Shown: one piece after another, positions 1 through 64,000 of the stretch | Layout: each line of letters begins with the position of its first letter | Numbering within the stretch: position 1 is the stretch's first letter | DNA from: Dehalococcoides sp. JdFR-54 | GTDB taxonomy: Bacteria; Chloroflexota; Dehalococcoidia; JdFR-54 | Reading direction: 5' to 3' | NCBI GenBank assembly: GCA_002011475.1 | Contig: MTNP01000037.1 | Location: 77,246 to 141,245, forward strand | DNA: 64,000 nucleotides | Translations under genes and position numbers: made by a program | The notes under the pieces: model-generated | Told to the model about the DNA's origin: nothing | Database searches by the model: none | The model's input: only the letters and a program-made list of their open reading frames with translations

Positions 1-674
1 ATGTCGCCGGCACCTTCCACGTCCTAGAGGCGGCTCGGTTAATGGGTGTTGAGAGCGTGCTCTTCCCCATTACCATTGCCACCTACGGCCCGGGGGTGCC
101 CCCCGAGGTGAACGAGGATGCCCCGCAACTGCCGCCTAATATGTACGGCACCACCAAGGTCTGTGGCGAGCGGCTGGGGGAATACTATCATCGGAGGTTC
201 GGGGTCAACTTCCGCGCCGTCAGGTTTCCGCCCATCATGGGGCCGGGGCGCAAGGGGGCTGCCCCCAGCGCCTATAGCTGTTACGTCATTGAGGAGCCGG
301 CCCTGGGCCGTCCCTATACAGTCTATGTGGACAAGGAGGCCCGAATACCGCTGCTTTATGTTGAGGACGCAGTGCACTGCCTCATCGCCTTGAAAAATAG
401 CCATGAGAACAGGTTGAAGAGGCGGATCTACAATATCCATGGCTTCTCGCCCACGGCCCAGGAGCTGGCCAATGCGGTGCGAAAGCACATCCCGGAGGCC
501 AAAATAGGCTTCGACCCTGACCCTGCCACCATGGCCATCATCAATAACTGGCCCAGGCGATTGGATGACGCCCGGGCCCGGGAGGAGTGGGGGTGGAGCC
601 CCCGCTACACTCTGGACGAGGCCGTCGCGGACTTCGTCGCCGCCGTTCGAGCCAACCCGGCGATGTACCAATAG
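1..674 (+). CDS. NAD-dependent epimerase/dehydratase family protein (L-threonine 3-dehydrogenase-like), C-terminal fragment; 5' end lies outside the window
   Basis: Frame open from position 3. The translation (...YGTTKVCGERLGEYY...IYNIHGFSPT...) matches the SDR/epimerase C-terminal region. The ORF track gives 42..674 in the same frame. Confidence 0.6.
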   Translation, partial: VAGTFHVLEAARLMGVESVLFPITIATYGPGVPPEVNEDAPQLPPNMYGTTKVCGERLGEYYHRRFGVNFRAVRFPPIMGPGRKGAAPSAYSCYVIEEPALGRPYTVYVDKEARIPLLYVEDAVHCLIALKNSHENRLKRRIYNIHGFSPTAQELANAVRKHIPEAKIGFDPDPATMAIINNWPRRLDDARAREEWGWSPRYTLDEAVADFVAAVRANPAMYQ

Positions 675-685
675 GCGGGCTGTCG

Positions 686-976
686 CTACCAGTCGCTCAG
701 CTCCACCTGGGTGACCCCCGCACCCCCATGGTAGCGGTCGGCGGCGCTGTAGCCCTTGACCAGGGGATGGCTGGAGAGGCAGCGCCTCACCTCCCGCCGC
801 AATGCCCCGGTGCCCTTGCCATGTATCACCCACACCCGGCGCAACCCGGCCCTGAAGGCGGCATCCAGATAGCTCTCCAGCGCCACCAAGGCCTCATCGA
901 CGGTGAGGCGGTGCAGGTCCAGCTCCTCGTCCACTGGCCTCATCTCGGGATTCGATTTACTGCGCGGCCTGCCCAT
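686..976 (-). CDS. Smr domain-containing protein
   Basis: 96 aa with DLHRLTVDEAL...VWVIHGKGTGALRREV, typical of the Smr (MutS2 C-terminal-like) domain. Confidence 0.55.
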   Translation of the reverse strand: MGRPRSKSNPEMRPVDEELDLHRLTVDEALVALESYLDAAFRAGLRRVWVIHGKGTGALRREVRRCLSSHPLVKGYSAADRYHGGAGVTQVELSDW

Positions 977-1073
977 CTCCTGCGTGGTGGCTATTATATC
1001 ACGAAATTCGTTTCCCCAGGGCAGGCTTGCCGCAATAGGGGTGGATTTCCAGTTGTGCTATAATGGGGCTACT

Positions 1074-2219
1074 ATGAGGGAGGCCAAGACCGTATCAGGG
1101 CAGAGCCCCGTCTATCGCCGTATCGTGGCCAAGTTCGGCACCAATGTGCTCACCCGAGGCAGCGACCGGCTCGACCTGGAGGTGATGGGCTCCCTGGTGG
1201 GCCAGGTGGCCCGTCTCCATGGCCAGGGCCTGGAGCTAATTGTGGTCTCCTCGGGGGCCATCGCCGCCGGTCGGCACAAGCTGGGCCTGTTCAAGGAGCG
1301 CCGCGGCATCCCCTTTAAGCAGGTGTTGGCCTCGGTGGGGCAGAGCCGCCTGATGCAGGCCTATGAGCAGCTCTTCGCCTGGCATGGCATCACTGTAGCC
1401 CAGGCCCTGCTCACCAAGGCCGACCTCTCTGACCGGGCCGGCTACCTCAACGCCCGCAACACCCTCCTCGCCCTCCTGGAGCTAGGGGTGATCTGCATCG
1501 TCAACGAGAACGATGTGGTGGCCACCGAGGAGATCGAGGAGGCCCGCTTCGGCGATAACGATAACCTCTCGGCCATGGTGGCCAATCTGGTGGATGCCGA
1601 CCTCCTGGTCATCCTCACCGATACCCAGGGGTTGTATACTGCTGACCCCAACCGCGACCCCCAGGCCCGGCTCATCCCCCGGGTGGAGCGCATCGATGAG
1701 GAAATAGAGAGGCTGGCCGTGGAGGGCACCAGCCGCCGGGGGGTCGGGGGTATGACCACCAAGATCGAGGCGGCCAGGCTGGCCACTGCCTCCGGGGTGG
1801 CGGTGGTCATCGCCTGCGGTTTCGAGCCCGAGGTGCTGCCCCGGCTGGCCAGGGGGGAGTCCCTGGGAACCCTGTTTGTGCCCGCCACCAGCAAGCTGGA
1901 GAGCCGGCAGCGCTGGATGTTGAGCGGGCTATCCACCAGGGGGAAGCTGGTGGTGGATGCCGGGGCGGCCCACGCGCTGAGGAAGCAGAATAAGAGCCTG
2001 CTCCCTGCCGGGGTCAAGGGGGTGGAGGGCCTGTTCGAGAGGGGCGAGGTGGTGAATATCTATGACGCCTCTGGCCAGAGGATCGCCTGCGGCATCGCCA
2101 ATTATGGCTCCCAGGACATCGCCCGGATAAAGGGGGCCCGCTCCGACCGGATAGCTGATCTCCTGGGCTATGAGTATGGGGCTGAGGTGGTGCACCGGAA
2201 TAACCTGGTGGTTCTTTAA
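1074..2219 (+). CDS. proB: glutamate 5-kinase (with C-terminal PUA domain)
   Basis: ATG at 1074 inside the 903..2219 ORF. The translation has the amino-acid kinase fold motifs (VVKFGT, IVVSSGAIAAG, ENDVVATEEI) and a PUA-like C-terminus. It lies adjacent to proA. Confidence 0.9.
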   Translation: MREAKTVSGQSPVYRRIVAKFGTNVLTRGSDRLDLEVMGSLVGQVARLHGQGLELIVVSSGAIAAGRHKLGLFKERRGIPFKQVLASVGQSRLMQAYEQLFAWHGITVAQALLTKADLSDRAGYLNARNTLLALLELGVICIVNENDVVATEEIEEARFGDNDNLSAMVANLVDADLLVILTDTQGLYTADPNRDPQARLIPRVERIDEEIERLAVEGTSRRGVGGMTTKIEAARLATASGVAVVIACGFEPEVLPRLARGESLGTLFVPATSKLESRQRWMLSGLSTRGKLVVDAGAAHALRKQNKSLLPAGVKGVEGLFERGEVVNIYDASGQRIACGIANYGSQDIARIKGARSDRIADLLGYEYGAEVVHRNNLVVL

Positions 2220-2278
2220 GAGGCAAGCCATGGCCCTCTTTTGACCTGGGGGGCCGTTCTCCCTTGCTTCGGGTGTTT

Positions 2279-2335
2279 AAGAGGGGCGAAGCCCCTCTTT
2301 CGATAAAGTTCCCCCTCTCCTGGAAGGAGAGGGGG
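2279..2335 (+). promoter_or_regulatory. two perfect GC-rich hairpins in the proB-proA spacer (aagaggggc-gaa-gcccctctt; ccccctctcc-tggaa-ggagaggggg)
   Basis: Read directly from the sequence. The second hairpin ends 20 nt upstream of the proA GTG start. Confidence 0.3.
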
Positions 2336-2354
2336 ATAAAGGGGGTGAGGTCGA

Positions 2355-3629
2355 GTGTTGGCTGCCAGCGCTGAACTGGAGCAGAAGGCCAAGGCTGCCA
2401 AGGCGGCGGCCCGCCGGATGGCCTATCTGTCCACGGAGATAAAGAACCAGGCCCTGCACAACATCGCCGAAAACCTTGTAAGTCGTCAGGACGAGATCCT
2501 AGAGGCCAATAAAGTCGACTGCCAGGAGGGCGAAAAAGCCGGGCTCAGCCCGGCCATGCTCGACCGGCTCCTGCTCAACCCGGAGCGCCTAGCGGGCATG
2601 GCCTCGGATGTGCGCGCCGTGGCCGCCCTCCCCGACCCGGTGGGCGAGGTCTTCGATATGCGCACCTTGCCCAACGGCCTCGTCCTGGGTCGCAAGCGGG
2701 TGCCCCTGGGGGTCATCGCCTCCATCTACGAGAGCCGCCCCAATGTCACCGTGGACATCTCTGTGCTGTGCCTTAAGGCGGGGAACGCCGTTATCCTGAG
2801 GGGTGGCCGCGAGGCCATTAACTCCAACAAGGCCCTGGCCAAGGTGGTGCAGGACGCTGTCTATAGCGCTGGCGTGCCCCAGGGGGCGGTGCAGCTCATC
2901 GAGTCCACGGAGCACGCCCTGGTGGACGAGATGCTCCAGATGAGGGACTATATCGACCTGCTGGTGCCCCGGGGCGGCGCCGGCCTCATCAATATGGTGA
3001 AGGAGAGGGCCCTGATGCCAGTGGTGGCCGGTGGGGTGGGGGTGTGCCATACCTATGTAGATGCTGCCGCCGACCTGGCCAAGGCGGTGTCCATCGTCTA
3101 CAACGCCAAGGTGCAGCGCCCCACGGTATGCAATGCCCTGGACACCATTCTGGTTCACTCCGCGGTGGCCCGGCCCTTTCTGGCGGCGGCCGCCCCGGAG
3201 CTGGCCAGGGCCGGGGTGGAGCTGCACTGCGACCAGCGCTCGCTGGCCATACTCGAGGATATGTCTGGCCTCAATATCAAGCCCGCCACCGAGGAGGACT
3301 GGGGCAAGGAGTTCCTGGCCCTCATCGCCGCCGTCAGGGTGGTGGACTCCCTGGACGAGGCCCTGGCCCATATCGAGCGCTACGGCTCGGGCCATTCCGA
3401 GGCCATCGTCACCGAGGACTACTCGGCGGGGATGCGCTTCCTCAATGAGGTGGACGCTGCCTGCGTATATGTCAACGCCAGCACCCGCTTCACCGATGGC
3501 GGTCAGTTCGGGCTTGGGGCGGAGGTGGGCATCAGCACCCAGAAGTTCCATGCTCGTGGCCCCTTGGGTTTGCGGGAGCTCACCAGCTATAAGTGGATAA
3601 TCATGGGCAGCGGGCAAGTGCGGGGGTGA
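2355..3629 (+). CDS. proA: gamma-glutamyl phosphate reductase
   Basis: GTG start. 424 aa with aldehyde-dehydrogenase-like ProA motifs and the C-terminus LTSYKWIIMGSGQVRG. Sits in the proB-proA operon context. Confidence 0.9.
   Translation: MLAASAELEQKAKAAKAAARRMAYLSTEIKNQALHNIAENLVSRQDEILEANKVDCQEGEKAGLSPAMLDRLLLNPERLAGMASDVRAVAALPDPVGEVFDMRTLPNGLVLGRKRVPLGVIASIYESRPNVTVDISVLCLKAGNAVILRGGREAINSNKALAKVVQDAVYSAGVPQGAVQLIESTEHALVDEMLQMRDYIDLLVPRGGAGLINMVKERALMPVVAGGVGVCHTYVDAAADLAKAVSIVYNAKVQRPTVCNALDTILVHSAVARPFLAAAAPELARAGVELHCDQRSLAILEDMSGLNIKPATEEDWGKEFLALIAAVRVVDSLDEALAHIERYGSGHSEAIVTEDYSAGMRFLNEVDAACVYVNASTRFTDGGQFGLGAEVGISTQKFHARGPLGLRELTSYKWIIMGSGQVRG
3567..3627. repeat. copy 1 of a ~60-bp direct repeat (native 3' end of proA); candidate att site
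   Basis: ggtttgcgggagctcaccagcta[t/c]aagtggataatcatgggcagcgggca[a/g]gtgcggg recurs at 4288-4348 with 2 mismatches. Confidence 0.6.
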
Positions 3630-3655
3630 GAAGGGTCAAGTTGAGAAGTTTTCCC

Positions 3656-3684
3656 TTGACGTTGGTATACAATTTGTATACACT
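3656..3684 (+). promoter_or_regulatory. candidate promoter (TTGACG-17nt-TACACT) with an embedded 8-1-8 palindrome gtatacaa-t-ttgtatac (likely BrnA operator)
   Basis: Read from the sequence. It lies immediately upstream of the brnT start. Confidence 0.4.
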
Positions 3685-3702
3685 TATGGGTAGAGGGGAT
3701 GA

Positions 3703-3990
3703 TTGGTGCTTCGCATAGAGGCTCTGGAAATTGATGACCACATCCTGGAAAAGATCGAGTCGAAGCACCGAGTTTCCTTTACGGAAGTTGAGGAGGCCTG
3801 CCTCTCAGAAGGGCGGCACATCAGGAGAGGCAGGGAAGGGCTATACAAGGTCTTTAGCCAGACTGCAGCCGGACGCTACATTTTGGCGGTGTTGGTAAAC
3901 CTGGGTGGAGGCAATTGGAGGGTCGTTACCGCCAGGGAGATGACCGATAACGAAAGGCGATTGTATATCAGGGCAACTGGGGGCAAGTAA
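3703..3990 (+). CDS. brnT: BrnT-family (DUF497) ribonuclease toxin
   Basis: 95 aa, ...HRVSFTEVEEA...GRYILAVLVNLGGGNWRVVTAREMTDNERRLY, matching the DUF497/BrnT pattern. TTG/GTG start. The antitoxin gene begins 2 nt downstream. Confidence 0.6.
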   Translation: MVLRIEALEIDDHILEKIESKHRVSFTEVEEACLSEGRHIRRGREGLYKVFSQTAAGRYILAVLVNLGGGNWRVVTAREMTDNERRLYIRATGGK

Positions 3991-3991
3991 A

Positions 3992-4231
3992 ATGGCTGAT
4001 CTAGACGGAGAAATCGAGCGTATCGAGCAGGGCGATGCCTGGGATGAAGGGGATGAGGTTGTCCAGGTAGAGGTAAAGAAACCCCTGGACAAGGTGATAC
4101 CGGTGCGGCTCTCAGCAGAAAAGTGGGAGGAATTAAGAAAAGAAGCCCGGGAACTGGGCATTGGACCCACCACCCTGGCCCGCATGTGGATACTGGAGCG
4201 GTTGCGTCATAGGACGAAAGCGGGGGTCTAG
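3992..4231 (+). CDS. brnA: BrnA-family antitoxin (RHH-type)
   Basis: 79 aa. C-terminal VIPVRLSAEKWEELRKEARELGIGPTTLARMWILERL resembles BrnA. Follows brnT in the toxin-first order typical of BrnTA. Confidence 0.6.
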   Translation: MADLDGEIERIEQGDAWDEGDEVVQVEVKKPLDKVIPVRLSAEKWEELRKEARELGIGPTTLARMWILERLRHRTKAGV

Positions 4232-4284
4232 CCTCGTCAACCAGGGCCTTTGATTCAGGCATGGCTTCCCGTTGCCACGGCCCG

Positions 4285-5994
4285 CTAGGTTTGCGGGAGC
4301 TCACCAGCTACAAGTGGATAATCATGGGCAGCGGGCAGGTGCGGGGATAAGAAATTAAAGGTTAAGTTCGAATCCGGCCTGGGGAGCCAGGCTAACGGCG
4401 CAGAGCGCGGGTTACCCGCTTCTAATACCCGAGCGAATCGCCCTTGTTCGGGAGGTCTCCCGTAGAGGGCGATTTTTATTTCCTCCTCGGACAGCACCGC
4501 CTTGTGCAGCACCAGGCGCACCAGTTCTTTCTGCTGGTGGGGCTGGAGGCTGGCGAACACCCCGTCCATTTTCTCCAGGGCTGCCTTCACGGTATCCCTG
4601 CTGACGGCGTCCCTCTCGATCTCCCCGACAGCCACTTCCAGGGAGGCTATGCCTTCTTCCAACTCTCGGCGGCGCTTGGCCAGGCTATCCAGTTTTTCCT
4701 TCAAGAACGCGTCCCCTTCTGATCCTGCTATGGTCGCCCATCTCGACATTAAACCATCTGCCGTATTCTTCACCTCCGTCAACTCCCGCTGAAGGAGCGC
4801 CTTCTGCTGCAGAAGCTGGGGCATCTCCTGGTGGAGCTGCTCGTTAGTGGCAGTCACCAGTTCGGCCAAGATGTCTTCCCTCAGGGCGAGCTCTTTAAGC
4901 CGGCCCAGGATGAGGCCCTCAATCTCTCCCGCAGGCACCTTGAAGCGGCACTCACGGTTTTTGCACCTGTAGTAGTAATACTTTATGCCTTTGCTTCCGG
5001 TGCCGCATATACCCTCCATCTCGGCACCGCACTTCCCGCACCAGAGCAGGCCGCTGTTCAGGATATAGTTGTGTCTCACGGCCCTCGCCCTGTTGCCGTT
5101 GGAACGGTCATTGGCCGCCAGCAGCCTTTGCACCTGGTGGAATTTTTCCTCATCCACTATGGCGGGCCAGACCGCTTTCACCACCCTATATCTCTCAGCT
5201 TCGGGCAGCTTAGCCTGGTCCTCGCTCTTGCGTTTCTTGTTGACCTCTTTCTTCCCTATGTAGGCCATATTGGTGAGCATCCAGTGGACGCCGGAGTAGG
5301 TGAAGCGCTGAGGGGGATGGTAGATGCCCCGGCGGGAGGTGTATTCCTTCATGCGATAGCCCTTGCGGTTCAGCTCCTTGGCAGTTTCAAACACTGACCC
5401 GCACTTGAGATAGGTATCAAAGGCGAAATTGACGATGGCAGCTTCCCCTTCGTTGGGGATAAGATAGCCCTTCTTTGCCGGGTCAGTGTCATAGCCCAGC
5501 AGATGGCCGCCGTTCCAGAGTCCTCGTTCCGCTCGGGCCAGGGTAGCATCCCGGGTTCTCTCTGAGGTCTGCTCCCTTTCAAACTCGGCCAGAGCCATGA
5601 CTACAGTGATAAAGAGGCGCCCATGGGCCGAGGTGGTGTCGTAGTTCTGCTTGAGGCACACGAACTCCACATTGTGCTGGTTGAGGATTTCAAAGAAGTT
5701 GAGGAAGTCTTTGACCGACCTGCTGATACGGTCCAGGGCAGTACAGAGGACGGTGTTGACCTTGCCCAGGCGGATGTCCTCGAAGAGGCGGGCGAACTCC
5801 CGGCTGCGGAAGGAGTCTTTACCTGATACGGCCTTGAGCACATAGCGTTCGCTTTCTACCCATCTTTCCTCGCCCGTCATATTCTTGTATTCAATATGGG
5901 CGCGGAGGCGCTGAAGTTGAGTAGTTAAGGAGCCCTCCTCGTTCTTCGCCTGACGGTCGGTGCTCACCCGGATGACTAAGCCACATTTCTTCAC
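4285..5994 (-). CDS. large serine recombinase (phage integrase)
   Basis: 569 aa, GTG start. N-terminal resolvase domain (GLVIRVSTDRQ with catalytic Ser, ...LDRISRS), a recombinase domain, a Cys-rich zinc ribbon (CGKCGAEM...YYYYRCKNREC) and a coiled-coil. The last ~20 codons read through repeat copy 2. Confidence 0.85.
   Translation of the reverse strand: MKKCGLVIRVSTDRQAKNEEGSLTTQLQRLRAHIEYKNMTGEERWVESERYVLKAVSGKDSFRSREFARLFEDIRLGKVNTVLCTALDRISRSVKDFLNFFEILNQHNVEFVCLKQNYDTTSAHGRLFITVVMALAEFEREQTSERTRDATLARAERGLWNGGHLLGYDTDPAKKGYLIPNEGEAAIVNFAFDTYLKCGSVFETAKELNRKGYRMKEYTSRRGIYHPPQRFTYSGVHWMLTNMAYIGKKEVNKKRKSEDQAKLPEAERYRVVKAVWPAIVDEEKFHQVQRLLAANDRSNGNRARAVRHNYILNSGLLWCGKCGAEMEGICGTGSKGIKYYYYRCKNRECRFKVPAGEIEGLILGRLKELALREDILAELVTATNEQLHQEMPQLLQQKALLQRELTEVKNTADGLMSRWATIAGSEGDAFLKEKLDSLAKRRRELEEGIASLEVAVGEIERDAVSRDTVKAALEKMDGVFASLQPHQQKELVRLVLHKAVLSEEEIKIALYGRPPEQGRFARVLEAGNPRSAPLAWLPRPDSNLTFNFLSPHLPAAHDYPLVAGELPQT
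4288..4348. repeat. copy 2 of the proA 3'-end direct repeat; candidate att site at the prophage left end
   Basis: 58/60 identity to 3567-3627. Overlaps the 3' end of the serine recombinase ORF. Confidence 0.6.
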
Positions 5995-6266
5995 GATGGT
6001 GCCTCCCCTTCAGATTCGGCACCATTCATGCTCAAATCTGGCGAAGAGTCAAGTCTTTCCTGCTGGTCATCCGGGCGATCCAGGATGAGCCTGCTGGTGT
6101 CCTGTAGCAGCCTGGAGACTGCATCCTGGCGCCCCTTGTCCTGGCGAAGCAGCCCCTCTCTTTTCAGGTATTGAAAAAGCCCCTTGGCCAGGAGACGGGT
6201 AATGGCTTGCCGCCATTCGCTGCCTTCCGCTCCATCCTCGGTATAGGTTCTGTCCACCTTGGACAC
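5991..6266 (-). CDS. hypothetical small protein upstream of and overlapping the integrase start (possibly spurious)
   Basis: GTG start with AGGAGG 10 nt upstream. It contains the recurring promoter-like motif D, which weakens the coding interpretation. Confidence 0.3.
   Translation of the reverse strand: MSKVDRTYTEDGAEGSEWRQAITRLLAKGLFQYLKREGLLRQDKGRQDAVSRLLQDTSRLILDRPDDQQERLDSSPDLSMNGAESEGEAPS
6021..6060 (-). promoter_or_regulatory. conserved leftward promoter-like motif, copy D (upstream of the serine recombinase)
   Basis: caccattcatgctc...gaagagtcaagtctttcc. Related copies at 35684-35724, 37996-38037 and 55146-55179. Confidence 0.4.
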
Positions 6267-6374
6267 GCAGGAAAACCTCCTGCCCTATACCTACAGATTT
6301 CCTGGCTACTTTGTCGGGAGGTGCTTTTGAGACAGTTCTCCAGCTAGGGCGTCCACCACCTCGGATACAAAAAG

Positions 6375-6421
6375 TCCGTTAGCCTCCGCACCACCCCAGC
6401 TACAACCTCCGTTAGCCTCCG
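6375..6421. promoter_or_regulatory. two 14-bp direct repeats TCCGTTAGCCTCCG (6375-6388, 6408-6421) in the divergent integrase/sigma-factor intergenic region; candidate operators
   Basis: Exact repeats spaced 33 bp apart, seen in the sequence. Confidence 0.4.
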
Positions 6422-6467
6422 TTATTCCGCAGCTTTCAGGGCCCAGATAGCCTCTAAATAGGCCCCG

Positions 6468-6504
6468 TTCGGACACGCCGAAAAAAACCGGGAGTGTGTC
6501 CGAA
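6468..6504. promoter_or_regulatory. 9-bp inverted repeat TTCGGACAC...GTGTCCGAA flanking an A7 tract, overlapping the sigma-factor gene start
   Basis: Seen in the sequence. GGACACGC also occurs at 6261. Confidence 0.35.
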
Positions 6505-7064
6505 TGGGGTCAAGCTATGAAGGCGTATTTGAGGACTGGGAAGTAGCTATCGCCAGGAAGCTATCCAGCGAGTTTCTGGCAAGACATAGCTGGATCAAGG
6601 GAATCGAGCTGGACGACTTGGTGCAAGAGTGCCTGCTTCAGTGGTATTTAGCCAGGCATACCTATCAGCAACGCAAGGGGGCCTCACCACAGACATATAT
6701 GGCGAAGGTCGTCAGACACAGGCTGCACAACATCCTTGAGGAGCACCTTGCCGAGAAGCGGAGAGCTGACCGAATGGCTACATCGTTGGAAGCCTCGGTA
6801 GGGGAAGGCGAGGCAACGCTAAAGGAAGTCATCCCCATAGCAGGAGTAGGTGTCGAGGCTACCACCTCTTTACGCCTCGACCTGGAACAGGCGATGGAAA
6901 AGCTAACCCCGCTCCAGAGAAAGCTATGCACTCTCTTGTGGCAGGGCTATGGGGTAACGGAAATCGGCGCCATTCTAAACAGGCCCAGACCCACCATCTA
7001 CGACGAGATGAAAAGGATAAGGAGGGTCTTCGCTGACGCCGGGCTGGATGAGTACCTGGCATAG
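6504..7064 (+). CDS. sigma-70 family (ECF-like) RNA polymerase sigma factor
   Basis: 186 aa. A region-2-like segment (ELDDLVQECLLQWYLA) and a region-4 HTH (LTPLQRKLCTLLWQGYGVTEIGAILNRPRPTIYDEMKRIRR). Confidence 0.65.
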   Translation: MGSSYEGVFEDWEVAIARKLSSEFLARHSWIKGIELDDLVQECLLQWYLARHTYQQRKGASPQTYMAKVVRHRLHNILEEHLAEKRRADRMATSLEASVGEGEATLKEVIPIAGVGVEATTSLRLDLEQAMEKLTPLQRKLCTLLWQGYGVTEIGAILNRPRPTIYDEMKRIRRVFADAGLDEYLA

Positions 7065-7170
7065 CCCGACGTTTCGCAGGGATTTTCTGTAGGTATAGGC
7101 AGACGAGGCAAAGGGCAGACAAAGCCGACACTTTGGGGAGTTTCTCTGTAGGTATAGGTAGGAGCCAGGG

Positions 7171-7476
7171 ATGAAGGCTGTATGCAAGTTCACCTTCCCG
7201 AAGGACACTGCCAGGGAGCTGGTTGAGGCAGCTATCGCCTCAGCCATCTTTAACGCTGAGTGCGTCTTTGGCAAACCCAGGGTCAGGGTTAGTGGCGCTG
7301 CCTATTACCTGGCGGAGGACAGCCCCCAGTGTGTCATCGACGTAAGCACTGAGGTAGGAGAGCACATCGCCCAGGTGTTCACCGGAATCATGATTAACAC
7401 CCTGGGCGAGGAGAAGTTCCAGGTGCGCAGGATCGAGGGAGCGGTTAGCCCCGTGGCAGAGAAATCCAGGAGTTAA
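7171..7476 (+). CDS. hypothetical protein
   Basis: 101-aa ORF within the phage early region. Confidence 0.4.
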   Translation: MKAVCKFTFPKDTARELVEAAIASAIFNAECVFGKPRVRVSGAAYYLAEDSPQCVIDVSTEVGEHIAQVFTGIMINTLGEEKFQVRRIEGAVSPVAEKSRS

Positions 7477-7486
7477 GGAGGCACGG

Positions 7487-8521
7487 ATGGACACAATCAG
7501 GACCTTTGATCACGTGGTGGCTGAGGCACAGCGGAGAACCATTGAACTCAACCCGGTGGACAGGTGGTCTTCCCTGGACCGCTTTGAGTTCTTGCCCACC
7601 GAAGGAGAACGAAGGCTGGCCTACCTGAAGCCCCTGGAAGGCACGTCACCAGGATTACCTCCACTCCAGCTCAGCGAGCATGCCCTGAGGCAGCTAATGG
7701 CCCGGGTCGACTATCCCATCAAGCTACTGGACCGCCTGCCCGCAAAGCTTAGCCACCTCTCCGTCAACTGGCTTCTTCAGCACTACTTGGGCGAACGGGA
7801 GGCCTTAATCCGCACCGTGAGAGGCAACATCGCCAGGGCAGTGCTGGGCTCCCGCTACACGCCTCTTGATGATGTAGAGATTCTCACCCTGGCCGCCCCT
7901 TACATGGACGGGGCATTGGTCAGGTGGGAGGCCTTCGGCGAGCTGGGCACCCATATCTCAGTGTCATGGCCCGCCGAGGCTGAGGACGGCCTGGAGCGTG
8001 GAGTCCATATCGCCAATAGCGAGGTAGGAGTTCGCTCCGTCACTATCCAAGCGATCCTCTACCGAGCAGCATGCGGCAATATCCTGCCTGCTCTCGGTAG
8101 AGGCGACGGCGACGACATATATCGCAGGCGTTCTCCCTTCAGCCGGAACCGGGCCCAGCTCGGCACCGTGGCTGGCGGCTGGAGGTTCATCCACACCGGA
8201 GACAAGGACCGCCTGGCTGCTTTCGTGAGGGACGCCATTGAGGACACCAGGCGGCAGTACGATACCCTCCTCGCCCGCTACCGGGCCGGGTTGGAGAAAG
8301 AGATAGACGCTATCGGCGCCATCGAGGAGCTGAGCAAAGAAGGAGACCTCACCAGGGAGCAGATGAAGCGCACCCTGGAGGCCTTTGCCCAGGAATACAG
8401 CCCCACAGTCACCGGGGTGGCCAATGCCTTCACCCGGGCGGCTCGATATGAGGAAGACCCAGAGGAGCGCTACTACATGCAGAACCTGGGCACGGCGGCC
8501 CTGCATGTCTACTTGAACTGA
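7487..8521 (+). CDS. DUF932-like phage/plasmid-associated protein
   Basis: 344 aa. Weak resemblance to the DUF932 family (...IANSEVGVRSVTIQAILYRAACGNIL...). Confidence 0.4.
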   Translation: MDTIRTFDHVVAEAQRRTIELNPVDRWSSLDRFEFLPTEGERRLAYLKPLEGTSPGLPPLQLSEHALRQLMARVDYPIKLLDRLPAKLSHLSVNWLLQHYLGEREALIRTVRGNIARAVLGSRYTPLDDVEILTLAAPYMDGALVRWEAFGELGTHISVSWPAEAEDGLERGVHIANSEVGVRSVTIQAILYRAACGNILPALGRGDGDDIYRRRSPFSRNRAQLGTVAGGWRFIHTGDKDRLAAFVRDAIEDTRRQYDTLLARYRAGLEKEIDAIGAIEELSKEGDLTREQMKRTLEAFAQEYSPTVTGVANAFTRAARYEEDPEERYYMQNLGTAALHVYLN

Positions 8522-8535
8522 ACCAGGAGCAGGAG

Positions 8536-9006
8536 ATGGAACTGAAGCAGGCCCAGGCTTTGGCTCAAGAAATCGTAGACCAGCTCGCTCCTTACTATGA
8601 GCGGATTGAGGTTACAGGGTCGATTCGCCGCCAGAGGCCCTTCCCCAGGGACATCGATATCGTCCTCATCCCCAGGAGCCAGGGCAAGCTGGCTATGGCG
8701 CTGGAGGCCCTGGGTGAGGCCAGGCTCGGCGGCAAGAAGCTGGAGGAGCGCATCTACAAAGGCGTCCAGGTAGACCTTTACTTCGCCACCCCTGAGACCT
8801 GGGCCACCCTTCTCCTTATCAGAACGGGGAGCAAGGCCCACAACATTAAGCTCACCACCCTGGCGAAGAAACGAGGTTGGCACCTTTATGCCAGCGGCCG
8901 TGGGCTTATCAACGACAGGGGCGAAAGGATAGCTGGGGATAGCGAGGAGTCATTCTTCCAAGCGCTCGGCCTTCCTTACGCCGAACCCTGGGAGCGGGAA
9001 CGATGA
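8536..9006 (+). CDS. DNA polymerase beta-like (family X) minimal nucleotidyltransferase
   Basis: VTGSIRRQRPFPRDIDIVLIP fits the Pol-beta NTase motif hG[GS]x9-13Dh[DE]h. The C-terminus TGSKAHNIKLTTLAKKRGWHL resembles the PolX thumb. Confidence 0.55.
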   Translation: MELKQAQALAQEIVDQLAPYYERIEVTGSIRRQRPFPRDIDIVLIPRSQGKLAMALEALGEARLGGKKLEERIYKGVQVDLYFATPETWATLLLIRTGSKAHNIKLTTLAKKRGWHLYASGRGLINDRGERIAGDSEESFFQALGLPYAEPWERER

Positions 9007-9338
9007 CGGTGGTCCAGGTTCTGATAGACGAGAGCCCGACAAGGGCAACAACCTTCGAGCCGATGGGCAAGCCTGAAGGAGGCCTCGACCTGGAGCATCC
9101 CTGCAACCGGAAGGCTTTGCGCCAGATTGACTGGGAGGCCGTCAGCAAATTGAGGGAGCGTGAGCCCCCACCCAGTGTGGATGACCTCTTCCTGGCCGCT
9201 GTCTGCAATCCCGGCTCCTGTCCCATCGGCTGGAGCGAATGCAGAAGGCATGACTGGAAATCGTGCCACTACTACGACCTGCTCAAGGCAGTGGAAGCGA
9301 TAAGACATGAGGAGGATGACGATGGCAGACACAGGTAA
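9003..9338 (+). CDS. hypothetical protein (Cys/His-rich)
   Basis: 111-aa ORF that overlaps its neighbours by 4 nt. Confidence 0.35.
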   Translation: MTVVQVLIDESPTRATTFEPMGKPEGGLDLEHPCNRKALRQIDWEAVSKLREREPPPSVDDLFLAAVCNPGSCPIGWSECRRHDWKSCHYYDLLKAVEAIRHEEDDDGRHR

Positions 9339-10215
9339 AGAAATCGTTCCCTGGCGGCCCTTCGAAATCATGGAGCGAGTGGAGGACGAGGCGGTCATCC
9401 AGGAGCTTCGTGGCGAGGTCATCGAGACCCTGGTCTACGAGTTCACCGACCGGGACGGCCGGAGGGTAGTGGGCCTCTCCAAGGCCGGGGTAGACCGGGT
9501 GGCCAGCGAGATGGCCATGAAAGGGGAGGTGCTGAGGGAGCTGGACTTCGAGCTCATCCCTGATGCCGATAGCGTGACTGCGGTGGTCAAGGCGGGGCGG
9601 TTCGCTGTGAGCCAGGATGGGCGGGAGATCCTCCTGGAGACGGTCTTCGGCACCAAACGGCAACCTCGCAAGAGGGAAATCTACGTCCGGGGCAAGGATG
9701 GCAAGCCCATCATCAAGGACGGGCACCCCCTGAAGCGACTGGAGGAAGACCCCTTCGTAGTGGAGGTGGCCATGGTCAAGGCCGCCCGCAATGCTAAGCG
9801 GAGGCTCATGCCCGAGTCCCTGATTACCAAGGTCATCGACATGGCCAGGCGGGAAGGCAAGGTGAGGAAACTGGGCCCCCCTGAGGAGCCGGCGGTGACC
9901 AGGCCAGCGCATCCTGCTGCGCCGCCCAGGCAAGAAACCAGGGCCCCTGCTTCAGAACCCGACATCAGCCAGGAGGACTTTGTCCTTCATGCCAAGGCCA
10001 GAGGCTACGGTAGCTGGCGGGAAATCCTGGAAGCCCTGGGGATGAAGTCCACCAGGGAGGTCAGGGAGATGGGGTATCGGAAGGCGCTGGAGCAGCTGCC
10101 AGACAGGACCAGGGCTGAGCCCGAGGGCGCCGTCGAGGTGGTTGACGAGAGGATTCTTGAGACAAGTGAAGCTCAGGCTGAACCGGCGGAGGTAGAGGCA
10201 GACCTTGACTTCTAG
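9307..10215 (+). CDS. hypothetical protein (possible recombination/replication accessory)
   Basis: 302-aa ORF with an acidic C-terminus. Context only. Confidence 0.45.
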   Translation: MRRMTMADTGKEIVPWRPFEIMERVEDEAVIQELRGEVIETLVYEFTDRDGRRVVGLSKAGVDRVASEMAMKGEVLRELDFELIPDADSVTAVVKAGRFAVSQDGREILLETVFGTKRQPRKREIYVRGKDGKPIIKDGHPLKRLEEDPFVVEVAMVKAARNAKRRLMPESLITKVIDMARREGKVRKLGPPEEPAVTRPAHPAAPPRQETRAPASEPDISQEDFVLHAKARGYGSWREILEALGMKSTREVREMGYRKALEQLPDRTRAEPEGAVEVVDERILETSEAQAEPAEVEADLDF

Positions 10216-10645
10216 GAAGGCAAGCGCAGTTTTGCCAGGCTCGGACACTCTGGACAGGGAGATGCTGCAGCAAATCCAGGTGCTGCTTATGCAGTTCTTC
10301 GGCCGCAGCTACGAGCCCCTCTCGTCCCCTATCTGGATGGTGCTCCGCTGCCCCGCTTGCGGCAGAACAGGCATGGCCTATGTGGATGGGGGCTTCCTCC
10401 ATGTGGCCGAGGACCACACGGAGGCCTACGAAACGGTGGCCACAGGCCTTACCTGGAGACAAGCTCGGAGCTACTTCGGCACCCCTGTTGAGGAGATATT
10501 CGGCATCGGGCCCTTCTTCGATTGGGAAGACATAGGAACCGCTGAGGAGGCCCGGTGCAGGAAGCGCCGGGAGCGCTTCATCGCTATGGCCGATTACCTT
10601 ACAGGCGTTACTGCCAGGAAGCCCTGCAACGGGAGGCACCTATGA
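10205..10645 (+). CDS. hypothetical protein
   Basis: 146-aa ORF. The start is uncertain. Confidence 0.3.
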   Translation: MTSRKASAVLPGSDTLDREMLQQIQVLLMQFFGRSYEPLSSPIWMVLRCPACGRTGMAYVDGGFLHVAEDHTEAYETVATGLTWRQARSYFGTPVEEIFGIGPFFDWEDIGTAEEARCRKRRERFIAMADYLTGVTARKPCNGRHL

Positions 10646-12234
10646 GCAGGCACGCCGAGGTGCTGCTCAAACTCATTGTGGGGCGCACCGACGCCTATGC
10701 CGTGCAGCAGCCCGACGGCTCCTACCTGGCCATCAGGAGGCCGTTGACCCTGGAGCTTCTCAAGGAGCACCTGGCAGGGCGAAGGACGGTGGGCACCTAC
10801 CTGGTAACCCCCGACGGCAAAGCCCGATGTGGCGTCTATGACTTTGATGAGAAGACCGACACGGTGCGCCACGCCCTGGACTGGTTGCGGCGGTGGTTTG
10901 AGCACTGGGACATCCGGCTGTGCCCCGAGTCCTCAGGGAGCAAGGGCTATCACGGGTGGATCATTACCAGGGACTTCATCCCTGCCTTCAAGCTCATCAA
11001 GCTCCTTAAGCTGGCCCTTCGGCAACTGGAGGAAAGGGAGGGGATATCGTGCCGGGTGGAGGTCTTCCCCAAGCAAGCGGTGGCTCAAGACCTGGGTAAC
11101 CTCATCAAGCTCCCCTGGGGAATCCACCGCAAGAGTGGCAAGCGCACGGCCTTCCTGGATGAGAGCTTCAAGCCCCTGCCTGACTGGGGAGTCAGCCTTG
11201 TCGAAACCCTGCCCCCCATCGCGGAGGCCAGGATCGACGAAATCCTGGCCGAATACCCCGAGGAAGAGGAGTCGCCTCCCCCTCCTGGGCAGCCCCCCAA
11301 TAGAAAGGTGGCCCTCCCTTGCTTTACCCGGATGCTGGAGGGGGTGAAGGAGGGCTTTCGGCACATCGCCAGCTTCCGCCTGGCGGTGATGCTCTACCGG
11401 CAGGGCATGGACCAGCAGCTGGCTAAGGCCATCCTCCTCAAGTGGGACATGGAGCGCAATCAGCCACCTCTGGGCGAAAGGCAGCTGGGCTACAACCTGA
11501 GGGACGCCTATTCAGGGAAATACAAGCTGGGCTGCCCCGACATCGAAGCCGCAGGCTACTGCTCCGAGGACTGCCCTGTCTATCGTAAGAGGCTGGGAGA
11601 AAGGGACAGGAGGGTTGAAGCTCCCCCACCCGACACCGTTGGCGTGAAGCGAATCGTGAAGCTGGCCACCGACCCGCCCAAATACGAGGTGGAAGTCGAC
11701 GGCAATGTGCTCAGGCTGAAGCACGAGCAGCTTTTCAACCTCAGGGAGTTCCAGAAGCTCTATCACCAGAAGTTCGACGTCATCCCCAACGTGGGGATGA
11801 AGCAGAGGGACTGGTTCGAGTATGTCAACAAGCTTCAGGCCCAGATGGAGAGACATGAGGCCCCGCCGGATGCCGCCGACAGGAGCCGCTACATAGACCT
11901 CATCTGGCAATGGCTGGAGACCACGACACCGGCTCAGTCGGAAGCGGATGTGGAGGCTGGCAGGCCGGTTCAGAAAGGCGACCGGTTCTATTTCAAGGCA
12001 GGCGCTGCCCAGGAGTACCTGAAGGCAAGACACCGCCTCAACATAGAGCGCTCAGAGCTGTGGGCTCTCATACGGCAGTTCGGGGGGATGGAAAAGCCCC
12101 AGGTCATCAGGGTAGGCAACAAGACTTTCCGCCTGTGGTCTCTTCCGATGAGGGTAGAAGTGAACGAGGAGGGCGAGCTTCTGCTGCCCCAGCCAGAGAA
12201 CGAGGAGGACATCAATGAAGACCTCGAGTTCTAA
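10642..12234 (+). CDS. archaeo-eukaryotic primase (AEP) family primase-polymerase
   Basis: ATG at 10642 (MSRHAEV...). VYDFDEKTD and SGSKGYHGWI resemble the AEP catalytic motifs (DxD, sGxrGxH). 530 aa. Confidence 0.6.
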   Translation: MSRHAEVLLKLIVGRTDAYAVQQPDGSYLAIRRPLTLELLKEHLAGRRTVGTYLVTPDGKARCGVYDFDEKTDTVRHALDWLRRWFEHWDIRLCPESSGSKGYHGWIITRDFIPAFKLIKLLKLALRQLEEREGISCRVEVFPKQAVAQDLGNLIKLPWGIHRKSGKRTAFLDESFKPLPDWGVSLVETLPPIAEARIDEILAEYPEEEESPPPPGQPPNRKVALPCFTRMLEGVKEGFRHIASFRLAVMLYRQGMDQQLAKAILLKWDMERNQPPLGERQLGYNLRDAYSGKYKLGCPDIEAAGYCSEDCPVYRKRLGERDRRVEAPPPDTVGVKRIVKLATDPPKYEVEVDGNVLRLKHEQLFNLREFQKLYHQKFDVIPNVGMKQRDWFEYVNKLQAQMERHEAPPDAADRSRYIDLIWQWLETTTPAQSEADVEAGRPVQKGDRFYFKAGAAQEYLKARHRLNIERSELWALIRQFGGMEKPQVIRVGNKTFRLWSLPMRVEVNEEGELLLPQPENEEDINEDLEF

Positions 12235-12320
12235 GGCATTCTCAATTCCTATCCCTATTTATAGAAGGCTATTTGACTCCATCAACATGGTGACCATTTT
12301 GGGGCTGGTCAGTGAGCGAA

Positions 12321-12402
12321 GCTGTTACTTTTGTCACTCATATCTGAGTAACAGAGCCCAGATAGAGAGGGTATAGCTATGTTACTTTGTTACTCCGTTA
12401 CC
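12321..12402. repeat. GTTAC(T/C) iteron-like cluster with an inverted copy; candidate replication origin or operator
   Basis: gttact at 12324, 12381, 12389; gttacc at 12397; agtaac at 12347. AT-rich spacer between the primase and helicase genes. Confidence 0.3.
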
Positions 12403-12471
12403 TGGGGTTTTGCTCACTATCTCGATAGATGTAAAAAAGCCCCCATATAACAGGAAGGGGAAAGAACTCGG

Positions 12472-14079
12472 ATGTCACCTAAGACTATGCGCATCTTCGG
12501 TCCGCCTGGCACAGGCAAGACCACCGCCCTGCTGGATGTGGTGGAGCGGCACCTGCGGGAGGGTGTGCCAGCCCACGAGATAGGCTTCATGGCCTTCACC
12601 CGGGCGGCGGCGCGAGAGGCCAAAAATCGGGCTCTTCAGGTATTCCCCTGGCTGGACAGTGACGACCTGAGATGGTTCAGGACGATCCATTCTGCATGCT
12701 ATTCGCTCCTGGGTCTGGGGCGAGGTTCGGTGGCCACGGGAGCCAAGCTACGGGACTTCGCCCTCCAGTTTGGCTACGAGATGAGCCCTCCTGCCGACAG
12801 AGACCCTGAGGACTTTGAAGTCCAGGAGATGATGCTGCGTACCCTGGGCGACTACCTCCTCTTCTTTGAGGACTGGCGGCGCAACCTGATGCTCTGGGAC
12901 ATCACTGAGGCATACAACCGCTTCCTGGAGCCGGTGGACTGGCCCGACGGCTGGTCGCTCCAGCAGGTGAGGGAGTTCCACCAGCGCTACCGCCAGTGGA
13001 AGGCGGATAACGGCCTGGTGGACTTCGCCGACATGCTCATGCTGGTGCTCCGGGACAGGGTTGCCCCACCCGTGTCGGTTCTCATCGTGGACGAGATGCA
13101 GGACCTGTCTCCCCTCCAGGCCGAGGTGATCAGGCTTTGGGCCAGCGGCGCCCGTCTCCTCTACCTGGCGGGGGACCCCGACCAGGCCATCTACACCTTC
13201 AACGGCGCAGACCCCGGCATCTTTCTTAACTGGCCGCACGATGACGACCGCCAGCTCACCCAGTCCCACCGCGTGCCCCAGACGGTCCACGAGATAGCCC
13301 TGCGCCTGATAAGGCGAAACCGGGAGCGGGTGGATGTTCCCTACAAGCCGCAGCAGGAGGAGGGCTATGTGAGGTTCGGCTACCTGAATAGCCTTCCCAT
13401 CGAGACCCTGGCTCAAGAGGGCAGCGTCCTGCTGCTGGCCCGCAACCGCTACCTGCTCAGCGATTTCACCGACGCCCTGGTAGCCAGGGGCTTACCCTTT
13501 GAAGCTCTGCGGGGAAGCTCGCCGCTGAGGACAGGCGTCACCTCGGTGATCCTGGCGGGCACCCGGCTGACCCGAGGAGAGCGGGTAAGCATAGCCGATG
13601 CCGCCCGCTTTGTAGATGCCCTACCCAGTGACCGCTACCTGGTGCGGGGCGCCAAAGCGAGAATGGCGGAGCTTGCCAGGCAGTGTCCTGAAGCTGACAT
13701 CGCTGTCTGGGAGATGGAGCCTCACTTCAAGCCCTCCTTCTGGGATTTGCTGGTCAACCGCAACGGAAGCTTTATCGAGGCGTTGCGGCTGCCACCTCTT
13801 CAGAGGGCCTATTACAAAAAGCTCCTGGAGCGGGGTGGCGAGCGGGCCCTCCTTGACGCGCCCCGGATAAAGGTGGGCACCATCCATAGCGCCAAAGGGA
13901 TGGAAGCAGACTTCGTGGTGCTGAGGCCGGAGATGGCGGGCAGGACCTACGCCGAGTGGCTGAGGGCCCCCGAAGGGGAGCGCCGCTGCTGGTACGTGGG
14001 CCTGACCCGGGCCAGGAAAGGGCTGTGGCTCCTGGAGCCGGCCGGGATGCGGGCGATCGACTGGAGGCTGGAGCTATGA
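12472..14079 (+). CDS. UvrD/PcrA-family SF1 DNA helicase
   Basis: Walker A GPPGTGKTT, VLIVDEMQDLSP (UvrD motif II), C-terminal UvrD_C-like region. Confidence 0.75.
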   Translation: MSPKTMRIFGPPGTGKTTALLDVVERHLREGVPAHEIGFMAFTRAAAREAKNRALQVFPWLDSDDLRWFRTIHSACYSLLGLGRGSVATGAKLRDFALQFGYEMSPPADRDPEDFEVQEMMLRTLGDYLLFFEDWRRNLMLWDITEAYNRFLEPVDWPDGWSLQQVREFHQRYRQWKADNGLVDFADMLMLVLRDRVAPPVSVLIVDEMQDLSPLQAEVIRLWASGARLLYLAGDPDQAIYTFNGADPGIFLNWPHDDDRQLTQSHRVPQTVHEIALRLIRRNRERVDVPYKPQQEEGYVRFGYLNSLPIETLAQEGSVLLLARNRYLLSDFTDALVARGLPFEALRGSSPLRTGVTSVILAGTRLTRGERVSIADAARFVDALPSDRYLVRGAKARMAELARQCPEADIAVWEMEPHFKPSFWDLLVNRNGSFIEALRLPPLQRAYYKKLLERGGERALLDAPRIKVGTIHSAKGMEADFVVLRPEMAGRTYAEWLRAPEGERRCWYVGLTRARKGLWLLEPAGMRAIDWRLEL

Positions 14080-14429
14080 GAGGACAGCCGAGCGGAACCC
14101 AGCAGCTTTCCCTTCTGGAGCCACAACGGAACCTGGCGGACGGGAGAGCAGCAGAGCTTGCCGCCCGCATCAGGAAGGGCAACAAGCTCCTCTGGGAGAG
14201 GTGGCGGCTCATAGGGAACATGCAGCCAGGGGAAAGGCGGGACAGGCTCCTGGCGGGATGGGACAGGGGCGTGGAGAAGCTCCAGAGGCTTTGCGCTGAG
14301 CTGGCTTCCCTGGACGGCAGGTGCGCCTACGAGGGGGCGGAGGAGCCTACGGAGTTCTGCCTGGCCTGCTCGGTGCCCAACGAGCGCTGGTCAAAAGAGC
14401 GGTGTCCGGCGTGGAAGCTGGAGCTATGA
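14076..14429 (+). CDS. hypothetical protein
   Basis: ATGA overlap with the helicase stop. 118 aa. Confidence 0.4.
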   Translation: MRGQPSGTQQLSLLEPQRNLADGRAAELAARIRKGNKLLWERWRLIGNMQPGERRDRLLAGWDRGVEKLQRLCAELASLDGRCAYEGAEEPTEFCLACSVPNERWSKERCPAWKLEL

Positions 14430-14896
14430 GGCTGGGACGAATGGCGATAAAGGCGCAAAAGGACAGGGCAAGGGAGCTAAGGATCATCAGGCTCACCCTC
14501 TACGGCGACCCTGTGGGCAAGGCCAGGCCCAGGGTGACCAGGACCAGGACAGGCAGGTCCCTGACCTACACGCCGTCCAGGACAGCCCAGGCCGAGGAGC
14601 AGTGGAAGGCCCTCTTCCTGGAGAGCGGGCAGAGGCCTTTCCCCGAAGGCACGCCGCTCTGCCTTTTGCTCCGAGCTTATCTAAGCAGACCCCGGTATCT
14701 ACGGAAAAGGGGGAGGCTGCCCATAACCAGGCCCGACCTGGACAACCTGACCAAGCTGGTGACCGACGCCCTGGAGGGGCTGGCCTATCACAGGGACTCC
14801 AACTTCGTGGCCATGACGCTAAGCAAGCACTATGTGGTCTATCCCGACCCGCCCCGGGTGGAGATAGAGATAACCGAGGCAAGCGAAGATGATTGA
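14426..14896 (+). CDS. rusA: RusA-family Holliday junction resolvase
   Basis: GKARPRV..., PDLDNLTKLVTDALEGLAYHRDSNFV matches the RusA catalytic Asp region. ATGA overlap with the upstream gene. Confidence 0.7.
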   Translation: MRLGRMAIKAQKDRARELRIIRLTLYGDPVGKARPRVTRTRTGRSLTYTPSRTAQAEEQWKALFLESGQRPFPEGTPLCLLLRAYLSRPRYLRKRGRLPITRPDLDNLTKLVTDALEGLAYHRDSNFVAMTLSKHYVVYPDPPRVEIEITEASEDD

Positions 14897-15659
14897 CCGA
14901 CTTTCTTTCAGCGCCGTGGAGACCTATCTCAAGTGTCCCAGGATGTTCGAGTATCGCTATTTGTGGAAGATGCCCCGGCCCGTGGGCGGCGGGCTAATCC
15001 AGGGCAAGGCGTACCATGCGGCGCTGGCCGCCGCCCTGGTGCAGAAGCTCCACACCGGCCAGTCCCTTCCTCTGGAGGAGACCCTGGACGCCTACTGTCA
15101 TTCCTTTGAGCAGGCCATCCTCAAGGAGTCCGATGAGGAGCTCGGCCCCATCTCAGGTGTCGACTGGGGCGAGCGCAAGCCAGGAGAGTGGAAAGACCAG
15201 GGCATCGCCCTGGTAAAACTCTACTACCAGGAGCACCTCCCCGGCCTGGAGCCCTACCTGATTGAGCAAAGGCTGGAGACAAGTGTCGACGGCATCCCCG
15301 TGGTGGGCTATGTCGACCTGGTGCTGAAGGATGGCAGGACGATAGACCACAAGGTCGTAGCCAGAACCTGGGCCGAGGAAGACGCTCATAAGGACCTCCA
15401 GCCCTCCTTCTACGCCCTGCTCCAGCGCCGACCCATCGACTTTGAGTTCCACCTGGCCATAAACACGAAGGAGCCCAGGCTGTCGGTCGTAGCTACCCGG
15501 CGGGACGAGCAGGCCATCCTGTGGACCGAGGATTTGATTCGCAAGGTCTGGGCACTGATGCAGACCGGAGTCTACCCAGGGAATCCAGTTGGCTATTGGT
15601 GCAGCCCCAAATTCTGCGGACATCAGGACTTGTGCAAGCGGGAGTTCAAGGTTCATTGA
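14889..15659 (+). CDS. PD-(D/E)xK nuclease, Cas4/RecB-like (DUF83-like) with a C-terminal Cys cluster
   Basis: N-terminal Cys (YLKCPRMFEY), GYVDLVL...IDHK, C-terminal YWCSPKFCGHQDLCK. Confidence 0.55.
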   Translation: MIDRLSFSAVETYLKCPRMFEYRYLWKMPRPVGGGLIQGKAYHAALAAALVQKLHTGQSLPLEETLDAYCHSFEQAILKESDEELGPISGVDWGERKPGEWKDQGIALVKLYYQEHLPGLEPYLIEQRLETSVDGIPVVGYVDLVLKDGRTIDHKVVARTWAEEDAHKDLQPSFYALLQRRPIDFEFHLAINTKEPRLSVVATRRDEQAILWTEDLIRKVWALMQTGVYPGNPVGYWCSPKFCGHQDLCKREFKVH

Positions 15660-15922
15660 CTACGGCGGCGGAGACAAAGCTGAGGGCTATCCCCTGGGGC
15701 AGGCCCACAGGATCGGCCCTTGAGGTGAGGACCCACTACGAGGATGCCAGGGTGCGCATCCTCAATGGGGATGTGCTGGCCGCGCTGCGCTCCCTCCCTG
15801 AAAGGAGCGTGGATATGGTGCTCACCTCCCCACCCTACTTCGGCTTGAGGGACTACGGCTACGGCGGAAACAACGACATGGTCAAAGCCCTGGAGGAAGT
15901 ATCGGCGTCACTTCCAGGGTAG
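15656..15922 (+). pseudogene. N-terminal fragment of a beta-class N6/N4 DNA methyltransferase (motif IV SPPY), out of frame with the downstream body
   Basis: VDMVLTSPPYFGLRDYGYGG in frame 2 terminates at 15922. The continuation (GGQLGLEQ...VEIFREVWRVLKDEGSFW) is in frame 0. Confidence 0.5.
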
Positions 15923-16025
15923 GGATTGCGAGTTCTCCTCCTATCTGCATGACGAGATAGCCCCCTTCGCCTGGTACATCAAGTATGGCGGGCAGCTAGG
16001 GCTGGAGCAGCGCTGGCAGTGGTAT

Positions 16026-18086
16026 GTGTGGCACCTGGTGGAGATATTCCGTGAGGTGTGGCGGGTGCTCAAGGACGAGGGCAGCTTCTGGCTGGTGATG
16101 GGCGATACCTACGCAGGCTCAGGCTGCGGCTGGAGCAAGCACGGCGGCACGGTGGGAATCCATTCCATCGACACCCGTGACCCCGGCATCTGGCCCAAGG
16201 GAAGACCACCCCAGTTCATAAGCAGCTCCAGGTACCCGGTGATGCGGCCCAAGCAGAAGATGCTCATCCCGGACAGGGTAGCTATGGCGCTTCAGCAGGA
16301 CGGCTGGCTCCTCAGGAACGACTGTATATGGCACAAGCCAAACAGTATGCCCGCCAGTGTGAAGGACAGGCTCTCCAACACCTTTGAGCATATATTTCAC
16401 TTCGTCAAGCGGGAGCGCTATTACTACCACCTGGATGCCATCCGTGAGCCCCACAAGACCTCCAGCCTGGAGCGCTACCAGAGGGGGCTGAATCAGAAGG
16501 CGGGACTGGGAAGGGCCTATCAAGGGAAACACAAAGGCCGAGAAGCGCAAACAAACAGGGAAGGTGGCACCCTGGGCAGCGCGGTGAGAGAAGGGGTGTC
16601 CTGCCATCCCCCACAGTGGTTCCAGGAGATGTTCCCGCCTGACACCCGCTACAAAGGCAAGTTTGACGACCTGGCCGAGCTCCAGGTCAAGCGGCCTGGC
16701 AGCAGGGCCAACAACCTCAATTTGAAGGTGGCGCACCAGAACCGGAACTTCATGTCCTATAAGCCCAGGAACTTCGACCTGCTCTCGGAGGAGGACAAGG
16801 TGCGAGTCCTGGAGGCCCTGGAAGCAGGGTTGAGGGTGGACATCGTCACTAAGGCCACGGCCGCCAGCATCCGGGCCCATGACAGTGGCAGGGCCAGGGA
16901 GATCGCCGAGAAGGGCTACGCCATCTACATAAACCATCCCCGGGGGCGCAACCCGGGCGACGTCATCCACGCCGGAACCAGGCAATTCTCCAAGAAATGG
17001 CGCAAGGAGACGGGGGAGCCCAGCGCCAGCCAGGAGGAGAGGCTGGCCCTGTACCACCCCCTGGGCCGAAATCCTGGCGATGTGCTGGCACCTGCCCAGG
17101 ACAAATACCAGCAGGCCATAGAGGAGGGCAAAGACTACCGACCTCCCCACTGGCCGGGGAACAGCCGCACCGGGGCAGCGGTATCCTCAGCGTATTCCAG
17201 GGAATGCCCTGGGCATCCCCTGGGGAAGAACCCTGGCGACATTCTGTTTGCAGACGAGAGGGGAAAACTGGGAGCCGAAAGACAGGTGATGGAGGAGTCG
17301 GGGTATGTTAACCAGCACTCAGGCTACATGCTGGCGGGACTGAAAATAAAGTCAAGGCTGGGCATAGATATAAGACATCCCCTGGGGAAGAACCCTGGCG
17401 ACTTAATCGAGGCAGGAGAGCGCCTGGGCGTGGACGCCCAGCCTGGCGGCAAAGGGCGTCCTCGTGCCGGGCTGGACATCCCTCACCAGAATCACCCTTT
17501 GGGTCGCAACCCAGGGGATGTGATGGGCAGACACCACGGTAGTGGCCCCCAGTACAAGCTCTCTGGCTTGAGGCGAGGGCAGAAGTATGTCGAGAACCCT
17601 CAGCCCGGCAGTCGCAGCCATATCCGCATGGGAGCCGAGTTGACCCAAGCCGCCGAGGACAACCTGCATCCCCTGGGACGGAATCCGGGGGACGTAGCTC
17701 ACCTGGCAGATGGACTGGGGCTGCCCCTGGACACCGATAGCCTGTTCTGCGATTACATCATGCGTCTCATAGCGGAGAAAGAGCGTGCCAAGCAGGAAGG
17801 ACGGGAGCCCGACTTCTGGTCGGTGAACACTCAGCCTTACCCCGAAGCCCACTTTGCGGTATTCCCCGAGGAGATCTGTCGTAAGCCCATCCTGGCCACC
17901 TGCCCGCCTGGTGGCACGGTGCTGGACCCCTTCTGCGGCTCGGGCACCGTTCTTGCAATGGCCAGGAGGCTGGGCAGAAAGGCTATTGGCATAGACATAG
18001 TGGAGAAGTACTGCGAGCTGGCCGCCCGCCGCTGCCAGCAGCAGGTGCTGCCCCTGGGGGCAGGTGAAGGAGGTGACAGGTCATGA
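16026..18086 (+). CDS. DNA methyltransferase (N6_N4_Mtase family) body. Contains six degenerate HPLG(R/K)NPGD repeats and a canonical C-terminal motif I (VLDPFCGSGT)
   Basis: REVWRVLKDEGSFWLVMGDTY, ...HFAVFPEEICRKPILATCPPGGTVLDPFCGSGTVLAMARRLGRKAIGID. Frame 0 is open from 15849. Confidence 0.7.
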   Translation: MWHLVEIFREVWRVLKDEGSFWLVMGDTYAGSGCGWSKHGGTVGIHSIDTRDPGIWPKGRPPQFISSSRYPVMRPKQKMLIPDRVAMALQQDGWLLRNDCIWHKPNSMPASVKDRLSNTFEHIFHFVKRERYYYHLDAIREPHKTSSLERYQRGLNQKAGLGRAYQGKHKGREAQTNREGGTLGSAVREGVSCHPPQWFQEMFPPDTRYKGKFDDLAELQVKRPGSRANNLNLKVAHQNRNFMSYKPRNFDLLSEEDKVRVLEALEAGLRVDIVTKATAASIRAHDSGRAREIAEKGYAIYINHPRGRNPGDVIHAGTRQFSKKWRKETGEPSASQEERLALYHPLGRNPGDVLAPAQDKYQQAIEEGKDYRPPHWPGNSRTGAAVSSAYSRECPGHPLGKNPGDILFADERGKLGAERQVMEESGYVNQHSGYMLAGLKIKSRLGIDIRHPLGKNPGDLIEAGERLGVDAQPGGKGRPRAGLDIPHQNHPLGRNPGDVMGRHHGSGPQYKLSGLRRGQKYVENPQPGSRSHIRMGAELTQAAEDNLHPLGRNPGDVAHLADGLGLPLDTDSLFCDYIMRLIAEKERAKQEGREPDFWSVNTQPYPEAHFAVFPEEICRKPILATCPPGGTVLDPFCGSGTVLAMARRLGRKAIGIDIVEKYCELAARRCQQQVLPLGAGEGGDRS
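16935..17696 (+). repeat. six in-frame copies of the peptide motif HP[LR]G[RK]NPGD[VIL] (nt 16935, 17055, 17214, 17376, 17493, 17667) inside the methyltransferase gene
   Basis: Seen in the translation. Confidence 0.6.
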
Positions 18087-18376
18087 CCGACCTTGAGATG
18101 TGGTCGTTGCTGGTGGGCTTCTTCCTGCCACCGGCCATAGCCGTAGTTCAGCGGAAAGAGTGGTCCGACGGCGTGCGAGCGCTGGTCGCCTTTGCCGCCT
18201 GCATTGTGGCTGCCCTGGGCACCTGCTACTTCAACGGCTCGCTGGATGGCAGGAGCCTCGTATCCGCAACCCTGACGGTGCTGGTCACTGCTGTGGCCAC
18301 CTACAAGGCTTTCTGGCACAAGACCGGGGTGAGCGACGCCATAGAGAGGCTGACCCGCCGGAAGATCAAGGCATAG
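18083..18376 (+). CDS. small membrane protein (2 predicted TM helices)
   Basis: 97 aa, hydrophobic. ATGA overlap with the methyltransferase stop. Confidence 0.4.
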   Translation: MTDLEMWSLLVGFFLPPAIAVVQRKEWSDGVRALVAFAACIVAALGTCYFNGSLDGRSLVSATLTVLVTAVATYKAFWHKTGVSDAIERLTRRKIKA

Positions 18377-18638
18377 CTTCAGGAGATGAAGGCGACATTG
18401 GCACCAGGTAAGGAACCGCGATATAATCAGCTTGAACTCACCGAGAGGGAGCGCAAGCTCATCGAGTTCATTCGAGAACTGGAGTTCGGCTCCCTCACTG
18501 TGGAGGTGCAGAGGGGAGAGCCGGTGGTTATTAGACAGCCCCTTAAGACGGTGAAGCTTTGAGTTTATGGCAATGGCTGTGTGGCGGGGCCTATGAAAAA
18601 GTGTTATCATTGAGCTGGAGAGAGGCAGGTGGCCTAAA

Positions 18639-19727
18639 ATGGTAACCGATGCGGTTCAGAAGTGGGTGGAGAATGCAGAGAGAGGCATCTTGCACAGAAG
18701 GCCTGGGCATGTGCTGACCAGTAGTAAGGAACTTAAGAAGTTAGGCAAATCTGATGTCGCTGAAAGCCTTTTAAGACAAGCGTTGGCGGAACTTCCTGCT
18801 GAAATTGACAAAACTAGAATACTTGTCGACCTCTGCTCTATAGTTATGCAGACAAATCCTGCTGAGGTTCTAGACCTTGTCAAAATGGGTGGGAAGAAGG
18901 ACCCAGGTTTGCTCCTAATGGAAGCAACAGCATTGGGGCGGCTGGAGAAGCGTGACGAAGCAATAGCTCGGCTGGAAGACGAAATTAAGTTAGACCCTCA
19001 CCTTGGAAAGAACGTCTTTATTGCCACCAAATTAGCGACATTGTACTTAGAAGAGGGGAGAAATCAAGAAACTATCAAGTTCTTAGAGCCCTTGGTTAGC
19101 GCAGGACACTTTGGACGCCATCTCCAAATTAAACAAATCCTGGCGGATGCATACATCAAGACTGGAAGAGCTGATAAAGCACTTGAACTGTTAAGTGGCT
19201 TGAGGGACGACCGGAGCCGCGAACTCGCTAACAGAGCGCAAGAAGTCCTCGGCGAGGGAGCACCCGTAGCGCCAGGTGGAGGACCTCGTGTCTTCGTAGT
19301 GCATGGGCATGATAGGCCTTCCCTTTCTGAGCTTAAGAATTTACTTTATAAGATTGGTGCCGAGCCTTTAACCTTCGATGATCTCCCCAAGCCTGGATCC
19401 CCGACCGTAATTGAGCTTTTGGAAAAACATGTTCCCACCTTTGACGCACTTGTTGCGCTTCTTACACCGGATGATGAAGGCAGAAAACGAGGCGAGACGG
19501 AGTGGGAGTTGAGAGCGAGGGAGAATGTCTTGATAGAAGCTGGCTACGGACTAATTTCCCGACGCGAAAGAAGCCTGATTGTGGCCCTGGGTGGAGTGTC
19601 AATCCCCTCTGACCTTGAGGGCATTCATCGCGTAGTAGGCGATGAGTGGACTGCCGCGGTAGGAATGAAGGTAGCAAGACGGCTACGCGATATGCAGCTT
19701 AACGTGGATGCATCAAAAGCGGCATAA
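18639..19727 (+). CDS. TPR-like N-terminal domain fused to a TIR-like nucleotide-binding domain (PF10137-type); moron
   Basis: C-terminal VFVVHGHD...ALLTPDDEG...RARENVLIEAGYGLISRRERSLIVALGGVSIPSDLEGIH fits the predicted-nucleotide-binding TIR-like family. GC is markedly lower than the flanks and its own terminator follows. Confidence 0.6.
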   Translation: MVTDAVQKWVENAERGILHRRPGHVLTSSKELKKLGKSDVAESLLRQALAELPAEIDKTRILVDLCSIVMQTNPAEVLDLVKMGGKKDPGLLLMEATALGRLEKRDEAIARLEDEIKLDPHLGKNVFIATKLATLYLEEGRNQETIKFLEPLVSAGHFGRHLQIKQILADAYIKTGRADKALELLSGLRDDRSRELANRAQEVLGEGAPVAPGGGPRVFVVHGHDRPSLSELKNLLYKIGAEPLTFDDLPKPGSPTVIELLEKHVPTFDALVALLTPDDEGRKRGETEWELRARENVLIEAGYGLISRRERSLIVALGGVSIPSDLEGIHRVVGDEWTAAVGMKVARRLRDMQLNVDASKAA

Positions 19728-19825
19728 GCAGAAGACAGCGGCGAAGGCCTCGCAGGTCGTCGTGGATAGGAAATAGAAATAGCGTGAGAAAAGTCTAAAA
19801 CCGAATACGCCAGGGAGGACAACTC

Positions 19826-19858
19826 GCGGCAAGCTTCGAAAGAGGTTTGCCGCTTTTT
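19826..19858 (+). terminator. rho-independent terminator (gcggcaa-loop-ttgccgc-TTTTT)
   Basis: 7-bp GC stem plus a T5 run, 100 nt after the TIR-like gene. Confidence 0.55.
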
Positions 19859-20298
19859 GTTTGCCCACGAGGAACAGCAGGGAATGACTACCGGAAATAC
19901 GCATATTTGTGTCCAAAGGAAAGGCTCACTTTTGAGTGCTCGGGGTGAGCTGGGCTCTGTAAGCACTCTCCGGGCCTCTGCTCTCGTCAGGAGGTGCTCC
20001 CTGGAAGAGGTGCAGAAGGGGCTGAAGAAGGCTGCGCCCGCCTCCGCCGGGGCTGGCCGTTCTGGGCCTGCGGGTGGAGTGCGCATAACACCATGTTATC
20101 TGCACTCTTCCGTAGCTATGATTTCAGCCTTGTTGCCGGGCTTTCCGGCTAAAAAATTCAAGATTTTCCCCCACGCGGCGCAGCGCCATTTTGTCATCCC
20201 TCACCTTCCAGGTGCTTCACCGTTGCGGGCGCTGTCGGGGGTTCTGTTGGGGCTTTGTTACGGTCGCCCCCGCGCTTTGTTACGGAGTGTTGGAGTCT

Positions 20299-20955
20299 AT
20301 GGCTGACAGAAACCCCTCTGAAAAGCAAAACCGCGAGGGCTTGCGCGGGGTGTCTGTCTCCGAAGGGGAAAAGAGAAGGCCCGGCGAGCACGGCCTGCTC
20401 CCTGGCCTGTGCCGAGTATGCCAGAGCCCCCATCGCAAGGACTATGAGCGGAGGATGGCTGAGGGGTGGTCTGGCCGCAGGCTGGAGCGATACAGCAGGG
20501 AGATTGGGGAGCCCATCTCGGTGTCCAGCTTCCTGAATCACAGGGAGAAGCACTTCAAGGGGGAGCTGGAGAAGCTCAAGGACGAGCGGATGGAGGAGAT
20601 AGCCAGGAGCCGAATCAGGCTGGGGATGGAGGCCATAGAGGTGCTGAAGTCCAACCTGGAGGTGATGAACAAGGGCAAGGAAGCTCTGGCTAAGGTGTTC
20701 GCTAACCCTGAGGGGCTGTCGGGCACCATGATGGGCAACGCCGCCAGGCTCATGGGCGAGATACGGCTCACCTCGGACGCCCTGGAGGCCAAGCTGGAGA
20801 AGCTGCGGGGCCTGGGCGAGGTGGATGAGGAGGCCCTGGCCTCGGACCTTACCAGGCTCATTGGCCTCCTCTGCCCTGAGTGTCGGGTGCGGGTGGCCGA
20901 GGAGATCGGCCTGGACCCTGGGGACATCGTGAAGACGGCCAGGGGGTTGCTATGA
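20299..20955 (+). CDS. putative terminase small subunit (assigned by position)
   Basis: 218 aa. ATGA overlap with the large terminase start. Coiled-coil C-terminus. Confidence 0.4.
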   Translation: MADRNPSEKQNREGLRGVSVSEGEKRRPGEHGLLPGLCRVCQSPHRKDYERRMAEGWSGRRLERYSREIGEPISVSSFLNHREKHFKGELEKLKDERMEEIARSRIRLGMEAIEVLKSNLEVMNKGKEALAKVFANPEGLSGTMMGNAARLMGEIRLTSDALEAKLEKLRGLGEVDEEALASDLTRLIGLLCPECRVRVAEEIGLDPGDIVKTARGLL

Positions 20956-22274
20956 CCACGGGCTTTGCCCTGCGCCTGGTGAGGGAGAGGCTTGCCCAGG
21001 GCTTCTACGACTCCCTGGTGGTGTTCGCCCGGCATGAGCTGAGCCTGAGGCTCTCGGAAGATCAGCGGCGGCTGGCGGAGTTCCTCCAGGATGTGGAGAA
21101 CCGAAGGGCCATAGTGTCGGCGGGGAGAGGAGCGGGGAAGACGCTGATGGGGGCGGTGCTGGCGGTGTGGTCGGCAACGGCCCTGGCTGAGAGGTTGAGG
21201 AGGCCCTACCAGGTGATGGTCATCGGCGGTACCCAGAAGCAGGCCGACTTCCTCTACGACTACTGCCGCCGCTTCTTCGACCGCTCGCCCTACCTGTCCT
21301 CCCGAATCCGGGGCGAGCCTTTGAAGTCGGAGACCCGCTTCAAGAACGGCTCCCTCATCATGGTGCACGCCGCCTCCCCAGGTGGGGTGAGGCACGCCCA
21401 TGTGGACTGCCTCATCTTCGACGAGGTGGCGGTGGCCCGGGACGACATGGTGCGGGCCTCCTTCTCCATGGTGGACGAAGCTCCCTACCCCAGGATAGTG
21501 CTCCTGTCCACGCCCCACGACCCCATGTCGGTGTTCGTGGCTATCTGGCAGGACGCCGAGCGGGAGGGCTTCAGGAAGTTCAACTGGGACTCCTCCCGCT
21601 GCCCCTGGAAGGACAGGGAGGAGGTGGCGCTGAAGGAGAGCACCCTGTCGAGAGAGCAGTTCACCGTGGAGTATCGGGGCCTCCCCTCCAGCTACGAGAA
21701 CGCCATCTTCAACCTGGGCGACATCAGGGAGTGCCGGGTGAGCCAGAAGCCCAGGCGGGATGGAGATAACCCTGTGGTCATGGGCATTGACTGGGGCTTT
21801 GCCCCCGGGCTTCACGAGACGGTGGTCACGGTGGTGCAGAGGCAGGGCGAGCTCTTCGTGGTGCTGCATGCCGAAAAGATAGAGGGAAGGCCCGAGGAGA
21901 AGCAGGAGCGCATCAAGGCCATCTACTACGAGCTTCGGGCGGAGAGGGCCTTCGCCGACATGAGCCACATCTCCGAGAACCAGCGCTTGGCCGAGGCGGG
22001 GCTCCAGGTGACCCAGGTGCCCTTCCAGAACCGCAAGAAGGAGATGGTCTACCGGGCACAACGGCTGTTCCAGCAGCGCCAGGTAAGGATATTCGACCAG
22101 GAGCTGGAGCTGATAAAGCAGCTCACCCACTACCAGTGGGCGGAGTCCAAGACGGGGAAGCTCACCCCGATGAAGGGGAGGGACGACTTCGTGGACTCTC
22201 TCCTGCTGGCGCTGACGGGGGCGGAGACCTATCACGCCCCTTCGCCGATAAAGGCGGGGAGGTATAGCTGGTGA
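20952..22274 (+). CDS. terL: terminase large subunit
   Basis: Walker A SAGRGAGKT, Walker B LIFDE, C-terminal nuclease-like region. 440 aa. Confidence 0.8.
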   Translation: MTTGFALRLVRERLAQGFYDSLVVFARHELSLRLSEDQRRLAEFLQDVENRRAIVSAGRGAGKTLMGAVLAVWSATALAERLRRPYQVMVIGGTQKQADFLYDYCRRFFDRSPYLSSRIRGEPLKSETRFKNGSLIMVHAASPGGVRHAHVDCLIFDEVAVARDDMVRASFSMVDEAPYPRIVLLSTPHDPMSVFVAIWQDAEREGFRKFNWDSSRCPWKDREEVALKESTLSREQFTVEYRGLPSSYENAIFNLGDIRECRVSQKPRRDGDNPVVMGIDWGFAPGLHETVVTVVQRQGELFVVLHAEKIEGRPEEKQERIKAIYYELRAERAFADMSHISENQRLAEAGLQVTQVPFQNRKKEMVYRAQRLFQQRQVRIFDQELELIKQLTHYQWAESKTGKLTPMKGRDDFVDSLLLALTGAETYHAPSPIKAGRYSW

Positions 22275-23602
22275 GCTGGCTTGACCGCCTGACAGGGAAG
22301 AGACGGGGGCCCAGGGTCCTGGAGAGCCTGGTGCGAGTGGGCACCTATGGCGACGCCCAGGCAGCCGAGGCCCGCCGCCGACCCGAGGAGGGGAAGTGGC
22401 TCACCCGGGTGGACCCGCAGAAGCTGTGCCTGCTCTACATCGTCGAGCCTACCTTCTTCCGGGCGGTGAACACCTACGCCCATATCCTGTCCTCCCTGCC
22501 CTACAGGGTGGAATCGGAGAGCGAGGAGGCAAAGAAAGTAGTAACTGACTTCTGCCAGGGCATCGACCTCCAGGGCAGGATCGAGGAGATAGTGCGCCAC
22601 CAGGGGATCATCGGCAACGCCTTCGCCGAGCTTATCAGGAACGGGGCAGGCCACATCGTTGACCTTCTGGTGGTGGAGAACCCGGAGACCTTCGACTTCA
22701 TCAGGAATGCCTCGGGGGACATCGAGTTCGACCAGGACGGCCTGCCCAGAGGCTACGAGCAGAAGCTGTCAAAGGAGATAAGGGGCAGGCAGTTCTCCAG
22801 GGAGGACATCGTCCACTTCCGCCTGTTCACCGCCCCTGGCGTCTACTGGGGCATCGGCCTCATCGAGCCCCTCTACAAGACGGCGCTGCGCAAGCTCAAC
22901 ATCGAGGAGGCCCTGGCCGAGGTGGCCCACAAGAGGTCGGCCCCCATAGCGGTGTTCAGGATGGGGGTCCTGGAGCCCCAGGAGCGGATGCCCACCGCCC
23001 AGGAGCGCAAGGACCTGGAAGAGATGATGGCCAACCTCAAGAGCCAGAGCTACATCTTCCTGCCTCCCTACATCGGCCTGGAGTTCAAGTCGCCCGAGGG
23101 GATAGAGCGGGTGGTGGAGAGCCTGAAGCACTTCAACGAGCTCATGGCCACCGGGCTGGGGGTGCCCCCTACCATCCTGGGGCTCACCGATACCCCGGTG
23201 GGTGCGGCCAGGTCGGCAGATGTGGCCTTCGAGCGCAATATCAGGGCCTATCTCCGCTCCCTATCTCGCACCTTCGAGCGGGAGGTATTCGCCAGGCTGC
23301 TGGAGCAGGAGGGGATAGAGGCCCGGGTGCATCTCAGGTGGGGAGACCTCTCCGAGCCCGACAAGCTCTCCAGGGCGAGGAGGCTGGGCGTCTACGCCCG
23401 GGCGGGCCTGCTCTCCCCTGACCTCAGGCTGGAGAACTGGATCAGGCAGTACGAAGACCTGCCCGAAAAAGAAGAGGCCAGGGTTGCGCTCTCCGGCGAA
23501 GAGGAGCTTCGTAACCTCATCGGCCAGGAGATGCAGCGTCTGGAGGAGAAGGTTAGGGAGATAGTCAAGCAGGAGCTTAGAGATGAGTGGCAGGACTACT
23601 GA
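22271..23602 (+). CDS. portal protein
   Basis: 443 aa. GTGA overlap with terL. Position and size typical of a portal. Confidence 0.6.
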   Translation: MSWLDRLTGKRRGPRVLESLVRVGTYGDAQAAEARRRPEEGKWLTRVDPQKLCLLYIVEPTFFRAVNTYAHILSSLPYRVESESEEAKKVVTDFCQGIDLQGRIEEIVRHQGIIGNAFAELIRNGAGHIVDLLVVENPETFDFIRNASGDIEFDQDGLPRGYEQKLSKEIRGRQFSREDIVHFRLFTAPGVYWGIGLIEPLYKTALRKLNIEEALAEVAHKRSAPIAVFRMGVLEPQERMPTAQERKDLEEMMANLKSQSYIFLPPYIGLEFKSPEGIERVVESLKHFNELMATGLGVPPTILGLTDTPVGAARSADVAFERNIRAYLRSLSRTFEREVFARLLEQEGIEARVHLRWGDLSEPDKLSRARRLGVYARAGLLSPDLRLENWIRQYEDLPEKEEARVALSGEEELRNLIGQEMQRLEEKVREIVKQELRDEWQDY

Positions 23603-24335
23603 GAAGGTGCCGGAGCTTGAGCTTCTGCCCATATCCCGGAACCAGGCGGCGGCTTTTGTCCGGGAGCACCACTACGCCAGGAAGCTGCCCTCTACCTGCA
23701 AGCTCTACCTGGGCGGCTTCACCAGGGAGGGCCTCATGGCGGTGGCGGTCTGGGGCTATGGGGTGCGTCCCCTGCACACCGCCAGGAAGCTGGTCATGGG
23801 GGCCAGCACCGCCGAATACCTGGAGCTCAACCGCCTCTGCGTCCACGATTCGCTGCCCAGGAACAGCGAGAGCCATTTCCTATCGCTTTGCGTGAAGTGG
23901 ATAGAGCAGAACATGCCCCAGGTGGAGTGGCTCTTCTCCTTCGCCGACGGCATCTACGGCAAGCCGGGCTATGTGTATCAGGCAGCGGGCTGGCTCTGCG
24001 TGGGCAGGATACTCACCGAGAGATATGTCCTCGCCGATGGCACCGTTGTCCATCCCAGGCTGCCCGTCACCCGAAACGGCACCAGAACCTGGGCCTTCAT
24101 GGTGCGCCACTATCCGGGGATCAAGCGCCTCTGGGGATACCAGTTCAAATATCTCAAGCCCATAGGCTCCAGCACCGACAAGAGGCACGTGCTGAGGCGA
24201 TTGCTGGCGTCACCTCAGCCGTATCCGAAACATGGCGACTGCGTGATTTACGAGGCGGTGGAGGGCTCGAGGGTGAGCCGCCGTGTTTCCTTCACGGAGG
24301 GGCAGGTTCGACTCCTGCCCACCGCTCCAGCTTGA
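23583..24335 (+). CDS. Mom-like acyltransferase-fold protein (candidate DNA-modification enzyme)
   Basis: ...ELNRLCVHDSLPRNSESHFLS...LFSFADGIYGKPGYVYQAAGWLCVG resembles the Mom/GNAT-like pattern (SFAD...G..G.vYqAagW). Confidence 0.4.
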   Translation: MSGRTTEKVPELELLPISRNQAAAFVREHHYARKLPSTCKLYLGGFTREGLMAVAVWGYGVRPLHTARKLVMGASTAEYLELNRLCVHDSLPRNSESHFLSLCVKWIEQNMPQVEWLFSFADGIYGKPGYVYQAAGWLCVGRILTERYVLADGTVVHPRLPVTRNGTRTWAFMVRHYPGIKRLWGYQFKYLKPIGSSTDKRHVLRRLLASPQPYPKHGDCVIYEAVEGSRVSRRVSFTEGQVRLLPTAPA

Positions 24336-24354
24336 AAAGCAAGGCCGAATTGCA

Positions 24355-25731
24355 ATGGCAAAGGCAATCGAGGAACTTCAGAAGGAGGCGATAGAGAGGC
24401 TGTCGAAGCAGTTCCATCGGGAGCTTACCCGCGCCTTTCGCACCGCCGCCCACAGGGTAATTGAAGCCCAGCGCAGGGACTGGGGACGAAGCATGGAGCC
24501 CTGGGAGCTGGGCAAGGTGGAGGGCAGTCTCAAGGCGGCGGACAAAGCCCGGGAAGCTTTGCTGAAGGAGCTACAAGCCCTGGTGGATAGGTTTATCCCC
24601 CGGGCCTTCCGTGAGGAGCGCAGAGAGGCCTTCTCCCGGGGCAGGTCGCCTCAGGTGGTTCTTGAAGAAGGGATGAGCTCCCTGCAGGAGCGGCCCCTTA
24701 CCGCCGCCGAGGAGCGGATGGTGCGTGCCCTGACCCGGTTCACCTACGAGACCTACAGGACGGTGGCCGCCGAGTGGCATGGCAGGGTGCGCACCACCAT
24801 CGCCCTGGGGGTGCTCCGGGGCGACGACATGCGCACCGTCTCCCGCAGGATAAGGGAGCAGACAGGAGTTCGCCTCTCCGACGCCGAGAGGATAGCCAGA
24901 ACCGAGACCGCCCGGGTCTCCCAGGCAGCCAGGATGGGGGAATACCAGAAGCGCCGTGTGGAGAAGCTGGACTGGATTCTGGCCGACCGTCCCTGCACCG
25001 TATGTGAGGACATCGCCAGGGGCAGCCCCTACGAGCGTGACAAGGTTCCTGCCCTTCCTGTCCATCCCCATTGCATGTGCGCCGTGGCTCCCGTGATTGA
25101 GGAGTTGCCCGAGCCGCCACCGCCTGAGAAGGACTGGGAGCCGAGAGTGATCAACGCTGGCTACTCCGAGCTGGAGCGGGCCAGGATCAACCGCCTGCTG
25201 GATAAGCTTCCCCAGGAGGACAAGGAGCGAATGATGGGCTACCTCGCCAGCGAGGAGCACTGCCCCGTCATCCTGCGCCCCGAGGACATGAGGCGGCGCC
25301 TGGGCTTCGACGCCGAGGCCAAATACGGCAGGGACTACAGGCCCTACGTGGACTGGGCGGGGCTCTACGAGCCCTCCACCAACCGGGTGTGGGTGCTTCC
25401 CGAATACAGGGACCACGCCCTCGTCCACGAGATAGGGCACCAGTACTACTGGCACGGCGTGTCGGCGGGGAGGCGCAGCAGCCTGGTGCTGAACCGGAAC
25501 TACGAACTCTATCAGAAGGCGAAGGCGGCGGGCAGAGCGGTGACCGACTACGCCCTCACCAACGAGCGGGAGTACTTCGCCGAGGGTGTCAAGTTCTTTA
25601 TCCAGGACCCCCGCCGGCTGCACCAGAGGGATATTGCTATGTATCGCTTCTTGAACGAGCAGGTGTTCCCCGGCACCTACAAGAGGCTGCCCCGGCCAGG
25701 GGCGAAGCTCCAGGAGGTCCAGGTTGGCTGA
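24355..25731 (+). CDS. head morphogenesis (SPP1 gp7/Mu F-like) protein with a C-terminal zinc-metalloprotease-like domain (HEIGH)
   Basis: Position after the portal. C-terminal ALVHEIGHQYYWHG zincin motif. Confidence 0.5.
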   Translation: MAKAIEELQKEAIERLSKQFHRELTRAFRTAAHRVIEAQRRDWGRSMEPWELGKVEGSLKAADKAREALLKELQALVDRFIPRAFREERREAFSRGRSPQVVLEEGMSSLQERPLTAAEERMVRALTRFTYETYRTVAAEWHGRVRTTIALGVLRGDDMRTVSRRIREQTGVRLSDAERIARTETARVSQAARMGEYQKRRVEKLDWILADRPCTVCEDIARGSPYERDKVPALPVHPHCMCAVAPVIEELPEPPPPEKDWEPRVINAGYSELERARINRLLDKLPQEDKERMMGYLASEEHCPVILRPEDMRRRLGFDAEAKYGRDYRPYVDWAGLYEPSTNRVWVLPEYRDHALVHEIGHQYYWHGVSAGRRSSLVLNRNYELYQKAKAAGRAVTDYALTNEREYFAEGVKFFIQDPRRLHQRDIAMYRFLNEQVFPGTYKRLPRPGAKLQEVQVG

Positions 25732-26038
25732 GTATGAGGTGGTAAGGTATCACGGCCATCCCGAGGCGCCTACCCAGGAGCTGGTGGGCAGACTGGTGTG
25801 GGATGCCGAAAAGAAGCAGCTTTCCTACGAAGCCTGGGATGAGAGGCTGGCGCAGCTCCTGGCCGAGGTCAGGCGCAGGCGGGCGGTAAAACGCTTCGCC
25901 CCTGGCCCCGAGCCGGAGCGGGAAGACGTGGTCGTGGACAGCATCGTGGACGCCCCTATGGACGACCCGAAGTTCATCACTTACCTGGACGACTGGCTCG
26001 CCAACTGGGGCTTCAACCTGGTGGAAATGGAGACATGA
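25724..26038 (+). CDS. hypothetical protein
   Basis: 104-aa ORF with 4-nt overlaps. Confidence 0.4.
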   Translation: MAEYEVVRYHGHPEAPTQELVGRLVWDAEKKQLSYEAWDERLAQLLAEVRRRRAVKRFAPGPEPEREDVVVDSIVDAPMDDPKFITYLDDWLANWGFNLVEMET

Positions 26039-27174
26039 TAAGGGTTACTTTCCTGGGCACCAGAGCCGAGGTGGAAATACCTCAGGAGGGCCACGACGAT
26101 CCCCAGTGCCAGGAAGCCCGTCGCCTGGGTAATGACTACTACCATAAGCTGCATTCCTCCCTGCTCATTGAGGCAGAGGGCAGCAGGCTCATGCTCGATG
26201 CCGGGGAGGGGCACGAGGAGATGGTGGCCAGGGTAAAGCCCGACGCCATCCTGGTCACCCATGCCCATCCCGACCACCTCTCCAGAAGGCTGGAAGCCCT
26301 TGAGCCTGCCATCCCCGTCTACATGAGCGAGGATACCGCCGAGGTTATCAAACTGCCCCACGAGCAGGTATTTCCTGAAGACAAGCCCTTTGAGGTGGCG
26401 GGGTTCAAGGTGGTGGCCCATCCCGTTGTCCACTCCCTGGTGGCCCCAGCTGTTTGCTTTAAGGTGTCAAAGGGGGACTTCACCCTGGTCTATGCCCCGG
26501 ATGTGGTCTCCATACCCGACCGCCAGCACTTCCTCAAGGGCGTTGACCTCTACATCGGCGATGGCTCCTCCCTTACCAGGGACATCATCCGCCGCAGGGA
26601 CGATAAGCTCATCGGGCATGCCAGTATGCTCAGGCAGCTTCGCTGGGCAGAGGGGATGAAGCAGGTTCTCTTCACCCATGTGGGGCACCTGAAGAAGACC
26701 GAGGCCGATGTCAACCAGGCCCTGCGCATCGCCTCCGATGGGAGGGCCCGCCTGGCCCGGGACGGGATAAGCCTGGAGTTTGAGAGCCTCCAGGTCACCA
26801 TCGAGACCATTGCCCCGGTTCTGGCTCCAGCTATCCCCACCAGAGCTGAGCCTCAAGACCTTATCCAGGATGCAGAGAGCTACGATGCCTCTGCCCCCAG
26901 GGATGACCAACTCAGGGACGACTGGCGCATCGTCTGCGGCTGGTATGCCACCCTGAAGAGCGGCGGCGACATCAAGTTCGATGAGGCCACCATCGTGGCT
27001 CTGGGGCAGAAAATCCTCAAGGAGCTGCTGCGCCGCAAGCGGAAAGACCCCCTCAGTCTTTACCGCCCACCCCGGGGAGATGAAGGAGTATCCCAGGGAG
27101 CTCTACGAGCGCATCACCAGAGAGTGGGACCCAGAGGACAAAGCCTTCCTGGAGACCGAGCCGGAGGAGCTTGA
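26035..27174 (+). CDS. metallo-beta-lactamase-fold hydrolase (candidate nuclease)
   Basis: LVTHAHPDHL (HxHxDH) and further MBL motifs. The C-terminal ~30 codons overlap the next gene and look low-complexity, so the true stop is uncertain. Confidence 0.55.
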   Translation: MIRVTFLGTRAEVEIPQEGHDDPQCQEARRLGNDYYHKLHSSLLIEAEGSRLMLDAGEGHEEMVARVKPDAILVTHAHPDHLSRRLEALEPAIPVYMSEDTAEVIKLPHEQVFPEDKPFEVAGFKVVAHPVVHSLVAPAVCFKVSKGDFTLVYAPDVVSIPDRQHFLKGVDLYIGDGSSLTRDIIRRRDDKLIGHASMLRQLRWAEGMKQVLFTHVGHLKKTEADVNQALRIASDGRARLARDGISLEFESLQVTIETIAPVLAPAIPTRAEPQDLIQDAESYDASAPRDDQLRDDWRIVCGWYATLKSGGDIKFDEATIVALGQKILKELLRRKRKDPLSLYRPPRGDEGVSQGALRAHHQRVGPRGQSLPGDRAGGA

Positions 27175-30100
27175 GGCTACCACTGAGGGCATGAGCGAAC
27201 TGGAAGAGCTTGCCAGGCAGCCCTTTGGCTCCCCTGGCGGCAAGCTGTGGATGGCACCCCGGATAGCCTCCCTGATACCACCACACAGGATATATGTGGA
27301 GCCCTTTGCCGGGGCTGCCGCCGTCTTCTGGGCCAAGGAGCCGTCTGAGGTGGAGGTGCTGGGCGACATCGACCCCGAGGTGATGTTCGCCTATCGCTTC
27401 ATCCAGAGGGCATCCTCCAAGGAGATAGCCCGGCTCAGGCGCTACGAGTGGCGGCACAGGAGGGACCTGTTTGAGGAGTTGAAGGCAGCCAGACCGAAGG
27501 ACGAGGTGGAGCGCTTCCGTCGTTTCCTCTACCTGCGAAAGGCAAGCTACGGCAGCCGGGGCGTCAACTTCATGGAGGCCAAGCGGGAGCGGGCCATCAG
27601 CCTGGACAGCTTTGAGAGGTGGCAGGAGCGGCTCAAGGGGGTGCACCTGCATACTGGCTCCTATGAGCAACTGCTGGACAGGTATGACGGCCAGGATGCC
27701 TTCTTCTACCTTGATCCCCCATACCCTGGCCACTGGCAGGGGGAGGAGCACGGCTTCACCCAGGAGCAGTGGGATGGCCTCATAGAGAGGCTGAAGAGGC
27801 TCAAGGGTAAGTTCATCCTGTCTCTGTTCAAAGACCTGGCGGGGACGCTGCCCTCTGGCTGGCATACCAGGCGCATCAAGACCCACCGCGCCCTGGGGCA
27901 GGACGATGCAGGCAAGGTGCTCTTCCACTACGAGTACCTGGCGGCCAACTTCCCCCTGGGCGGCAAACTGGAAGCAGAAGACGGACAAGTAGAAGACTTG
28001 CGCTGGGGCGCCAACCAGCCCTTCGGCAGCCCCGCTGGCAAGACCTATCTGGCCAGGCGCATCGCCGCCATGCTGCCTCCCCACAAGACCTATGTGGAGC
28101 CCTTCGCTGGTGGGGCCGCTGTCTTCTGGGCCAAGGAGCCGGTGGAGAGGGAGGTGCTCAACGACATCGACCCCGAGATAGCTTTCGCCTACCGCTTCCT
28201 GAAGAAGATGACCCCGGAGCAGTTCGCCCGCCTCAAGCGCTTCGACTGGGAGCGCCGGCCGGACAAGTTCGAGAAGGTCAAACGCTCAAAGCCCAGGGAC
28301 GAGGTGGAGCGGTTCCATAAGTTCTACTACCTCACCCTGGCCAGCTTTGGCCATGCCCGCAACACCTTTGGCTGGGGCAAGGGCGGCAATGTCATCGACA
28401 TAGACAAGCTGGAGCGCTACACCCAGCGGCTCAAGAACGTGGCCATCCACAACGAAGACTTCGAGCCGGTGGTGAGGCGCTACGATTCGCAGGAGACCGT
28501 ATTCTACCTCGATCCCCCTTATCCGGGCAGGGTGTTCCACGGGCCCCAGTTCACCCTGGAGGACCTGGAGCGGCTGATAAAGGTGCTCAAGGGCATCAAG
28601 GGCAGGTTTGTGCTCAGCCTGGGCACGGAGCATGAGAGGTATCTTCCGGAGTCCTGGTTCGTGAAGCGGGTCAAGGTGCAGCGCAACCTGGTGGACCCCA
28701 GGACGGGGAAGCCCATCCCCTCGGGCTTCGAGATACTGGCCGCCAACTTCACTCCCGGCAGGGAAAGCCTGGAGGCGCTGGAAACCGATGAAGAAGGCGA
28801 GGCCGCGCCCGACGAGGCGATGATCGAGCTCCCCGAAATTACAGACTTCATGGTGATACCCGACTTCATCAGCCTGGTGGGGAGCGCCGTCAAGGGAGAG
28901 GCGCCCAAAGACCTGGACATCCTCATCCGCTCGGCAGCCCGGAGCGAGAGCCTGGAGGTGGCTATCGGGAAGCAGCTTGACCCGGAGAAGCGGGGCTACC
29001 TCCACTTCATCTACGAGCCCGCTGGCCCCCACGACGACTACATCCCTCTGTGGGACCTGGTGGCTTTGAGGAAGCCCGGAATCGAGGTTGTAGAGGTGGG
29101 GCTGAGCAGAGCAAAGGGGCTCGTGCCCGGCAAGCCCTTTACTCCATTAAAGACGGCAGGCGGCTACGGGGAGCTGGAGTTCTCGGTGGACGCCGCCGAC
29201 AAGCTCTGGGAGACCTGGGGCCAGGGATACAAAGACGTGGGCCTCATAGTCCAGGAGAAGTTCGACGGCTACCGGCTCACCCTTCATCGCAAAGGCGACA
29301 GGGTCTTCGCCTTCTCCGAGGATGCCAGGCGAGATATTGTGAGCGCCCTTCCTGGCCTTGAGGAAGACCTCAAGGCCCTACCCGATGGCGACTTCATCCT
29401 GGATTCGGAGCTGCTGCTCTATGCCGAGGAAGCGGTGGAGCTTAATAACCCATACAAGCCCGGCGACAAGATAGAGCGCATGGACATGGCTTCCTTTCTG
29501 GGTAAAAGCCCGGCGGCCAGGTTCCGCGCCCTCTGCCAGGTTTTCGATTGCCTCTACCTGAACGGCGAAGACCTGCACCAGAGGCCCCAGACAGAGAGGC
29601 TGGAGGCGCTGCATAAGCTGCTGAGCCCGGTGGACACCCTCCACCTCAAAGAGGTGGAGAGCAGGCTGGTCCGCAGCAGGGAGGAATTCTTGAAAGCAGT
29701 CAAGTGGGCGGCCTCCAGGCCACACAGCGAAGGGGCCATGGTGAAGGTGGCCGACTCGGACTACCCCCTCACTGGACGCTCCAGCACGATAGCCAAGCTC
29801 AAGAACTTCAAGGAGATAAGGGGCAGGGTGGTCAGTAAGCGGAAGACCGAAGCAGGTGCCTACGTCTATGAGATCGCTCTCTCCGACGGCTCGGTCATCG
29901 GCTCCACCTATGCCACCAGGCTGGAGGCGGAGGTGGGCGACATCCTGGAGGTGCGCGCCGCCGAGATTAAGGTAAAGGAGGAGGATGGCAGGAGGGTCTT
30001 CACCTGGGATAACCCCATCGTGGTCAGCATAAAGCCAAAGGGAACGGCCCTCACCACCCCGGAGCAGGCCGAGGCGATGGCCAGGAAGCGCAGGGGCATG

Positions 30101-30934
30101 ACGGCAGAGGAAGAAGGCGAGACCAGAAGTGAAGCAGCGGAGAGGTTCTGGCGGGAGAACTGGCACAAGTCCTTCCCGCCCTCAGGCAAAGGGGAGTTCG
30201 TTTACCATCACCACTGGCGGGGGCTATCGGAGGAGGAGACAAAGCTATCTGAGGATGAGCTTCTCAAGACCGACCACTCGGTGCATGGTGACCTGAGGTT
30301 GCAGTTTTCCGACGAAGCCCTCTTTGGCTTCACCGTTTTCCTGGGCACCACCGATGAGATGGGGGAAGCTGGCGGAGACCGGTTGGCGAACCTGCCGCCT
30401 GACGATAAGCTCCAGGGGGCCTGGAAGCTGCAGCAGCCTATCGCCTGGCTCAAGGTAGGAAGGGAGAAGCCCCTGGTCACCGCGCCTGGTGAGGTGGGAG
30501 CTACCTCGGAGAAGTATTCCAAGTTCTTCGCCGAGGACTGGGGCACCTACGAGATAGGCGTATGGCGGGAGCACTTCTTCGAGCTTTTCCTTCATGGCAG
30601 GAAGCTCAAGGGGCGCTACACCATCCAGTATGCCCCACTGGGTGGCAGGAGGGTATGGCTCATCGGCAAGCCCAAGGACCAGACGCCCTACGCTGAGGCT
30701 CACGAGCTTGAGGACGTCGTTAAAGAGCTGAAGGGCAAAGGACAGAGATACCTGGTGTGGGCCAGGCCGGGCGAGGAGCCCAAACTAATCGAGGTTGGAA
30801 AGGCCGAACAGCTAACCTGTCCCAAATGCGGGGAGACCCTGGACCCGGGAACCACAAGGCTGGCAAAGCTGAGCGATGATTTCCACGATGTGTTCCGCTG
30901 TGCTCATTGTAGGCACATTTTTAGTCCAAGTTGA
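27080..30934 (+). CDS. multidomain fusion: two tandem Dam-like (D12-class) N6-adenine methyltransferase domains + ATP-dependent DNA ligase (KFDGYR) + LigD-like 3'-phosphoesterase domain + C-terminal zinc ribbon
   Basis: FGSPGGKLWMAPRIASLIPPH...FYLDPPYPG (nt ~27220-27760) and FGSPAGKTYLARRIAAMLPPH...FYLDPPYPG (nt ~28020-28540). Ligase motif I LIVQEKFDGYR at ~29245. PE-like HHHWRG...HGDLRL...DWGTYEIG...LFLHGRKLKGRY at 30180-30700. CPKCG...CAHC at the end. Confidence 0.75.
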   Translation: MKEYPRELYERITREWDPEDKAFLETEPEELEATTEGMSELEELARQPFGSPGGKLWMAPRIASLIPPHRIYVEPFAGAAAVFWAKEPSEVEVLGDIDPEVMFAYRFIQRASSKEIARLRRYEWRHRRDLFEELKAARPKDEVERFRRFLYLRKASYGSRGVNFMEAKRERAISLDSFERWQERLKGVHLHTGSYEQLLDRYDGQDAFFYLDPPYPGHWQGEEHGFTQEQWDGLIERLKRLKGKFILSLFKDLAGTLPSGWHTRRIKTHRALGQDDAGKVLFHYEYLAANFPLGGKLEAEDGQVEDLRWGANQPFGSPAGKTYLARRIAAMLPPHKTYVEPFAGGAAVFWAKEPVEREVLNDIDPEIAFAYRFLKKMTPEQFARLKRFDWERRPDKFEKVKRSKPRDEVERFHKFYYLTLASFGHARNTFGWGKGGNVIDIDKLERYTQRLKNVAIHNEDFEPVVRRYDSQETVFYLDPPYPGRVFHGPQFTLEDLERLIKVLKGIKGRFVLSLGTEHERYLPESWFVKRVKVQRNLVDPRTGKPIPSGFEILAANFTPGRESLEALETDEEGEAAPDEAMIELPEITDFMVIPDFISLVGSAVKGEAPKDLDILIRSAARSESLEVAIGKQLDPEKRGYLHFIYEPAGPHDDYIPLWDLVALRKPGIEVVEVGLSRAKGLVPGKPFTPLKTAGGYGELEFSVDAADKLWETWGQGYKDVGLIVQEKFDGYRLTLHRKGDRVFAFSEDARRDIVSALPGLEEDLKALPDGDFILDSELLLYAEEAVELNNPYKPGDKIERMDMASFLGKSPAARFRALCQVFDCLYLNGEDLHQRPQTERLEALHKLLSPVDTLHLKEVESRLVRSREEFLKAVKWAASRPHSEGAMVKVADSDYPLTGRSSTIAKLKNFKEIRGRVVSKRKTEAGAYVYEIALSDGSVIGSTYATRLEAEVGDILEVRAAEIKVKEEDGRRVFTWDNPIVVSIKPKGTALTTPEQAEAMARKRRGMTAEEEGETRSEAAERFWRENWHKSFPPSGKGEFVYHHHWRGLSEEETKLSEDELLKTDHSVHGDLRLQFSDEALFGFTVFLGTTDEMGEAGGDRLANLPPDDKLQGAWKLQQPIAWLKVGREKPLVTAPGEVGATSEKYSKFFAEDWGTYEIGVWREHFFELFLHGRKLKGRYTIQYAPLGGRRVWLIGKPKDQTPYAEAHELEDVVKELKGKGQRYLVWARPGEEPKLIEVGKAEQLTCPKCGETLDPGTTRLAKLSDDFHDVFRCAHCRHIFSPS

Positions 30935-31042
30935 TAGAGGTGCTTCACTGCGCAAGCGCCATCCTGTTTTTTGTGCACTCTAGTAGAAAGACCTATGTCC
31001 AGTGAGCAACCACCAAGACAGAGTCAGCTACTTAAAAGGCTA

Positions 31043-33529
31043 CTACGATACTGACACTGACGCTTTCCAAATGCTTGTTGGAATTGTTACCCTTTCTTTC
31101 TTACCTACTGCAGCAGGATCCTTCACTAAATAGATATTGGGGTTCTCTGGTATTTCAGACACCACACAGAGGTAGAAGGAGTTCCTGTATTTGTCCGCCG
31201 TCTCTGTCTCGTTGCGATCTAGCTCAACATCTCGATCGTGGCTTAGTCCCTTGACTTCTATACGCATAGTTTCACCGCTGTGAGTCTCCGCTTCTATATC
31301 GTAACCGAAGTTCCTTTTATCCACTGGTTTGACGTTTCTATAGGCCGCTTTTAGTTTTTCTATAGCATAATTCATGGCAAATTCTTCCACGCCATTATCA
31401 GGGTCATCCTTGATTCCTCCGTTTTTGAGGAATTGCCGCCATGCTCTTAACTGGTCGTCATTCGTAACGCCAGTAAGATAGTCCACGCTCAGAAAATTGA
31501 GGCCAGATACATATTGCTGACGAGTTTCCCAGTCTCTCTCAGGTTTGAACTCCTTGGGGAAAAACACTTCTCTCGCTGCTCGCACCTCGCCTTGCTTTGT
31601 AAGAACCCAGAATTCCAAGCCTCTCCCGACTTCCTCTCCAAGGATTCGCTGGCATTGAATGGTATATAGTAGCAGGTCGCGTGGCGTAGGTTTGGGTGCA
31701 GTGGTTAAAATCCTGGGTAACAAAGCCTCTTTACAGACTGTGTTCGCGTCTAAGACCGGCACACCGGTCAATCCTGTGAGGAAGCCTCTAATATTTTTCC
31801 GTTCTTCTTCGCTCTTGGCTCTCCCCAGAATATCCGGGTGTAATATTGACCTAGACTTTTGCAGGGTTTCGGTTACATCCTTCAGAATGGGATCAGAGGG
31901 CTGGAAGTCGGGGAGCCATACATTCCTGCCTTCAAGAAGCTCTCCCTCTGCTGTCAACACGATCCTTGAGCTCCAGTAACCCTCCTGGTACCAATAGCCT
32001 TTTCTGCTATAGCTGCCACGCGGGTGCGTCTGGAGCCATAAATATAAGCTCCTGAACCACTCAGCCGCAGCAGAGCTTTTACATTTTTCCTCGAGGAATG
32101 CTTCGTTACTCAGTAGCCCCAGCCGATCTACTTTCTTGAAAGGTGACGAATCTGGTTCTACTACATCGGGAGCTATCACCTCCAAATCAGGTTGCCCACC
32201 CATAGCTGCCGCTATTTGGTCTTTGCTCAAGATACCCATACGTACAAGGTCATCAATGGCTTTCTGATCCTCGTTAACTTTTACTGCTTGTTTAGGCTTC
32301 GTCCAGCCTCCCTCTGCGGTGGGCACACACGTATCTTCTTCCAGATAGGTTTCTACTGGCTCAATCAGTTTAGGCCCGAATAGCTTGTCATGGGCTTCAA
32401 GGCCCTTCGACTTTGTGAACTCAAAGGCAGGCAGAAACTGGTACTTCCATGTCTTGTGATTCTTAAAACAGTTTATGGCCTCCTTGCATAGGTCAGCCAC
32501 CTGCTCTACTAGCCAGTGATTCCATTTCGCTTCATAGTTGATGGCCTCTCGTCCTGGCTGAACAAGAAAATCAGCTTGTATCGGAAACTTAGCGCCACTT
32601 CTTGCCTCACCCAACGGCAAAAAGGAGTATACGCCTCCATACATTGCCCCAGCCTGTAAAGGAGCGAGATTGCCTTCATTGTCAAGTGCAAAAGCTATGG
32701 CTATTTCTCTGCGAGTTACATTGGCTCTATATTCCTGTGTAAGCCTGTCTGCCTTCACCCAATCCGGCACTGAGCAAACTCGCCGGAAGAACCTGAACCT
32801 TTGCTCCTGCCCATTATGCCTGAGAGTTGTGATACCGTCCTCGCTTTCTCCGATGTTCTCCAGAGTCCAGGTTCGTCCGTATACCTCATCTACAATCTCT
32901 ATTCGCTTTAACCAGCGAAGGAATAGATATAGCTCGGTGCTCAGCCTTGTTACTTCCTGAAGCAGGGCTGAATAATAGGTCTCCTCCCTAAAAGGGATGA
33001 TGAACGTTGTCCTCTCGTGTTCGACGGCTTCCGAGGGTTGGTCAATCCAGATGGGTAAGACGTGCCATGGTGTGCGACTGGGGTCCTCCCACTCTTTATG
33101 GTTTCTGTCGAATTTGAATTGGAAGCCACCAGAATATACCTCAGGGCAATCAGTGACTTTAAAAACGGATTTGAATCCTATGCCCAGATATCCCAATGTG
33201 CCTTTTTCCGGCTTCTTTGATGACCTGATGCCACAGAGCGCCTTTACATCGTCTTGGTTAAAGGGACGGCCATTATGTATCACCTTTGCTCTATGCTGGT
33301 TAATTCTTACTTCGAACACACCGAGAGTCTCTAAACCCAAACCAGCATCCTCGGCATTCTGAAGTAGCTCAAGGACAAACCCAGAACTTCTCGTAAATAT
33401 GACTTGGGCGATCAATTTTAGAGCGTTAATATAATCGTCCCATATCCTTGTCCCTTTAGATGCTTTAATCTCCTCCTGGATAGTGTCTATAATTCTCTTT
33501 GCCTCGCGAGGATTCAAACCTACCGCCAT
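31043..33529 (-). CDS. GHKL-type (sacsin/MORC-like) ATPase with a C-terminal DUF3883/PD-(D/E)xK-like domain; low-GC moron
   Basis: N-terminal VLELLQNAEDAG (HATPase_c motif). C-terminal ...YDIEAETHSGETMRIEVKGL (D...E.K). Opposite strand to the flanking phage genes. AT-rich. Confidence 0.55.
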   Translation of the reverse strand: MAVGLNPREAKRIIDTIQEEIKASKGTRIWDDYINALKLIAQVIFTRSSGFVLELLQNAEDAGLGLETLGVFEVRINQHRAKVIHNGRPFNQDDVKALCGIRSSKKPEKGTLGYLGIGFKSVFKVTDCPEVYSGGFQFKFDRNHKEWEDPSRTPWHVLPIWIDQPSEAVEHERTTFIIPFREETYYSALLQEVTRLSTELYLFLRWLKRIEIVDEVYGRTWTLENIGESEDGITTLRHNGQEQRFRFFRRVCSVPDWVKADRLTQEYRANVTRREIAIAFALDNEGNLAPLQAGAMYGGVYSFLPLGEARSGAKFPIQADFLVQPGREAINYEAKWNHWLVEQVADLCKEAINCFKNHKTWKYQFLPAFEFTKSKGLEAHDKLFGPKLIEPVETYLEEDTCVPTAEGGWTKPKQAVKVNEDQKAIDDLVRMGILSKDQIAAAMGGQPDLEVIAPDVVEPDSSPFKKVDRLGLLSNEAFLEEKCKSSAAAEWFRSLYLWLQTHPRGSYSRKGYWYQEGYWSSRIVLTAEGELLEGRNVWLPDFQPSDPILKDVTETLQKSRSILHPDILGRAKSEEERKNIRGFLTGLTGVPVLDANTVCKEALLPRILTTAPKPTPRDLLLYTIQCQRILGEEVGRGLEFWVLTKQGEVRAAREVFFPKEFKPERDWETRQQYVSGLNFLSVDYLTGVTNDDQLRAWRQFLKNGGIKDDPDNGVEEFAMNYAIEKLKAAYRNVKPVDKRNFGYDIEAETHSGETMRIEVKGLSHDRDVELDRNETETADKYRNSFYLCVVSEIPENPNIYLVKDPAAVGKKERVTIPTSIWKASVSVS

Positions 33530-33549
33530 CGTTCCCCTCGTTCTGGATT

Positions 33550-33864
33550 CTAAAGGTACCCGAGTTCACGTAAAGCTCGAGCCACGCCATCCATGTCGGG
33601 CATTACCCAGTAAGCTCTCCTGCCACCCCTTACCGTTTCTCCTTCCTTCCTCAAAATTCCATATTTCTCAAGCATTCTCAAGCCAGGAAACCATCCGATC
33701 CTGTCCACAACCCAAGCACCAGCAAAGCTTCTACCTTCAAGCCTCTTAGCTTCGTCATAGCAACCTCTTACCACTTTAAGCCAGTCTACGTCAAAAACAG
33801 GGGGACCACCCTTTGCTTTGAAGGGGTGGTCTTGTGCTAATTTCATTACGCCCTGATAGCTCAT
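33550..33864 (-). CDS. hypothetical protein, co-directional with and upstream of the GHKL protein
   Basis: 104-aa ORF, 20-nt gap to the GHKL gene. Confidence 0.4.
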   Translation of the reverse strand: MSYQGVMKLAQDHPFKAKGGPPVFDVDWLKVVRGCYDEAKRLEGRSFAGAWVVDRIGWFPGLRMLEKYGILRKEGETVRGGRRAYWVMPDMDGVARALRELGYL

Positions 33865-34050
33865 GTTTGCCTTTAGACAGTGAGATTTGCTTCTGTCAGT
33901 GTAAGCAGCAAGAGCCTGTCCCAGTTCCTATGTCACTTCAGCCAGGTGCCACGTAACCAAGGGGTCGTGCGAGTCTATCTTTCTGACATCCTGGCTCGGT
34001 CAAGGCCATGAGCGCCTGAGTCGCCGCAGAGCCCCTGACGAATTCGACCT

Positions 34051-34308
34051 TTATACCGCCACATACTCACGGATGTCCACCTGGACGCCAGCGCGGGCAG
34101 CTTCTTCTGCGGTCTGAAGGAGCCGCTCCGTGATTTCCTCCTCTACATACTCCTCCCCGCAGTTCGGGCAGACCCTCGCTGGCACACCCTTAATCACCAG
34201 GGTGGCGCCATCCCGCTCCAGGGTCACTGTAGCCTTGCCGGGACGGGTCTCCGCTTGCCTACAAATAACGCACTTCATTGTCTCCTCCTTCTGAACCCGG
34301 GCTCCCAT
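34051..34308 (-). CDS. YgiT/MqsA-type zinc-finger antitoxin
   Basis: MKCVICRQAETRPGKATVTLERDGATLVIKGVPARVCPNCGEEY matches the YgiT zinc-ribbon pattern. Overlaps the upstream toxin gene. Confidence 0.55.
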   Translation of the reverse strand: MGARVQKEETMKCVICRQAETRPGKATVTLERDGATLVIKGVPARVCPNCGEEYVEEEITERLLQTAEEAARAGVQVDIREYVAV

Positions 34309-34559
34309 TGGGTCAGGTCAGGTTCATATACAGTGATTACAATAGTTTCCTGACCCTCCATGTTCTCCGCAGCTACCACATGGATAGGGCGTGATCCACG
34401 CCATCCGAGCACCAAGTGGCTCGGATAGGGAGTGTCGTTGGGATAATCCTCAATCACCTCTCCTGTCGATAGCACGTGGCGGACATCATCCACACTGATT
34501 CGGCGCTGAAACATACGCTGGATGGCGTGTACACGGAAAACCAGTCGGTCAAAGGTCAC
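34275..34559 (-). CDS. DUF4258-family toxin
   Basis: HAIQRMFQRRISVDDVRHVLSTGEVIEDYPNDTPYPSHLVLGWRGSRPIHVVAA...IVITVYEPD matches DUF4258. It is the toxin-first partner of the zinc-finger antitoxin. Confidence 0.55.
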   Translation of the reverse strand: MTFDRLVFRVHAIQRMFQRRISVDDVRHVLSTGEVIEDYPNDTPYPSHLVLGWRGSRPIHVVAAENMEGQETIVITVYEPDLTQWEPGFRRRRQ

Positions 34560-34809
34560 ACCCTTGCTCCCCCGAGGAGGTCGATCCGGCGATCACCGGC
34601 AAGGGATGGCCCAGTTTGAAGCCGACCAGAATCCAGTCTTCCAGGGTAGAGCGCAGTTCATCCTGGCACTCCCGCAGGGTGGTGCCGAAAGCCACCACGT
34701 CCTTGCACTGAGGAATTCGCCCTGAAAAGGTGCTGTCCACCAGCTTATCGTAGACTGCCTGGGACGAAGCCTGCTCTACATAGTCGGTAAGGACCAATTT
34801 CACACCCAT
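34549..34809 (-). CDS. HicB-like (UPF0150) antitoxin-fold protein; no HicA partner recognised
   Basis: ...IPQCKDVVAFGTTLRECQDELRSTLEDWIL resembles the HicB N-terminal domain. Confidence 0.35.
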   Translation of the reverse strand: MGVKLVLTDYVEQASSQAVYDKLVDSTFSGRIPQCKDVVAFGTTLRECQDELRSTLEDWILVGFKLGHPLPVIAGSTSSGEQGCDL

Positions 34810-34912
34810 AACACGCCCTTGCTTTCCGCCAGCTTAGATTATACCACGAAAGCAGGGAGGGCCCAATTGCTCCCCCTGCCCCAGATAACGCACCAGGCTG
34901 TCTATTCGGCTA

Positions 34913-35401
34913 TCATGCTCCCGCCGCCGCGGGCACGCAGTCGGGATGATAGTAGCCGTTGGCCCTCTTGACCACCAGGGTGCCTCGGGTCATGCGCCCC
35001 TGGCACCCCTTGCAGGTGACCACGGCAGCCACCAGCTTCTGTGGCTCATCATTGGTAGTCGCTGACGCTTGAGCTACCAGTGCCTCCTCTGTGGCTGGCG
35101 TCTCATCCGCCTCAATCGCCTCGCTGGATTCAGCTTCCGTCTCTGTGACCTCGGCCAGCGCCTCGGAGGGTTGGGCCTGGCCAACGGTCACCTCACCCCG
35201 CAGCTCGGCCTCCACCTGGCGGCAGTCCTGAGCGTCCTCCTCGCTGCCCCCGCCGAAGGCCCTGACAATTCCCTTCAGCGTAAGCTCAGGCCAGCTTCGG
35301 GCATGCCGCCTCTTGAGCCGTTCCAGCGCCTGGAAGGTCGGCTCGCTCACCCGGAAGGCGATGACCTTCTCCGCTACTGTCTGCTTTCTTTCCCTTGCCA
35401 T
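34913..35401 (-). CDS. hypothetical protein with a C-terminal Cys cluster
   Basis: Start chosen at the internal ATG preceded by AAGGAGGT 7 nt upstream. 162 aa. Confidence 0.45.
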   Translation of the reverse strand: MARERKQTVAEKVIAFRVSEPTFQALERLKRRHARSWPELTLKGIVRAFGGGSEEDAQDCRQVEAELRGEVTVGQAQPSEALAEVTETEAESSEAIEADETPATEEALVAQASATTNDEPQKLVAAVVTCKGCQGRMTRGTLVVKRANGYYHPDCVPAAAGA

Positions 35402-35406
35402 TGCGT

Positions 35407-35664
35407 TTACCTCCTTCGAGATTTGATTTGGGCTTCGCTGCCCTCTGTCTCTTGCTTCTTTTGCCACCAGGCTTCTACGGAGAGGATGTCGGTGAGGATA
35501 TGGATGTCGCCGCAGTCCACCGTCACAGCGGGGAAGCCGCTTCGGTGCTCCTTCATCTCGACCCTCTCCCCTGCCTTGTAGCGGCGGTGGATCTCCTCGT
35601 AGACCTGGATTTTCTCGGCATCCGGCTTCAGCCTGATGTCCTGCCGCTCTATGCGCTTTGCCAT
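35407..35664 (-). CDS. hypothetical small protein (first gene after conserved leftward promoter motif A)
   Basis: Start at MAKRIERQ, preceded by GAGGAGGTG. 85 aa. Confidence 0.45.
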   Translation of the reverse strand: MAKRIERQDIRLKPDAEKIQVYEEIHRRYKAGERVEMKEHRSGFPAVTVDCGDIHILTDILSVEAWWQKKQETEGSEAQIKSRRR

Positions 35665-35683
35665 CGCTTCACCTCCTCGTTTA

Positions 35684-35724
35684 GCTTCACACACATCCAT
35701 CACTCAGCTTCGCCAGGAAGTCAA
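35684..35724 (-). promoter_or_regulatory. conserved leftward promoter-like motif, copy A (gcttcacacacatccatcactc + ggaagtcaa)
   Basis: 22-nt block identical to 37996-38017. On the minus strand it reads TTGACTTCC...GAGTGATGGATGTGTG. Confidence 0.45.
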
Positions 35725-36487
35725 TAGCCTTCGAGGAGACTTGGTGAGGTCTCCGCTCGGCTAGCTCAAACCCTGCCAGCCCTTTGAGGCAGTTGTCCCT
35801 GGTGGCCTGGTAGCCGCAGCAGGGCTTGAGCGCCCTTACCTCAACATCCTCGCCCAGGACCGACCTGAGCAGGTCGGCCTGGGAGCCGAACCAGAGGGCG
35901 CCCCGCTCCATGTCCTTCGCCACCACCAGGGGCCGGTGGTTACGGCAGAGCCAGATGGCGGGCAGGCGCAGGTCGGCGAAGGCTATGGCGTAATCCCCCC
36001 TGAGCCTGGCCAGGGCTTTCCTGATCCCCCTGGGTCGCACCCTGCCGTTGCTATGGCGGCGCAGCAGCCGGAAGATCACCTCCGAGTCCACCTCCGCCGT
36101 AGCCCCCACCTCTGCTCTAAGCTGCCGATAGTTGTAGATGACGCCGTTGTGGACGCCGAGGATGGGCCCGGCCAGCAGGGGATGGTTGTTGCGGTTGTCG
36201 GCGGGGTCGCCATGAGTCGCCCACCGGGTGTGGCCCACCACGCCGACGGTGTCGTTGTCCACGGCGTCCAGCAGCTGCCAGAATTGGGGCTGCGCCACCA
36301 GCCTGGAGGCGGGGCCAGGCTGCTTGAGGTATTTCGCCACGCCTTGCTTGAGCACGAAGGCCCCCGCTGCATCCCTGCCCCTGATCTCGGTGGCTGCCAG
36401 CAGGGTGGCGAAGTCCTCCCGGATGCCCTCCAGCTCCTGCTCGCTCCTGTTTCGCCTGTCAAGAACGAATCCTGCTATTCCGCACAT
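35687..36487 (-). CDS. class-II (Ntn) glutamine amidotransferase domain protein
   Basis: Begins MCGIAGF (Cys2 nucleophile). ...GHTRWATHG..., NHPL. Start set at the ATG giving MCGIAG. Confidence 0.6.
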   Translation of the reverse strand: MCGIAGFVLDRRNRSEQELEGIREDFATLLAATEIRGRDAAGAFVLKQGVAKYLKQPGPASRLVAQPQFWQLLDAVDNDTVGVVGHTRWATHGDPADNRNNHPLLAGPILGVHNGVIYNYRQLRAEVGATAEVDSEVIFRLLRRHSNGRVRPRGIRKALARLRGDYAIAFADLRLPAIWLCRNHRPLVVAKDMERGALWFGSQADLLRSVLGEDVEVRALKPCCGYQATRDNCLKGLAGFELAERRPHQVSSKAIDFLAKLSDGCV

Positions 36488-36897
36488 GGTGCGCCTCCAT
36501 CGTAAAAGAGATATTTGCCATCCTGGACCTCCCGGGTGCTGAACACCCTGGAGCACATCCTGACCGAAGGCGTGTTGCTCTGCGCCACCAGCGACCTGAG
36601 CTGGCATCCCCTGGCGGCGGCCAGCTCCTTCTTGGCTTTCAGCAGGGCGGTGCCGATGCCCCGGTTCCTGAAGTCCCGCCGCACCACGGTGATGGAGTAT
36701 TTGCTATGCCCATTGGGGCAGGCCGTAAAGCTCAGGCCCACCAGCTCACCGTCGATGCGGTATTCCAGCAGGATGTCGCCCTCCGAGCCTCCCGCCTTGT
36801 AGTAGTCGAAGCTTTTCTGCCTTATGTGGCGGTCGCCGTTGGCCCGGATGAAGCCCAGGTGCTCTGGGCAGACCTGGCTAACCCTGGCAATCTCCAT
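36475..36897 (-). CDS. GNAT-family N-acetyltransferase
   Basis: VVRRDFRNRGIGTALL (motif A). Start at MEIARV. 13-nt overlap with the amidotransferase gene. Confidence 0.55.
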   Translation of the reverse strand: MEIARVSQVCPEHLGFIRANGDRHIRQKSFDYYKAGGSEGDILLEYRIDGELVGLSFTACPNGHSKYSITVVRRDFRNRGIGTALLKAKKELAAARGCQLRSLVAQSNTPSVRMCSRVFSTREVQDGKYLFYDGGAPCAE

Positions 36898-37150
36898 CCT
36901 CGTCCTCCCTGCCCAGGTAGCGGATGAGCTCCGCCCGCTCCAGGCTCGCCAGGAATCGCTCAGCAGAAACGGTATCCAGGGGCTTCCCGTAGACCATCTC
37001 CGTCCGCTCGGCCACCCGACCCTTGTATTCCCCCAGGCTGAGGTGTCTCTCAAACAGGGCCGAGCGCCTCATGGCCCTGACTACCTCAGTGGGGCTATCG
37101 CCACTGAAGCGGTCTCCAGTGAAGGTCATCTCGATAACTATCCTTGCCAT
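36878..37150 (-). CDS. hypothetical small protein within the amidoligase cassette
   Basis: 90 aa from MARIVIEM. Overlaps its neighbours. Confidence 0.4.
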   Translation of the reverse strand: MARIVIEMTFTGDRFSGDSPTEVVRAMRRSALFERHLSLGEYKGRVAERTEMVYGKPLDTVSAERFLASLERAELIRYLGREDEDGDCQG

Positions 37151-37152
37151 CT

Positions 37153-37977
37153 CTACACTCCCTTCCACACCAGCTTGTGGTGCTGAAATAGCCTCCGCTC
37201 CTCGGCGGTGAGCCCCAGGCCCCGGGCCAGCCTGTAGAGCGGGTTTCGGCGGGTCTCCATGGGCTTTATCCCCCGCAGCACCCTGGCCTCGCTGAGGCTC
37301 TTGAGCACCAGCCTCAGGCACAGGGTGACCCAGGCCTTGACATCGGCGGAGCTGAGGGTGCCGTCGAAGTAGCGGAACTCTATGGTGCCCCGGTAGTTGA
37401 AGCTGTGCAGGTTGAGGCCCCGGTAGCGGCTGGGGTGATACTTATGGCTGAATATGCGAGGTAGCTCCTGCCGGGGCACGCCATACCACCGCTCCCAGAA
37501 GCGCTTGAAGGTCTTGGCCTTCATCAGCCCATCGTAGTCGGTCTCCCGGCTGCGGTGGACCTCCTCGATGGGCTTGCAGTAGCGGTAGTGGTTGCCGTTC
37601 CTGCCCCGGTGCTCGGCGTCTCCTCCTCGGGCTATCTGGTAAATCCAGGGCTCGTAGGCCCTGGTGTTCTGCACCAGCCTCTTGATGCCCTCCAGGTCGA
37701 AGCCGCTACCGTCCACGTGGATGTGAATGCTGCACCGCTCGCTCACCCTGGCCCCGTGGCGCTTGAGCAGGCTGAGCACCCGCTCTATCTGGCCGAAGTC
37801 GCCCAGGGTCAATGGGGGCGATACAATCTCGCAGCCGTCGTGCAGGCTGCCGTCGCTGGCTACCTTCCAGCCTCCTGGCAGGGCAAGCTCCCGCCGGGCT
37901 CGCTCGGTGGAGATGCCTTCCACCTCTATCTCCACCCCGAACCGGCGGCTGTCTATGGTGGCACTTCGGTTTGTCAT
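37153..37977 (-). CDS. putative amidoligase (PF12224-like, glutamine-synthetase-like fold)
   Basis: GVEIEVEG...WKVASDGSL...CEIVSPPL...CSIHIHVD matches the amidoligase family signature. Confidence 0.6.
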   Translation of the reverse strand: MTNRSATIDSRRFGVEIEVEGISTERARRELALPGGWKVASDGSLHDGCEIVSPPLTLGDFGQIERVLSLLKRHGARVSERCSIHIHVDGSGFDLEGIKRLVQNTRAYEPWIYQIARGGDAEHRGRNGNHYRYCKPIEEVHRSRETDYDGLMKAKTFKRFWERWYGVPRQELPRIFSHKYHPSRYRGLNLHSFNYRGTIEFRYFDGTLSSADVKAWVTLCLRLVLKSLSEARVLRGIKPMETRRNPLYRLARGLGLTAEERRLFQHHKLVWKGV

Positions 37978-37995
37978 CTCCTTCCTCCGAATCTG

Positions 37996-38037
37996 GCTTC
38001 ACACACATCCATCACTCTGAATCTGGAGGAAGTCAAG
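37996..38037 (-). promoter_or_regulatory. conserved leftward promoter-like motif, copy B (upstream of the amidoligase)
   Basis: gcttcacacacatccatcactc-10nt-ggaagtcaag, followed upstream by gtctttcc as in copy D. Confidence 0.45.
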
Positions 38038-38168
38038 TCTTTCCAGAGCGAATCTGCGGAGGCTCCAGAAAATCCGTTCTGCCTGTTGTGCGTCCGAAAA
38101 GTATTGCTAATGTCACACTTCTCTTGACAAGCGCAGGAGATTTGATATGCTTAGAGTGGGGGTGTGAC

Positions 38169-38702
38169 ATGAAACAAAAAGCGATTTACTTTAGGGCTTC
38201 ACCCGAGCTTGCTTCCCGGGTCAAAGAGCAAGCTGCTAAGAAAGGTGTTTCAGCCAGCGCCGCTGTAGCGGAGTTGGTAGAGGTAGGACTCGAATTTGTG
38301 GACAAGCAGGGAACTATCGAGGACCTTAAGAAGTCCTTGGAGCAAGAGAGGCACGCTCGGAGCATTGCTGAGGGAGAAGTTCAGAGGCTACGGAGGGAGA
38401 AGCAGCAAATACAGGAAGAGACTGGACGGAATTTGCGTATGCTACAAGATTCGTATAATGGGCTGCTTGGACATCTACGCGTGACCGACTTGGCTGTCTG
38501 CCCAAGCTGTCGCCAGATTCTTAGTGCCTACGACGTTATTATCCAAAGAAGGTGCTCCCAATGCAGCATAGCTGTTAGCTTGGGGTCAGTGGCAGATCCC
38601 CAAAGACCTGGCCCGCTGATTAGGGACTTGTTGGCAGTTGTCGGCGGAATAGCAGTATTTGCCGGTATTGTGAACGCCTTGTCTAACAGGGATTCGGCCT
38701 AG
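38169..38702 (+). CDS. ribbon-helix-helix (Arc/MetJ-like) N-terminal domain protein with Cys-rich and hydrophobic C-terminal regions
   Basis: MKQKAIYFRASPELASRVKEQAAKKGVSASAAVAELVEVGL. Candidate promoter TTGACA(38114)-16nt-TATGCT upstream. Low GC. Confidence 0.45.
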   Translation: MKQKAIYFRASPELASRVKEQAAKKGVSASAAVAELVEVGLEFVDKQGTIEDLKKSLEQERHARSIAEGEVQRLRREKQQIQEETGRNLRMLQDSYNGLLGHLRVTDLAVCPSCRQILSAYDVIIQRRCSQCSIAVSLGSVADPQRPGPLIRDLLAVVGGIAVFAGIVNALSNRDSA

Positions 38703-38902
38703 GAGCTTGGGTCACCAGTGGATGGTCGAGAGAAAAGTAGGGCATATAGTTCTCCAAATGCTACTTTTTGACACCACAGTGGGGAACAATTGGCCATTGC
38801 AGGTCATTTTTTGCCTCCCGGTGGGGAGCAGAATGCACACTTTGGAGTGGTGACCCAGCCGCCGGATTTGGGGCGACAATTGGTTGTAAATGGATGTAGG
38901 CC

Positions 38903-39820
38903 GTGTCGTTATTTCACTATGTGAAGGGACGGCTTCACCGCTTAGAGGCCCTAGGGGTGACCATCGGGCCTGGCTTTAGCCTGAGCAGGCTAAGGGGGCA
39001 CCTGGGCGACTTACTGCGGGCGGACTCTGAAGTCTCGCTTGCGGAGATAGTAGGGTCTAGGGTGGGCTATCGTCATGTCTACCTTTCACCAGGATCGCCA
39101 GGGTTTGGGGGTGACATTGATTTAGGCTTCATCCACCGCTCAGAGTATTATAGTGCACAAGTGAAGACCTTTGATATCATGAGCTCCTCCTTGGGCCAAC
39201 GTATTGCCCAGCTATCGAGAAACTTCGACGTTGGCTATGAAGGCTATGGCAACATTTTCTCTGACCGACTTTTTGTGGGCGATACACTGGCTGCTCAAAG
39301 CTTGCGCCGAGTGCCAGGCATTCCTCGGAAAGCAAGTATAGGGGTCGACCGATTCGAGCCATCCATCGAGGATTTGCTACGTGGCGTGTTAAAGATAAGG
39401 AAAGAACTCAGGGCAAAAAGCTGGCAACTCCGGAACGCCCCTGGCTACAAGCTTATTGTGTTCGACATGAGAAGGTCCCATATTGAGCCTGACTTGCTTA
39501 CGAAGACTGTGACCTACGCTCTGACTCATTCGCACGAGTTCGACCATTTGGCTTGCGTGGCCATGCTGTGGTATAACTTTCTGGCCAAAAGCGCTACTTA
39601 CGAAAGCGAAACAATGTTGGTTCCGCTTGCATTCAACGAGCGGTTTAAGTTCGACAGAGGCATCCTATTACCTGCCGTGCCCTATATTCCCGCCAAAGTG
39701 ACCCCATTTACTCTGCCCACACATATGGAGTTCCTCAAAACGGGTTGGCAGAATCTCTTTGCTGTGGAGAAAGGTGTCATCACTATAGATGGCGTGGAGT
39801 ACGGGCCTCTTTTTAGGTAG
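38903..39820 (+). CDS. hypothetical protein (low-GC moron)
   Basis: 305-aa ORF, no recognisable motif. Confidence 0.45.
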   Translation: MSLFHYVKGRLHRLEALGVTIGPGFSLSRLRGHLGDLLRADSEVSLAEIVGSRVGYRHVYLSPGSPGFGGDIDLGFIHRSEYYSAQVKTFDIMSSSLGQRIAQLSRNFDVGYEGYGNIFSDRLFVGDTLAAQSLRRVPGIPRKASIGVDRFEPSIEDLLRGVLKIRKELRAKSWQLRNAPGYKLIVFDMRRSHIEPDLLTKTVTYALTHSHEFDHLACVAMLWYNFLAKSATYESETMLVPLAFNERFKFDRGILLPAVPYIPAKVTPFTLPTHMEFLKTGWQNLFAVEKGVITIDGVEYGPLFR

Positions 39821-39918
39821 CTTACCTCTTATAAAGGCCCCTTGACAAACTTGCGGTTCCGCGATACGCGTAGATCAGAGACCACGCCCGGGAAGTAGCC
39901 CGGAGCGGGCAAAAGGTG

Positions 39919-39959
39919 AGACGAGCTCACTCGGTCGGAGTGGGCTCGTCTTTTTATTT
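39919..39959 (+). terminator. rho-independent terminator (agacgagc-17nt loop-gctcgtct-TTTTATTT)
   Basis: 8-bp stem plus a T-run immediately before the structural module. Confidence 0.5.
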
Positions 39960-39980
39960 GGCCGAGCCCAGGGGAAAAGG

Positions 39981-41090
39981 ATGGCAGAGGAAACAGGACA
40001 GCCGATTCTTGAGGAGCTAACCCAGGAGCTGGAGCAGGCCCACCAGGAGATACTCCGGCTCAAGGGCTACGCCGTGTCCACCGGCCTGGCGTCCTCGGCG
40101 TCCGCCGAAGGCAAGGTGGTCAGGCTGCGGGGGATCGCCATCTCCGAGGGCACCCACAACGGCAAGTACTACCCCTGGGAGGAACTCTCCAGGGACTCCT
40201 TTGTGGACTCCTTCGTGGGGAAGCCGGTGGTGGTGGACCACAAGGAGGGGCTGCCTTCAGAGGTAGGGCTGGTCAAGGCGGCACGGAGAGACCCCGAACA
40301 GAAGGCCATCCTGGTCGACCTGGAGATATACGACGAGGCCCGTGGCAAGCAGGTGCTCTACCTCATGGAGAACAGCCGTCCCGTGGGCCTTTCGGTGCAG
40401 GTATGGGAGAGAGTGTCGCACGAAGACGGAAGGGAGGTGGCCCGAGACCTGGAGCTCCAGCACCTGAGCCTGACCATGGACCCCGCCGACAAAGAAGCCC
40501 GCATCGTGGCCAAGCTGAGCCAGAGCGGGCAGGTCAAGGAGGCTGAAATGACCGAGGAGACGAAAGAGGCAGTCCAGAACCCTTTGACAGGCCTTCGGGC
40601 TGAGGCCCTCGAGGCCGAAGGCTCAGGGCAGACCCTGAAGGTTGACGACTTTGAGAGGCTGGCCAGCGAAGTGAGAGAGGATGAGGTGCTCATCGCCACC
40701 CGCATCCCGCTAGCTTCACTGGCCCAGCATGGCTACCCCTACTACGCCTATCCCAGATACGGGAGGGCGCCAGGCCCTGACCTGGCTCAGAAGGTAGCCG
40801 AGTTGGAGAAGCGGGTGTCTGCCCTGGAGGAGACGGTGAAGAAGCTCTCCTCCAAGTCCGAGGCCGAGCACGAGGCGGCCGTGACCGAGGAATCTGCAGC
40901 CAGCGCCGAGGCGCAATCCCCCCAGGCGGAAAACCCTCCCGCCGAGGAGCCCGGAGCACAGGTTGAGGAAATGTCCTCCAGGGAGGACAAGCCCAGCGAC
41001 GAGGAGCGCACCCGTGAGGCCCTTTCCCAGCTCCACCCCGCTGACCTCATCTTCCTGGAGCAGATCGCCAAACGGAGGGAGAGGGTATGA
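39981..41090 (+). CDS. prohead protease (HK97/S78-like) with a C-terminal scaffold-like acidic/coiled-coil region
   Basis: GIAISEGTHNGKYYPWEEL...GKPVVVDHK...GLSVQ pattern. Located upstream of the capsid gene. Confidence 0.55.
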   Translation: MAEETGQPILEELTQELEQAHQEILRLKGYAVSTGLASSASAEGKVVRLRGIAISEGTHNGKYYPWEELSRDSFVDSFVGKPVVVDHKEGLPSEVGLVKAARRDPEQKAILVDLEIYDEARGKQVLYLMENSRPVGLSVQVWERVSHEDGREVARDLELQHLSLTMDPADKEARIVAKLSQSGQVKEAEMTEETKEAVQNPLTGLRAEALEAEGSGQTLKVDDFERLASEVREDEVLIATRIPLASLAQHGYPYYAYPRYGRAPGPDLAQKVAELEKRVSALEETVKKLSSKSEAEHEAAVTEESAASAEAQSPQAENPPAEEPGAQVEEMSSREDKPSDEERTREALSQLHPADLIFLEQIAKRRERV

Positions 41091-41362
41091 GCGAGCCCCT
41101 TGAGGAGCTAACCCAGGTCTTGAAAGAGACCAGAGAGATACTGGCCCGGCTCTCCCAGGAGAACCGGGAGCTTAAGGAAAAGCTGGAAGGCTCGCAGCGG
41201 GAGCTGGAGCGGCTGAAGAGGCCCCTGCCCCGAAAGACGAGCCCCGAGTCCAGGGAAAGCGTGTCCCTGAGCCAGGCCGTAGAGAGCCTGAAGGATTCAC
41301 GACAGGCCACCGAGCTTGCCGTGGAGACCATCATCGAGTCAAGGAGGAGGGGGCTGCTATGA
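41087..41362 (+). CDS. hypothetical coiled-coil protein (scaffold or decoration candidate)
   Basis: 91 aa. ATGA overlaps on both sides. Confidence 0.4.
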   Translation: MSEPLEELTQVLKETREILARLSQENRELKEKLEGSQRELERLKRPLPRKTSPESRESVSLSQAVESLKDSRQATELAVETIIESRRRGLL

Positions 41363-42444
41363 AGACCCTTGAAGAGCTGGCTGCTGTAGATACCACCACC
41401 ATCACCGAGATGCTGCCCAGGGTCATCTCCAGGGCAGTGGAGCTCAAGGCACGGGAAATCCTCCTGGGTAGAAACCTCCTCCGGCGCAACACCGACATCC
41501 TGGTGCCCAAGCCGGGGAAGAGCGTGTTCCTGCCCATCAGGAGCCAGATAACCGCCCAGGAGTTCGCCGAGGGCGCTGACATGAGCGCAGTGACCCCCGA
41601 GGGGGTGACCTACGCCGACACGGTGGAGGTGACCCCCACCAAGTTCGGGGTGCCGCTGAAGATCACCCAGGAGGCCATCGACGCCGCCCAGCACGATGTC
41701 ATTCGGGACAACATCGACGAGGCGGGCTACGCCATGGCCCTGCTGGAGGACACCCGCATCATGAACGAGATCTTCGGCGTGACCACGGTCACCGACGAGA
41801 ACGTGGCCATCGCCGAAGGGCAGACCGATGGTGTCCTGGCCCAGAGTCCGGTGCTCGCCATCACCAGCATCACCGTCCCTGGCGGCTACACCCTGGTGGG
41901 CGTCAACTACAAGGACGGCAAGATCAGGGTCACCCCTGCGGCTGGAGTAGGCGGCATCGTGGTCACCGTGAGCTACATCTACGCCTCGGGGCGGAACTAC
42001 CACTACATCCAGACGGGCACCACCCACGCCGACCTCACCTACAAGGACATCCTGGCGGCCCAGGCGGAGGTGCTGGCCAGGAAGGAGAGGCCCAACTTCC
42101 TCATCCTGGATGCGGCGGGGGCCAACCTGCTGCAGAAGGACCTGGTGGGCTACCTCACCTTCCAGGCTGGGGAGGGCGCCATCAGGGTGCCGGGCGAGAT
42201 CGGGGCTGTGGGCAGCCTCAGGGTAGCCATCTCGGGGCAGGTGCCAGCGGGCAACGGGCTCATCATCGCCACCGAGCGGGCGGGCTGGATCGTGGACAAG
42301 CGGGACCTCACCACCAAGCGGGAGGACGAGGCCAGGACCGACTCCATCCGCTTCTACATCACCAGGATTTCGGCGGCCAAGATCACCATGCCCGACGCCC
42401 TGATCATCGTCGGCGGCATGCAGTCCAACGCCATCTACTTCTAG
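41359..42444 (+). CDS. major capsid protein (HK97-fold candidate)
   Basis: 361 aa directly after the protease/scaffold gene. Composition typical of a major capsid protein. Confidence 0.6.
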   Translation: MKTLEELAAVDTTTITEMLPRVISRAVELKAREILLGRNLLRRNTDILVPKPGKSVFLPIRSQITAQEFAEGADMSAVTPEGVTYADTVEVTPTKFGVPLKITQEAIDAAQHDVIRDNIDEAGYAMALLEDTRIMNEIFGVTTVTDENVAIAEGQTDGVLAQSPVLAITSITVPGGYTLVGVNYKDGKIRVTPAAGVGGIVVTVSYIYASGRNYHYIQTGTTHADLTYKDILAAQAEVLARKERPNFLILDAAGANLLQKDLVGYLTFQAGEGAIRVPGEIGAVGSLRVAISGQVPAGNGLIIATERAGWIVDKRDLTTKREDEARTDSIRFYITRISAAKITMPDALIIVGGMQSNAIYF

Positions 42445-42465
42445 CTTTGTGACTGAGGAGGCCCC

Positions 42466-42630
42466 GTGAACGAGCAGGAGCCCCTTACCAGGGGCGAGTT
42501 TCAGAGGTGGCGGGAGAACGACTTCAAGCACCTGGTGAAGAAGGTGTGGCGGATAGAGGGCATCCTCTATGTGCTGGTGCCCCTGGTGCTGGCGGTGCTG
42601 GCAGCGGTGCTGGCCATTTTGATGCGATGA
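42466..42630 (+). CDS. possible 54-aa membrane peptide (GTG start), not in the ORF track
   Basis: Hydrophobic ILYVLVPLVLAVLAAVLAILM. Confidence 0.2.
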   Translation: MNEQEPLTRGEFQRWRENDFKHLVKKVWRIEGILYVLVPLVLAVLAAVLAILMR

Positions 42631-42645
42631 GAAGGGAGAGGGCGA

Positions 42646-43221
42646 GTGGCCGATAGGGTCCAGGAACACTGGCCGGGATACATCCCCAGGCGCTACCGTG
42701 ACATGGGCGACGGCTCCTTTGCCGAGCGCCAGGTGGCGGCCATTGAGGACGCCTCGGGCCAGAGGATAAACCCGGCGAAGGAGGACGGCAACCTGGCCTC
42801 CATCCTGGCCCAGCTGGACATGACCCTCTCTGCCCTCAGGGATGCCATCTGCGCCGCCGCCCCTGACAGCAAGAGCCTCAACGACCTTTATACCAGGCTG
42901 GACTCCATAAACAACCGGGTCTACGAGGCCAGCCAGACCCGCACCAACTACGGCTCTTCTACCGGGGCTGCCCTGACGGTGGACCTGGACACCTCGGAGC
43001 TGGGCGGGCGGATGGAGGTGGACGTCTGGGTCAAGAGCTCGGCGGCGGCAACCTTCGAGGTGCGGGGCAGCAGGAACGGGACAGACTGGCGCCTGATCGA
43101 CACCATCAGCCTCTCGGCGGCGGGCGAGGAGCACCGCCACTACTCCAACGCCTACAGGCACCTGAGGGTAACCACCCCTGCCGCCAACAACAACGAGGCG
43201 GAGATTGTAGCCACGAGGTGA
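42646..43221 (+). CDS. hypothetical structural protein
   Basis: 191-aa ORF in the head module. Confidence 0.45.
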   Translation: MADRVQEHWPGYIPRRYRDMGDGSFAERQVAAIEDASGQRINPAKEDGNLASILAQLDMTLSALRDAICAAAPDSKSLNDLYTRLDSINNRVYEASQTRTNYGSSTGAALTVDLDTSELGGRMEVDVWVKSSAAATFEVRGSRNGTDWRLIDTISLSAAGEEHRHYSNAYRHLRVTTPAANNNEAEIVATR

Positions 43222-43225
43222 GACA

Positions 43226-43351
43226 TGAGGTGCATCTACGGCGGTTCAACCATGAGGAGAAGGCAGGCTCCTCTGGGCGACTGCCCCAAAAGGGTGAAAT
43301 ACACCTGCCGAAACTGCGGACACATCCACGTCATCGTGGAGGTCAAATAAA
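43226..43351 (+). CDS. possible 41-aa zinc-ribbon peptide (CPKRVKYTCRNCGH)
   Basis: Short ORF with a CxxC...CxxC arrangement. Unverified. Confidence 0.2.
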
Positions 43352-43373
43352 AAACACGTAAGGAGGTTTCAAA

Positions 43374-44377
43374 ATGGCCAACTGTGCAGAGTGCAGGCCC
43401 AAGCTCTCAGCGGAGGAGCTGGAGCGCAGAGCCCAGGAAAGGAGGGTGCCCCCGCTGCCGGGGGTAGGGGAGTTCTCCACGGGCAAGCCTCCCCTCAGGC
43501 TGAGGTTTCTTTCGGAGAAGCTGGGCATCCCCATCGCTGACCTTGAGAAGCGGCCTCCCCAGGCCATCCGGGAGCTGGTGGAGGGGCATGCTGACAGGCT
43601 AGGGGTGAGGGTGCTCAAGGTGGAGCCTGAGAAGCCCAACCTTCCGGCGACCTCAGCCGAGCTTCAGGACAGGATCGACAAGGCCAAAGCTTACATCGAC
43701 AAGCTCTACGAGATAGACGGGAGCTACGACTATGTGAAGGAGTATCCCGCCTATCCCACCGGCATCTACAACCAGTCCAGGTCAGGTGACGGAACCCAGC
43801 CCAGGCTCCTGGCTCACTACATCGAGAGCCACAGCTATGTCTTCGGCAAGATAACCTGGGTGGCCATCGGCCAGGGCTACGAGTTCATGGACGTCACCTT
43901 CGAGGATGCCTACGACTGGGACTACGGCGAGCCCCTGGTGTGGCAGGACAGGAGCTACGGGACCGACGGCAACACCACCTATGCCACCTCCATCCGCTCC
44001 TATGGGGGCACCGACGTGGTGGACTTCTACCTGGGCGACACCCTGCTCCTGAGCGACCTCAAGAGCAAGTCGCTGCCCCAGACCTTCACCCACACCAAGT
44101 CCGGCGGAGCCTGCTTCCCTGCCCATCGCTACACGGTGAGGCACGGAGCCCAGCTCTGCGACCTCATCTACCAGGTGTGGGGAGACCACTGGGGAGGCTA
44201 CTACCTGAGGAACCTGATCAACGCCTTCGGCTTCACCTACGACATCTACGACCCCTGTTCAAGGAGTCGGTGTCGGAGGCGGACGACTTCTTCTTTAACG
44301 GCCAGGCATACCACGACTGCGACCTGGCCGATGTGGGCGTTAGCTCGGCGTTGCCCTGGGGATTGTATCTGCGGTAA
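43374..44377 (+). CDS. hypothetical structural protein, apparently interrupted by a -1 frameshift near 44250 (CCCC run)
   Basis: Frame 0 gives ...NAFGFTYDIYDP and then Arg/Ser/Thr-rich junk. Frame 2 continues with a protein-like LFKESVSEADDFFFNGQAYHDCDLADVGVSSALPWGLYLR* ending at 44377. Confidence 0.45.
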
Positions 44378-44484
44378 GGGAAACGGAGCCAGAAATAGGT
44401 CGCATCCTGGAGGTAGCAGGTAGCAGGATAGTCAAAGGCTAAAAGGGGCTCGGGCCGAGCGAAGGCCAGACGAGGAGAGAGCCG

Positions 44485-45312
44485 ATGGAAAGTTTCGAGC
44501 AGGTCGCGGGAATCCTGCAGGACATTCTGCGTAACAAGATAGCCGACCCCCTGTTTGGGCAGAGGCCCAATGGCCAGACTGAGGCCACCGAAAGCTTCAC
44601 TGCCCAGGGAAGCGCCTCGTTTATCCTCTCCCACAAGCTGGTGCGCAACGTGAAGCAGGTGACGGTGGGCGACCAGGAGCGCCTGCGCTGGGTGCACTTT
44701 GATGTCTCCTTCGACGACCCCGCTGACCCGAACTCAAAAGCCAGCGTCATCTTCCGGCAGGGATATGTGCCCGTCGTCGGGCAGAAGGTGACCATCACCT
44801 ACAGCTACGGGCGCAACCACTGGATTTACACCGACTACCCCGAGGACGAGGCGGTATTTCCCCGCATCTCCATCACCCTGGCCTCCAGCCCTGGGGCCAG
44901 GCCCGTGGGCCTGGGCGGCTATGTCGAGAACGGGAAGAAGGCATCCTGGTACTCGCATACCTGTGACATCTCGGTATGGGCGCAGCGGGGGGTTACGGCA
45001 ACGGTGAACGGCGAGAGGATGCCCTGGCAGAGGCTGGCGCGGTATCTCGCCCACCAGGTGCGCTCCGTCCTTGAGGATAACAAGAACACCCTCTTCTGGC
45101 AGGGGCTGGCGCGGTATCTCGCCCACCAGGTGCGCTCCGTCCTTGAGGATAACAAGAACACCCTCTTCTGGCAGGGGCTGGTGGAGCCGCCCCGGGAAGC
45201 GGCCTCCAGCACCACGGTGGAGGAGTTCGAGCAGGCAGGCCGAGAGGCCCGAGGGCGAATTCAGGTTTTCCGAGTCCAGATGATGTATCAGGCCACCATC
45301 GAGGTGGCATGA
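44485..45312 (+). CDS. hypothetical structural protein containing a perfect 72-bp in-frame tandem duplication
   Basis: 275 aa with ARYLAHQVRSVLEDNKNTLFWQGL repeated twice. Confidence 0.5.
   Translation: MESFEQVAGILQDILRNKIADPLFGQRPNGQTEATESFTAQGSASFILSHKLVRNVKQVTVGDQERLRWVHFDVSFDDPADPNSKASVIFRQGYVPVVGQKVTITYSYGRNHWIYTDYPEDEAVFPRISITLASSPGARPVGLGGYVENGKKASWYSHTCDISVWAQRGVTATVNGERMPWQRLARYLAHQVRSVLEDNKNTLFWQGLARYLAHQVRSVLEDNKNTLFWQGLVEPPREAASSTTVEEFEQAGREARGRIQVFRVQMMYQATIEVA
45034..45180 (+). repeat. perfect 72-bp tandem duplication (unit about 45037-45108 / 45109-45180)
   Basis: Identical nucleotide blocks read in the sequence. Confidence 0.8.
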
Positions 45313-45321
45313 GGAGGATGT

Positions 45322-45519
45322 ATGGCTAAAAAGAAGCGAGAGACCCCGGAGCAGTTCTGCCGCAGGGTAAGGCAGGAGAATATCAGGAGGGCGATGGCCG
45401 AAGGGAGGCTGGAGGAGGCCGAGGCTTACATTAGAGGCTACCTCTCCAGGGGGCTGCTGAGCCGGGGCGACGTCACCTCCTTTCAGGCCGAGCTCGCCAG
45501 GAGGAAGGGAAATGCCTAA
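45322..45519 (+). CDS. hypothetical small protein (paralog of the next gene)
   Basis: Shared motif E(A)EAYIRGYL...G.L.RG. Confidence 0.4.
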   Translation: MAKKKRETPEQFCRRVRQENIRRAMAEGRLEEAEAYIRGYLSRGLLSRGDVTSFQAELARRKGNA

Positions 45520-45772
45520 GAAGCGCACGGAGCAGGATGCTGTTCCGCTGGAGGCCGAAGCGGAGCAGGCAACCAAGACGCCAGAAGCCACTTCGGAAAC
45601 TGTCAGGCAAGCCATAGCCCGGGCCAACATTGAGCGGGCCCTGGCTGACAGGCGCACCGCTTCGGCGGAGGGATATGTCCAGGTCTACCTGGAGAAGGGG
45701 GTGCTCACCCGGGCCGAGGCGGAAGGTTACCTGGCGGAGATCCACAGGCAGAGATACGGAGGTGCGACATGA
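45512..45772 (+). CDS. hypothetical small protein (paralog of the previous gene)
   Basis: ASAEGYVQVYLEKGVLTRAEAEGYLAEI. Confidence 0.4.
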   Translation: MPKKRTEQDAVPLEAEAEQATKTPEATSETVRQAIARANIERALADRRTASAEGYVQVYLEKGVLTRAEAEGYLAEIHRQRYGGAT

Positions 45773-46443
45773 CGGTCTACAAAGGCTGGAACGGGGAGCT
45801 GAAGCTTAACATCCCCGAGGGTCCGGAGGGCATCGGCACCGGCGATGGGGTTCAGACAGAGTTCGGCCCGGTGGCGCATGCCAACACCGACGGCAGCTAC
45901 TTCGCCGACACCGACGGGGACGGGTGGAGGACATCCCTGGACGTCTCGGTTTACTTGGACGGGGTGAAGCAGGACGCCACCACCTACACCATTAGCACGG
46001 CCACGGGCACGGTCACCTTGGCCACCCCACCGGGGGCGGGGGTGGCGGTCACCATCGACTATGCCTACGAGATGGTGGTGGGCCGCTGCCAGGGGGTGAG
46101 CTTCGACGTGGACTACGGCATGGAGCCGGTGAGGGTCATCGGCAGGAGGTCTCCTTTGCTCATAAAGGAGGGCCCCATAGAGATCACGGGCACCATCGAC
46201 AAGCTCTTCGTGGATAACTCCCTGGTGCAGCGGGTGGAGCCGGCCAGGGATACCGACGGCTACCCCACCGAGCAGTACGCCTTCATCCTGGACATGGAGG
46301 TAACCGACTCGGCAGGGTCCAGGAAGCACGCCACCCTCAAGGGGGTGAAGTTCTCCAGCTACTCCCGGGAGCTGCCCCAGGACGACTTCTACTCCGAGTC
46401 GGTGGACTTCCAGGCCACGGACATCCTGTTTGCGGCCACTTAA
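45769..46443 (+). CDS. major tail (tube) protein candidate
   Basis: Position before the chaperone/tape-measure genes. 224 aa. Confidence 0.45.
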   Translation: MTVYKGWNGELKLNIPEGPEGIGTGDGVQTEFGPVAHANTDGSYFADTDGDGWRTSLDVSVYLDGVKQDATTYTISTATGTVTLATPPGAGVAVTIDYAYEMVVGRCQGVSFDVDYGMEPVRVIGRRSPLLIKEGPIEITGTIDKLFVDNSLVQRVEPARDTDGYPTEQYAFILDMEVTDSAGSRKHATLKGVKFSSYSRELPQDDFYSESVDFQATDILFAAT

Positions 46444-46837
46444 GGAGGTGAATGAGATGCCCATATTCAGTGGATGGGAAGCGGAGATACTCCTGGACGG
46501 CGGGGTTATCGGCGACGCCCAGGGGATAACTTGGGAGATAAATCCCAACCTGGAGTCGGTCTACGAGCTGGGGAGCCGCCAGCCCGCCGAGTTCCACCAG
46601 GGCAACGAGGAGATAACGGGCACCATAGACAAGCTCCATGTGAGCAAAGACTTGGTGGAGCGGATTCTGGGGGATTACCCCACGCCGGTGACCCTGGTGG
46701 TGCGACCGAAGAAGGGCTCTTCCCCGGTGTACACCCTTAGCGGAGTCCTCTTCGAGACGGCGGGGATAGAGATAGGGGCCGAGGACCTCACCACCGAGTC
46801 CATCGATTTCAGGGCCCAGTCCATGACCATAAGCTAA
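46430..46837 (+). CDS. tail tube protein paralog
   Basis: EITGTIDKLHVSKDLVERI parallels EITGTIDKLFVDNSLVQRV of the preceding gene. Confidence 0.45.
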   Translation: MRPLKEVNEMPIFSGWEAEILLDGGVIGDAQGITWEINPNLESVYELGSRQPAEFHQGNEEITGTIDKLHVSKDLVERILGDYPTPVTLVVRPKKGSSPVYTLSGVLFETAGIEIGAEDLTTESIDFRAQSMTIS

Positions 46838-46846
46838 GGAGGAGCT

Positions 46847-47182
46847 ATGAGTAGCCACGAAGAACGCTTTCTCACCAAGGAGATGCTCCTTCGCGGGAGC
46901 AAGAGGACGGTGGAGGTCAGGCTGGACGGCTTTGACCACCCGGTGCTGATGCGCCCTCTTTCCGGGGCCGAGGTGGATGCCATCGCCAGGAACCAGGGGC
47001 TTAGCGACTTTCAGAGGTCGGCGGCCATGATCGCCGCCTCCCTGGTGGAGCCCAGGCTTTCCCCCGAGGAGGTGCAGGAGCTCGATATGGGGCTATTTGC
47101 CAGGCTGTCCGAGAAGGTGGTGGAGCTCTCCGGGCTCGAGGTGCGCCCCTTTCGAGCTGAGGGCCTTCCTTCGGGACAATGA
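46847..47182 (+). CDS. tail assembly chaperone (G-like)
   Basis: 111-aa acidic protein immediately upstream of the tape measure gene. Confidence 0.5.
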   Translation: MSSHEERFLTKEMLLRGSKRTVEVRLDGFDHPVLMRPLSGAEVDAIARNQGLSDFQRSAAMIAASLVEPRLSPEEVQELDMGLFARLSEKVVELSGLEVRPFRAEGLPSGQ

Positions 47183-47333
47183 GGGGCAGACCCTGTTCGC
47201 CCTCATGCACGAGTTCCACTTCACCTTCCAGGAGCTGGCGGAGATGACACCCCTCCAGTGGAGCTTCCTGGTGGAGGGATTGAGCGACCATTACAAGAGG
47301 CTACAGAGGGCGACCAGAAGGAGACGCAGGTAG
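47097..47333 (+). CDS. T-like extension of the tail assembly chaperone, in the +1 frame relative to G
   Basis: Overlaps the 3' end of G. Protein-like sequence DNEGQTLFALMHEFHFTFQELAEMTPLQWSFLVEGL. Confidence 0.4.
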   Translation: MPGCPRRWWSSPGSRCAPFELRAFLRDNEGQTLFALMHEFHFTFQELAEMTPLQWSFLVEGLSDHYKRLQRATRRRRR

Positions 47334-47426
47334 AATGCCAGGCCGTGAAGAGGAGCTGAAGGTAAGGATCACCGGCGAGGACCAGCTCTCGCCCGTCCTG
47401 GACAGGGTCAGAGGAGGGCGGAGAGC

Positions 47427-49185
47427 ATGTCGGCCAGGCTGAAGAAGGCGGGGCAGGCCGCCGCCAAAGGCATGATGGTCATCGGCGGGGCTGCCTCGGC
47501 CATGGCCGGGCTCTCCGTCAAGGCCGCCACCGACTTCGAGGCCTCCATGAGCCGTGCCCTTATGATGTTCGGCGACATCTCCCAGGAGCAGCGGAACAAC
47601 CTCTCTCAGCTTGCCCGCACCATCGCCGTAGAGACGGGAACCTCAAGCAGGCAAGGCAGCCGAAGCCCTGTGGTTCCTGGGCTCGGCGGGCATGGAGGCT
47701 TCCGAGGCGGGCAAGGCCCTGGGGGACATCATGAAGGTGGTGGCCGCCCGGGGCATAGACGCCGCCTCCATGGGGGAGCTGGCCATGACCTCCATGCAGC
47801 TCTTCGGCTATGAGGCAAAGGACACGGCGAAGGTGCTCAATATCCTGGCCGGGGCCGAGGCCTCGTCTCTCATCAACCTGGAAGACCTCAGGGAAGCCTT
47901 TGTCTATGCGGCGCCCACGGCCGCCCAGCTGGGCATGTCCCTGGAGGAGACGGCGGCCACCATCGCTGCCCTGGGGCGGGCCGGGGTCAGGGGCTCCATA
48001 GCCGGCACCGCCCTGGCTCGGGTGATGGAAGGGATGCTGGACCCCACCGATGAGGCCCGGGCCATGCTGCAGAGGCTGGGCATCTCCATCTGGGACCAGG
48101 AGGGCCGGATGCGCTCGGTGGTGGATGTCATCAAGGACATCGAGAAGGCCACCCGGGGGATGACCCAGCAGCAGAAGACCATGATCTCCACCACTCTCTT
48201 CGGCACCCGGGAGCTACGGGCCTTCAATGCCATCACCCAGGTGAGCACCGATTTCATCAACGAGCTCACCGAGCAGCTCAAGACCTCCAACGATGTGCAG
48301 AGGCAGTGGGAGGACTGGACCCAGACCAACGCCTACCGTCTGGGGCAGCTCAAGGCGAAGCTGGAGGATACCGCCATATCGGTGGGCGAGAAGCTCGTGC
48401 CCGTGCTCACGCCCTTAATCGAGTCCTTCGGCAGAATCCTGGACAAGCTGACGCCCCTCATCGAGAAGCACGGCGACCTCATCGCCAAAGTGCTGCTGGC
48501 TACAGCGGTTCTCCTTCCCCTGGGCCTGGCCCTCCAGGTAGCCATCAGCGCCGTGGGTGGGCTGGTCACCATTATGAGCGTCCTCCCCGCTGTGTTCACC
48601 GCCCTTACCGGCCCGGCAGGGATCGCGGTGGCTGCCATCGCTGCCCTGGTCACAGTGGGCATCCTGGTGCGGAAGAACTGGGACACCATTAAGGAGGCCC
48701 TGGTGAACATCTGGAACGCCATCGTCTCCGGGGCCAGGGCCGCCTTCGAGGGGCTGAAGGCCGCCCTGGCCGCCATCTTCAAGGGCATCCTCACCTACAT
48801 GCTGGCCCCCTTTCAGGGCATCCTGGAGCTTATCGATAAGGTCATTGGGGCAGTGCGCCGCATCCCCATCATCGGAAGTAGAATCCCCGGCCTGGGAGCC
48901 ATGGCTGACCTGGTGAGAACGGCCAAGGAGGCCATAGGCAGGGTGACCTACTTTGAGCACGGCGGGCTTATCCCCGAGCCCACCCTGCTCTACGGGCTCA
49001 GGTCAAGGCGGCCGTACGCCATCGCTGGCGAGCGAGGCCCGGAGTGGGTGGGGCCACCCGGGTCGGTGAACAACTACTTCCACATCCGCCAGGTGACGGT
49101 GAGGAGCGAGGACGACATCCAGAAGATAGCCCGGGCCCTCTACGAGCTCCAGGAGAGGCGGGCGCGGGCGGTGGGGGTGAGGTAG
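47427..49185 (+). CDS. tail tape measure protein (TP901-like), interrupted by a +1 frameshift near 47650
   Basis: Frame 0 47427 through ...IAVETGTSS and then Gly/Arg-rich junk. Frame 1 opens at 47632 (...AAEALWFLGSAGMEASEAGKALGDIM...) and runs to 49185. Confidence 0.7.
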
Positions 49186-49928
49186 TGTCCAGCTTCAGCT
49201 TCGGGGGGCAGGACTTCAAGCAGTGGGGCGTCTATCTCCTGGAAGGCTCCGAGAGGCAGGTGCTGGCCCCCTCCAGGGACAGGATGATCGAGATACCGGG
49301 GAAGCACGGCGCCTATGACTTCTCCCCAGAGTACGCCCCCAGGGAGTTCAGGCTCAGGTGCGTGGTGCTGGCAAGTTCTCACAGCCAGCTCCTATCCAGG
49401 CTTCAGTCCATAGCTGGAGCTCTGAACCTCTTGAAGGGGGCGCAGCAGCTTATCTTCGACCTCCAGCCCGACCGCTACTGGCTGGCCCGGTATTCGGGGA
49501 ACCTGGCGGCTATCCTGGGGGCCATTAATGGAGAGTTCGACCTGGAGATGCTCTGCGCTGACCCTTTCGCCTACAGCACAGCCGAGAGCCAGCAGACAGA
49601 CGCTATCCCTGCCACCTTCAATGTCCCGGTGGGCGGCGACGCCGAGGCCTGGCCGATCTATGAGCTCACCGCCAGCACTGGAGGCAGCGGCACGGTCTCC
49701 ATAACGAATAATACTTTGGGCAAGACCCTTAACTGGGCTGGCTCCTGGGCCCTCGGTGATGTGCTCAGGATAGACACCGCCAGGTGGATGGTCTACCTGA
49801 ACGGCAGCCCCAGCATGGGTGGGGTGAGCGGCGACTTCCCCAGGCTCAAGGGAGGAGCCACCAATAGCTTAACCGTCTCGGGGATGAGCGGCACCTGCCA
49901 GACGACCTTCCGGGCGAGATGGCTATGA
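49185..49928 (+). CDS. distal tail protein (Dit-like)
   Basis: GTG overlapping the tape-measure stop (TAGTG). 248 aa in the siphovirus-typical position. Confidence 0.5.
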   Translation: MSSFSFGGQDFKQWGVYLLEGSERQVLAPSRDRMIEIPGKHGAYDFSPEYAPREFRLRCVVLASSHSQLLSRLQSIAGALNLLKGAQQLIFDLQPDRYWLARYSGNLAAILGAINGEFDLEMLCADPFAYSTAESQQTDAIPATFNVPVGGDAEAWPIYELTASTGGSGTVSITNNTLGKTLNWAGSWALGDVLRIDTARWMVYLNGSPSMGGVSGDFPRLKGGATNSLTVSGMSGTCQTTFRARWL

Positions 49929-52900
49929 GCCAGCTTTATCGGGTAGAGATAAGAGACGCCAGTGGAGACCTGAAGGCCATCCTGGAGAACGCCTTCGCTG
50001 TGGGCTATGAGACGGCCTTCAACGAGGTGGGGGCTGCCTGGTTCTCCCTGCCCGCCGACGACCCCAAGGCCCCCGAAATCCAGCTGGGGCGGGAGGTCTG
50101 GCTCTACGAGCAAGGGAGCCTGGTGGACGTCTACCGCATCGCCCGCCGGGAGACTCGCCGCCAGGGGACTGAGCTGGTAGCGGCGGTCTCCTGCGAGCAG
50201 GTGGGCGCCTGCCTGCTGAACGATGTCATCCCCTTCAAGGAATGGCAGAACCAGAGCGTCTCCACCATTCTGCAGGACATCCTTGGTTACCAGTCCTCTC
50301 CAAAGATCATTTTTGGCGGCGTTGACCCTGGTCTGAACCAGAGCCGCTCCCTGCGTGCCGAGTGGGATACCCTCCTCGAAGCCTGCCTCAATGTCCAGGA
50401 GACTGCAGGCGGGGTGCTCCTCATCCTGCCCGATGCCGGCGACCCCACCACCAGGAGGCTCTACCTCAAGGAGACCTGGAACGTGGGGGAGGACACGGGT
50501 CAGCAACTCCGCTACGGCAAGAACCTGGCCGAGAGCAGCCGAACCGTTGACCTCAAAGGCCTGGTGACCAGGCTCTATCCCCTGGGCTACGGTGAAGGGG
50601 AGAACCAGCTAAGGCTCTCCTGGCTGGTGGTGCAGGACGAGGAGGCCGTGAAGAGCAGCGACGCCACCTACGGCTACCTCACCCTGGGCGGCGAATACTC
50701 CTGCTATGAGGGGTACACCGGGCCGGGAGATGCGCTGCCACAGGGGATGGTGGTCAAGAAGAACGGGGTGGACGACTCGGCTAACTGGAGCCAGGGGCCG
50801 ACCGACCAGATGCTCAGGTGCCCTATCGCCGTATTTGACCCTGCCGCTACCTACACCATCACCTACCGCCATGCCGACTACCTCAAGGCGGACACCTGGG
50901 AGACCTGGGGCATCGTGGCTGCCCCCTGGGTGGACAAAGAGCAGCTCTTCTTCGATAGCCTTATCCAGGGCGGAAGGGTAGCCCTGGGCAGGCTCAAGAG
51001 CCCCAGGGTAACCTACTCCGTCAAGGCTGTCGACCTGGCCAAACTGGGCCCGGAGTGGAACTTCGAGAAGCTCTCCCTGGGCAACCGGGTAAGGGTCATC
51101 GACGAGGAGCTGGGCATCTCCATAGAGGAGTATGTGGTCCGCATCCGCAAGGGCGACCTGGCCGACCCCCTGGACTTCGAAATTGAGCTCTCCAACAGGG
51201 TGGCCGACCTGGGGGATGCGGTGGCTTCCCTCATCGACCGTCAGGGTGGGTGGGAGAGGCACACCACCAGCCAGATAGGGGCGGAACAGGTCACCCTGGA
51301 AGGGCAGGAAAGGACGAAGCTGGCCTCCTGGCAGCACGCCAGCGACCCGAAGAAGATAGACGGCGCTAAGGTCTACTTCGGCACCATCGACACCGAGCAG
51401 CTGGCGGCCCTGGCGGTCCAGTTCCAGAACCTGGGCGACGAGGTGAGGGCGGGCATCGGGCGAGAGTGGTTCGGCTGCTTCTACGAGGCAGAATCCCTGC
51501 CCGGCGGCCCTGGCAGCGTGGTAGCCGACCCCTCAGCCTCAGGCGGCTCCTGCCGCAGAGCCCTCTCCACTGACACTGCTGGCTACCTGGTCTATGGCCC
51601 TTATCTCAGCACCCTGGCCGCAGGCAACCACTGGGTGCTCTTCCGCCTCAAGGTGGCCTCCAATGTATCCTCCGACCAGGTGGCTACCCTGGATGTCTAC
51701 TGCAGCCGGGGCATCCTGGCGTCAAGGGTGGTCAAGGCCAGCGACTTTTACCAGGCCAACGTGTGGCAGTCCTTCTCCCTCCTGGCCGAGGTGCGGGAAG
51801 ATGATGCCAATCTGGAGTTCCGGGTCTATTTCCACCCAGGGGCAACTGACCTATCCTGCGACTTCGTCAGGGCCATCCCCCTGGGCCTGGTGTCCACCCA
51901 GGTCATCGAGAACCTGGCGGTGACCAATGCCAAGATCGCCGATGCCGCTGTGGGCACCCTGAAGGTGGCCGACGGCGCCATCATCGCCGGCAAGATGAAC
52001 CTCATCAGCCACATCCTGGACGGCGTGGCCTGGGGCGACAACTCTCCTTCACCAGGCTACGTCTCCTGGAGCGGGGCCAGGGTGATCTACAAAGGCGTGA
52101 CCTACAACATCGCTGACGGCAACACCAGCCTCAGGTACATCTGGTGGGACTATACCTATCCCAGCTCCTTCCAGGCCAGCGATACCAAGCCCGACCTCGC
52201 CGATGACGACTTCCTGGTCTGCCTCAACCTCAACGGGACTCACCTCCAGGTCTGGGCGGGCACCCTGATTCACGGCGGCACCATCCGCACCGGCAGCATC
52301 TCCACCGAGGAGCTCCAGGCGAGCTCAGTAACTGCAGAAAAGCTCAATGTGCTCGGCCTGGACGCCAGCGGCAAGCTCATCCTCACTCAGATAGGCTCGG
52401 GCTCCCTGGACGACATCCCCGAGGGCGCCGTCTACGGCAGGGTTAAGATAGGTGCCCTGACCAACGGCCAGGTGGACCTGAGCAAGGCCGACGTCATCAA
52501 TAAGGTCGCCGACAATATCGCCGAGTCCGCCACCAGGAAATGGGCGGCGGAAACGGGGGCCGATGTTACCGCCAACCACGAGGCGGCCCAGGCAAGGAAG
52601 CTCACCCAGAACCAGTACCTGGATGAGTTCGGCATAGAGATAGCCTCCTCCTCAGGCCCGACCAGGGTGGTCATGTCCCAGTACCGCATCGCTGGCTACA
52701 ATGCGGGCAGCCTCCAGTTCGAGCTCAGGGCCTCCGATGGCCGGGCCTACGCCGGAGGGGGCAGCGTCATCCTGGACAGCGACGGCATCACCATCAATGG
52801 CACCCTGAAGCTCATCACCTTCAAGCCCACCGCCGACTGGAGCTTTATCTACGGCGGCTCCGATGGCTACCTGCACATTGAGACCCCGGAGCTCCAGGTG

Positions 52901-53656
52901 CACGGAGATATGTATTTTGATGGCCTCGACCTCCGTACCTACGTGGGCTTCGGCTACTATGCCAGGGTCGGGCCGGATAGCGATTCCTCTGCCTATACCT
53001 TCTTCCGCACCCTGAACATAGCGGGCTCCGGGAATGTGGACCACAAGTTCTGCCCCACGGCGGGAGCCTGGGGCTACCTGGGGGATGCTACCTACTACTG
53101 GTATAAGACCTACGTCGCCTACGCTTACTTTCTAGATGTGCTGCCCAAGAACGGCCCGGATACAGGGAGCGTGGGCAACCCCACCGACTACTGGTTCAAC
53201 GGCTATTTCCACTACCTCCGCTACAAGGACCTGGGCTCCTTCCAGGAGCACGACGACATCGACCTGATACGGCAGCTGCGCCCCGACCCGGTGCGCAAGG
53301 GGCTCGTAGACAGGGCTTCCATTCCTCGGGAGATGAGGGGGCAACCCGACCCCGAGGCGGTGGCTCGCCACAGGGAGGCCATCCTCAGAGACGCCCAGAA
53401 TGAGGCAGCCAGGATTCTGGCCGAGCCAGAGCGGAAGAAGGACGTCAGCGAGGCAGAGCGGGCGCTTCTGCGGGCTGAAGCTAAGAAGCAGAGTGAGAAT
53501 ATCCTGGCCCAGGCTCAGAAGCGAGCCCTGGAGCTGGATGCGGAAGCCGATGAAGGGATCGATGTGGGTGCCTCCATAGGGCTGGCCTTCGGAGCTATTC
53601 GCCAGCTTGCCGACAGGCTGGAAGCCCTGGAAAGGGCTATCGCAGGGAGGGCATGA
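49919..53656 (+). CDS. tail tip / host-specificity protein (Tal-like prophage tail endopeptidase N-terminus with a long fibre-like C-terminal region)
   Basis: 1245 aa following Dit. The C-terminal part is rich in beta-strand repeats and ends in a coiled-coil. Confidence 0.6.
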   Translation: MAMSQLYRVEIRDASGDLKAILENAFAVGYETAFNEVGAAWFSLPADDPKAPEIQLGREVWLYEQGSLVDVYRIARRETRRQGTELVAAVSCEQVGACLLNDVIPFKEWQNQSVSTILQDILGYQSSPKIIFGGVDPGLNQSRSLRAEWDTLLEACLNVQETAGGVLLILPDAGDPTTRRLYLKETWNVGEDTGQQLRYGKNLAESSRTVDLKGLVTRLYPLGYGEGENQLRLSWLVVQDEEAVKSSDATYGYLTLGGEYSCYEGYTGPGDALPQGMVVKKNGVDDSANWSQGPTDQMLRCPIAVFDPAATYTITYRHADYLKADTWETWGIVAAPWVDKEQLFFDSLIQGGRVALGRLKSPRVTYSVKAVDLAKLGPEWNFEKLSLGNRVRVIDEELGISIEEYVVRIRKGDLADPLDFEIELSNRVADLGDAVASLIDRQGGWERHTTSQIGAEQVTLEGQERTKLASWQHASDPKKIDGAKVYFGTIDTEQLAALAVQFQNLGDEVRAGIGREWFGCFYEAESLPGGPGSVVADPSASGGSCRRALSTDTAGYLVYGPYLSTLAAGNHWVLFRLKVASNVSSDQVATLDVYCSRGILASRVVKASDFYQANVWQSFSLLAEVREDDANLEFRVYFHPGATDLSCDFVRAIPLGLVSTQVIENLAVTNAKIADAAVGTLKVADGAIIAGKMNLISHILDGVAWGDNSPSPGYVSWSGARVIYKGVTYNIADGNTSLRYIWWDYTYPSSFQASDTKPDLADDDFLVCLNLNGTHLQVWAGTLIHGGTIRTGSISTEELQASSVTAEKLNVLGLDASGKLILTQIGSGSLDDIPEGAVYGRVKIGALTNGQVDLSKADVINKVADNIAESATRKWAAETGADVTANHEAAQARKLTQNQYLDEFGIEIASSSGPTRVVMSQYRIAGYNAGSLQFELRASDGRAYAGGGSVILDSDGITINGTLKLITFKPTADWSFIYGGSDGYLHIETPELQVHGDMYFDGLDLRTYVGFGYYARVGPDSDSSAYTFFRTLNIAGSGNVDHKFCPTAGAWGYLGDATYYWYKTYVAYAYFLDVLPKNGPDTGSVGNPTDYWFNGYFHYLRYKDLGSFQEHDDIDLIRQLRPDPVRKGLVDRASIPREMRGQPDPEAVARHREAILRDAQNEAARILAEPERKKDVSEAERALLRAEAKKQSENILAQAQKRALELDAEADEGIDVGASIGLAFGAIRQLADRLEALERAIAGRA

Positions 53657-53659
53657 GCC

Positions 53660-53875
53660 GTGTCTGACAGAGAGCAGGAACAGAAGCCGATGGGCATCTT
53701 CACCATCGCCTTTGACCCACAGCAGGGCCGCTTCTCCTTCGTGGGCAATATGCCGGTGGAGCAGGCTCTCGCTATCCTTCAGCAGGCCCTGGCACAGCAG
53801 CAGCGGGAACGAATGAGGCAGGAAATCCTTAAGGAGCTGGAGAGCAAGGCCAACCAGTCAGAGGCGCCGCCTTAG
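53660..53875 (+). CDS. hypothetical small protein
   Basis: 71-aa ORF. Confidence 0.35.
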   Translation: MSDREQEQKPMGIFTIAFDPQQGRFSFVGNMPVEQALAILQQALAQQQRERMRQEILKELESKANQSEAPP

Positions 53876-54183
53876 CGGTGATGTGTCAGGAGCTTTCCCC
53901 CGAACTTAAGCAGCCGTACCATGCCCTCTGCCAGCAGAACGATGGCCAGCCCGGAAATAAGGAGCATAGCTATGAGCATGGCTGCGACTTGGACAATGAA
54001 GCCCGCTTCTCCAAGGAACGTGCTCCTTGGACTGGGTATGACGCTGAGGATCAGATAGACGAGACCAAGGATGGGTCCTCTCCAAAGGAGAAGGCAAAGA
54101 ATAGCTACGATTCCGATAGCCATAATAGCTGCAAGGGTTGCCCTCTCCGTTGGATCGAACTCCAGGCCGCGCATCGCTATCAC
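53872..54183 (-). CDS. small multi-pass membrane protein (holin-like candidate)
   Basis: Three hydrophobic segments. No endolysin recognised nearby. Confidence 0.3.
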   Translation of the reverse strand: MIAMRGLEFDPTERATLAAIMAIGIVAILCLLLWRGPILGLVYLILSVIPSPRSTFLGEAGFIVQVAAMLIAMLLISGLAIVLLAEGMVRLLKFGGKLLTHHR

Positions 54184-54226
54184 TTCTAAAGATAATAGCC
54201 TCTTTGCAACGAGAATGCCACCTGCT

Positions 54227-55120
54227 CTACCCCCTCAGCAGGCTGTCGGCGGGGGAGTATTTCCGATGCTGAGCCTGGACGTCGGTGCTCCAGAGGTTCA
54301 CATACAGCCTGACGGTTTGCAGGCTGCTATGTCCCAGTATCTGCTGCAAGCTGAAGGGGTCGCCTCCGTTCAGCAGGTACTTCCTGGCGAAAGTATGGCG
54401 GAAGGTATGGGGAGAGCATCGCTTGCCGTTGACTCCGGCGAGCCTGGCGCATTCCTCAATGATGTATTCCAGCCTGCGCACCCCCAGGGGCTTCCCGTTG
54501 CGGCCAGAGAATAGCCAGCCCGAGCGGCGGTCACTCAGGTATCTCCGTAGTTGCCTGGTGGCCTCTCTGCCGATGGGCACCATGCGCTCCCTACCCCCCT
54601 TGCCCAAGACTTTGGCTGCAGCTGTGCCATTCTCAAAGTGGATGCGCTCTACCTCCAGCCTGGCAAGCTCCGACACCCTGAGCCCGCTGTCCAGGAGCAG
54701 CAGGAAAATGGCCTTGTCACGCTGGGGGTTCCGGGTGCTGCGGGTGGCCTTCAGGAGCAGCCTTACCTCTTCGTCCGAGAAAGGCTCAGGCAGCTTGCGG
54801 GATGGCCTGGAAAGTCTGACAGCAGCGAAGGGGTCATTATGGACCTTGCCTTCGGCGACCAGCCACTTCAAGAAGGCTTTGACTACGACGGCGTTCTGCC
54901 TGGGCGTTCCGTTGCCACCTCCATTTGCCTGCAGGTGGGTAATGTAGGCCCTGAGGTCGGTAGCGGATAGAGTTCCTGGCTCCGTCTTTCCGTTGTCACC
55001 GCACCAGTCGGCGAAGCGCCTGAGCCTGGCGCCATAGACCTTCAGAGTGCGCTCTGCCTTTCCCTCAACGGCCAGCGCCGCCAAATATTCCCCCACGACC
55101 CTGTGGATAGCTGTCATCAT
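54227..55120 (-). CDS. tyrosine-type site-specific recombinase/integrase (XerC/D-like)
   Basis: N-terminal SAM-like domain. Catalytic region R...HTFRHTFA...LGHSSLQTVRLY. Start set at MMTAIHRV (GGAGG upstream). Confidence 0.8.
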   Translation of the reverse strand: MMTAIHRVVGEYLAALAVEGKAERTLKVYGARLRRFADWCGDNGKTEPGTLSATDLRAYITHLQANGGGNGTPRQNAVVVKAFLKWLVAEGKVHNDPFAAVRLSRPSRKLPEPFSDEEVRLLLKATRSTRNPQRDKAIFLLLLDSGLRVSELARLEVERIHFENGTAAAKVLGKGGRERMVPIGREATRQLRRYLSDRRSGWLFSGRNGKPLGVRRLEYIIEECARLAGVNGKRCSPHTFRHTFARKYLLNGGDPFSLQQILGHSSLQTVRLYVNLWSTDVQAQHRKYSPADSLLRG

Positions 55121-55145
55121 GCCCTCCTGTGCTTCTTGCCTTGCC

Positions 55146-55179
55146 CACATTCATCGCTCTCCTCCCGCAGGAAGTCAAG
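55146..55179 (-). promoter_or_regulatory. conserved leftward promoter-like motif, copy C (upstream of the tyrosine integrase)
   Basis: cacattcatcgctc...caggaagtcaag. Confidence 0.4.
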
Positions 55180-55277
55180 CTGCAGGGACAAAAGGGGATT
55201 GACTTCTCCAGTCTTGACATGCTACTATTGCGGCAGCGAAAGGCTCAAATGTTCGGACATATTAGGGAGTATAAGCC

Positions 55278-55496
55278 ATGCCTGTGCTTGATACCTATCT
55301 GAATGTAGTGGAGGCAGCTGCTATTCTTGGAGTCCACTGGGAGACGGTTAAACGCCTGTGCCGGGAAGGGCGCATCCCGGCGGAGAAAGTTCACAATACC
55401 TGGCTCATTCACAAAGACAAGCTGGAACAGTTTGCCGGAACCTACAATGACCCTAGGCGCGGCAAAAGAAAGAAAACTGGACGAGTAGTCCCATAG
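55278..55496 (+). CDS. excisionase-family / MerR-like HTH DNA-binding protein
   Basis: LNVVEAAAILGVHWETVKRLCREGRIPAEKVHNTWLIHKDKLEQF fits the excisionase-type HTH pattern. Confidence 0.55.
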   Translation: MPVLDTYLNVVEAAAILGVHWETVKRLCREGRIPAEKVHNTWLIHKDKLEQFAGTYNDPRRGKRKKTGRVVP

Positions 55497-55618
55497 GAAC
55501 ATTAGAGTGATGCCCCAAGCTCGTAGTAAGGACCGCTCTGCGCTGACGTGGGAAGTCTGTGGGGTCAGGACTGAGCCATCCGTCCTTCTGCTCAACACTA
55601 TGAAGCAGGCAGGGCAAA

Positions 55619-58300
55619 ATGGATGAAAGTACTCAATGGGACTTAATCAGGCGCGCTGCTGAGCGCGGGTATCTAGAAATTAGGGACAACAGGGTCCGCT
55701 ATATTTGCAGGCGGGTTTACGACGACGATTTCACTGACCCTGAGGAGCCTGTAAGAGCAGCTATATATGCGTGGCTGATCCTAGAGCGGGAGTACCCAAA
55801 CACGCAGATCGATGTCGAAGTGACCGTACCTCGAAGGATTCCAGCGGATCGGGCTGACATTGTCGTGTATGAAGATGCGAGATGTCTCCAGCCCTATTTG
55901 GTGGTAGAAACTAAGGAACGCGGCATAGGCCCAACGGAGCTAGCAAGAGCCATAGAGCAAGCTTTTGGGAATGCTAACTCTATTAGGGCGAAATATGCTC
56001 TGTTTGATAATCTAGACAGCTCGCGGCTTTACGATGTAGCAAACTTTCCGCCAGCGGAACGCGACGCCAACTATCTCGGGCCACGGGAAAACCTGCCCTC
56101 GGAGTTCGGCAGAGCTCTTGAATTTCGCCTCATTGCAGGCACCCCAGCAGATATAAGATCAGTAAGTGCCTCAGACCTCGAAAATCGGGTCAGGCGTGCC
56201 CATGGGATGATATGGGCCGGGGGCATGCGCGACCCTCTTACAGCGTTTAACGAGTGGTCAAAACTGATATTCGCAAAGGTACATGACGAGCGGCACACTC
56301 CAAATGGCCAACCTCGAAGATTTCAAGTCGGGGCTGGCGAAAGTGCTGTCAGGCTTGGTAATAGAATTCGGGCTCTGTACGACGAAGCCCGAATTGGTGA
56401 CCCATCTATTTTTTCTGAGCCAATATCACTTCCCGACGACAAGATTCGTGAGGTAGTGCGCACCTTTGAGGAAGTCGGCCTCACCTTAATGGACGTTGAC
56501 GCGCTCGGGGCAGCGTTCGAGGCATTCTTTGGCACTGTTTTCAGAGAAGAGTTGGGGCAATATTTTACTCCGCGTCCGCTGGTTCGTTTCACCGTAGCGA
56601 TGCTGATGCCCCAAGAGCGCGATATCCTGCTTGACCCCACTGCTGGAACAGGTGGGTTTCTTCTCGAGGCTTTGTTCCAAGTGTGGAAGGGCATAGACAA
56701 GGCATATGCGGGACAGCCTGAGCTTGAGCGGCGCAAGTATGATTTCGCACGGCAGCGATTGTATGGTATCGAGGTGCACCCCATAGTGGGCAGAATCTGC
56801 CAGACTAACCTATTAGTGCATCGTGACGGGCACACAAACATAGAGGTGGGAAAGACCTGCCTCGATGCAAGCTTCAGAAATCATCGCATTACAACAGTAA
56901 ATCCACCCTTCACCATCGTGCTGGGGAATCCACCATTCGGAGATGCAATTGAAGAAGGAGACAGTGACCGTCTCGGTTCTAGCCACCTAGACGACTTTGA
57001 GTTAGCCAGGGGCAGAAACAAGATCGACTCGGAGATAGTAATACTGGAGCGGGCTATCAAATTCCTTGCCCCTGGCGGCCGCCTTGGAATGGTAGTTCCA
57101 GATGGGCTTCTGAATAATACTGGTGAGCAATCACGCTGCCCTGCGTTTCGAAGATTCTTACTAAAATATACTCGTGTGCTGGCTGTAGTGTCGCTGCCGG
57201 ACCATGCGTTCAGAAAACAAGGTGCCCAGAATAAGACAAGCCTTTTGTTTTGCCGAAGATATACACAAGAAGAAGAACGGGCCTTTGAGCGGTCTTATAG
57301 TCAAGCCCTCCAGGAAATGAAAGACGCCCCCTTGTCCGACGTTGAGAAGGAGAGTGAGGCTATCAAGAAAGCCCTCATACATCATAGGTATAAAGTTTTC
57401 ATGGCAGAAGCGAATAATGTCGGATATACGGCGACGGGAATGCCGAGCCAACTTAACGACCTATACCATGCCGAAGACCGTGTTCCGCAGTATGAGGCTC
57501 AAGACACAATCCTCGGCCAATATGTTCAGTTTCTCAGAGATCCAGATGCATACGAGGGGACTCTACAGCCACCTTGCTTGGCAGAGTGGATAGACCAAGT
57601 GTTCGAGGCTCATAAGTCACATCGCTTGGACCCCAAATATCATCTTTTCAAGCGCGAAGAACACCAAGGTAGCCCGGAGGGAATGAAGCGATACAAACTT
57701 GGCGACGTTCTGAGGAGAAGGAGAGAAGCCTTAGTCCCTTACGACAGTCCTGACAGAGAGTTCTTAACGCTTACCCTTACGCAGGAAGGGGAACTGAAGC
57801 CACGCGAAGCGGGGGTCGGGAATAACCCGCCCGCATGGTTTGGCATCTATTTCACACCGGGAGTTAGATGGTATCGGGCTCGGGCCGGAGATCTCATCGT
57901 CTCTCGTATAGATGTGTGGAAGGGGTGCGTATCAGTCATCCCTGATGAATATGACGGTGCAATTGTGACCCAGGAATTCCCCATATACGCGGTGCGAGAG
58001 GAGATTATTCGTCCCTATTACCTCAAGCTGCTCCTCCGGACCGACTACTTCAGAAGAGCTATACGTGCCGTTACTACTGGACATTCAAATCGGCGGCGGA
58101 CCCAGGACGATGATTTTGAGAACCTGGAAATCCTTCTCCCAGATGTCACGGTGCAAGACAGGATTATTGAAGTGGTCCGGAAGAAAGAAAATGATAAAGA
58201 AGCTGCTGCACGCCAACATGAAGAACTTCTCACAAGGGTGGAGAAGGTCATTATGGGCAGCACTGATATCGGTGAATTCCTAAAGGAAGTTGGCAGCTAA
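55619..58300 (+). CDS. single-chain Type IIG/IIL (MmeI-like) restriction-modification enzyme: N-terminal PD-(D/E)xK nuclease, gamma-class N6-adenine methyltransferase, C-terminal target-recognition domain
   Basis: ADIVVYED...YLVVETK (D/ExK). Motif I LLDPTAGTGGFL. Motif IV LGNPPFG. A ~250-aa C-terminal target-recognition-like region. Confidence 0.65.
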   Translation: MDESTQWDLIRRAAERGYLEIRDNRVRYICRRVYDDDFTDPEEPVRAAIYAWLILEREYPNTQIDVEVTVPRRIPADRADIVVYEDARCLQPYLVVETKERGIGPTELARAIEQAFGNANSIRAKYALFDNLDSSRLYDVANFPPAERDANYLGPRENLPSEFGRALEFRLIAGTPADIRSVSASDLENRVRRAHGMIWAGGMRDPLTAFNEWSKLIFAKVHDERHTPNGQPRRFQVGAGESAVRLGNRIRALYDEARIGDPSIFSEPISLPDDKIREVVRTFEEVGLTLMDVDALGAAFEAFFGTVFREELGQYFTPRPLVRFTVAMLMPQERDILLDPTAGTGGFLLEALFQVWKGIDKAYAGQPELERRKYDFARQRLYGIEVHPIVGRICQTNLLVHRDGHTNIEVGKTCLDASFRNHRITTVNPPFTIVLGNPPFGDAIEEGDSDRLGSSHLDDFELARGRNKIDSEIVILERAIKFLAPGGRLGMVVPDGLLNNTGEQSRCPAFRRFLLKYTRVLAVVSLPDHAFRKQGAQNKTSLLFCRRYTQEEERAFERSYSQALQEMKDAPLSDVEKESEAIKKALIHHRYKVFMAEANNVGYTATGMPSQLNDLYHAEDRVPQYEAQDTILGQYVQFLRDPDAYEGTLQPPCLAEWIDQVFEAHKSHRLDPKYHLFKREEHQGSPEGMKRYKLGDVLRRRREALVPYDSPDREFLTLTLTQEGELKPREAGVGNNPPAWFGIYFTPGVRWYRARAGDLIVSRIDVWKGCVSVIPDEYDGAIVTQEFPIYAVREEIIRPYYLKLLLRTDYFRRAIRAVTTGHSNRRRTQDDDFENLEILLPDVTVQDRIIEVVRKKENDKEAAARQHEELLTRVEKVIMGSTDIGEFLKEVGS

Positions 58301-59422
58301 ATGCCTAGACATAGAAGTTTGACCCTGAAGAAATTCATCACAGCCATCAACGACACCGACCCTGGTCTGGTTGAGCGATACTTTTTACAGCTCATCCCAA
58401 AGGAGAAGCTACCTCCATACCTAATGATTATGCACTACGACTATGTGAGGCACTTGCTGGAGGGGTTGGAGGACGAGCGGCTACGGGGGACAATTTACGA
58501 AGACCTCCGCCGGATAAACGACATCGGCGAAAAAGCGATGGGCACCCTGGTGAGGACCACCAAGCGCTTCGGAATCGAGACCAACCAGAACGAGAAGCCT
58601 CAGGCTCTAGCTATGAGATTGTTCCTAGACCATCCTGAAGCTTTCGATTATGCTTGGGCCTGGTACTGTTATTACTACTCAACGAGCAAGATAAGCCAGC
58701 ATCGCATCGACTGCCAAGGGTTCAGCATCGATGTCGACAAACTGGATGCCTTCAAAGAGGAAGTGAGGTCATTCTTCTCTGACCTGGCCAAGGGCGAGGA
58801 ATGTCGAGTAAGCCACTATGAAGAGGACAACGAGGTAGTGATACTCGTTGCCCACGGCTCTTATATTCGGACAGTTGCCCGTTGGGAAGGTCGTGAAATA
58901 AAAATCGAGTCCTTTCGGCCCGCCTATGAGGACATTCTCCTCTACGACAAGACCCGCTCCCTGCTCTGTATAAAAGCTACCCTGGACAAGGATCGAGAGC
59001 AGTATATCAAGTCATTCACCAATGCCATCCTTGCTAACCCAGCCCTGGCGGAGAGCCCGAATAGGGATAAAGTCTATACCCTGCGCCCGCTTCAAGACGG
59101 CACCTTTAGCTGGGATGGGAACGAGCACATAACTTCCATAATCCCCTTAGAGGCGAGGCTGAAGCTCAGGGGCTCAACGGAGCCCGTTGTCGAGATAAGG
59201 TCTAAGGACTTGAGGCGAACCTTCGAAGACGACCTTGAAGGGCTTGATCTGGCCTCAGGGGAGCTGGTCTACATGAAATTCAGATTTACCATTGAGGTTG
59301 AGGATAAGGTCGAGAAGATTACCTTTATCATCGCCCCTCCGGATGTCACTGACCTGGCCAAGAAGAAGCACGCCGATATTATCTCGGCCTATCTCAAGGA
59401 AAATGGAGTGCAGCTAATTTGA
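58301..59422 (+). CDS. hypothetical protein (first of a two-gene operon between the restriction-modification gene and the deaminase-STAND gene)
   Basis: 373 aa. Starts 1 nt after the restriction-modification gene stop. Confidence 0.5.
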   Translation: MPRHRSLTLKKFITAINDTDPGLVERYFLQLIPKEKLPPYLMIMHYDYVRHLLEGLEDERLRGTIYEDLRRINDIGEKAMGTLVRTTKRFGIETNQNEKPQALAMRLFLDHPEAFDYAWAWYCYYYSTSKISQHRIDCQGFSIDVDKLDAFKEEVRSFFSDLAKGEECRVSHYEEDNEVVILVAHGSYIRTVARWEGREIKIESFRPAYEDILLYDKTRSLLCIKATLDKDREQYIKSFTNAILANPALAESPNRDKVYTLRPLQDGTFSWDGNEHITSIIPLEARLKLRGSTEPVVEIRSKDLRRTFEDDLEGLDLASGELVYMKFRFTIEVEDKVEKITFIIAPPDVTDLAKKKHADIISAYLKENGVQLI

Positions 59423-60510
59423 TTGACTGGATACTGCGAGAGCTGGAAAAACACCCGAATACGCTCTTTTATGAGAAGGAGCTGAAGGTTAGGGATGCCG
59501 CTGAATTTACTAAGATGAGGCGGGAGAGGCTCCTGGGCTACGTTCAACCTGATGACCGTAGTGAGACCTACGGGGTTGGGCAGGCAAAGCCTCTCTCAGT
59601 GGTCAACATTGGTGGCGAGCTTTACGGTATTGATGACGAGGACGCCGAAAAGGACCCCGTCCACCTGAGAAAGACAGACTTGGCTAGATATAGTTTTTCC
59701 CTGGACCGGTTCATAGATAAGCTTAGAGCGGTAAACAACCTTCTGGGTTCAGCCTCGCCGCTGGACAAGCGTCTGTTTTTCGCAGGGGAGAAGACTGTCA
59801 ATGGTAAGAGGGTGGCTTTTGTATTCGCGTTGCTTGACTCCGAGAAAAGGGCGGCTGACCTGCTCCTAACCCTACCCAGCCGGGTGTCTCCTAATCATGA
59901 CCGCATTGCTGTAGTTACTCCCTCCTTCACAGTTAAATCCGAGGCTGTGAGAGCACAGCTTGAGAGATTGCGTATCTATGTAATGCCACTCGGCGATACC
60001 ATGAGCCTTGAAACGGACGTATCGAGCCTTTTTAAAGAAGCGCCTCAACCATCGCCGTCAGCGTTGCTTACCTCCGAGCAAGAAGAGGAATTCGCTCGGT
60101 ATGGCTATAAGAGCAGATTGCCAATCTATATCACAGGGGATGTCGAGAAGCGGGCAACTAACATTGTCGAGATAAATGAGACCCGGGTTCCAATAGGAGA
60201 TGCTGCCTTTACCCTCTTTCTAAGGCTCGTGGTGGAGCTCAAGAAGAATAAGAAGGGCTCGGTTTCAAAAAGCACCCTTATAAGAGGCGGATACATCAAG
60301 GCTGATGGGGAATTCCAGGCCATTGCCCGGCTACGGCAAGCATTTAATGCGGCTCTTGGTTGGCTTGCTCCGCAGGAATTCATAGAAGCCCCGAAGCCGA
60401 AGACATTGCGCCTTTCCACCCATCCGGACCTCGTAACCTATGACAAAGAGAAGCTACTACGGCATAGCAACGAAAAGATAAGGAGGCTGGCACGACGGTT
60501 ACCCGGGTGA
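59419..60510 (+). CDS. hypothetical protein (second gene, 4-nt overlap)
   Basis: 363 aa. Confidence 0.5.
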   Translation: MIDWILRELEKHPNTLFYEKELKVRDAAEFTKMRRERLLGYVQPDDRSETYGVGQAKPLSVVNIGGELYGIDDEDAEKDPVHLRKTDLARYSFSLDRFIDKLRAVNNLLGSASPLDKRLFFAGEKTVNGKRVAFVFALLDSEKRAADLLLTLPSRVSPNHDRIAVVTPSFTVKSEAVRAQLERLRIYVMPLGDTMSLETDVSSLFKEAPQPSPSALLTSEQEEEFARYGYKSRLPIYITGDVEKRATNIVEINETRVPIGDAAFTLFLRLVVELKKNKKGSVSKSTLIRGGYIKADGEFQAIARLRQAFNAALGWLAPQEFIEAPKPKTLRLSTHPDLVTYDKEKLLRHSNEKIRRLARRLPG

Positions 60511-60596
60511 CTGAGGCTCGTTGTCACTTAGCCGCTACAGGCGAAGCAGATCATATCTAGCGTCATTCCGCTTGTGGGAGATGGAGGGATTAACAG

Positions 60597-63320
60597 TTGA
60601 GTCAGGAAGAAATCAATTACATGAACTTGGCAATAGAAGAGGCTAAGAAATCAAGACCTGAGCCTGACGGGCGAGCCCACCCCAAGGTGGGGGTAGTCGT
60701 CGTAAGAGACGGCAAAATCTTGGGTACAGGTTACAGGGGAGAAATATCCTTTGGTGATCATGCTGAATATACCGTTCTTGAAAGAAAACTGCCTGACATC
60801 GATTTGACTGGGGCGACACTTTACACCACCCTTGAGCCGTGCACGAGGCGTAATCATCCAAAGGCACCTTGTGCGAAAAGAATCGTGGACAGAAGAATAG
60901 GTAAAGTCGTAGTCGGGATTTTAGACCCAAATCCGGACATTTATAAGAGCGGTCTATTCCTTCTAAGGGAAAGGGGGATATCGGTAGAACATTTTCCTGC
61001 TCAGTTACCAGGTGAAATAGAGGAGCTAAATAGGGACTTCTTGAAAGCTCAAAAAGAAGCTCGAGAGCGAGAATTGGAACCGCTCTTATTTCATCCTTTT
61101 CCCCTCCCCAAGAACTTTGCTGGACGTGAGCGAGAGTTAGACGATCTCGTTAAGATGCTTTCGGATGAAAGCGATGAGGCACCGCGAGTGGTCGCTATTT
61201 ATGCTATCGGCGGAACAGGAAAGTCGTGCTTAACGCGCAAGCTCATAGAAGAACGCCATCGCATTGCTCCACCATTCGATGCCATCTTCTGGTTTTCGTT
61301 CTACGAGGCTAAGCTGGAGGAGGCGGCCTTTGACCAGTTCTGTGAGGCTGCGCTTATTTACCTGACTAACGGGAAGTTCGACCCTACTTCTCCTCCCCTC
61401 TCCCCTGCTGCGAAGCGTGTGAAGCTTGACGACCTGCTACGTGGCCGGAGGGCACTCTTGGTGCTCGATGGCTTGGAAGTGGCACAGCGTCCTGATTTTA
61501 GACACCCTCGCTACGGTGAGGTCATTGATCGGGAGCTCCGCAGGTTCATCCAGGGCGCATGTGCTTTGCAGCGCAGTCGCCTATTGGTAACGACGCGGTT
61601 TCCTATCAGCGACTTGAGGGAAGTGCGTGGTTTCCATAGCCTATTACTCGAAGATTTGGCACCTCAGGACGCGCTAGGGTTCTTGCGCAAACAAGGCGTG
61701 AAAGGTAAAGGATACCGTCTCCGGGAAGTTGCTGCACACTATGGTCATCATGCTCTTACCTTAACTGTGCTGGCAGACTATTTAGTACGTTTCTATGATG
61801 GTGATATCGAGCAAGTGAGACGACTCGCTTATTTACCTGCCGAATCGAGGCAGGGCGAGAAACTTCAGTCTGTCCTCAATGGCTATTGGGAAATGCTGAC
61901 AGAAGCAGAACGCTTCTTTATGACGCGTCTTAGCGCTTTTCGTAGCGGAGTAGATGAGCAGGCGTTTGCTGTGCTGACGGTGGGCGATCCCAGCGACCCG
62001 ACATTCCGGGCAATGTTGTCACGGTTGCTTGATTCATCTTTGATTAAGAAGGAGGAGAGGCACAAAAAGGTTTACATTGCACATCCTGTTATTAAAACAT
62101 ATTTCTATGACCGCATGGGGCAAGAGGAGAGGCGACAGACGCATTTGGCATTGAGAGATTACACTGCTGGCTTGCCAGTACCAGATGAGCCACAGACGAT
62201 CGAAGATTTGGAACCACTGTTTGAACTGTTTCACCAATGTCTCGGTGCAAGACTGTATAACGAGGCGTTTGAGGTATATGGGCGTGGCAAAATGGATATT
62301 ACCCTTCTCTATTGGGGTCATTATGATGCAAATCGTCAGCTGGTCGAACCTTTGATTACTGCGTTTGAGCAGACGCCACCCGTTTGGGATGCTGCTCCCC
62401 ATCAACGCATTCGCCTGTGGTATGTATCCGCTCAACTTCATGCACGCTCCGGACAAACAGAGCAAGCGATTCATCGTCTTAAAGCTGCAATTGCTGCTCA
62501 CCAAGACTCCAAGGGCACCAAAAAAGAGACTCTATCAACAGGCTGGAGGTACTTAACTGAAGTCCTGATTCAATGTGGGGATTTGAATGGAGCACGTGCA
62601 AGCCTAACTGAGTTTCATGCGGTGGAGGAGGCTCTCAAACGTAGAAGAAAGTCTGACCTATTTATGGGGCTATCAGGCTGGTGCTCATTAGAACTTGGCG
62701 ATGTGAAGTCCGCTGCTGAAAACCTTTCAGCAGCGTTGTCAACAAGCCGTGAGCGCTACACTCCTCGAACTCGAATGGAATGCTTATGGCTTTGTAAACT
62801 GGGGGACCTTCATTTGCGAACGGACCAACTAGAGCAAGCGTTTTCAAACTATAAAAACGCTTTAACGATAAGCGTGGCGAAGAAATATAGAGATTGGGAA
62901 GGCCATGCGCTCCGAGGATTCGGCGACTTTTATCGCCTTGTACGCAACTATGAGAGCGCTGAGAAATACTATCGCCATGCGCTTTATGTCGCGGAGGGGA
63001 CTGGCTATCAGTATTTAGAGGCAGAGGTGTGCGTGGGGTTAGCACGCCTCTCTGTGGTGTCTGAGGCTAGAAGCCGAGTGCCAGACCTTGAGGCACCTCA
63101 GCACTGGATGAAAAAGGTGCTCATGATTGCCGAAGAGTGTGGCTACCGCGTGCAAAAGACAGAAGGACATTTGATTGCAGCACAGTTAGCTTTGGAGCAA
63201 CGCGAAGTAGAGTCAGCACAGTATCATGTGAAGGCAGCGAGGGAACTCGTCGATTTCACAGGGCACTATTGGACGCTAAAGGAGTTGGAAGAGCTTGAGA
63301 ACACGTTGCGCCTTGGCTAA
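60597..63320 (+). CDS. CMP/dCMP-type (TadA/RibD-like) zinc deaminase domain fused to an NB-ARC/STAND NTPase and C-terminal TPR repeats; candidate antiviral STAND
   Basis: Deaminase motifs DHAEYTV and [15 protein letters not shown]...[11 protein letters not shown]. Walker A IGGTGKSC, Walker B LLVLDGLE, hhhTTR (LLVTTRF), then TPR-like repeats to the end. TTG start (alternative ATG at 60621). Confidence 0.7.
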
Positions 63321-63430
63321 ACCGTTTGGCATGGGTTCTGGTCAGCGCCAAGCCAGCCCTATGTAATTTCCAGCAAATTGCTCAGCTTTGAGGAATATAT
63401 GAAGAAAAGACAAAATAACAAACCGCTGGC

Positions 63431-63949
63431 GTGCCTCGGCAGCCTGGCCTTGCTGTGCGAGAATACCAGCAGCTGGCTGAGGAGATACCACAGCTTATCA
63501 CTGACATCGTTGCATCGGAGCGACGAGTGCCAGTTTATACACGTGAGCGTGATGGCACGATTCTTTCGGGCTACGGGGCTATCGGGCAGGCGAATGTGAG
63601 GCTTCAGGTTGCAGAGCGATTCTTTGAAACTCACAGAGAGCTAAAGGCGTGGATGCTACCGCACTTCTTTGAGGTTTGGGACAATGACAAGCCCGTGCTT
63701 AAGCAGCATATCGTGCTTGGTCTAGGCACAGCTGTTCAGGGCATTAGAGATGGGCGCAAGCGTGACTACGTCTTAGTCGAGCTGAGCCAAATAAACTTTC
63801 AAGGCAAAGCCCTGGACAATAGGCGCGTCACCATCCTGTCAGAAGAAGCGCAACTCCCGGCTCAGCAGCAACCGTCAGCTAGACGGGGCCAAAGAGGAAG
63901 GGCGCAGGCAACACAAGGGACACTGCTTGAAGAGGATGATGAGCCATGA
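63431..63949 (+). CDS. hypothetical protein
   Basis: 172-aa ORF at the window edge. Confidence 0.35.
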   Translation: MPRQPGLAVREYQQLAEEIPQLITDIVASERRVPVYTRERDGTILSGYGAIGQANVRLQVAERFFETHRELKAWMLPHFFEVWDNDKPVLKQHIVLGLGTAVQGIRDGRKRDYVLVELSQINFQGKALDNRRVTILSEEAQLPAQQQPSARRGQRGRAQATQGTLLEEDDEP

Positions 63950-64000
63950 AGTGTAAAGTAGCCTTCCAAACAGTTAAAAACATGGGGGCAGGGTGTTGAC

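Follow-up and report, generated by a model that had tools for sequence, protein, structure and literature searches.

We find that two adjacent genes, here called A and B, form a separate, self-contained two-gene unit that is previously undescribed. The genes lie near the end of the window, by which we mean the whole stretch of 64,000 nucleotides that was analysed. The neighbour comparison took in 41 dereplicated loci, and in all 38 that have room downstream B directly follows A, with the same 4-nt overlap in 35 of them, while the genes flanking A-B change from lineage to lineage; since the pair is kept and its flanks are not, we regard it as self-contained. The identity of A correlates with that of B (residues 1–200; Pearson r 0.85), A and B stay paired even in clades with A at ~20–25% identity, and alignment by hhalign of the B family with two distant partners gives probabilities of 99.1% and of 94.3% (E 1e-7). 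By analogy, we tentatively read A-B as a DNA-binding module of mobile elements that is autonomous and non-enzymatic and serves, most likely, in Rex-like exclusion.

The features of the locus are collected in Table 1. The TAA stop of the restriction-modification (RM) gene occupies positions 58298-58300, leaving no gap before the ATG of A, and the stop of A and the start of B share 4 nt, as read from the sequence. The Shine-Dalgarno-like motif lies 11 nt 5′ of the ATG of A, a placement that is consistent with translational coupling from the RM gene to A and on to B in the window. The TTG start of B lines up with the starts of its homologues (MIDWIL...). As full-length homologues exist for both proteins, 136 for A (40–82% identity) and 60 for B, the two are real genes and not chance open reading frames. 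A preliminary description of this DNA had given the sizes of the two reading frames, their 4-nt overlap and their start straight after the RM gene, with which our coordinates agree, and had placed them on an island of low GC. The GC content is indeed ~0.50 from 55 kb to the end of the window and 0.60–0.64 across most of the remainder, with other lower-GC patches at 18–20, 31–34 and 38–40 kb, so that A and B sit on a 50% GC island in a genome of 63% GC.

Table 1. Coordinates of A, B and neighbouring features, numbered from the first letter of the window.
Feature	Position	Strand	Description	Basis
Tyrosine integrase	54227-55150	-	Window context	
Promoter-like site and inverted repeats	55169-55228	.	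Between integrase and HTH_17 gene	
HTH_17 excisionase/AlpA-like gene	55278-55496	+	Divergent from integrase	
Fused RM enzyme	55619-58300	+	893 aa; HSDR_N_2, N6_Mtase/Eco57I and specificity domain; directly upstream of A	
Shine-Dalgarno-like AAGGAAG	58283-58289	+	Within 3′ end of RM gene	Read from sequence
Gene A	58301-59422	+	373 aa, ATG start	ORF list
Gene B	59419-60510	+	363 aa, TTG start	ORF list; homologues, alignment
B, conserved N-terminal module	59419-60048	+	~aa 1-210; kept in all B variants	
B, C-terminal domain, predicted OmpR/PhoB-like winged helix	60064-60507	+	~aa 216-363	Model secondary structure
Deaminase-NB-ARC-TPR (STAND) gene	60597-63320	+	907 aa; downstream of B, 86-nt gap	

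The preliminary description had offered two options, namely that the genes are a separate two-gene system or that they are accessory to a neighbouring one, and the constancy of the pair bears out the former. The latter fares poorly. A homologue of the deaminase-STAND gene was found at none of the 41 loci, and as no other locus has one, A-B should not be a STAND accessory; a homologue of the MmeI-like RM enzyme was found only in L046 (one of 41), which leaves a specific tie of A-B to the RM family of the window unsupported. To judge from the sequences, then, A-B does not appear to be a component of either neighbour. That A and B are accessory subunits of the STAND gene or of the window RM enzyme, as their adjacency in the window would suggest, is in our estimate extremely improbable.

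A wider association with restriction deserves more attention. On this explanation the RM operon upstream, of whatever kind, would share its transcript with A-B and be modulated by the pair: A-B might, for example, time restriction after a transfer, protect self-DNA or, following a PrrC-like logic, act as a backup when RM is inhibited. An RM component does immediately precede A, in the same orientation and at a short distance, in ~11 of the 33 loci with upstream sequence, and these span types I, IIG-like, III, ISP and DUF1156/DUF499 (the window itself, L046, L014 with Type ISP, L015 with PLD-SNF2 and an Eco57I-like gene, L019 with HsdR, L016 with HsdS, L036, L041 and L047 with type III Res, and L037 and L007 with DUF1156/DUF499); in most other long loci RM or BREX is found within 10 kb. 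However, in two thirds of the loci the gene just upstream of A is not an RM gene; that place is taken by an integrase, an XRE gene with an M78 gene, or small unknown or host genes. The RM types involved are mechanistically unrelated, which makes a common protein–protein interface unlikely, and no toxic effector is present that could serve a guard role. In L015, L057 and L007 the upstream gene has been replaced, leaving gene-end remnants (…IDETIDTHGGWPIK*) that suggest a cargo-exchange junction and not co-evolution. Such islands furthermore carry RM genes more often than any other cargo, and the adjacency of these genes to A-B may therefore be passive. The adjacency could reflect either a generic link to RM or a cargo hotspot beside A-B, and we consider a role of A-B as RM accessory or regulator quite unlikely.

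The proteins themselves carry no recognisable motif, as the preliminary description had remarked: sequence and profile searches of Pfam, PADLOC, NCBIfam, PHROGs and the PDB gave no significant match to A or B, with relatives also scanned one by one (64 + 40 + 20), and no family for A or B was found in PADLOC-DB 2.0 at E ≤ 0.1 or among the NCBIfam antiphage models at E ≤ 1. An exact-sequence look-up of B returned no record. Neither protein has an enzymatic, catalytic or membrane domain, and no effector (nuclease, NADase or pore) was found in either. The proposal of a defence role in the preliminary description depended on the genes not being relatives of ordinary metabolic or structural proteins and on their being conserved in related islands; no such homology was found when looked for, and both families are conserved. 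The A superfamily comprises 1437 cluster representatives in an exhaustive profile search (~1400 clusters at 50% identity), and the taxonomic spread is broad and patchy, with only 10 matches among 185,579 species genomes. No match to A was obtained by tblastn against 50,697 phage genomes (E ≤ 1) or 72,556 plasmids, and scans of 2.9 M viral contigs, for which the A profile and two of its distant members served as queries, found no relative.

Structure prediction, which the preliminary description had proposed as a check, points to a fold for A and for the C-terminus of B. The AlphaFold model of A (pLDDT 90, pTM 0.85) shows an N-terminal helical domain (~aa 1–125) followed by a beta-rich RdgC/CENP-N-like domain, and this model places A in the RdgC/CENP-N DNA-clamp fold, a class to which lambda RexA has also been reported to belong. 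RdgC is the best structural match in Foldseek (2owl_B, E 3.1e-6; 2owy_A, E 1.6e-5; probability 1.0), with CENP-N also matched, and the TM-scores against RdgC are modest (0.33–0.45). A also matched phage RdgC-like proteins in BFVD, and one distant member of the superfamily has a weak Pfam match to CENP-N. At the sequence level no similarity of A and its relatives to RexA or RdgC is detectable with Pfam, the RdgC family PF04381 giving nothing at E ≤ 1 for A or for 64 + 20 relatives; a PDB sequence and profile search with A found nothing, and RexA is absent from the top 50 Foldseek matches. Conserved motifs of the family are MPRHRSL towards the N-terminus and YLKENGVxL towards the C-terminus. A common DNA-binding fold has been described for RexA, RdgC and the kinetochore proteins Iml3/Chl4, orthologues of CENP-L/N (PMC11077077), and likewise for YejK, RdgC and CENP-N (PMC11229321). 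RdgC forms a dimeric ring on DNA and inhibits RecA (PMC11077077). A and RdgC are both non-enzymatic, but A carries the extra helical domain of ~125 aa, a CENP-N-like architecture, and A, always found with B, is a rare gene of mobile elements, in contrast to the chromosomal RdgC, which stands alone.

B is predicted to be a soluble protein of three domains (model pLDDT 88.7, pTM 0.55). It has no transmembrane segment, the maximum 19-residue hydropathy being 1.23 and the model all-soluble alpha/beta, and it is basic (pI 9.35; 9.9 for the C-terminal domain). Its conserved N-terminal module, the part that co-varies with A, consists of an alpha/beta domain (1–105) and a small alpha/beta domain (119–205), and in variant B proteins the B-family HMM covers only positions 1 to ~210. 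Whole-chain Foldseek searches gave weak, mixed matches only, because the domain arrangement in the model is uncertain. The middle domain weakly matched NucS/EndoMS, Can2 and AF1548 (E 0.08–0.6); we considered and dropped a PD-(D/E)xK nuclease, since an alignment of 40 sequences contains no invariant acidic residue or lysine, as a conserved catalytic site would require, between aa 119 and 205.

The model shows the C-terminus of B in the window as an OmpR/PhoB-like winged helix, which we take to be an exchangeable DNA-binding domain. In the DSSP assignment strands at 236–243, 247–252 and 255–260 are followed by a helix (261–277), a strand (281–283), helices (284–289 and 295–312) and strands at 329–332 and 339–341, and this topology of an N-terminal beta-sheet, a1-b-a2-a3 and a C-terminal hairpin is that of the OmpR/PhoB family (Trans_reg_C). 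Foldseek gave a weak match of B to the KdpE–DNA complex. The homologue in L093, which aligns with the B family in hhalign at 99.1% probability, matches the DNA-binding domains of PmrA/BasR and KdpE at E 0.1–1.1 and has a faint precomputed Trans_reg_C match. Unlike OmpR/PhoB proteins, B has no receiver domain, the window protein falls below every threshold (no Pfam match, Trans_reg_C included, for it or 40 relatives), and its C-terminus can be exchanged for unrelated ones. Other domains take its place in about a quarter of the relatives, and L061 and L065 differ from L062 in the C-terminus of B even though their A proteins are >90% identical. A Pfam scan of these alternative C-termini found no known domains; by eye, several look HTH-like. 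No operator-like repeats around the window genes could be linked to B.

The relatives of A-B occur in integrative mobile elements, both islands integrated at tRNA/tmRNA genes and prophage-like elements, where their neighbours are integrases (near A-B in 8 loci), primases (in 7) or regulators of the XRE and ImmA-like kind, and the cargo of these elements includes RM, BREX, AbiE, HD-CE, DUF499/DUF1156 and UvrD-PDDEXK. In four lineages (L001, L089, L092, L094) A-B is immediately preceded, in the same orientation, by genes for an XRE repressor and an ImmA-like M78 peptidase; such a pair is missing upstream of A-B in the window and in most A-B loci. Similar pairs are known from CapH/CapP and ImmR/ImmA operons. 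CapH/CapP in its published arrangement is on the strand opposite its target operon, whereas the XRE and M78 genes share the strand of A-B, so we rejected the idea of a CapH/CapP-regulated operon; ImmR/ImmA in mobile elements is co-oriented in the same manner.

These contexts, together with the fold class of A, lead us to the comparison with Rex. Like A-B, lambda RexA/RexB and the actinophage Rex-like pairs (Sbash gp30/31, CarolAnn gp44) are two-gene operons of an integrated element; RexA, like A in our model, has an RdgC-class DNA-binding fold (PMC11077077). A (373 aa) matches the RexA homologues of actinophages (370–372 aa) in size, and the position of rexAB after cI resembles that of A-B after an XRE-type repressor in the four lineages. 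In the literature on RdgC-like proteins, RexA is the only one that we found in a defence role. There are also clear differences. RexB is a channel with four transmembrane segments while B is soluble and predicted to bind DNA, and the lack of such a segment in B excludes a membrane mechanism of the RexB type. A has neither sequence similarity to RexA nor any Pfam match, which would include the RexA model, no relative of A-B was found in sequenced phages, and no repressor gene is adjacent in the window. We count against the Rex-like reading that there is no effector, that the TM-scores of A against RdgC are modest and its sequence resembles neither RexA nor RdgC, that the window lacks an XRE/ImmA pair upstream, that no relative was found in sequenced phages, plasmids or viral contigs, and that in one clade A-B is placed as a backbone gene would be.

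The last point brings in the possibility that A-B regulates or maintains its own mobile element, which we treat as an equally serious rival to defence. A-B would here control the life cycle of its element, as a switch between lysogeny and excision, in replication or copy control, or by protecting the excised replicon from RecA/RecBCD; we hold this to be possible, if somewhat unlikely. The same applies to its detailed form, in which the winged helix of B reads an element-specific operator or origin with A as co-factor, as RexA is in the lambda CI/Cro switch; the switch-modulating role of RexA is documented (PMC11077077) and we count it on this side. In L004, L061, L067 and L069 integrase, A and B form a conserved block in which the integrase (66–88% identical) is more conserved than A, and in a clade of six loci (L007, L014, L015, L027, L029, L042) small genes, a DnaG-like primase and a tRNA-adjacent integrase keep synteny with A-B′. 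In L089, L092 and L094 the pair sits between the XRE and ImmA genes and genes for recombination and replication. Every backbone that carries A-B encodes a primase (DnaG-like, PrimPol, AEP or DUF3987), neither A nor B is an enzyme, and the type of B C-terminus follows the element clade. On the other hand, A-B also occurs with unrelated integrases (22–29% identity; tyrosine and serine recombinases) and on unrelated backbones, and intact A-B is found without replication genes nearby, with housekeeping genes directly after it in L001. We count the island of the window as a second, putative case: beyond the STAND gene it has four genes (164, 954, 157 and 199 aa), of which the one for 954 aa lacks any precomputed Pfam match. 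Finally, the C-terminus of B is swapped among loci with A >90% identical, which would break recognition of a fixed site in the own element unless the site was swapped too.

A defence role would fit both the mobile-element and defence-island contexts and the RexA-like fold class, and for the exclusion reading that we tentatively favour we propose the following mechanism. We infer a physical interaction of A with B, dimerisation and DNA binding. The N-terminal module of B would dock on A and its winged helix would bring the complex to DNA, so that exchange of the C-terminal domain could re-target it. A would act as an RdgC-like clamp in dimeric form that coats or encircles the bound DNA and blocks its recombination or replication without cutting. 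By analogy, a resident element expressing A-B may in this way exclude or restrain the DNA of competing phages or mobile elements, and A-B may, as RexA does, also feed back on the switch of its own element. In a bolder version, which we think rather unlikely, A-B would be a non-enzymatic immunity or conflict system in which B is a programmable adaptor, re-targeted by exchange of its C-terminal domain, that loads the A clamp on competing or foreign DNA and silences replication or recombination of that DNA, Rex-like exclusion being one branch of a far larger superfamily of RdgC-fold clamps with varied output partners.

Should A-B serve exclusion or defence, its mechanism would be effector-less, with DNA clamped instead of being cut or the cell killed, and the Rex paradigm would widen to take in a large superfamily that is unannotated and has a different partner. 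Should it control its element instead, it would be the conserved pair that flanks an RM cargo hotspot in a family of tRNA-integrated islands and could help to find new defence cargo. Either way, the analysis provides domain boundaries and names for two families that are blank in current libraries.

We find that A and B, the two genes located between the 893-aa fused restriction-modification (RM) gene and the 907-aa deaminase-NB-ARC-TPR (STAND) gene, are conserved as a pair. Ten genomic and 65 metagenomic loci were fetched, in addition to context look-ups, and dereplication at 90% identity left 41 lineages. Of the dereplicated loci, 38 have at least 150 nt of downstream sequence; B follows A in every one of them, and in 35 the genes overlap by the same 4 nt that is read from the window. 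Pairwise identity of A correlates with that of the first 200 residues of B (r = 0.85), and the pairing reaches clades in which A is only ~20–25% identical (hhalign of A1 against A3, E 9e-72), and the partners 3′ of these distant A genes are themselves homologous to B (94.3% by hhalign, E 1e-7, with 303 collinear columns). In about one quarter of the lineages the conservation of B is limited to its first ~210 residues, and the replacing C-termini fall into six or more unrelated sequence types, none with a Pfam match, several of which look by eye like HTH or winged-helix domains. Such a swap separates L061 and L065 from L062, although identity among their A proteins exceeds 90%. These comparisons show A and B to be co-evolving and predicted to be translationally coupled, and the pair reads as obligate and modular.

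In the window, sizes, overlap and the start of A directly at the RM stop codon agree with the preliminary description, as do the low GC of the island (~0.50 from 55 kb to the end, against 0.60–0.64 over most of the remainder) and the lack of recognisable motifs: Pfam, PADLOC, NCBIfam, PHROG and PDB sequence searches gave no significant match for A, B or 64, 40 and 20 individually scanned relatives. Three further low-GC patches may be other acquired cargo. A collection of 5.8 billion proteins holds 136 homologues of A and 60 of B, mostly full length, 40–82% identical and all unnamed, and an exhaustive search with the A-family profile gave 1437 cluster representatives at E ≤ 1e-3, of which 692 remain at E ≤ 1e-10; A and B are real genes. 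Relatives are distributed broadly and patchily (Eubacteriales, Planctomycetota, Chloroflexia, Thiopseudomonas, Syntrophaceae, Desulfobacteraceae), being found in only 10 of 185,579 species genomes and in none of the sequenced phages, plasmids and IMG/VR contigs searched.

The model of A is of high confidence (pLDDT 90, pTM 0.85); in it, an N-terminal helical domain (~125 aa) precedes a beta-rich one. Foldseek matched it to RdgC (2owl/2owy; E 3e-6 to 1.6e-5, probability 1.0, TM 0.33–0.45), a likeness by fold, as the RdgC sequence profile does not match A, and also grouped it with kinetochore CENP-N/Chl4; one distant A relative has a weak Pfam CENP-N match. The matches of A in a viral structure library are phage proteins named "recombination-associated" or RdgC-like. 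By their published structures, lambda RexA (PMC11077077) and the nucleoid protein YejK (PMC11229321) belong to the RdgC-like DNA binder class; RexA is absent from the top structural matches of A. The modelled fold of A is shown to be of the DNA-clamp class. The first nine residues of A hardly vary in the family, and the model leaves them disordered (pLDDT <50); they may serve to dock B or a host factor.

The model of B has three domains (pLDDT 88.7, pTM 0.55), and its C-terminal 150 aa (pI 9.9) are predicted to be OmpR/PhoB-like by winged-helix topology, with sequence support that is sub-threshold only. The B homologue of L093, from another clade (hhalign probability 99.1% to the B family), has a faint precomputed Trans_reg_C match, and its only four PDB sequence matches at E ≤ 10 are PmrA/BasR and KdpE DNA-binding domains (E 0.1–1.1); Foldseek weakly matches B to DNA-bound KdpE. 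B bears an exchangeable predicted DNA-binding domain. The winged helix also ends longer, otherwise unrelated proteins (297–622 aa, one with TPR repeats; P0174–P0180), and is therefore a portable domain. A PD-(D/E)xK nuclease was considered for the middle domain on weak matches, but the conserved catalytic residues are missing. Many B proteins (L007, L014, L015, L027, L029, L037, L042, L089, L092), the window's not among them, carry a Cys-rich insert (…YPCxLPCxxxCPM…AICP…), a probable zinc knuckle, at aa ~50–80 within the N-terminal domain. Neither A nor B has a TM segment or a catalytic or membrane domain.

The genes flanking A-B vary by lineage, and the pair was kept in 38 of 38 loci despite these changing neighbours, in line with a self-contained unit of two genes, as in the earlier proposal of a separate two-gene defence system. 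A role as accessory to the STAND gene, one form of the other proposal, is essentially excluded, no STAND homologue adjoining any other A-B pair. Co-occurrence with the window's RM enzyme extends to one homologue, in L046. An RM component lies directly upstream on the same strand in ~11 of 33 loci, of five different kinds; a generic RM-accessory role, for which adjacency is the single argument, is improbable. Remnants of a replaced gene end are found upstream of A, which suggests cargo exchange at this junction. A 16-nt motif, GGCTGGCCAATAAAAT (≤2 mismatches), absent from the window, occurs 11 times against ~0.5 expected, always 15–35 nt before a start codon, six times 5′ of A and also 5′ of other small genes. 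A Type ISP RM gene in L014 ends in frame with the motif (…IDETIDTHGGWPIK and stop), and in L015, L057 and L007 this coding remnant is interrupted by stops; the motif could represent a scar of a cassette junction or an element resembling a promoter (TAAAAT), and the two are compatible.

A-B is carried by mobile elements. Tyrosine integrases are repeatedly found nearby (8 lineages), as are DnaG-like primases (7), DNA methyltransferases and restriction subunits, and element ends are marked by tRNA or tmRNA genes: the order is cargo, A, B′ (a variant B), small genes, primase and integrase/tRNA in L007, L014 and L015, and A, B and integrase/tRNA-Ser in L045, while L092 is integrated at a tmRNA. One lineage has an int-A-B block whose integrase is more conserved than A; integrases elsewhere are unrelated. 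An XRE repressor and an M78/ImmA-like peptidase lie directly 5′ and co-oriented in L001, of the window's clade, and in the distant clade of L089, L092 and L094, where phage-type recombination and replication genes follow A-B. The main rival explanation, that A-B controls its own element's switch or replication, draws on the synteny of some clades with primase and integrase and on the absence of an effector from A-B; we consider it somewhat less likely than the Rex-like role proposed below.

The layout around the pair, taken from MAG GCA_011170395.1, comprises siphovirus-type tail genes, an integrase (−) divergent from HTH_17 (+), a plus-strand string of RM, A, B, STAND and four more genes (164, 954, 157 and 199 aa), and then housekeeping genes. 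The integrase may be part of either the prophage or the low-GC island. The integrase–HTH_17 interval is likely a control region for the HTH_17-RM-A-B-STAND string, and possibly the promoter of all of it. Where the low-GC island ends on the right, just before the housekeeping genes, a 46-nt direct repeat brackets the 157-aa and 199-aa genes; it may be att-like or an insertion scar.

Positions of features, in the window unless a locus (L) is named
Feature	Position	Strand	Remarks
A	58301-59422	+	373 aa, ATG start; ORF listing
B	59419-60510	+	363 aa, TTG start; ORF listing
RM stop TAA	58298-58300		zero gap to A
AAGGAAG	58283-58289		within RM gene; plausible ribosome-binding site before A; sequence read
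MPRHRSLTL	58301-58327		A residues 1-9
Low-GC patches	18000-20000; 31000-34000; 38000-40000		0.48-0.53 vs ~0.63
tRNA-Gly	24252-24329		
Tail genes	48300-55150 region		PhageMin_Tail, Sipho_tail/Dit, 1245-aa Prophage_tail; last position 53656, integrase next
Integrase–HTH_17 interval	55169-55228		inverted repeats GAAGTCAA/TTGACTTC; promoter-like TTGACT-18-TACTAT (with TG)
164-aa gene	63431-63949 region	+	no match in any library
954-aa protein gene	L088:15799-18663 (~64099-66963, past window end)	+	3′ of STAND, same island; no Pfam match
46-nt direct repeat	L088:18764-18809, 20046-20091 (~67064, 68346; past window end)		87% identical
GGCTGGCCAATAAAAT sites	L007:10020; L014:2636; L015:9965; L030:176, 518; L037:6455; L057:1685; L027:1473, 3135; L076:372		

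We tentatively favour a Rex-like role for A-B, as a module expressed from a resident element and restraining competing DNA; the class of fold, the two-gene format, the position behind repressors and integrases and the association with defence islands speak for it. The conserved N-terminal module of B would bind A, the winged helix of B would choose the DNA target, and A would clamp or coat the bound DNA and so block recombination or replication, comparable to the action of RdgC on RecA-dependent reactions. RexA-type systems are the nearest likeness in the proposed mode of action; unlike them, A-B has no membrane partner, and A has no sequence link or homology to RexA. Neither the libraries nor the literature searched describe the pair; we class it with the RdgC-fold DNA binders that mobile elements carry, and consider it quite possible that it is more than that. 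A-B is a robust, undescribed and widely distributed module with a putative mechanism that is testable.

What the first reader, a model, noticed from the sequence alone, without database searches (positions are those of the whole stretch)
60597..63320. Deaminase-NB-ARC-TPR protein: candidate undescribed antiviral STAND with a nucleotide/base deaminase effector
The 907-aa protein has three parts. The N-terminal ~150 aa carry the zinc-deaminase signature (H-A-E ... P-C-x8-C, then DPNPD as in RibD/TadA/dCMP deaminases). This is followed by a complete NB-ARC-type STAND NTPase (Walker A GGTGKS, Walker B LLVLDG, hhhTTR, GLPL-like) and a C-terminal TPR sensor array. That is the effector-NTPase-sensor layout of Avs/STAND defense proteins, but with a deaminase as the effector. 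The deaminase could deplete or edit nucleotides or nucleic acid when a phage is sensed. The gene lies in a lower-GC island next to a tyrosine integrase and a restriction-modification gene, which is a typical defense-island context. I cannot assert novelty of the family without a search.
Basis: partly seen in the sequence, partly recalled or inferred. Interest (0 to 1): 0.85.

Follow-up and report, generated by a model that had tools for sequence, protein, structure and literature searches.

The report
Deaminase-armed NLR-like phage sensor gene
A single 907-residue gene fuses a riboflavin-pathway-type (RibD-like) zinc deaminase to an NLR-like ATPase switch and a TPR sensor; it is very probably a mobile antiviral sensor whose output enzyme has not been described in bacterial immunity.

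Summary
ORF 60597-63320 (+) encodes 907 aa. It has an intact zinc deaminase (H55-A-E57, C82, C92), a complete NB-ARC/AP-ATPase-type STAND NTPase and about 19 TPR-like helices.

Relatives of the same NTPase+TPR chassis carry TIR, SIR2, trypsin-like, metallophosphatase, alpha/beta-hydrolase-like or EAD5 domains instead. This effector swapping is the hallmark of Avs/NLR-like defence proteins.

Four orthologues (73-75% identity) lie in unrelated genomes. All keep about 50% GC regardless of the GC of their flanks, and their neighbours are not conserved. It is therefore a horizontally moving single-gene system.

I found no paper or PADLOC model that describes it. The substrate and the anti-phage activity are untested. 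I rate it a new variant of a known kind, interest 0.62.

The parts
60583..60587 (+). Shine-Dalgarno-like GGAGG, 9 nt upstream of the TTG start
   Evidence: Read directly from the sequence.
60597..63320 (+). Whole gene: 907-aa deaminase-NB-ARC-TPR protein (stop codon 63318-63320)
   Evidence: ORF list. Pfam domains. An identical protein, P0001, is annotated only as 'tetratricopeptide repeat protein [Dehalococcoidia bacterium]'.
60597..61076 (+). N-terminal RibD-like zinc deaminase domain (aa 1-160), the predicted effector
60759..60767 (+). H55-A56-E57: zinc ligand His and catalytic Glu
   Evidence: H55 and E57 are invariant in 147 module sequences. They align to RibG H49/E51.
60837..60872 (+). 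P81-C82 ... C92 (C-x9-C): the two zinc-ligand cysteines, with a basic insert (R85, H87, K89)
   Evidence: C82, C92 and R85 are 100% conserved and K89 is 99% conserved. K89 aligns to the RibG phosphate-binding K79 (residue role from PMC8256712).
60924..60935 (+). D110-P-N112-P: RibD-type ribose-binding loop
   Evidence: D110 is 100% conserved; position 112 is N in 80% and D in 20%. They align to RibG D101/N103, which bind ribose O2'H/O3'H (PMC8256712).
61125..61646 (+). STAND nucleotide-binding domain (aa 177-350): Walker A 61209-61226, Walker B 61455-61478, sensor-1 TTR 61590-61598
   Evidence: Pfam NB-ARC and AAA_16. The invariant columns G205, G206, G208, K209, D291, G292, E294, T332 and R334 hold across 12 relatives. 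The model has pLDDT >80 here.
61647..62111 (+). Helical domain (ARC1-like, with GHHALTL at aa 383-389) and winged-helix domain (invariant His496 at 62082-62084)
   Evidence: Alignment A1. AF2 secondary structure. Foldseek hits are the TPR-STAND 6mfv (E 5e-19), Apaf-1, CED-4, plant NLR resistosomes and Avs3.
62112..63317 (+). C-terminal TPR-like solenoid (aa 506-907, 19 helices), the predicted sensor
   Evidence: Pfam TPR_12, TPR_8, TPR_14 and TPR_MalT. AF2 helices 509-904 have pLDDT mostly >85. This region aligns with P0005, P0095, P0098, P0075 and P0077, which carry other effectors.

Best explanation
The gene encodes a self-contained NLR-like (STAND, AP-ATPase/NB-ARC clade) immune sensor carried on a mobile island.

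Proposed mechanism, step by step:
1. The C-terminal TPR solenoid binds a trigger, most likely a phage protein (inferred).
2. Binding releases autoinhibition. The NB-ARC module exchanges or binds ATP and oligomerises (inferred from the family).
3. Oligomerisation clusters the N-terminal RibD-like zinc deaminase domains and switches them on (inferred).
4. The deaminase is a catalytically intact descendant of the riboflavin-pathway RibD deaminase. It has lost the reductase partner and changed a base-contacting residue (RibG N23 is H28 here). It keeps the RibD ribose-diol loop (DPNP) and the phosphate lysine (shown).
5. The most likely chemistry is therefore hydrolytic deamination of a free ribonucleotide-type molecule. 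The most parsimonious candidate is a guanine-like 2-amino group, as in the RibD substrate; cytosine or adenine nucleotides are alternatives (inferred).
6. This would deplete or poison a nucleotide pool and arrest the infected cell or phage replication (inferred).

What is shown: the domain anatomy, the intact motifs, the effector swapping on the same chassis, the spread of the module, and horizontal transfer. What is inferred: the trigger, the activation mechanism, the substrate and the anti-phage effect.
For: (1) Intact tripartite anatomy.

(2) The NTPase-TPR part folds like 6mfv, Apaf-1, CED-4, plant NLRs and Avs3.

(3) The chassis has relatives with swapped N-terminal effectors:
- TIR_2: P0067, P0071, P0085, P0091, P0099.
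- Trypsin_2: P0098, P0077.
- SIR2_2: P0093.
- Metallophos: P0094.
- EAD5: P0081.
- A GxSxG hydrolase-like domain: P0005.

(4) The deaminase module is a distinct, strongly conserved family.
- 792 cluster representatives score E<=1e-30, and the best 150 score 170-198 bits. RibD structures score about 75 bits.
- H55, E57, C82, C92, R85 and D110 are 100% conserved.
- The module sits at N-terminal, internal or C-terminal positions of otherwise unrelated proteins. Partners include TIR, NACHT-WD40, NACHT-TPR, HD, PNP_UDP_1, KaiC-type ATPase and HATPase_c_4+HTH.

(6) The contexts of module-bearing proteins are defence- or mobile-element-rich:
- L001: TIR, SIR2-TPR, VRR_NUC and transposases.
- L008: ResIII/RE + methylase + SNF2.
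- L011: two SIR2 genes, SNF2-NOV_C and SLFN.
- L022: conjugative element plus ABC-3C components MC2/CTD6.
- IMG/VR prophage L015: beside an integrase.

(7) The gene moves horizontally.
- Orthologues at 73-75% identity occur in a Dehalococcoidia MAG, a Thermodesulfovibrionales genome and a contig binned as Bathyarchaeia.
- The gene has GC about 0.50 everywhere, while the flanks have 0.605, 0.375, 0.436 and 0.425.
- Neighbours are not conserved.

(8) There is precedent for nucleotide-targeting enzymes at the N-termini of NLR-like defence proteins: PNP ATP nucleosidase (10.1101/2023.01.24.525353) and dGTPase (PMC13519002).
Against: - There is no experimental evidence for phage defence, for a trigger or for any substrate.
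- No PADLOC Avs/NLR model matches the protein, so membership of a named Avs family is not shown.
- In the full-length model the deaminase part is poorly predicted (pLDDT 40-70). Nothing can be said about autoinhibitory contacts.
- The STAND-fused lineage has K117 where 98% of the module family has Gly in the GxG loop after DPNP. This could alter activity.
- TadA, which acts on tRNA, is also a close structural relative. In the 504-aa proteins the module replaces a Schlafen/AlbA_2 domain. Both points hint at a nucleic-acid target.
- Only four full-length orthologues exist in 5.8 billion protein clusters, so context statistics for this exact fusion are thin.
- One orthologue (L004) sits among housekeeping genes.
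Confidence: 0.6

Rival explanations
1. Same STAND sensor, but the deaminase edits a polynucleotide. It would act as a translation-blocking or mutagenic effector on a tRNA anticodon, mRNA or phage DNA (TadA- or APOBEC-like) rather than on free nucleotides.
For: - The family-specific invariant basic residues R47, R85, K89 and R99 could bind a phosphate backbone.
- In the roughly 504-aa proteins the module occupies the position that a Schlafen/AlbA_2 nucleic-acid domain has in HATPase_c_4 proteins. Compare P0015 with its neighbour in L011.
Against: - The best matches by both sequence and fold are mononucleotide deaminases: RibD/RibG, Rib2 and dCMP deaminases.
- The RibD-specific ribose-diol loop DPNPxIxGxG and the phosphate lysine are retained.
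Confidence: 0.2
2. The protein is a non-immune signalling STAND. It would be a metabolite- or stress-sensing switch, like MalT or AfsR-type TPR-STANDs, that controls a deaminase acting in nucleotide or flavin metabolism of the host or the mobile element.
For: - Many bacterial NB-ARC-TPR proteins are regulators. There are weak NCBIfam matches to AfsR and NsdA TPR regions.
- The closest enzyme family is a biosynthetic one (RibD).
- One orthologue lies beside housekeeping genes (L004).
Against: - There is no DNA-binding domain.
- Chassis relatives carry TIR, SIR2, protease and EAD5 domains.
- The module is fused to TIR and NACHT-WD40 proteins.
- The gene is rare, patchily distributed and compositionally foreign in three different hosts.
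- It is not linked to rib genes in any locus seen.
Confidence: 0.1
3. The gene is one component of a multi-gene system together with the upstream methylase and the two unknown ORFs (55619-60510).
For: All four genes are on the same strand. Only an 86-nt gap separates them from the STAND gene, with no consensus promoter or terminator in the gap. All have about 0.51 GC.
Against: - Orthologues of the STAND gene have entirely different upstream genes.
- The 373/363-aa pair recurs elsewhere without the methylase and without any deaminase-STAND.
Confidence: 0.05
4. The deaminase domain is a catalytically silent decoy or ligand-binding sensor rather than an effector.
For: - Inactive enzyme domains occur in conflict systems (PMC7159879).
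- In deaminase-TIR fusions another effector is already present.
Against: - All zinc and catalytic residues, and the RibD substrate-contact residues, are invariant or nearly so across 147 diverged sequences.
- The domain sits at the N-terminal effector position of three different STAND lineages.
Confidence: 0.05

Closest known systems
Avs / bacterial NLR-like antiviral STAND proteins (Avs1-21; Gao lab and others; PMC13581612, PMC11564622)
   Same: Single polypeptide with an N-terminal effector, a STAND NTPase and a C-terminal alpha-helical repeat sensor. Effectors are exchangeable on a conserved chassis. The gene is mobile and island-borne. Avs3 is among the structural hits.
   Different: No PADLOC Avs model matches. 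The NTPase is of the NB-ARC/AP-ATPase type and is closest to 6mfv, Apaf-1 and CED-4. The effector is a CDA-fold deaminase. The trigger is unknown.
RibD/RibG deaminase domain (riboflavin biosynthesis; PDB 2b3z, 2g6v)
   Different: No reductase domain. Scores of 76.7 and 75.5 bits fall below the equivalog cut-offs of 500 and 156. RibG N23 is replaced by His28. New invariant residues R47 and R85. Fused to immune-type domains and horizontally mobile.
Defence dCTP deaminase (DCD, Tal et al. 2022) and AvcD (Hsueh et al. 2022)
   Same: CDA-fold zinc deaminases used as anti-phage effectors that corrupt a nucleotide pool.
   Different: There is only a 19.5-bit partial match to the PADLOC dCTPase model, covering 44 of 630 positions. 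The P-loop kinase-like domain is absent. Control would be by a STAND switch rather than by sensing transcription shut-off or by an RNA antitoxin. The retained ribose 2'/3'-OH binders argue for a ribo- rather than a deoxyribo-substrate.
Cap17/Detocs PNP ATP nucleosidase and dGTPase modules fused to NLR-like proteins (10.1101/2023.01.24.525353; PMC13519002)
   Same: An immune-specialised clade of a housekeeping nucleotide enzyme. It is shuffled among many defence architectures, including the N-termini of STAND proteins.
   Different: Different fold and chemistry: deamination rather than N-glycosidic or triphosphate cleavage. The module described here has not been tested.
RADAR RdrB and CRISPR-associated Cad1/CAAD adenosine deaminases
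   Same: Deaminase effectors that convert (d)ATP to (d)ITP on activation by a partner ATPase or a signal.
   Different: Those are TIM-barrel amidohydrolase-fold adenosine deaminases in two-protein or CARF-controlled systems. This one is CDA-fold and is fused to a STAND.

Membership tests
STAND NTPase, NB-ARC/AP-ATPase clade | Walker A GxxGxGK[ST] and Walker B hhhhD | tested here: met
   GGTGKS at 205-210 and LLVLDG at 287-292. These are invariant in 12 relatives. Pfam NB-ARC scores 27.6 bits against a cut-off of 23.5.
STAND NTPase, NB-ARC/AP-ATPase clade | Sensor-1 Arg (hhhTTR), helical ARC1 domain with a GxP/GLPL-type motif, and a winged-helix domain with a conserved His (MHD-like) | tested here: met
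   T332 and R334 are invariant. GHHALTL (aa 383-389) replaces GLPL. H496 is invariant. The model shows NBD-HD-WHD topology. Foldseek hits are 6mfv, Apaf-1, CED-4 and plant NLRs.
Avs (antiviral STAND) | Tripartite effector-NTPase-sensor protein whose relatives carry interchangeable immune effectors | tested here: met
   TIR_2, SIR2_2, Trypsin_2, Metallophos and EAD5 on the homologous NTPase(+TPR).
Avs (antiviral STAND) | Match to a named Avs/AVAST family model | tested here: not met
   PADLOC-DB v2 returns no Avs/NLR model at E<=0.01. The newer families Avs6-21 could not be tested because their models and supplementary tables are not available.
Avs (antiviral STAND) | Protects against phage; the sensor binds a phage protein; oligomerisation activates the effector | not testable with these tools
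   Requires plaque assays, trigger screens and biochemistry.
RibD/RibG (diaminohydroxyphosphoribosylaminopyrimidine deaminase/reductase) | CDA-fold deaminase with HxE, PC-insert-C, the DPNP ribose loop and the phosphate Lys | tested here: met
RibD/RibG (diaminohydroxyphosphoribosylaminopyrimidine deaminase/reductase) | C-terminal reductase (RibD_C/DHFR-like) domain and a score above the equivalog cut-off | tested here: not met
   No reductase domain is present. NF008052 scores 76.7 against 500, and TIGR00326 scores 75.5 against 156.35. RibD_C is not among the 25 most frequent families listed for the 83 module proteins scanned.
Defence dCTP deaminase (DCD) / AvcD | Kinase-like P-loop domain plus a dCMP-deaminase-type domain matching the family model | tested here: not met
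   Only a 19.5-bit hit over profile positions 454-497 of 630. The N-terminal kinase-like domain is absent.
Polymorphic-toxin deaminases (MafB19, DddA-like, SCP1.201 etc.) | C-terminal-hairpin-division deaminase at the C-terminus of a secreted toxin, with an adjacent immunity gene | tested here: not met
   The Pfam MafB19-deam hit (38 bits) lies under the stronger dCMP_cyt_deam_1 hit. The fold is helix-4 division and RibD-like. The domain is N-terminal, with no secretion or immunity features.
RADAR RdrB / Cad1 adenosine deaminases | Amidohydrolase (TIM-barrel) adenosine deaminase fold | tested here: not met
   The domain is CDA-fold.

The most novel reading that the evidence does not exclude
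The RibD-derived deaminase is a widespread immune effector module that has gone unrecognised: about 800 clusters at 50% identity, fused to STAND, TIR, NACHT-WD40, HD and many unannotated sensors. Its substrate would be new to immunity. The most parsimonious candidate is the 2-amino group of guanine ribonucleotides (GTP/GMP to XTP/XMP), because the RibD substrate is a ring-opened GMP. That would be a new way of poisoning the nucleotide pool, and possibly a new deaminase chemistry for biotechnology.
Probability: 0.2. Interest if true: 0.85.

Novelty: new variant of a known kind. Interest (0 to 1): 0.62.

Why it matters
NLR-like STAND sensors and nucleotide-pool attack are both established themes of bacterial immunity. 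The deaminases known in defence are dCTP/dCMP deaminases and TIM-barrel adenosine deaminases.

This gene points to a third deaminase lineage, recruited from riboflavin biosynthesis. It is conserved at 50-60% identity across hundreds of otherwise unrelated proteins, which is the signature of a shared immune effector like TIR, SIR2 or the Cap17 PNP domain.

Identifying its substrate would add a new metabolic target to antiviral immunity. It would also explain a large set of 'pyrimidine deaminase RibD-like' and 'TPR repeat protein' annotations in metagenomes. It might yield a new deaminase activity.

The finding also gives a clean test case: a single gene, an obvious catalytic knockout (E57A) and an obvious switch knockout (K209A).

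Tried and rejected
- Conservation of the two upstream ORFs with the STAND gene was tested and rejected. BLAST of the upstream genes in L001 and L004 against the window proteins gives nothing. The 373/363-aa pair is an independent cassette.
- Looking up the identical protein P0001 to obtain more flank failed; it is not on record. The genome-contig scan did not return the source genome, so the far end of the island beyond 64000 remains unseen.
- No att-like direct repeats bracket the island within the window.
- The promoter/terminator scan was uninformative. The only consensus promoter, at 55199-55228, lies upstream of the HTH_17 gene.
- The full-length AF2 model, built from 12 sequences, gave a poor deaminase domain. 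I re-modelled the domain with 69 sequences and obtained pLDDT 94.4.
- The global alignment A4 of all homologues misaligned the STAND relatives and was not used.
- The afdb50 fold library was unavailable. The BFVD search gave only distant viral dCMP deaminases.
- Eight literature searches and reading of PMC7159879, PMC8195603, PMC13581612, PMC12803255, PMC3239186, PMC13276650 and PMC13519002 found no description of a deaminase-STAND or of a RibD-like defence module.
- Gao et al. 2022 (Science) is not held. The supplementary tables of the 2026 STAND survey are not held. Prior listing in a table therefore cannot be excluded.
- Substrate assignment from sequence alone was attempted. It only narrows the answer to a ribose-phosphate-bearing ligand.
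Full report
**Observation**

It runs 60597..63320 on the + strand and encodes 907 aa. It has a TTG start, and a GGAGG sequence lies 9 nt upstream. Orthologue P0004 begins at the equivalent of codon 9, so ATG 60621 is an alternative start.

Pfam finds dCMP_cyt_deam_1 at aa 5-107 (E 1.6e-15), NB-ARC at aa 178-291, AAA_16, a weak NACHT match, and several TPR families over aa ~596-880.
- Deaminase: H55-A-E57, P81-C82, C92 and D110-P-N-P.
- NTPase: GGTGKS 205-210, LLVLDG 287-292, TTR 332-334, GHHALTL 383-389 and an MHD-like H496.

The one small correction is that the cysteine spacing is C-x9-C, not x8.

The compositional island is real. The gene has GC 0.499 and the region 55200-64000 has 0.509, against 0.605 for the first 54 kb.

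**The NTPase-sensor part**

An AlphaFold2 model built from 12 aligned relatives is confident from residue ~170 onwards (mean pLDDT 81.5, TPR region mostly >85). It shows the canonical order of nucleotide-binding domain, helical domain and winged helix, followed by 19 helices of TPR-like solenoid.

Foldseek against the PDB gives a TPR-containing STAND (6mfv, E 5e-19) as the best hit. Apaf-1, CED-4, plant NLR resistosomes and Avs3 follow. The switch therefore belongs to the AP-ATPase/NB-ARC clade.

A homologue search with residues 166-907 found relatives that align over the NTPase, and in several cases over the whole TPR region. These relatives carry different terminal domains:
- TIR_2: P0067, P0071, P0085, P0091, P0099.
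- Trypsin_2: P0098, P0077.
- SIR2_2: P0093.
- Metallophos: P0094.
- EAD5, an effector-associated adaptor: P0081.
- A GxSxG hydrolase-like domain: P0005, 36% identical over the whole chassis.
- A C-terminal UDG: P0075.

Effector exchange on a conserved sensor-switch chassis is the defining pattern of Avs/NLR-like defence proteins. It is the strongest evidence that the deaminase occupies the effector slot.

**The deaminase**

By sequence, the nearest solved structures are RibD/RibG deaminase domains (E 6.5e-20). TadA comes next (1e-8).

I aligned the domain to B. subtilis RibG. The RibG sequence was recalled from memory, and its numbering reproduces the published H49/E51/C74/K79/C83/D101/N103. 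The correspondences are:
- H55/E57/C82/C92 correspond to the zinc site.
- K89 corresponds to the phosphate-binding K79.
- D110/N112 correspond to D101/N103, which bind the ribose 2'- and 3'-hydroxyls. These residue roles come from PMC8256712.
- RibG N23 is His28 here.

The domain also shows the RibD-like hallmarks listed by Iyer et al. 2011: an insert within the CxxC motif, and an extended insert after strand 4 (PMC3239186).

It is nevertheless not RibD. It has no reductase domain, and it scores 76.7 and 75.5 bits against equivalog cut-offs of 500 and 156.

**A mobile module**

Searching 1.84 billion cluster representatives with residues 1-165 gave 792 proteins at E<=1e-30. The best 150 score 170-198 bits and are 51-61% identical to the query. 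RibD structures score about 75 bits.

These are representatives of 50%-identity clusters, so the regions outside the module must differ between them. The module indeed lies at N-terminal, internal or C-terminal positions of proteins from 147 to 1077 aa.

Across 147 such sequences, H55, E57, C82, C92, R85, D110 and G107 are invariant. R47, K89, T78 and N145 are >=99% conserved. This indicates an active enzyme under strong constraint.

Most partner regions have no Pfam match. The recognisable partners are TIR (P0025, P0028, P0041, P0044), NACHT-WD40 (P0023), NACHT-TPR (P0053), HD (P0031), HATPase_c_4+HTH_DeoR (P0006-P0020), PNP_UDP_1, a KaiC-type ATPase and a nucleotide cyclase. At least three unrelated STAND lineages have thus captured the same module at their N-terminus.

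The STAND-fused lineage studied here has one peculiarity: Lys117 where 98% of the family has Gly.

**Context and mobility**

Only four full-length orthologues (73-75% identity) were found among 5.8 billion protein clusters. They occur in a Dehalococcoidia MAG (the window), a Thermodesulfovibrionales genome (L004) and contigs of which one is binned as Bathyarchaeia (L001-L003, L013).

The gene keeps about 0.50 GC in every host, while the surrounding DNA has 0.605, 0.375, 0.436 and 0.425. The flanking genes are unrelated between loci. The gene is therefore a horizontally moving, self-sufficient unit.

Contexts seen:
- L001 has TIR, SIR2-TPR, VRR_NUC and transposase genes nearby.
- The deaminase-TIR protein P0044 sits beside a ResIII/methylase/SNF2 cluster.
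- P0015 sits beside two SIR2 genes, SNF2-NOV_C, an SMC-like ATPase and a Schlafen-like gene.
- P0042 sits on a conjugative element next to ABC-3C conflict-system components.
- A 297-aa module protein lies near the integrase end of an IMG/VR prophage.
- The contexts of P0052 and P0023 are less telling, and L004 is partly housekeeping.

In the window, the gene is the last visible cargo gene of a low-GC island. The island starts with a tyrosine integrase (54227-55150, -) and an HTH_17 excisionase-like gene (55278-55496). It continues with an 893-aa PD-ExK-nuclease/N6-methylase/TRD protein and a two-gene cassette of unknown function. The island abuts a prophage that has its own serine recombinase.

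**Mechanism**

Shown:
- An intact zinc deaminase of RibD type.
- An intact NB-ARC switch.
- A TPR solenoid.
- Effector swapping on the same chassis.
- Sharing of the module among immune-type proteins.
- Horizontal transfer.

Inferred from the STAND/Avs families:
- The TPR binds a trigger.
- The NTPase oligomerises.
- The clustered N-terminal domains become active.

Inferred from the RibD-like pocket:
- The substrate carries a ribose with free 2',3'-hydroxyls and a 5'-phosphate. That points to a free ribonucleotide-type molecule rather than a base inside a polymer.
- The RibD substrate is in effect a ring-opened GMP that is deaminated at the position equivalent to guanine N2. A guanine nucleotide is therefore the most economical guess.
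- The N23-to-His change shows that the base pocket has been remodelled, and cytosine or adenine nucleotides cannot be excluded.

The main rival is a TadA-like action on tRNA/RNA. Support for it comes from the closeness of TadA, the extra invariant basic residues, and the module's replacement of a Schlafen/AlbA_2 domain in one architecture.

**Comparison with what is known**

The protein works like an Avs/NLR-like sensor. It meets the architectural and motif criteria of STAND NB-ARC proteins. However, it matches no named Avs model in PADLOC v2. I could not test the newer Avs families, because their tables are not held.

It is not a member of any of these families:
- RibD: the reductase domain is absent and the score is below the cut-off.
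- The DCD/AvcD family: only a 19.5-bit partial match, and no kinase-like domain.
- RADAR/Cad1 deaminases: a different fold.
- Polymorphic-toxin deaminases: a different division of the fold, and no secretion or immunity features.

The nearest conceptual precedents are the Cap17-type PNP ATP nucleosidase and the dGTPase modules. Both are immune-specialised clades of nucleotide enzymes found at the N-termini of NLR-like proteins (10.1101/2023.01.24.525353; PMC13519002).

**Novelty and score**

Eight full-text searches and seven papers read gave no description of a deaminase-STAND or of a RibD-like defence module. A 2026 review lists only dCTP deaminase, AvcD-type and adenosine-deaminase systems. 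NCBI annotates the protein merely as a TPR repeat protein. Unsearchable supplementary tables could still list it.

I rate it a new variant of a known kind: a known sensor-switch architecture with an apparently undescribed effector family. Interest is 0.62. A specialist would not be astonished by another Avs effector, but a conserved RibD-derived module spread over hundreds of protein clusters with an unknown substrate is a concrete, testable lead.

Noticed in passing
window 58301-59422 and 59419-60510 (+): A conserved two-gene cassette (373 aa + 363 aa, 4-bp overlap) with no Pfam, PADLOC, PHROG or NCBIfam match. The 363-aa family has at least 60 clusters. The same pair recurs at 40-55% identity in L017/L018 (beside HTH_3, UvrD-PDDEXK and SACS-NOV_C genes) and in L019 (after a LexA-like repressor). 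In those loci there is no methylase and no deaminase-STAND. It is an independent mobile module and a candidate defence system in its own right.
   Followed up: partly
window 55619-58300 (+): An 893-aa single-chain protein with an N-terminal HSDR_N_2 PD-ExK nuclease motif, an N6_Mtase domain and one S-subunit-like target-recognition domain. It is type IIG-like and shows a partial MAD2 match (200 bits against a cut-off of 720). Its stop codon abuts the ATG of the 373-aa ORF, so the two may be translationally coupled.
   Followed up: partly
window 54227-55150 (-) and 55278-55496 (+): A tyrosine integrase and a divergent HTH_17 (excisionase/AlpA-like) gene sit at the boundary between the 0.61-GC prophage and the 0.51-GC island. 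The only consensus sigma-70-like promoter in the island (55199-55228) lies just upstream of the HTH gene. No att repeats were found within the window.
   Followed up: partly
window ~4285-53656: A prophage-like region. It holds a large serine recombinase (4285-5994, -), a DNA helicase (12472-14079), a 1317-aa D12 methylase-ATP-ligase fusion (26981-30934), a tape-measure protein (47692-49185) and a 1245-aa tail protein (49919-53656). A tRNA-Gly(TCC) lies at 24252-24329.
   Followed up: partly
window 18639-19727 (+): A low-GC insert inside the prophage encodes a 362-aa TPR + CAP12/Pycsar-type TIR protein (PF10137, E 1.5e-24). This is a likely prophage-borne defence gene.
   Followed up: no
window 31043-33529 (-): A low-GC (0.48) insert encodes an 828-aa SACS (sacsin-like) + NOV_C protein. 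The same domain pair neighbours the 373/363-aa cassette in L017. It may be another defence-type cargo gene.
   Followed up: no
window 38903-39820 (+) and 63431-63949 (+): Two ORFs (305 aa in a low-GC patch, and 172 aa just downstream of the STAND gene) have no match in Pfam or PHROGs. Their function is unknown.
   Followed up: no
L015 5968-6861 (IMG/VR UViG_3300049432_000210): A 297-aa protein carries the same deaminase module (54% identity) on a viral contig. It lies about 3 kb from a tyrosine integrase, and a Schlafen/AlbA-like 434-aa gene lies upstream. So the module is also carried by prophages.
   Followed up: partly
L013 (DATKWH010000065.1, Candidatus Bathyarchaeia MAG) 2400-5141: A 913-aa orthologue (74% identity) lies on a 6.8-kb contig binned to an archaeon. 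It has the same 440-aa upstream gene as L001-L003. This is either inter-domain transfer or a binning artefact.
   Followed up: no
protein residues 116-119 (window 60942-60953): The four STAND-fused orthologues have Y-K-S-G where 98% of the module family has x-G-x-G directly after the DPNP loop. This is a lineage-specific G117K change near the predicted ribose site.
   Followed up: no
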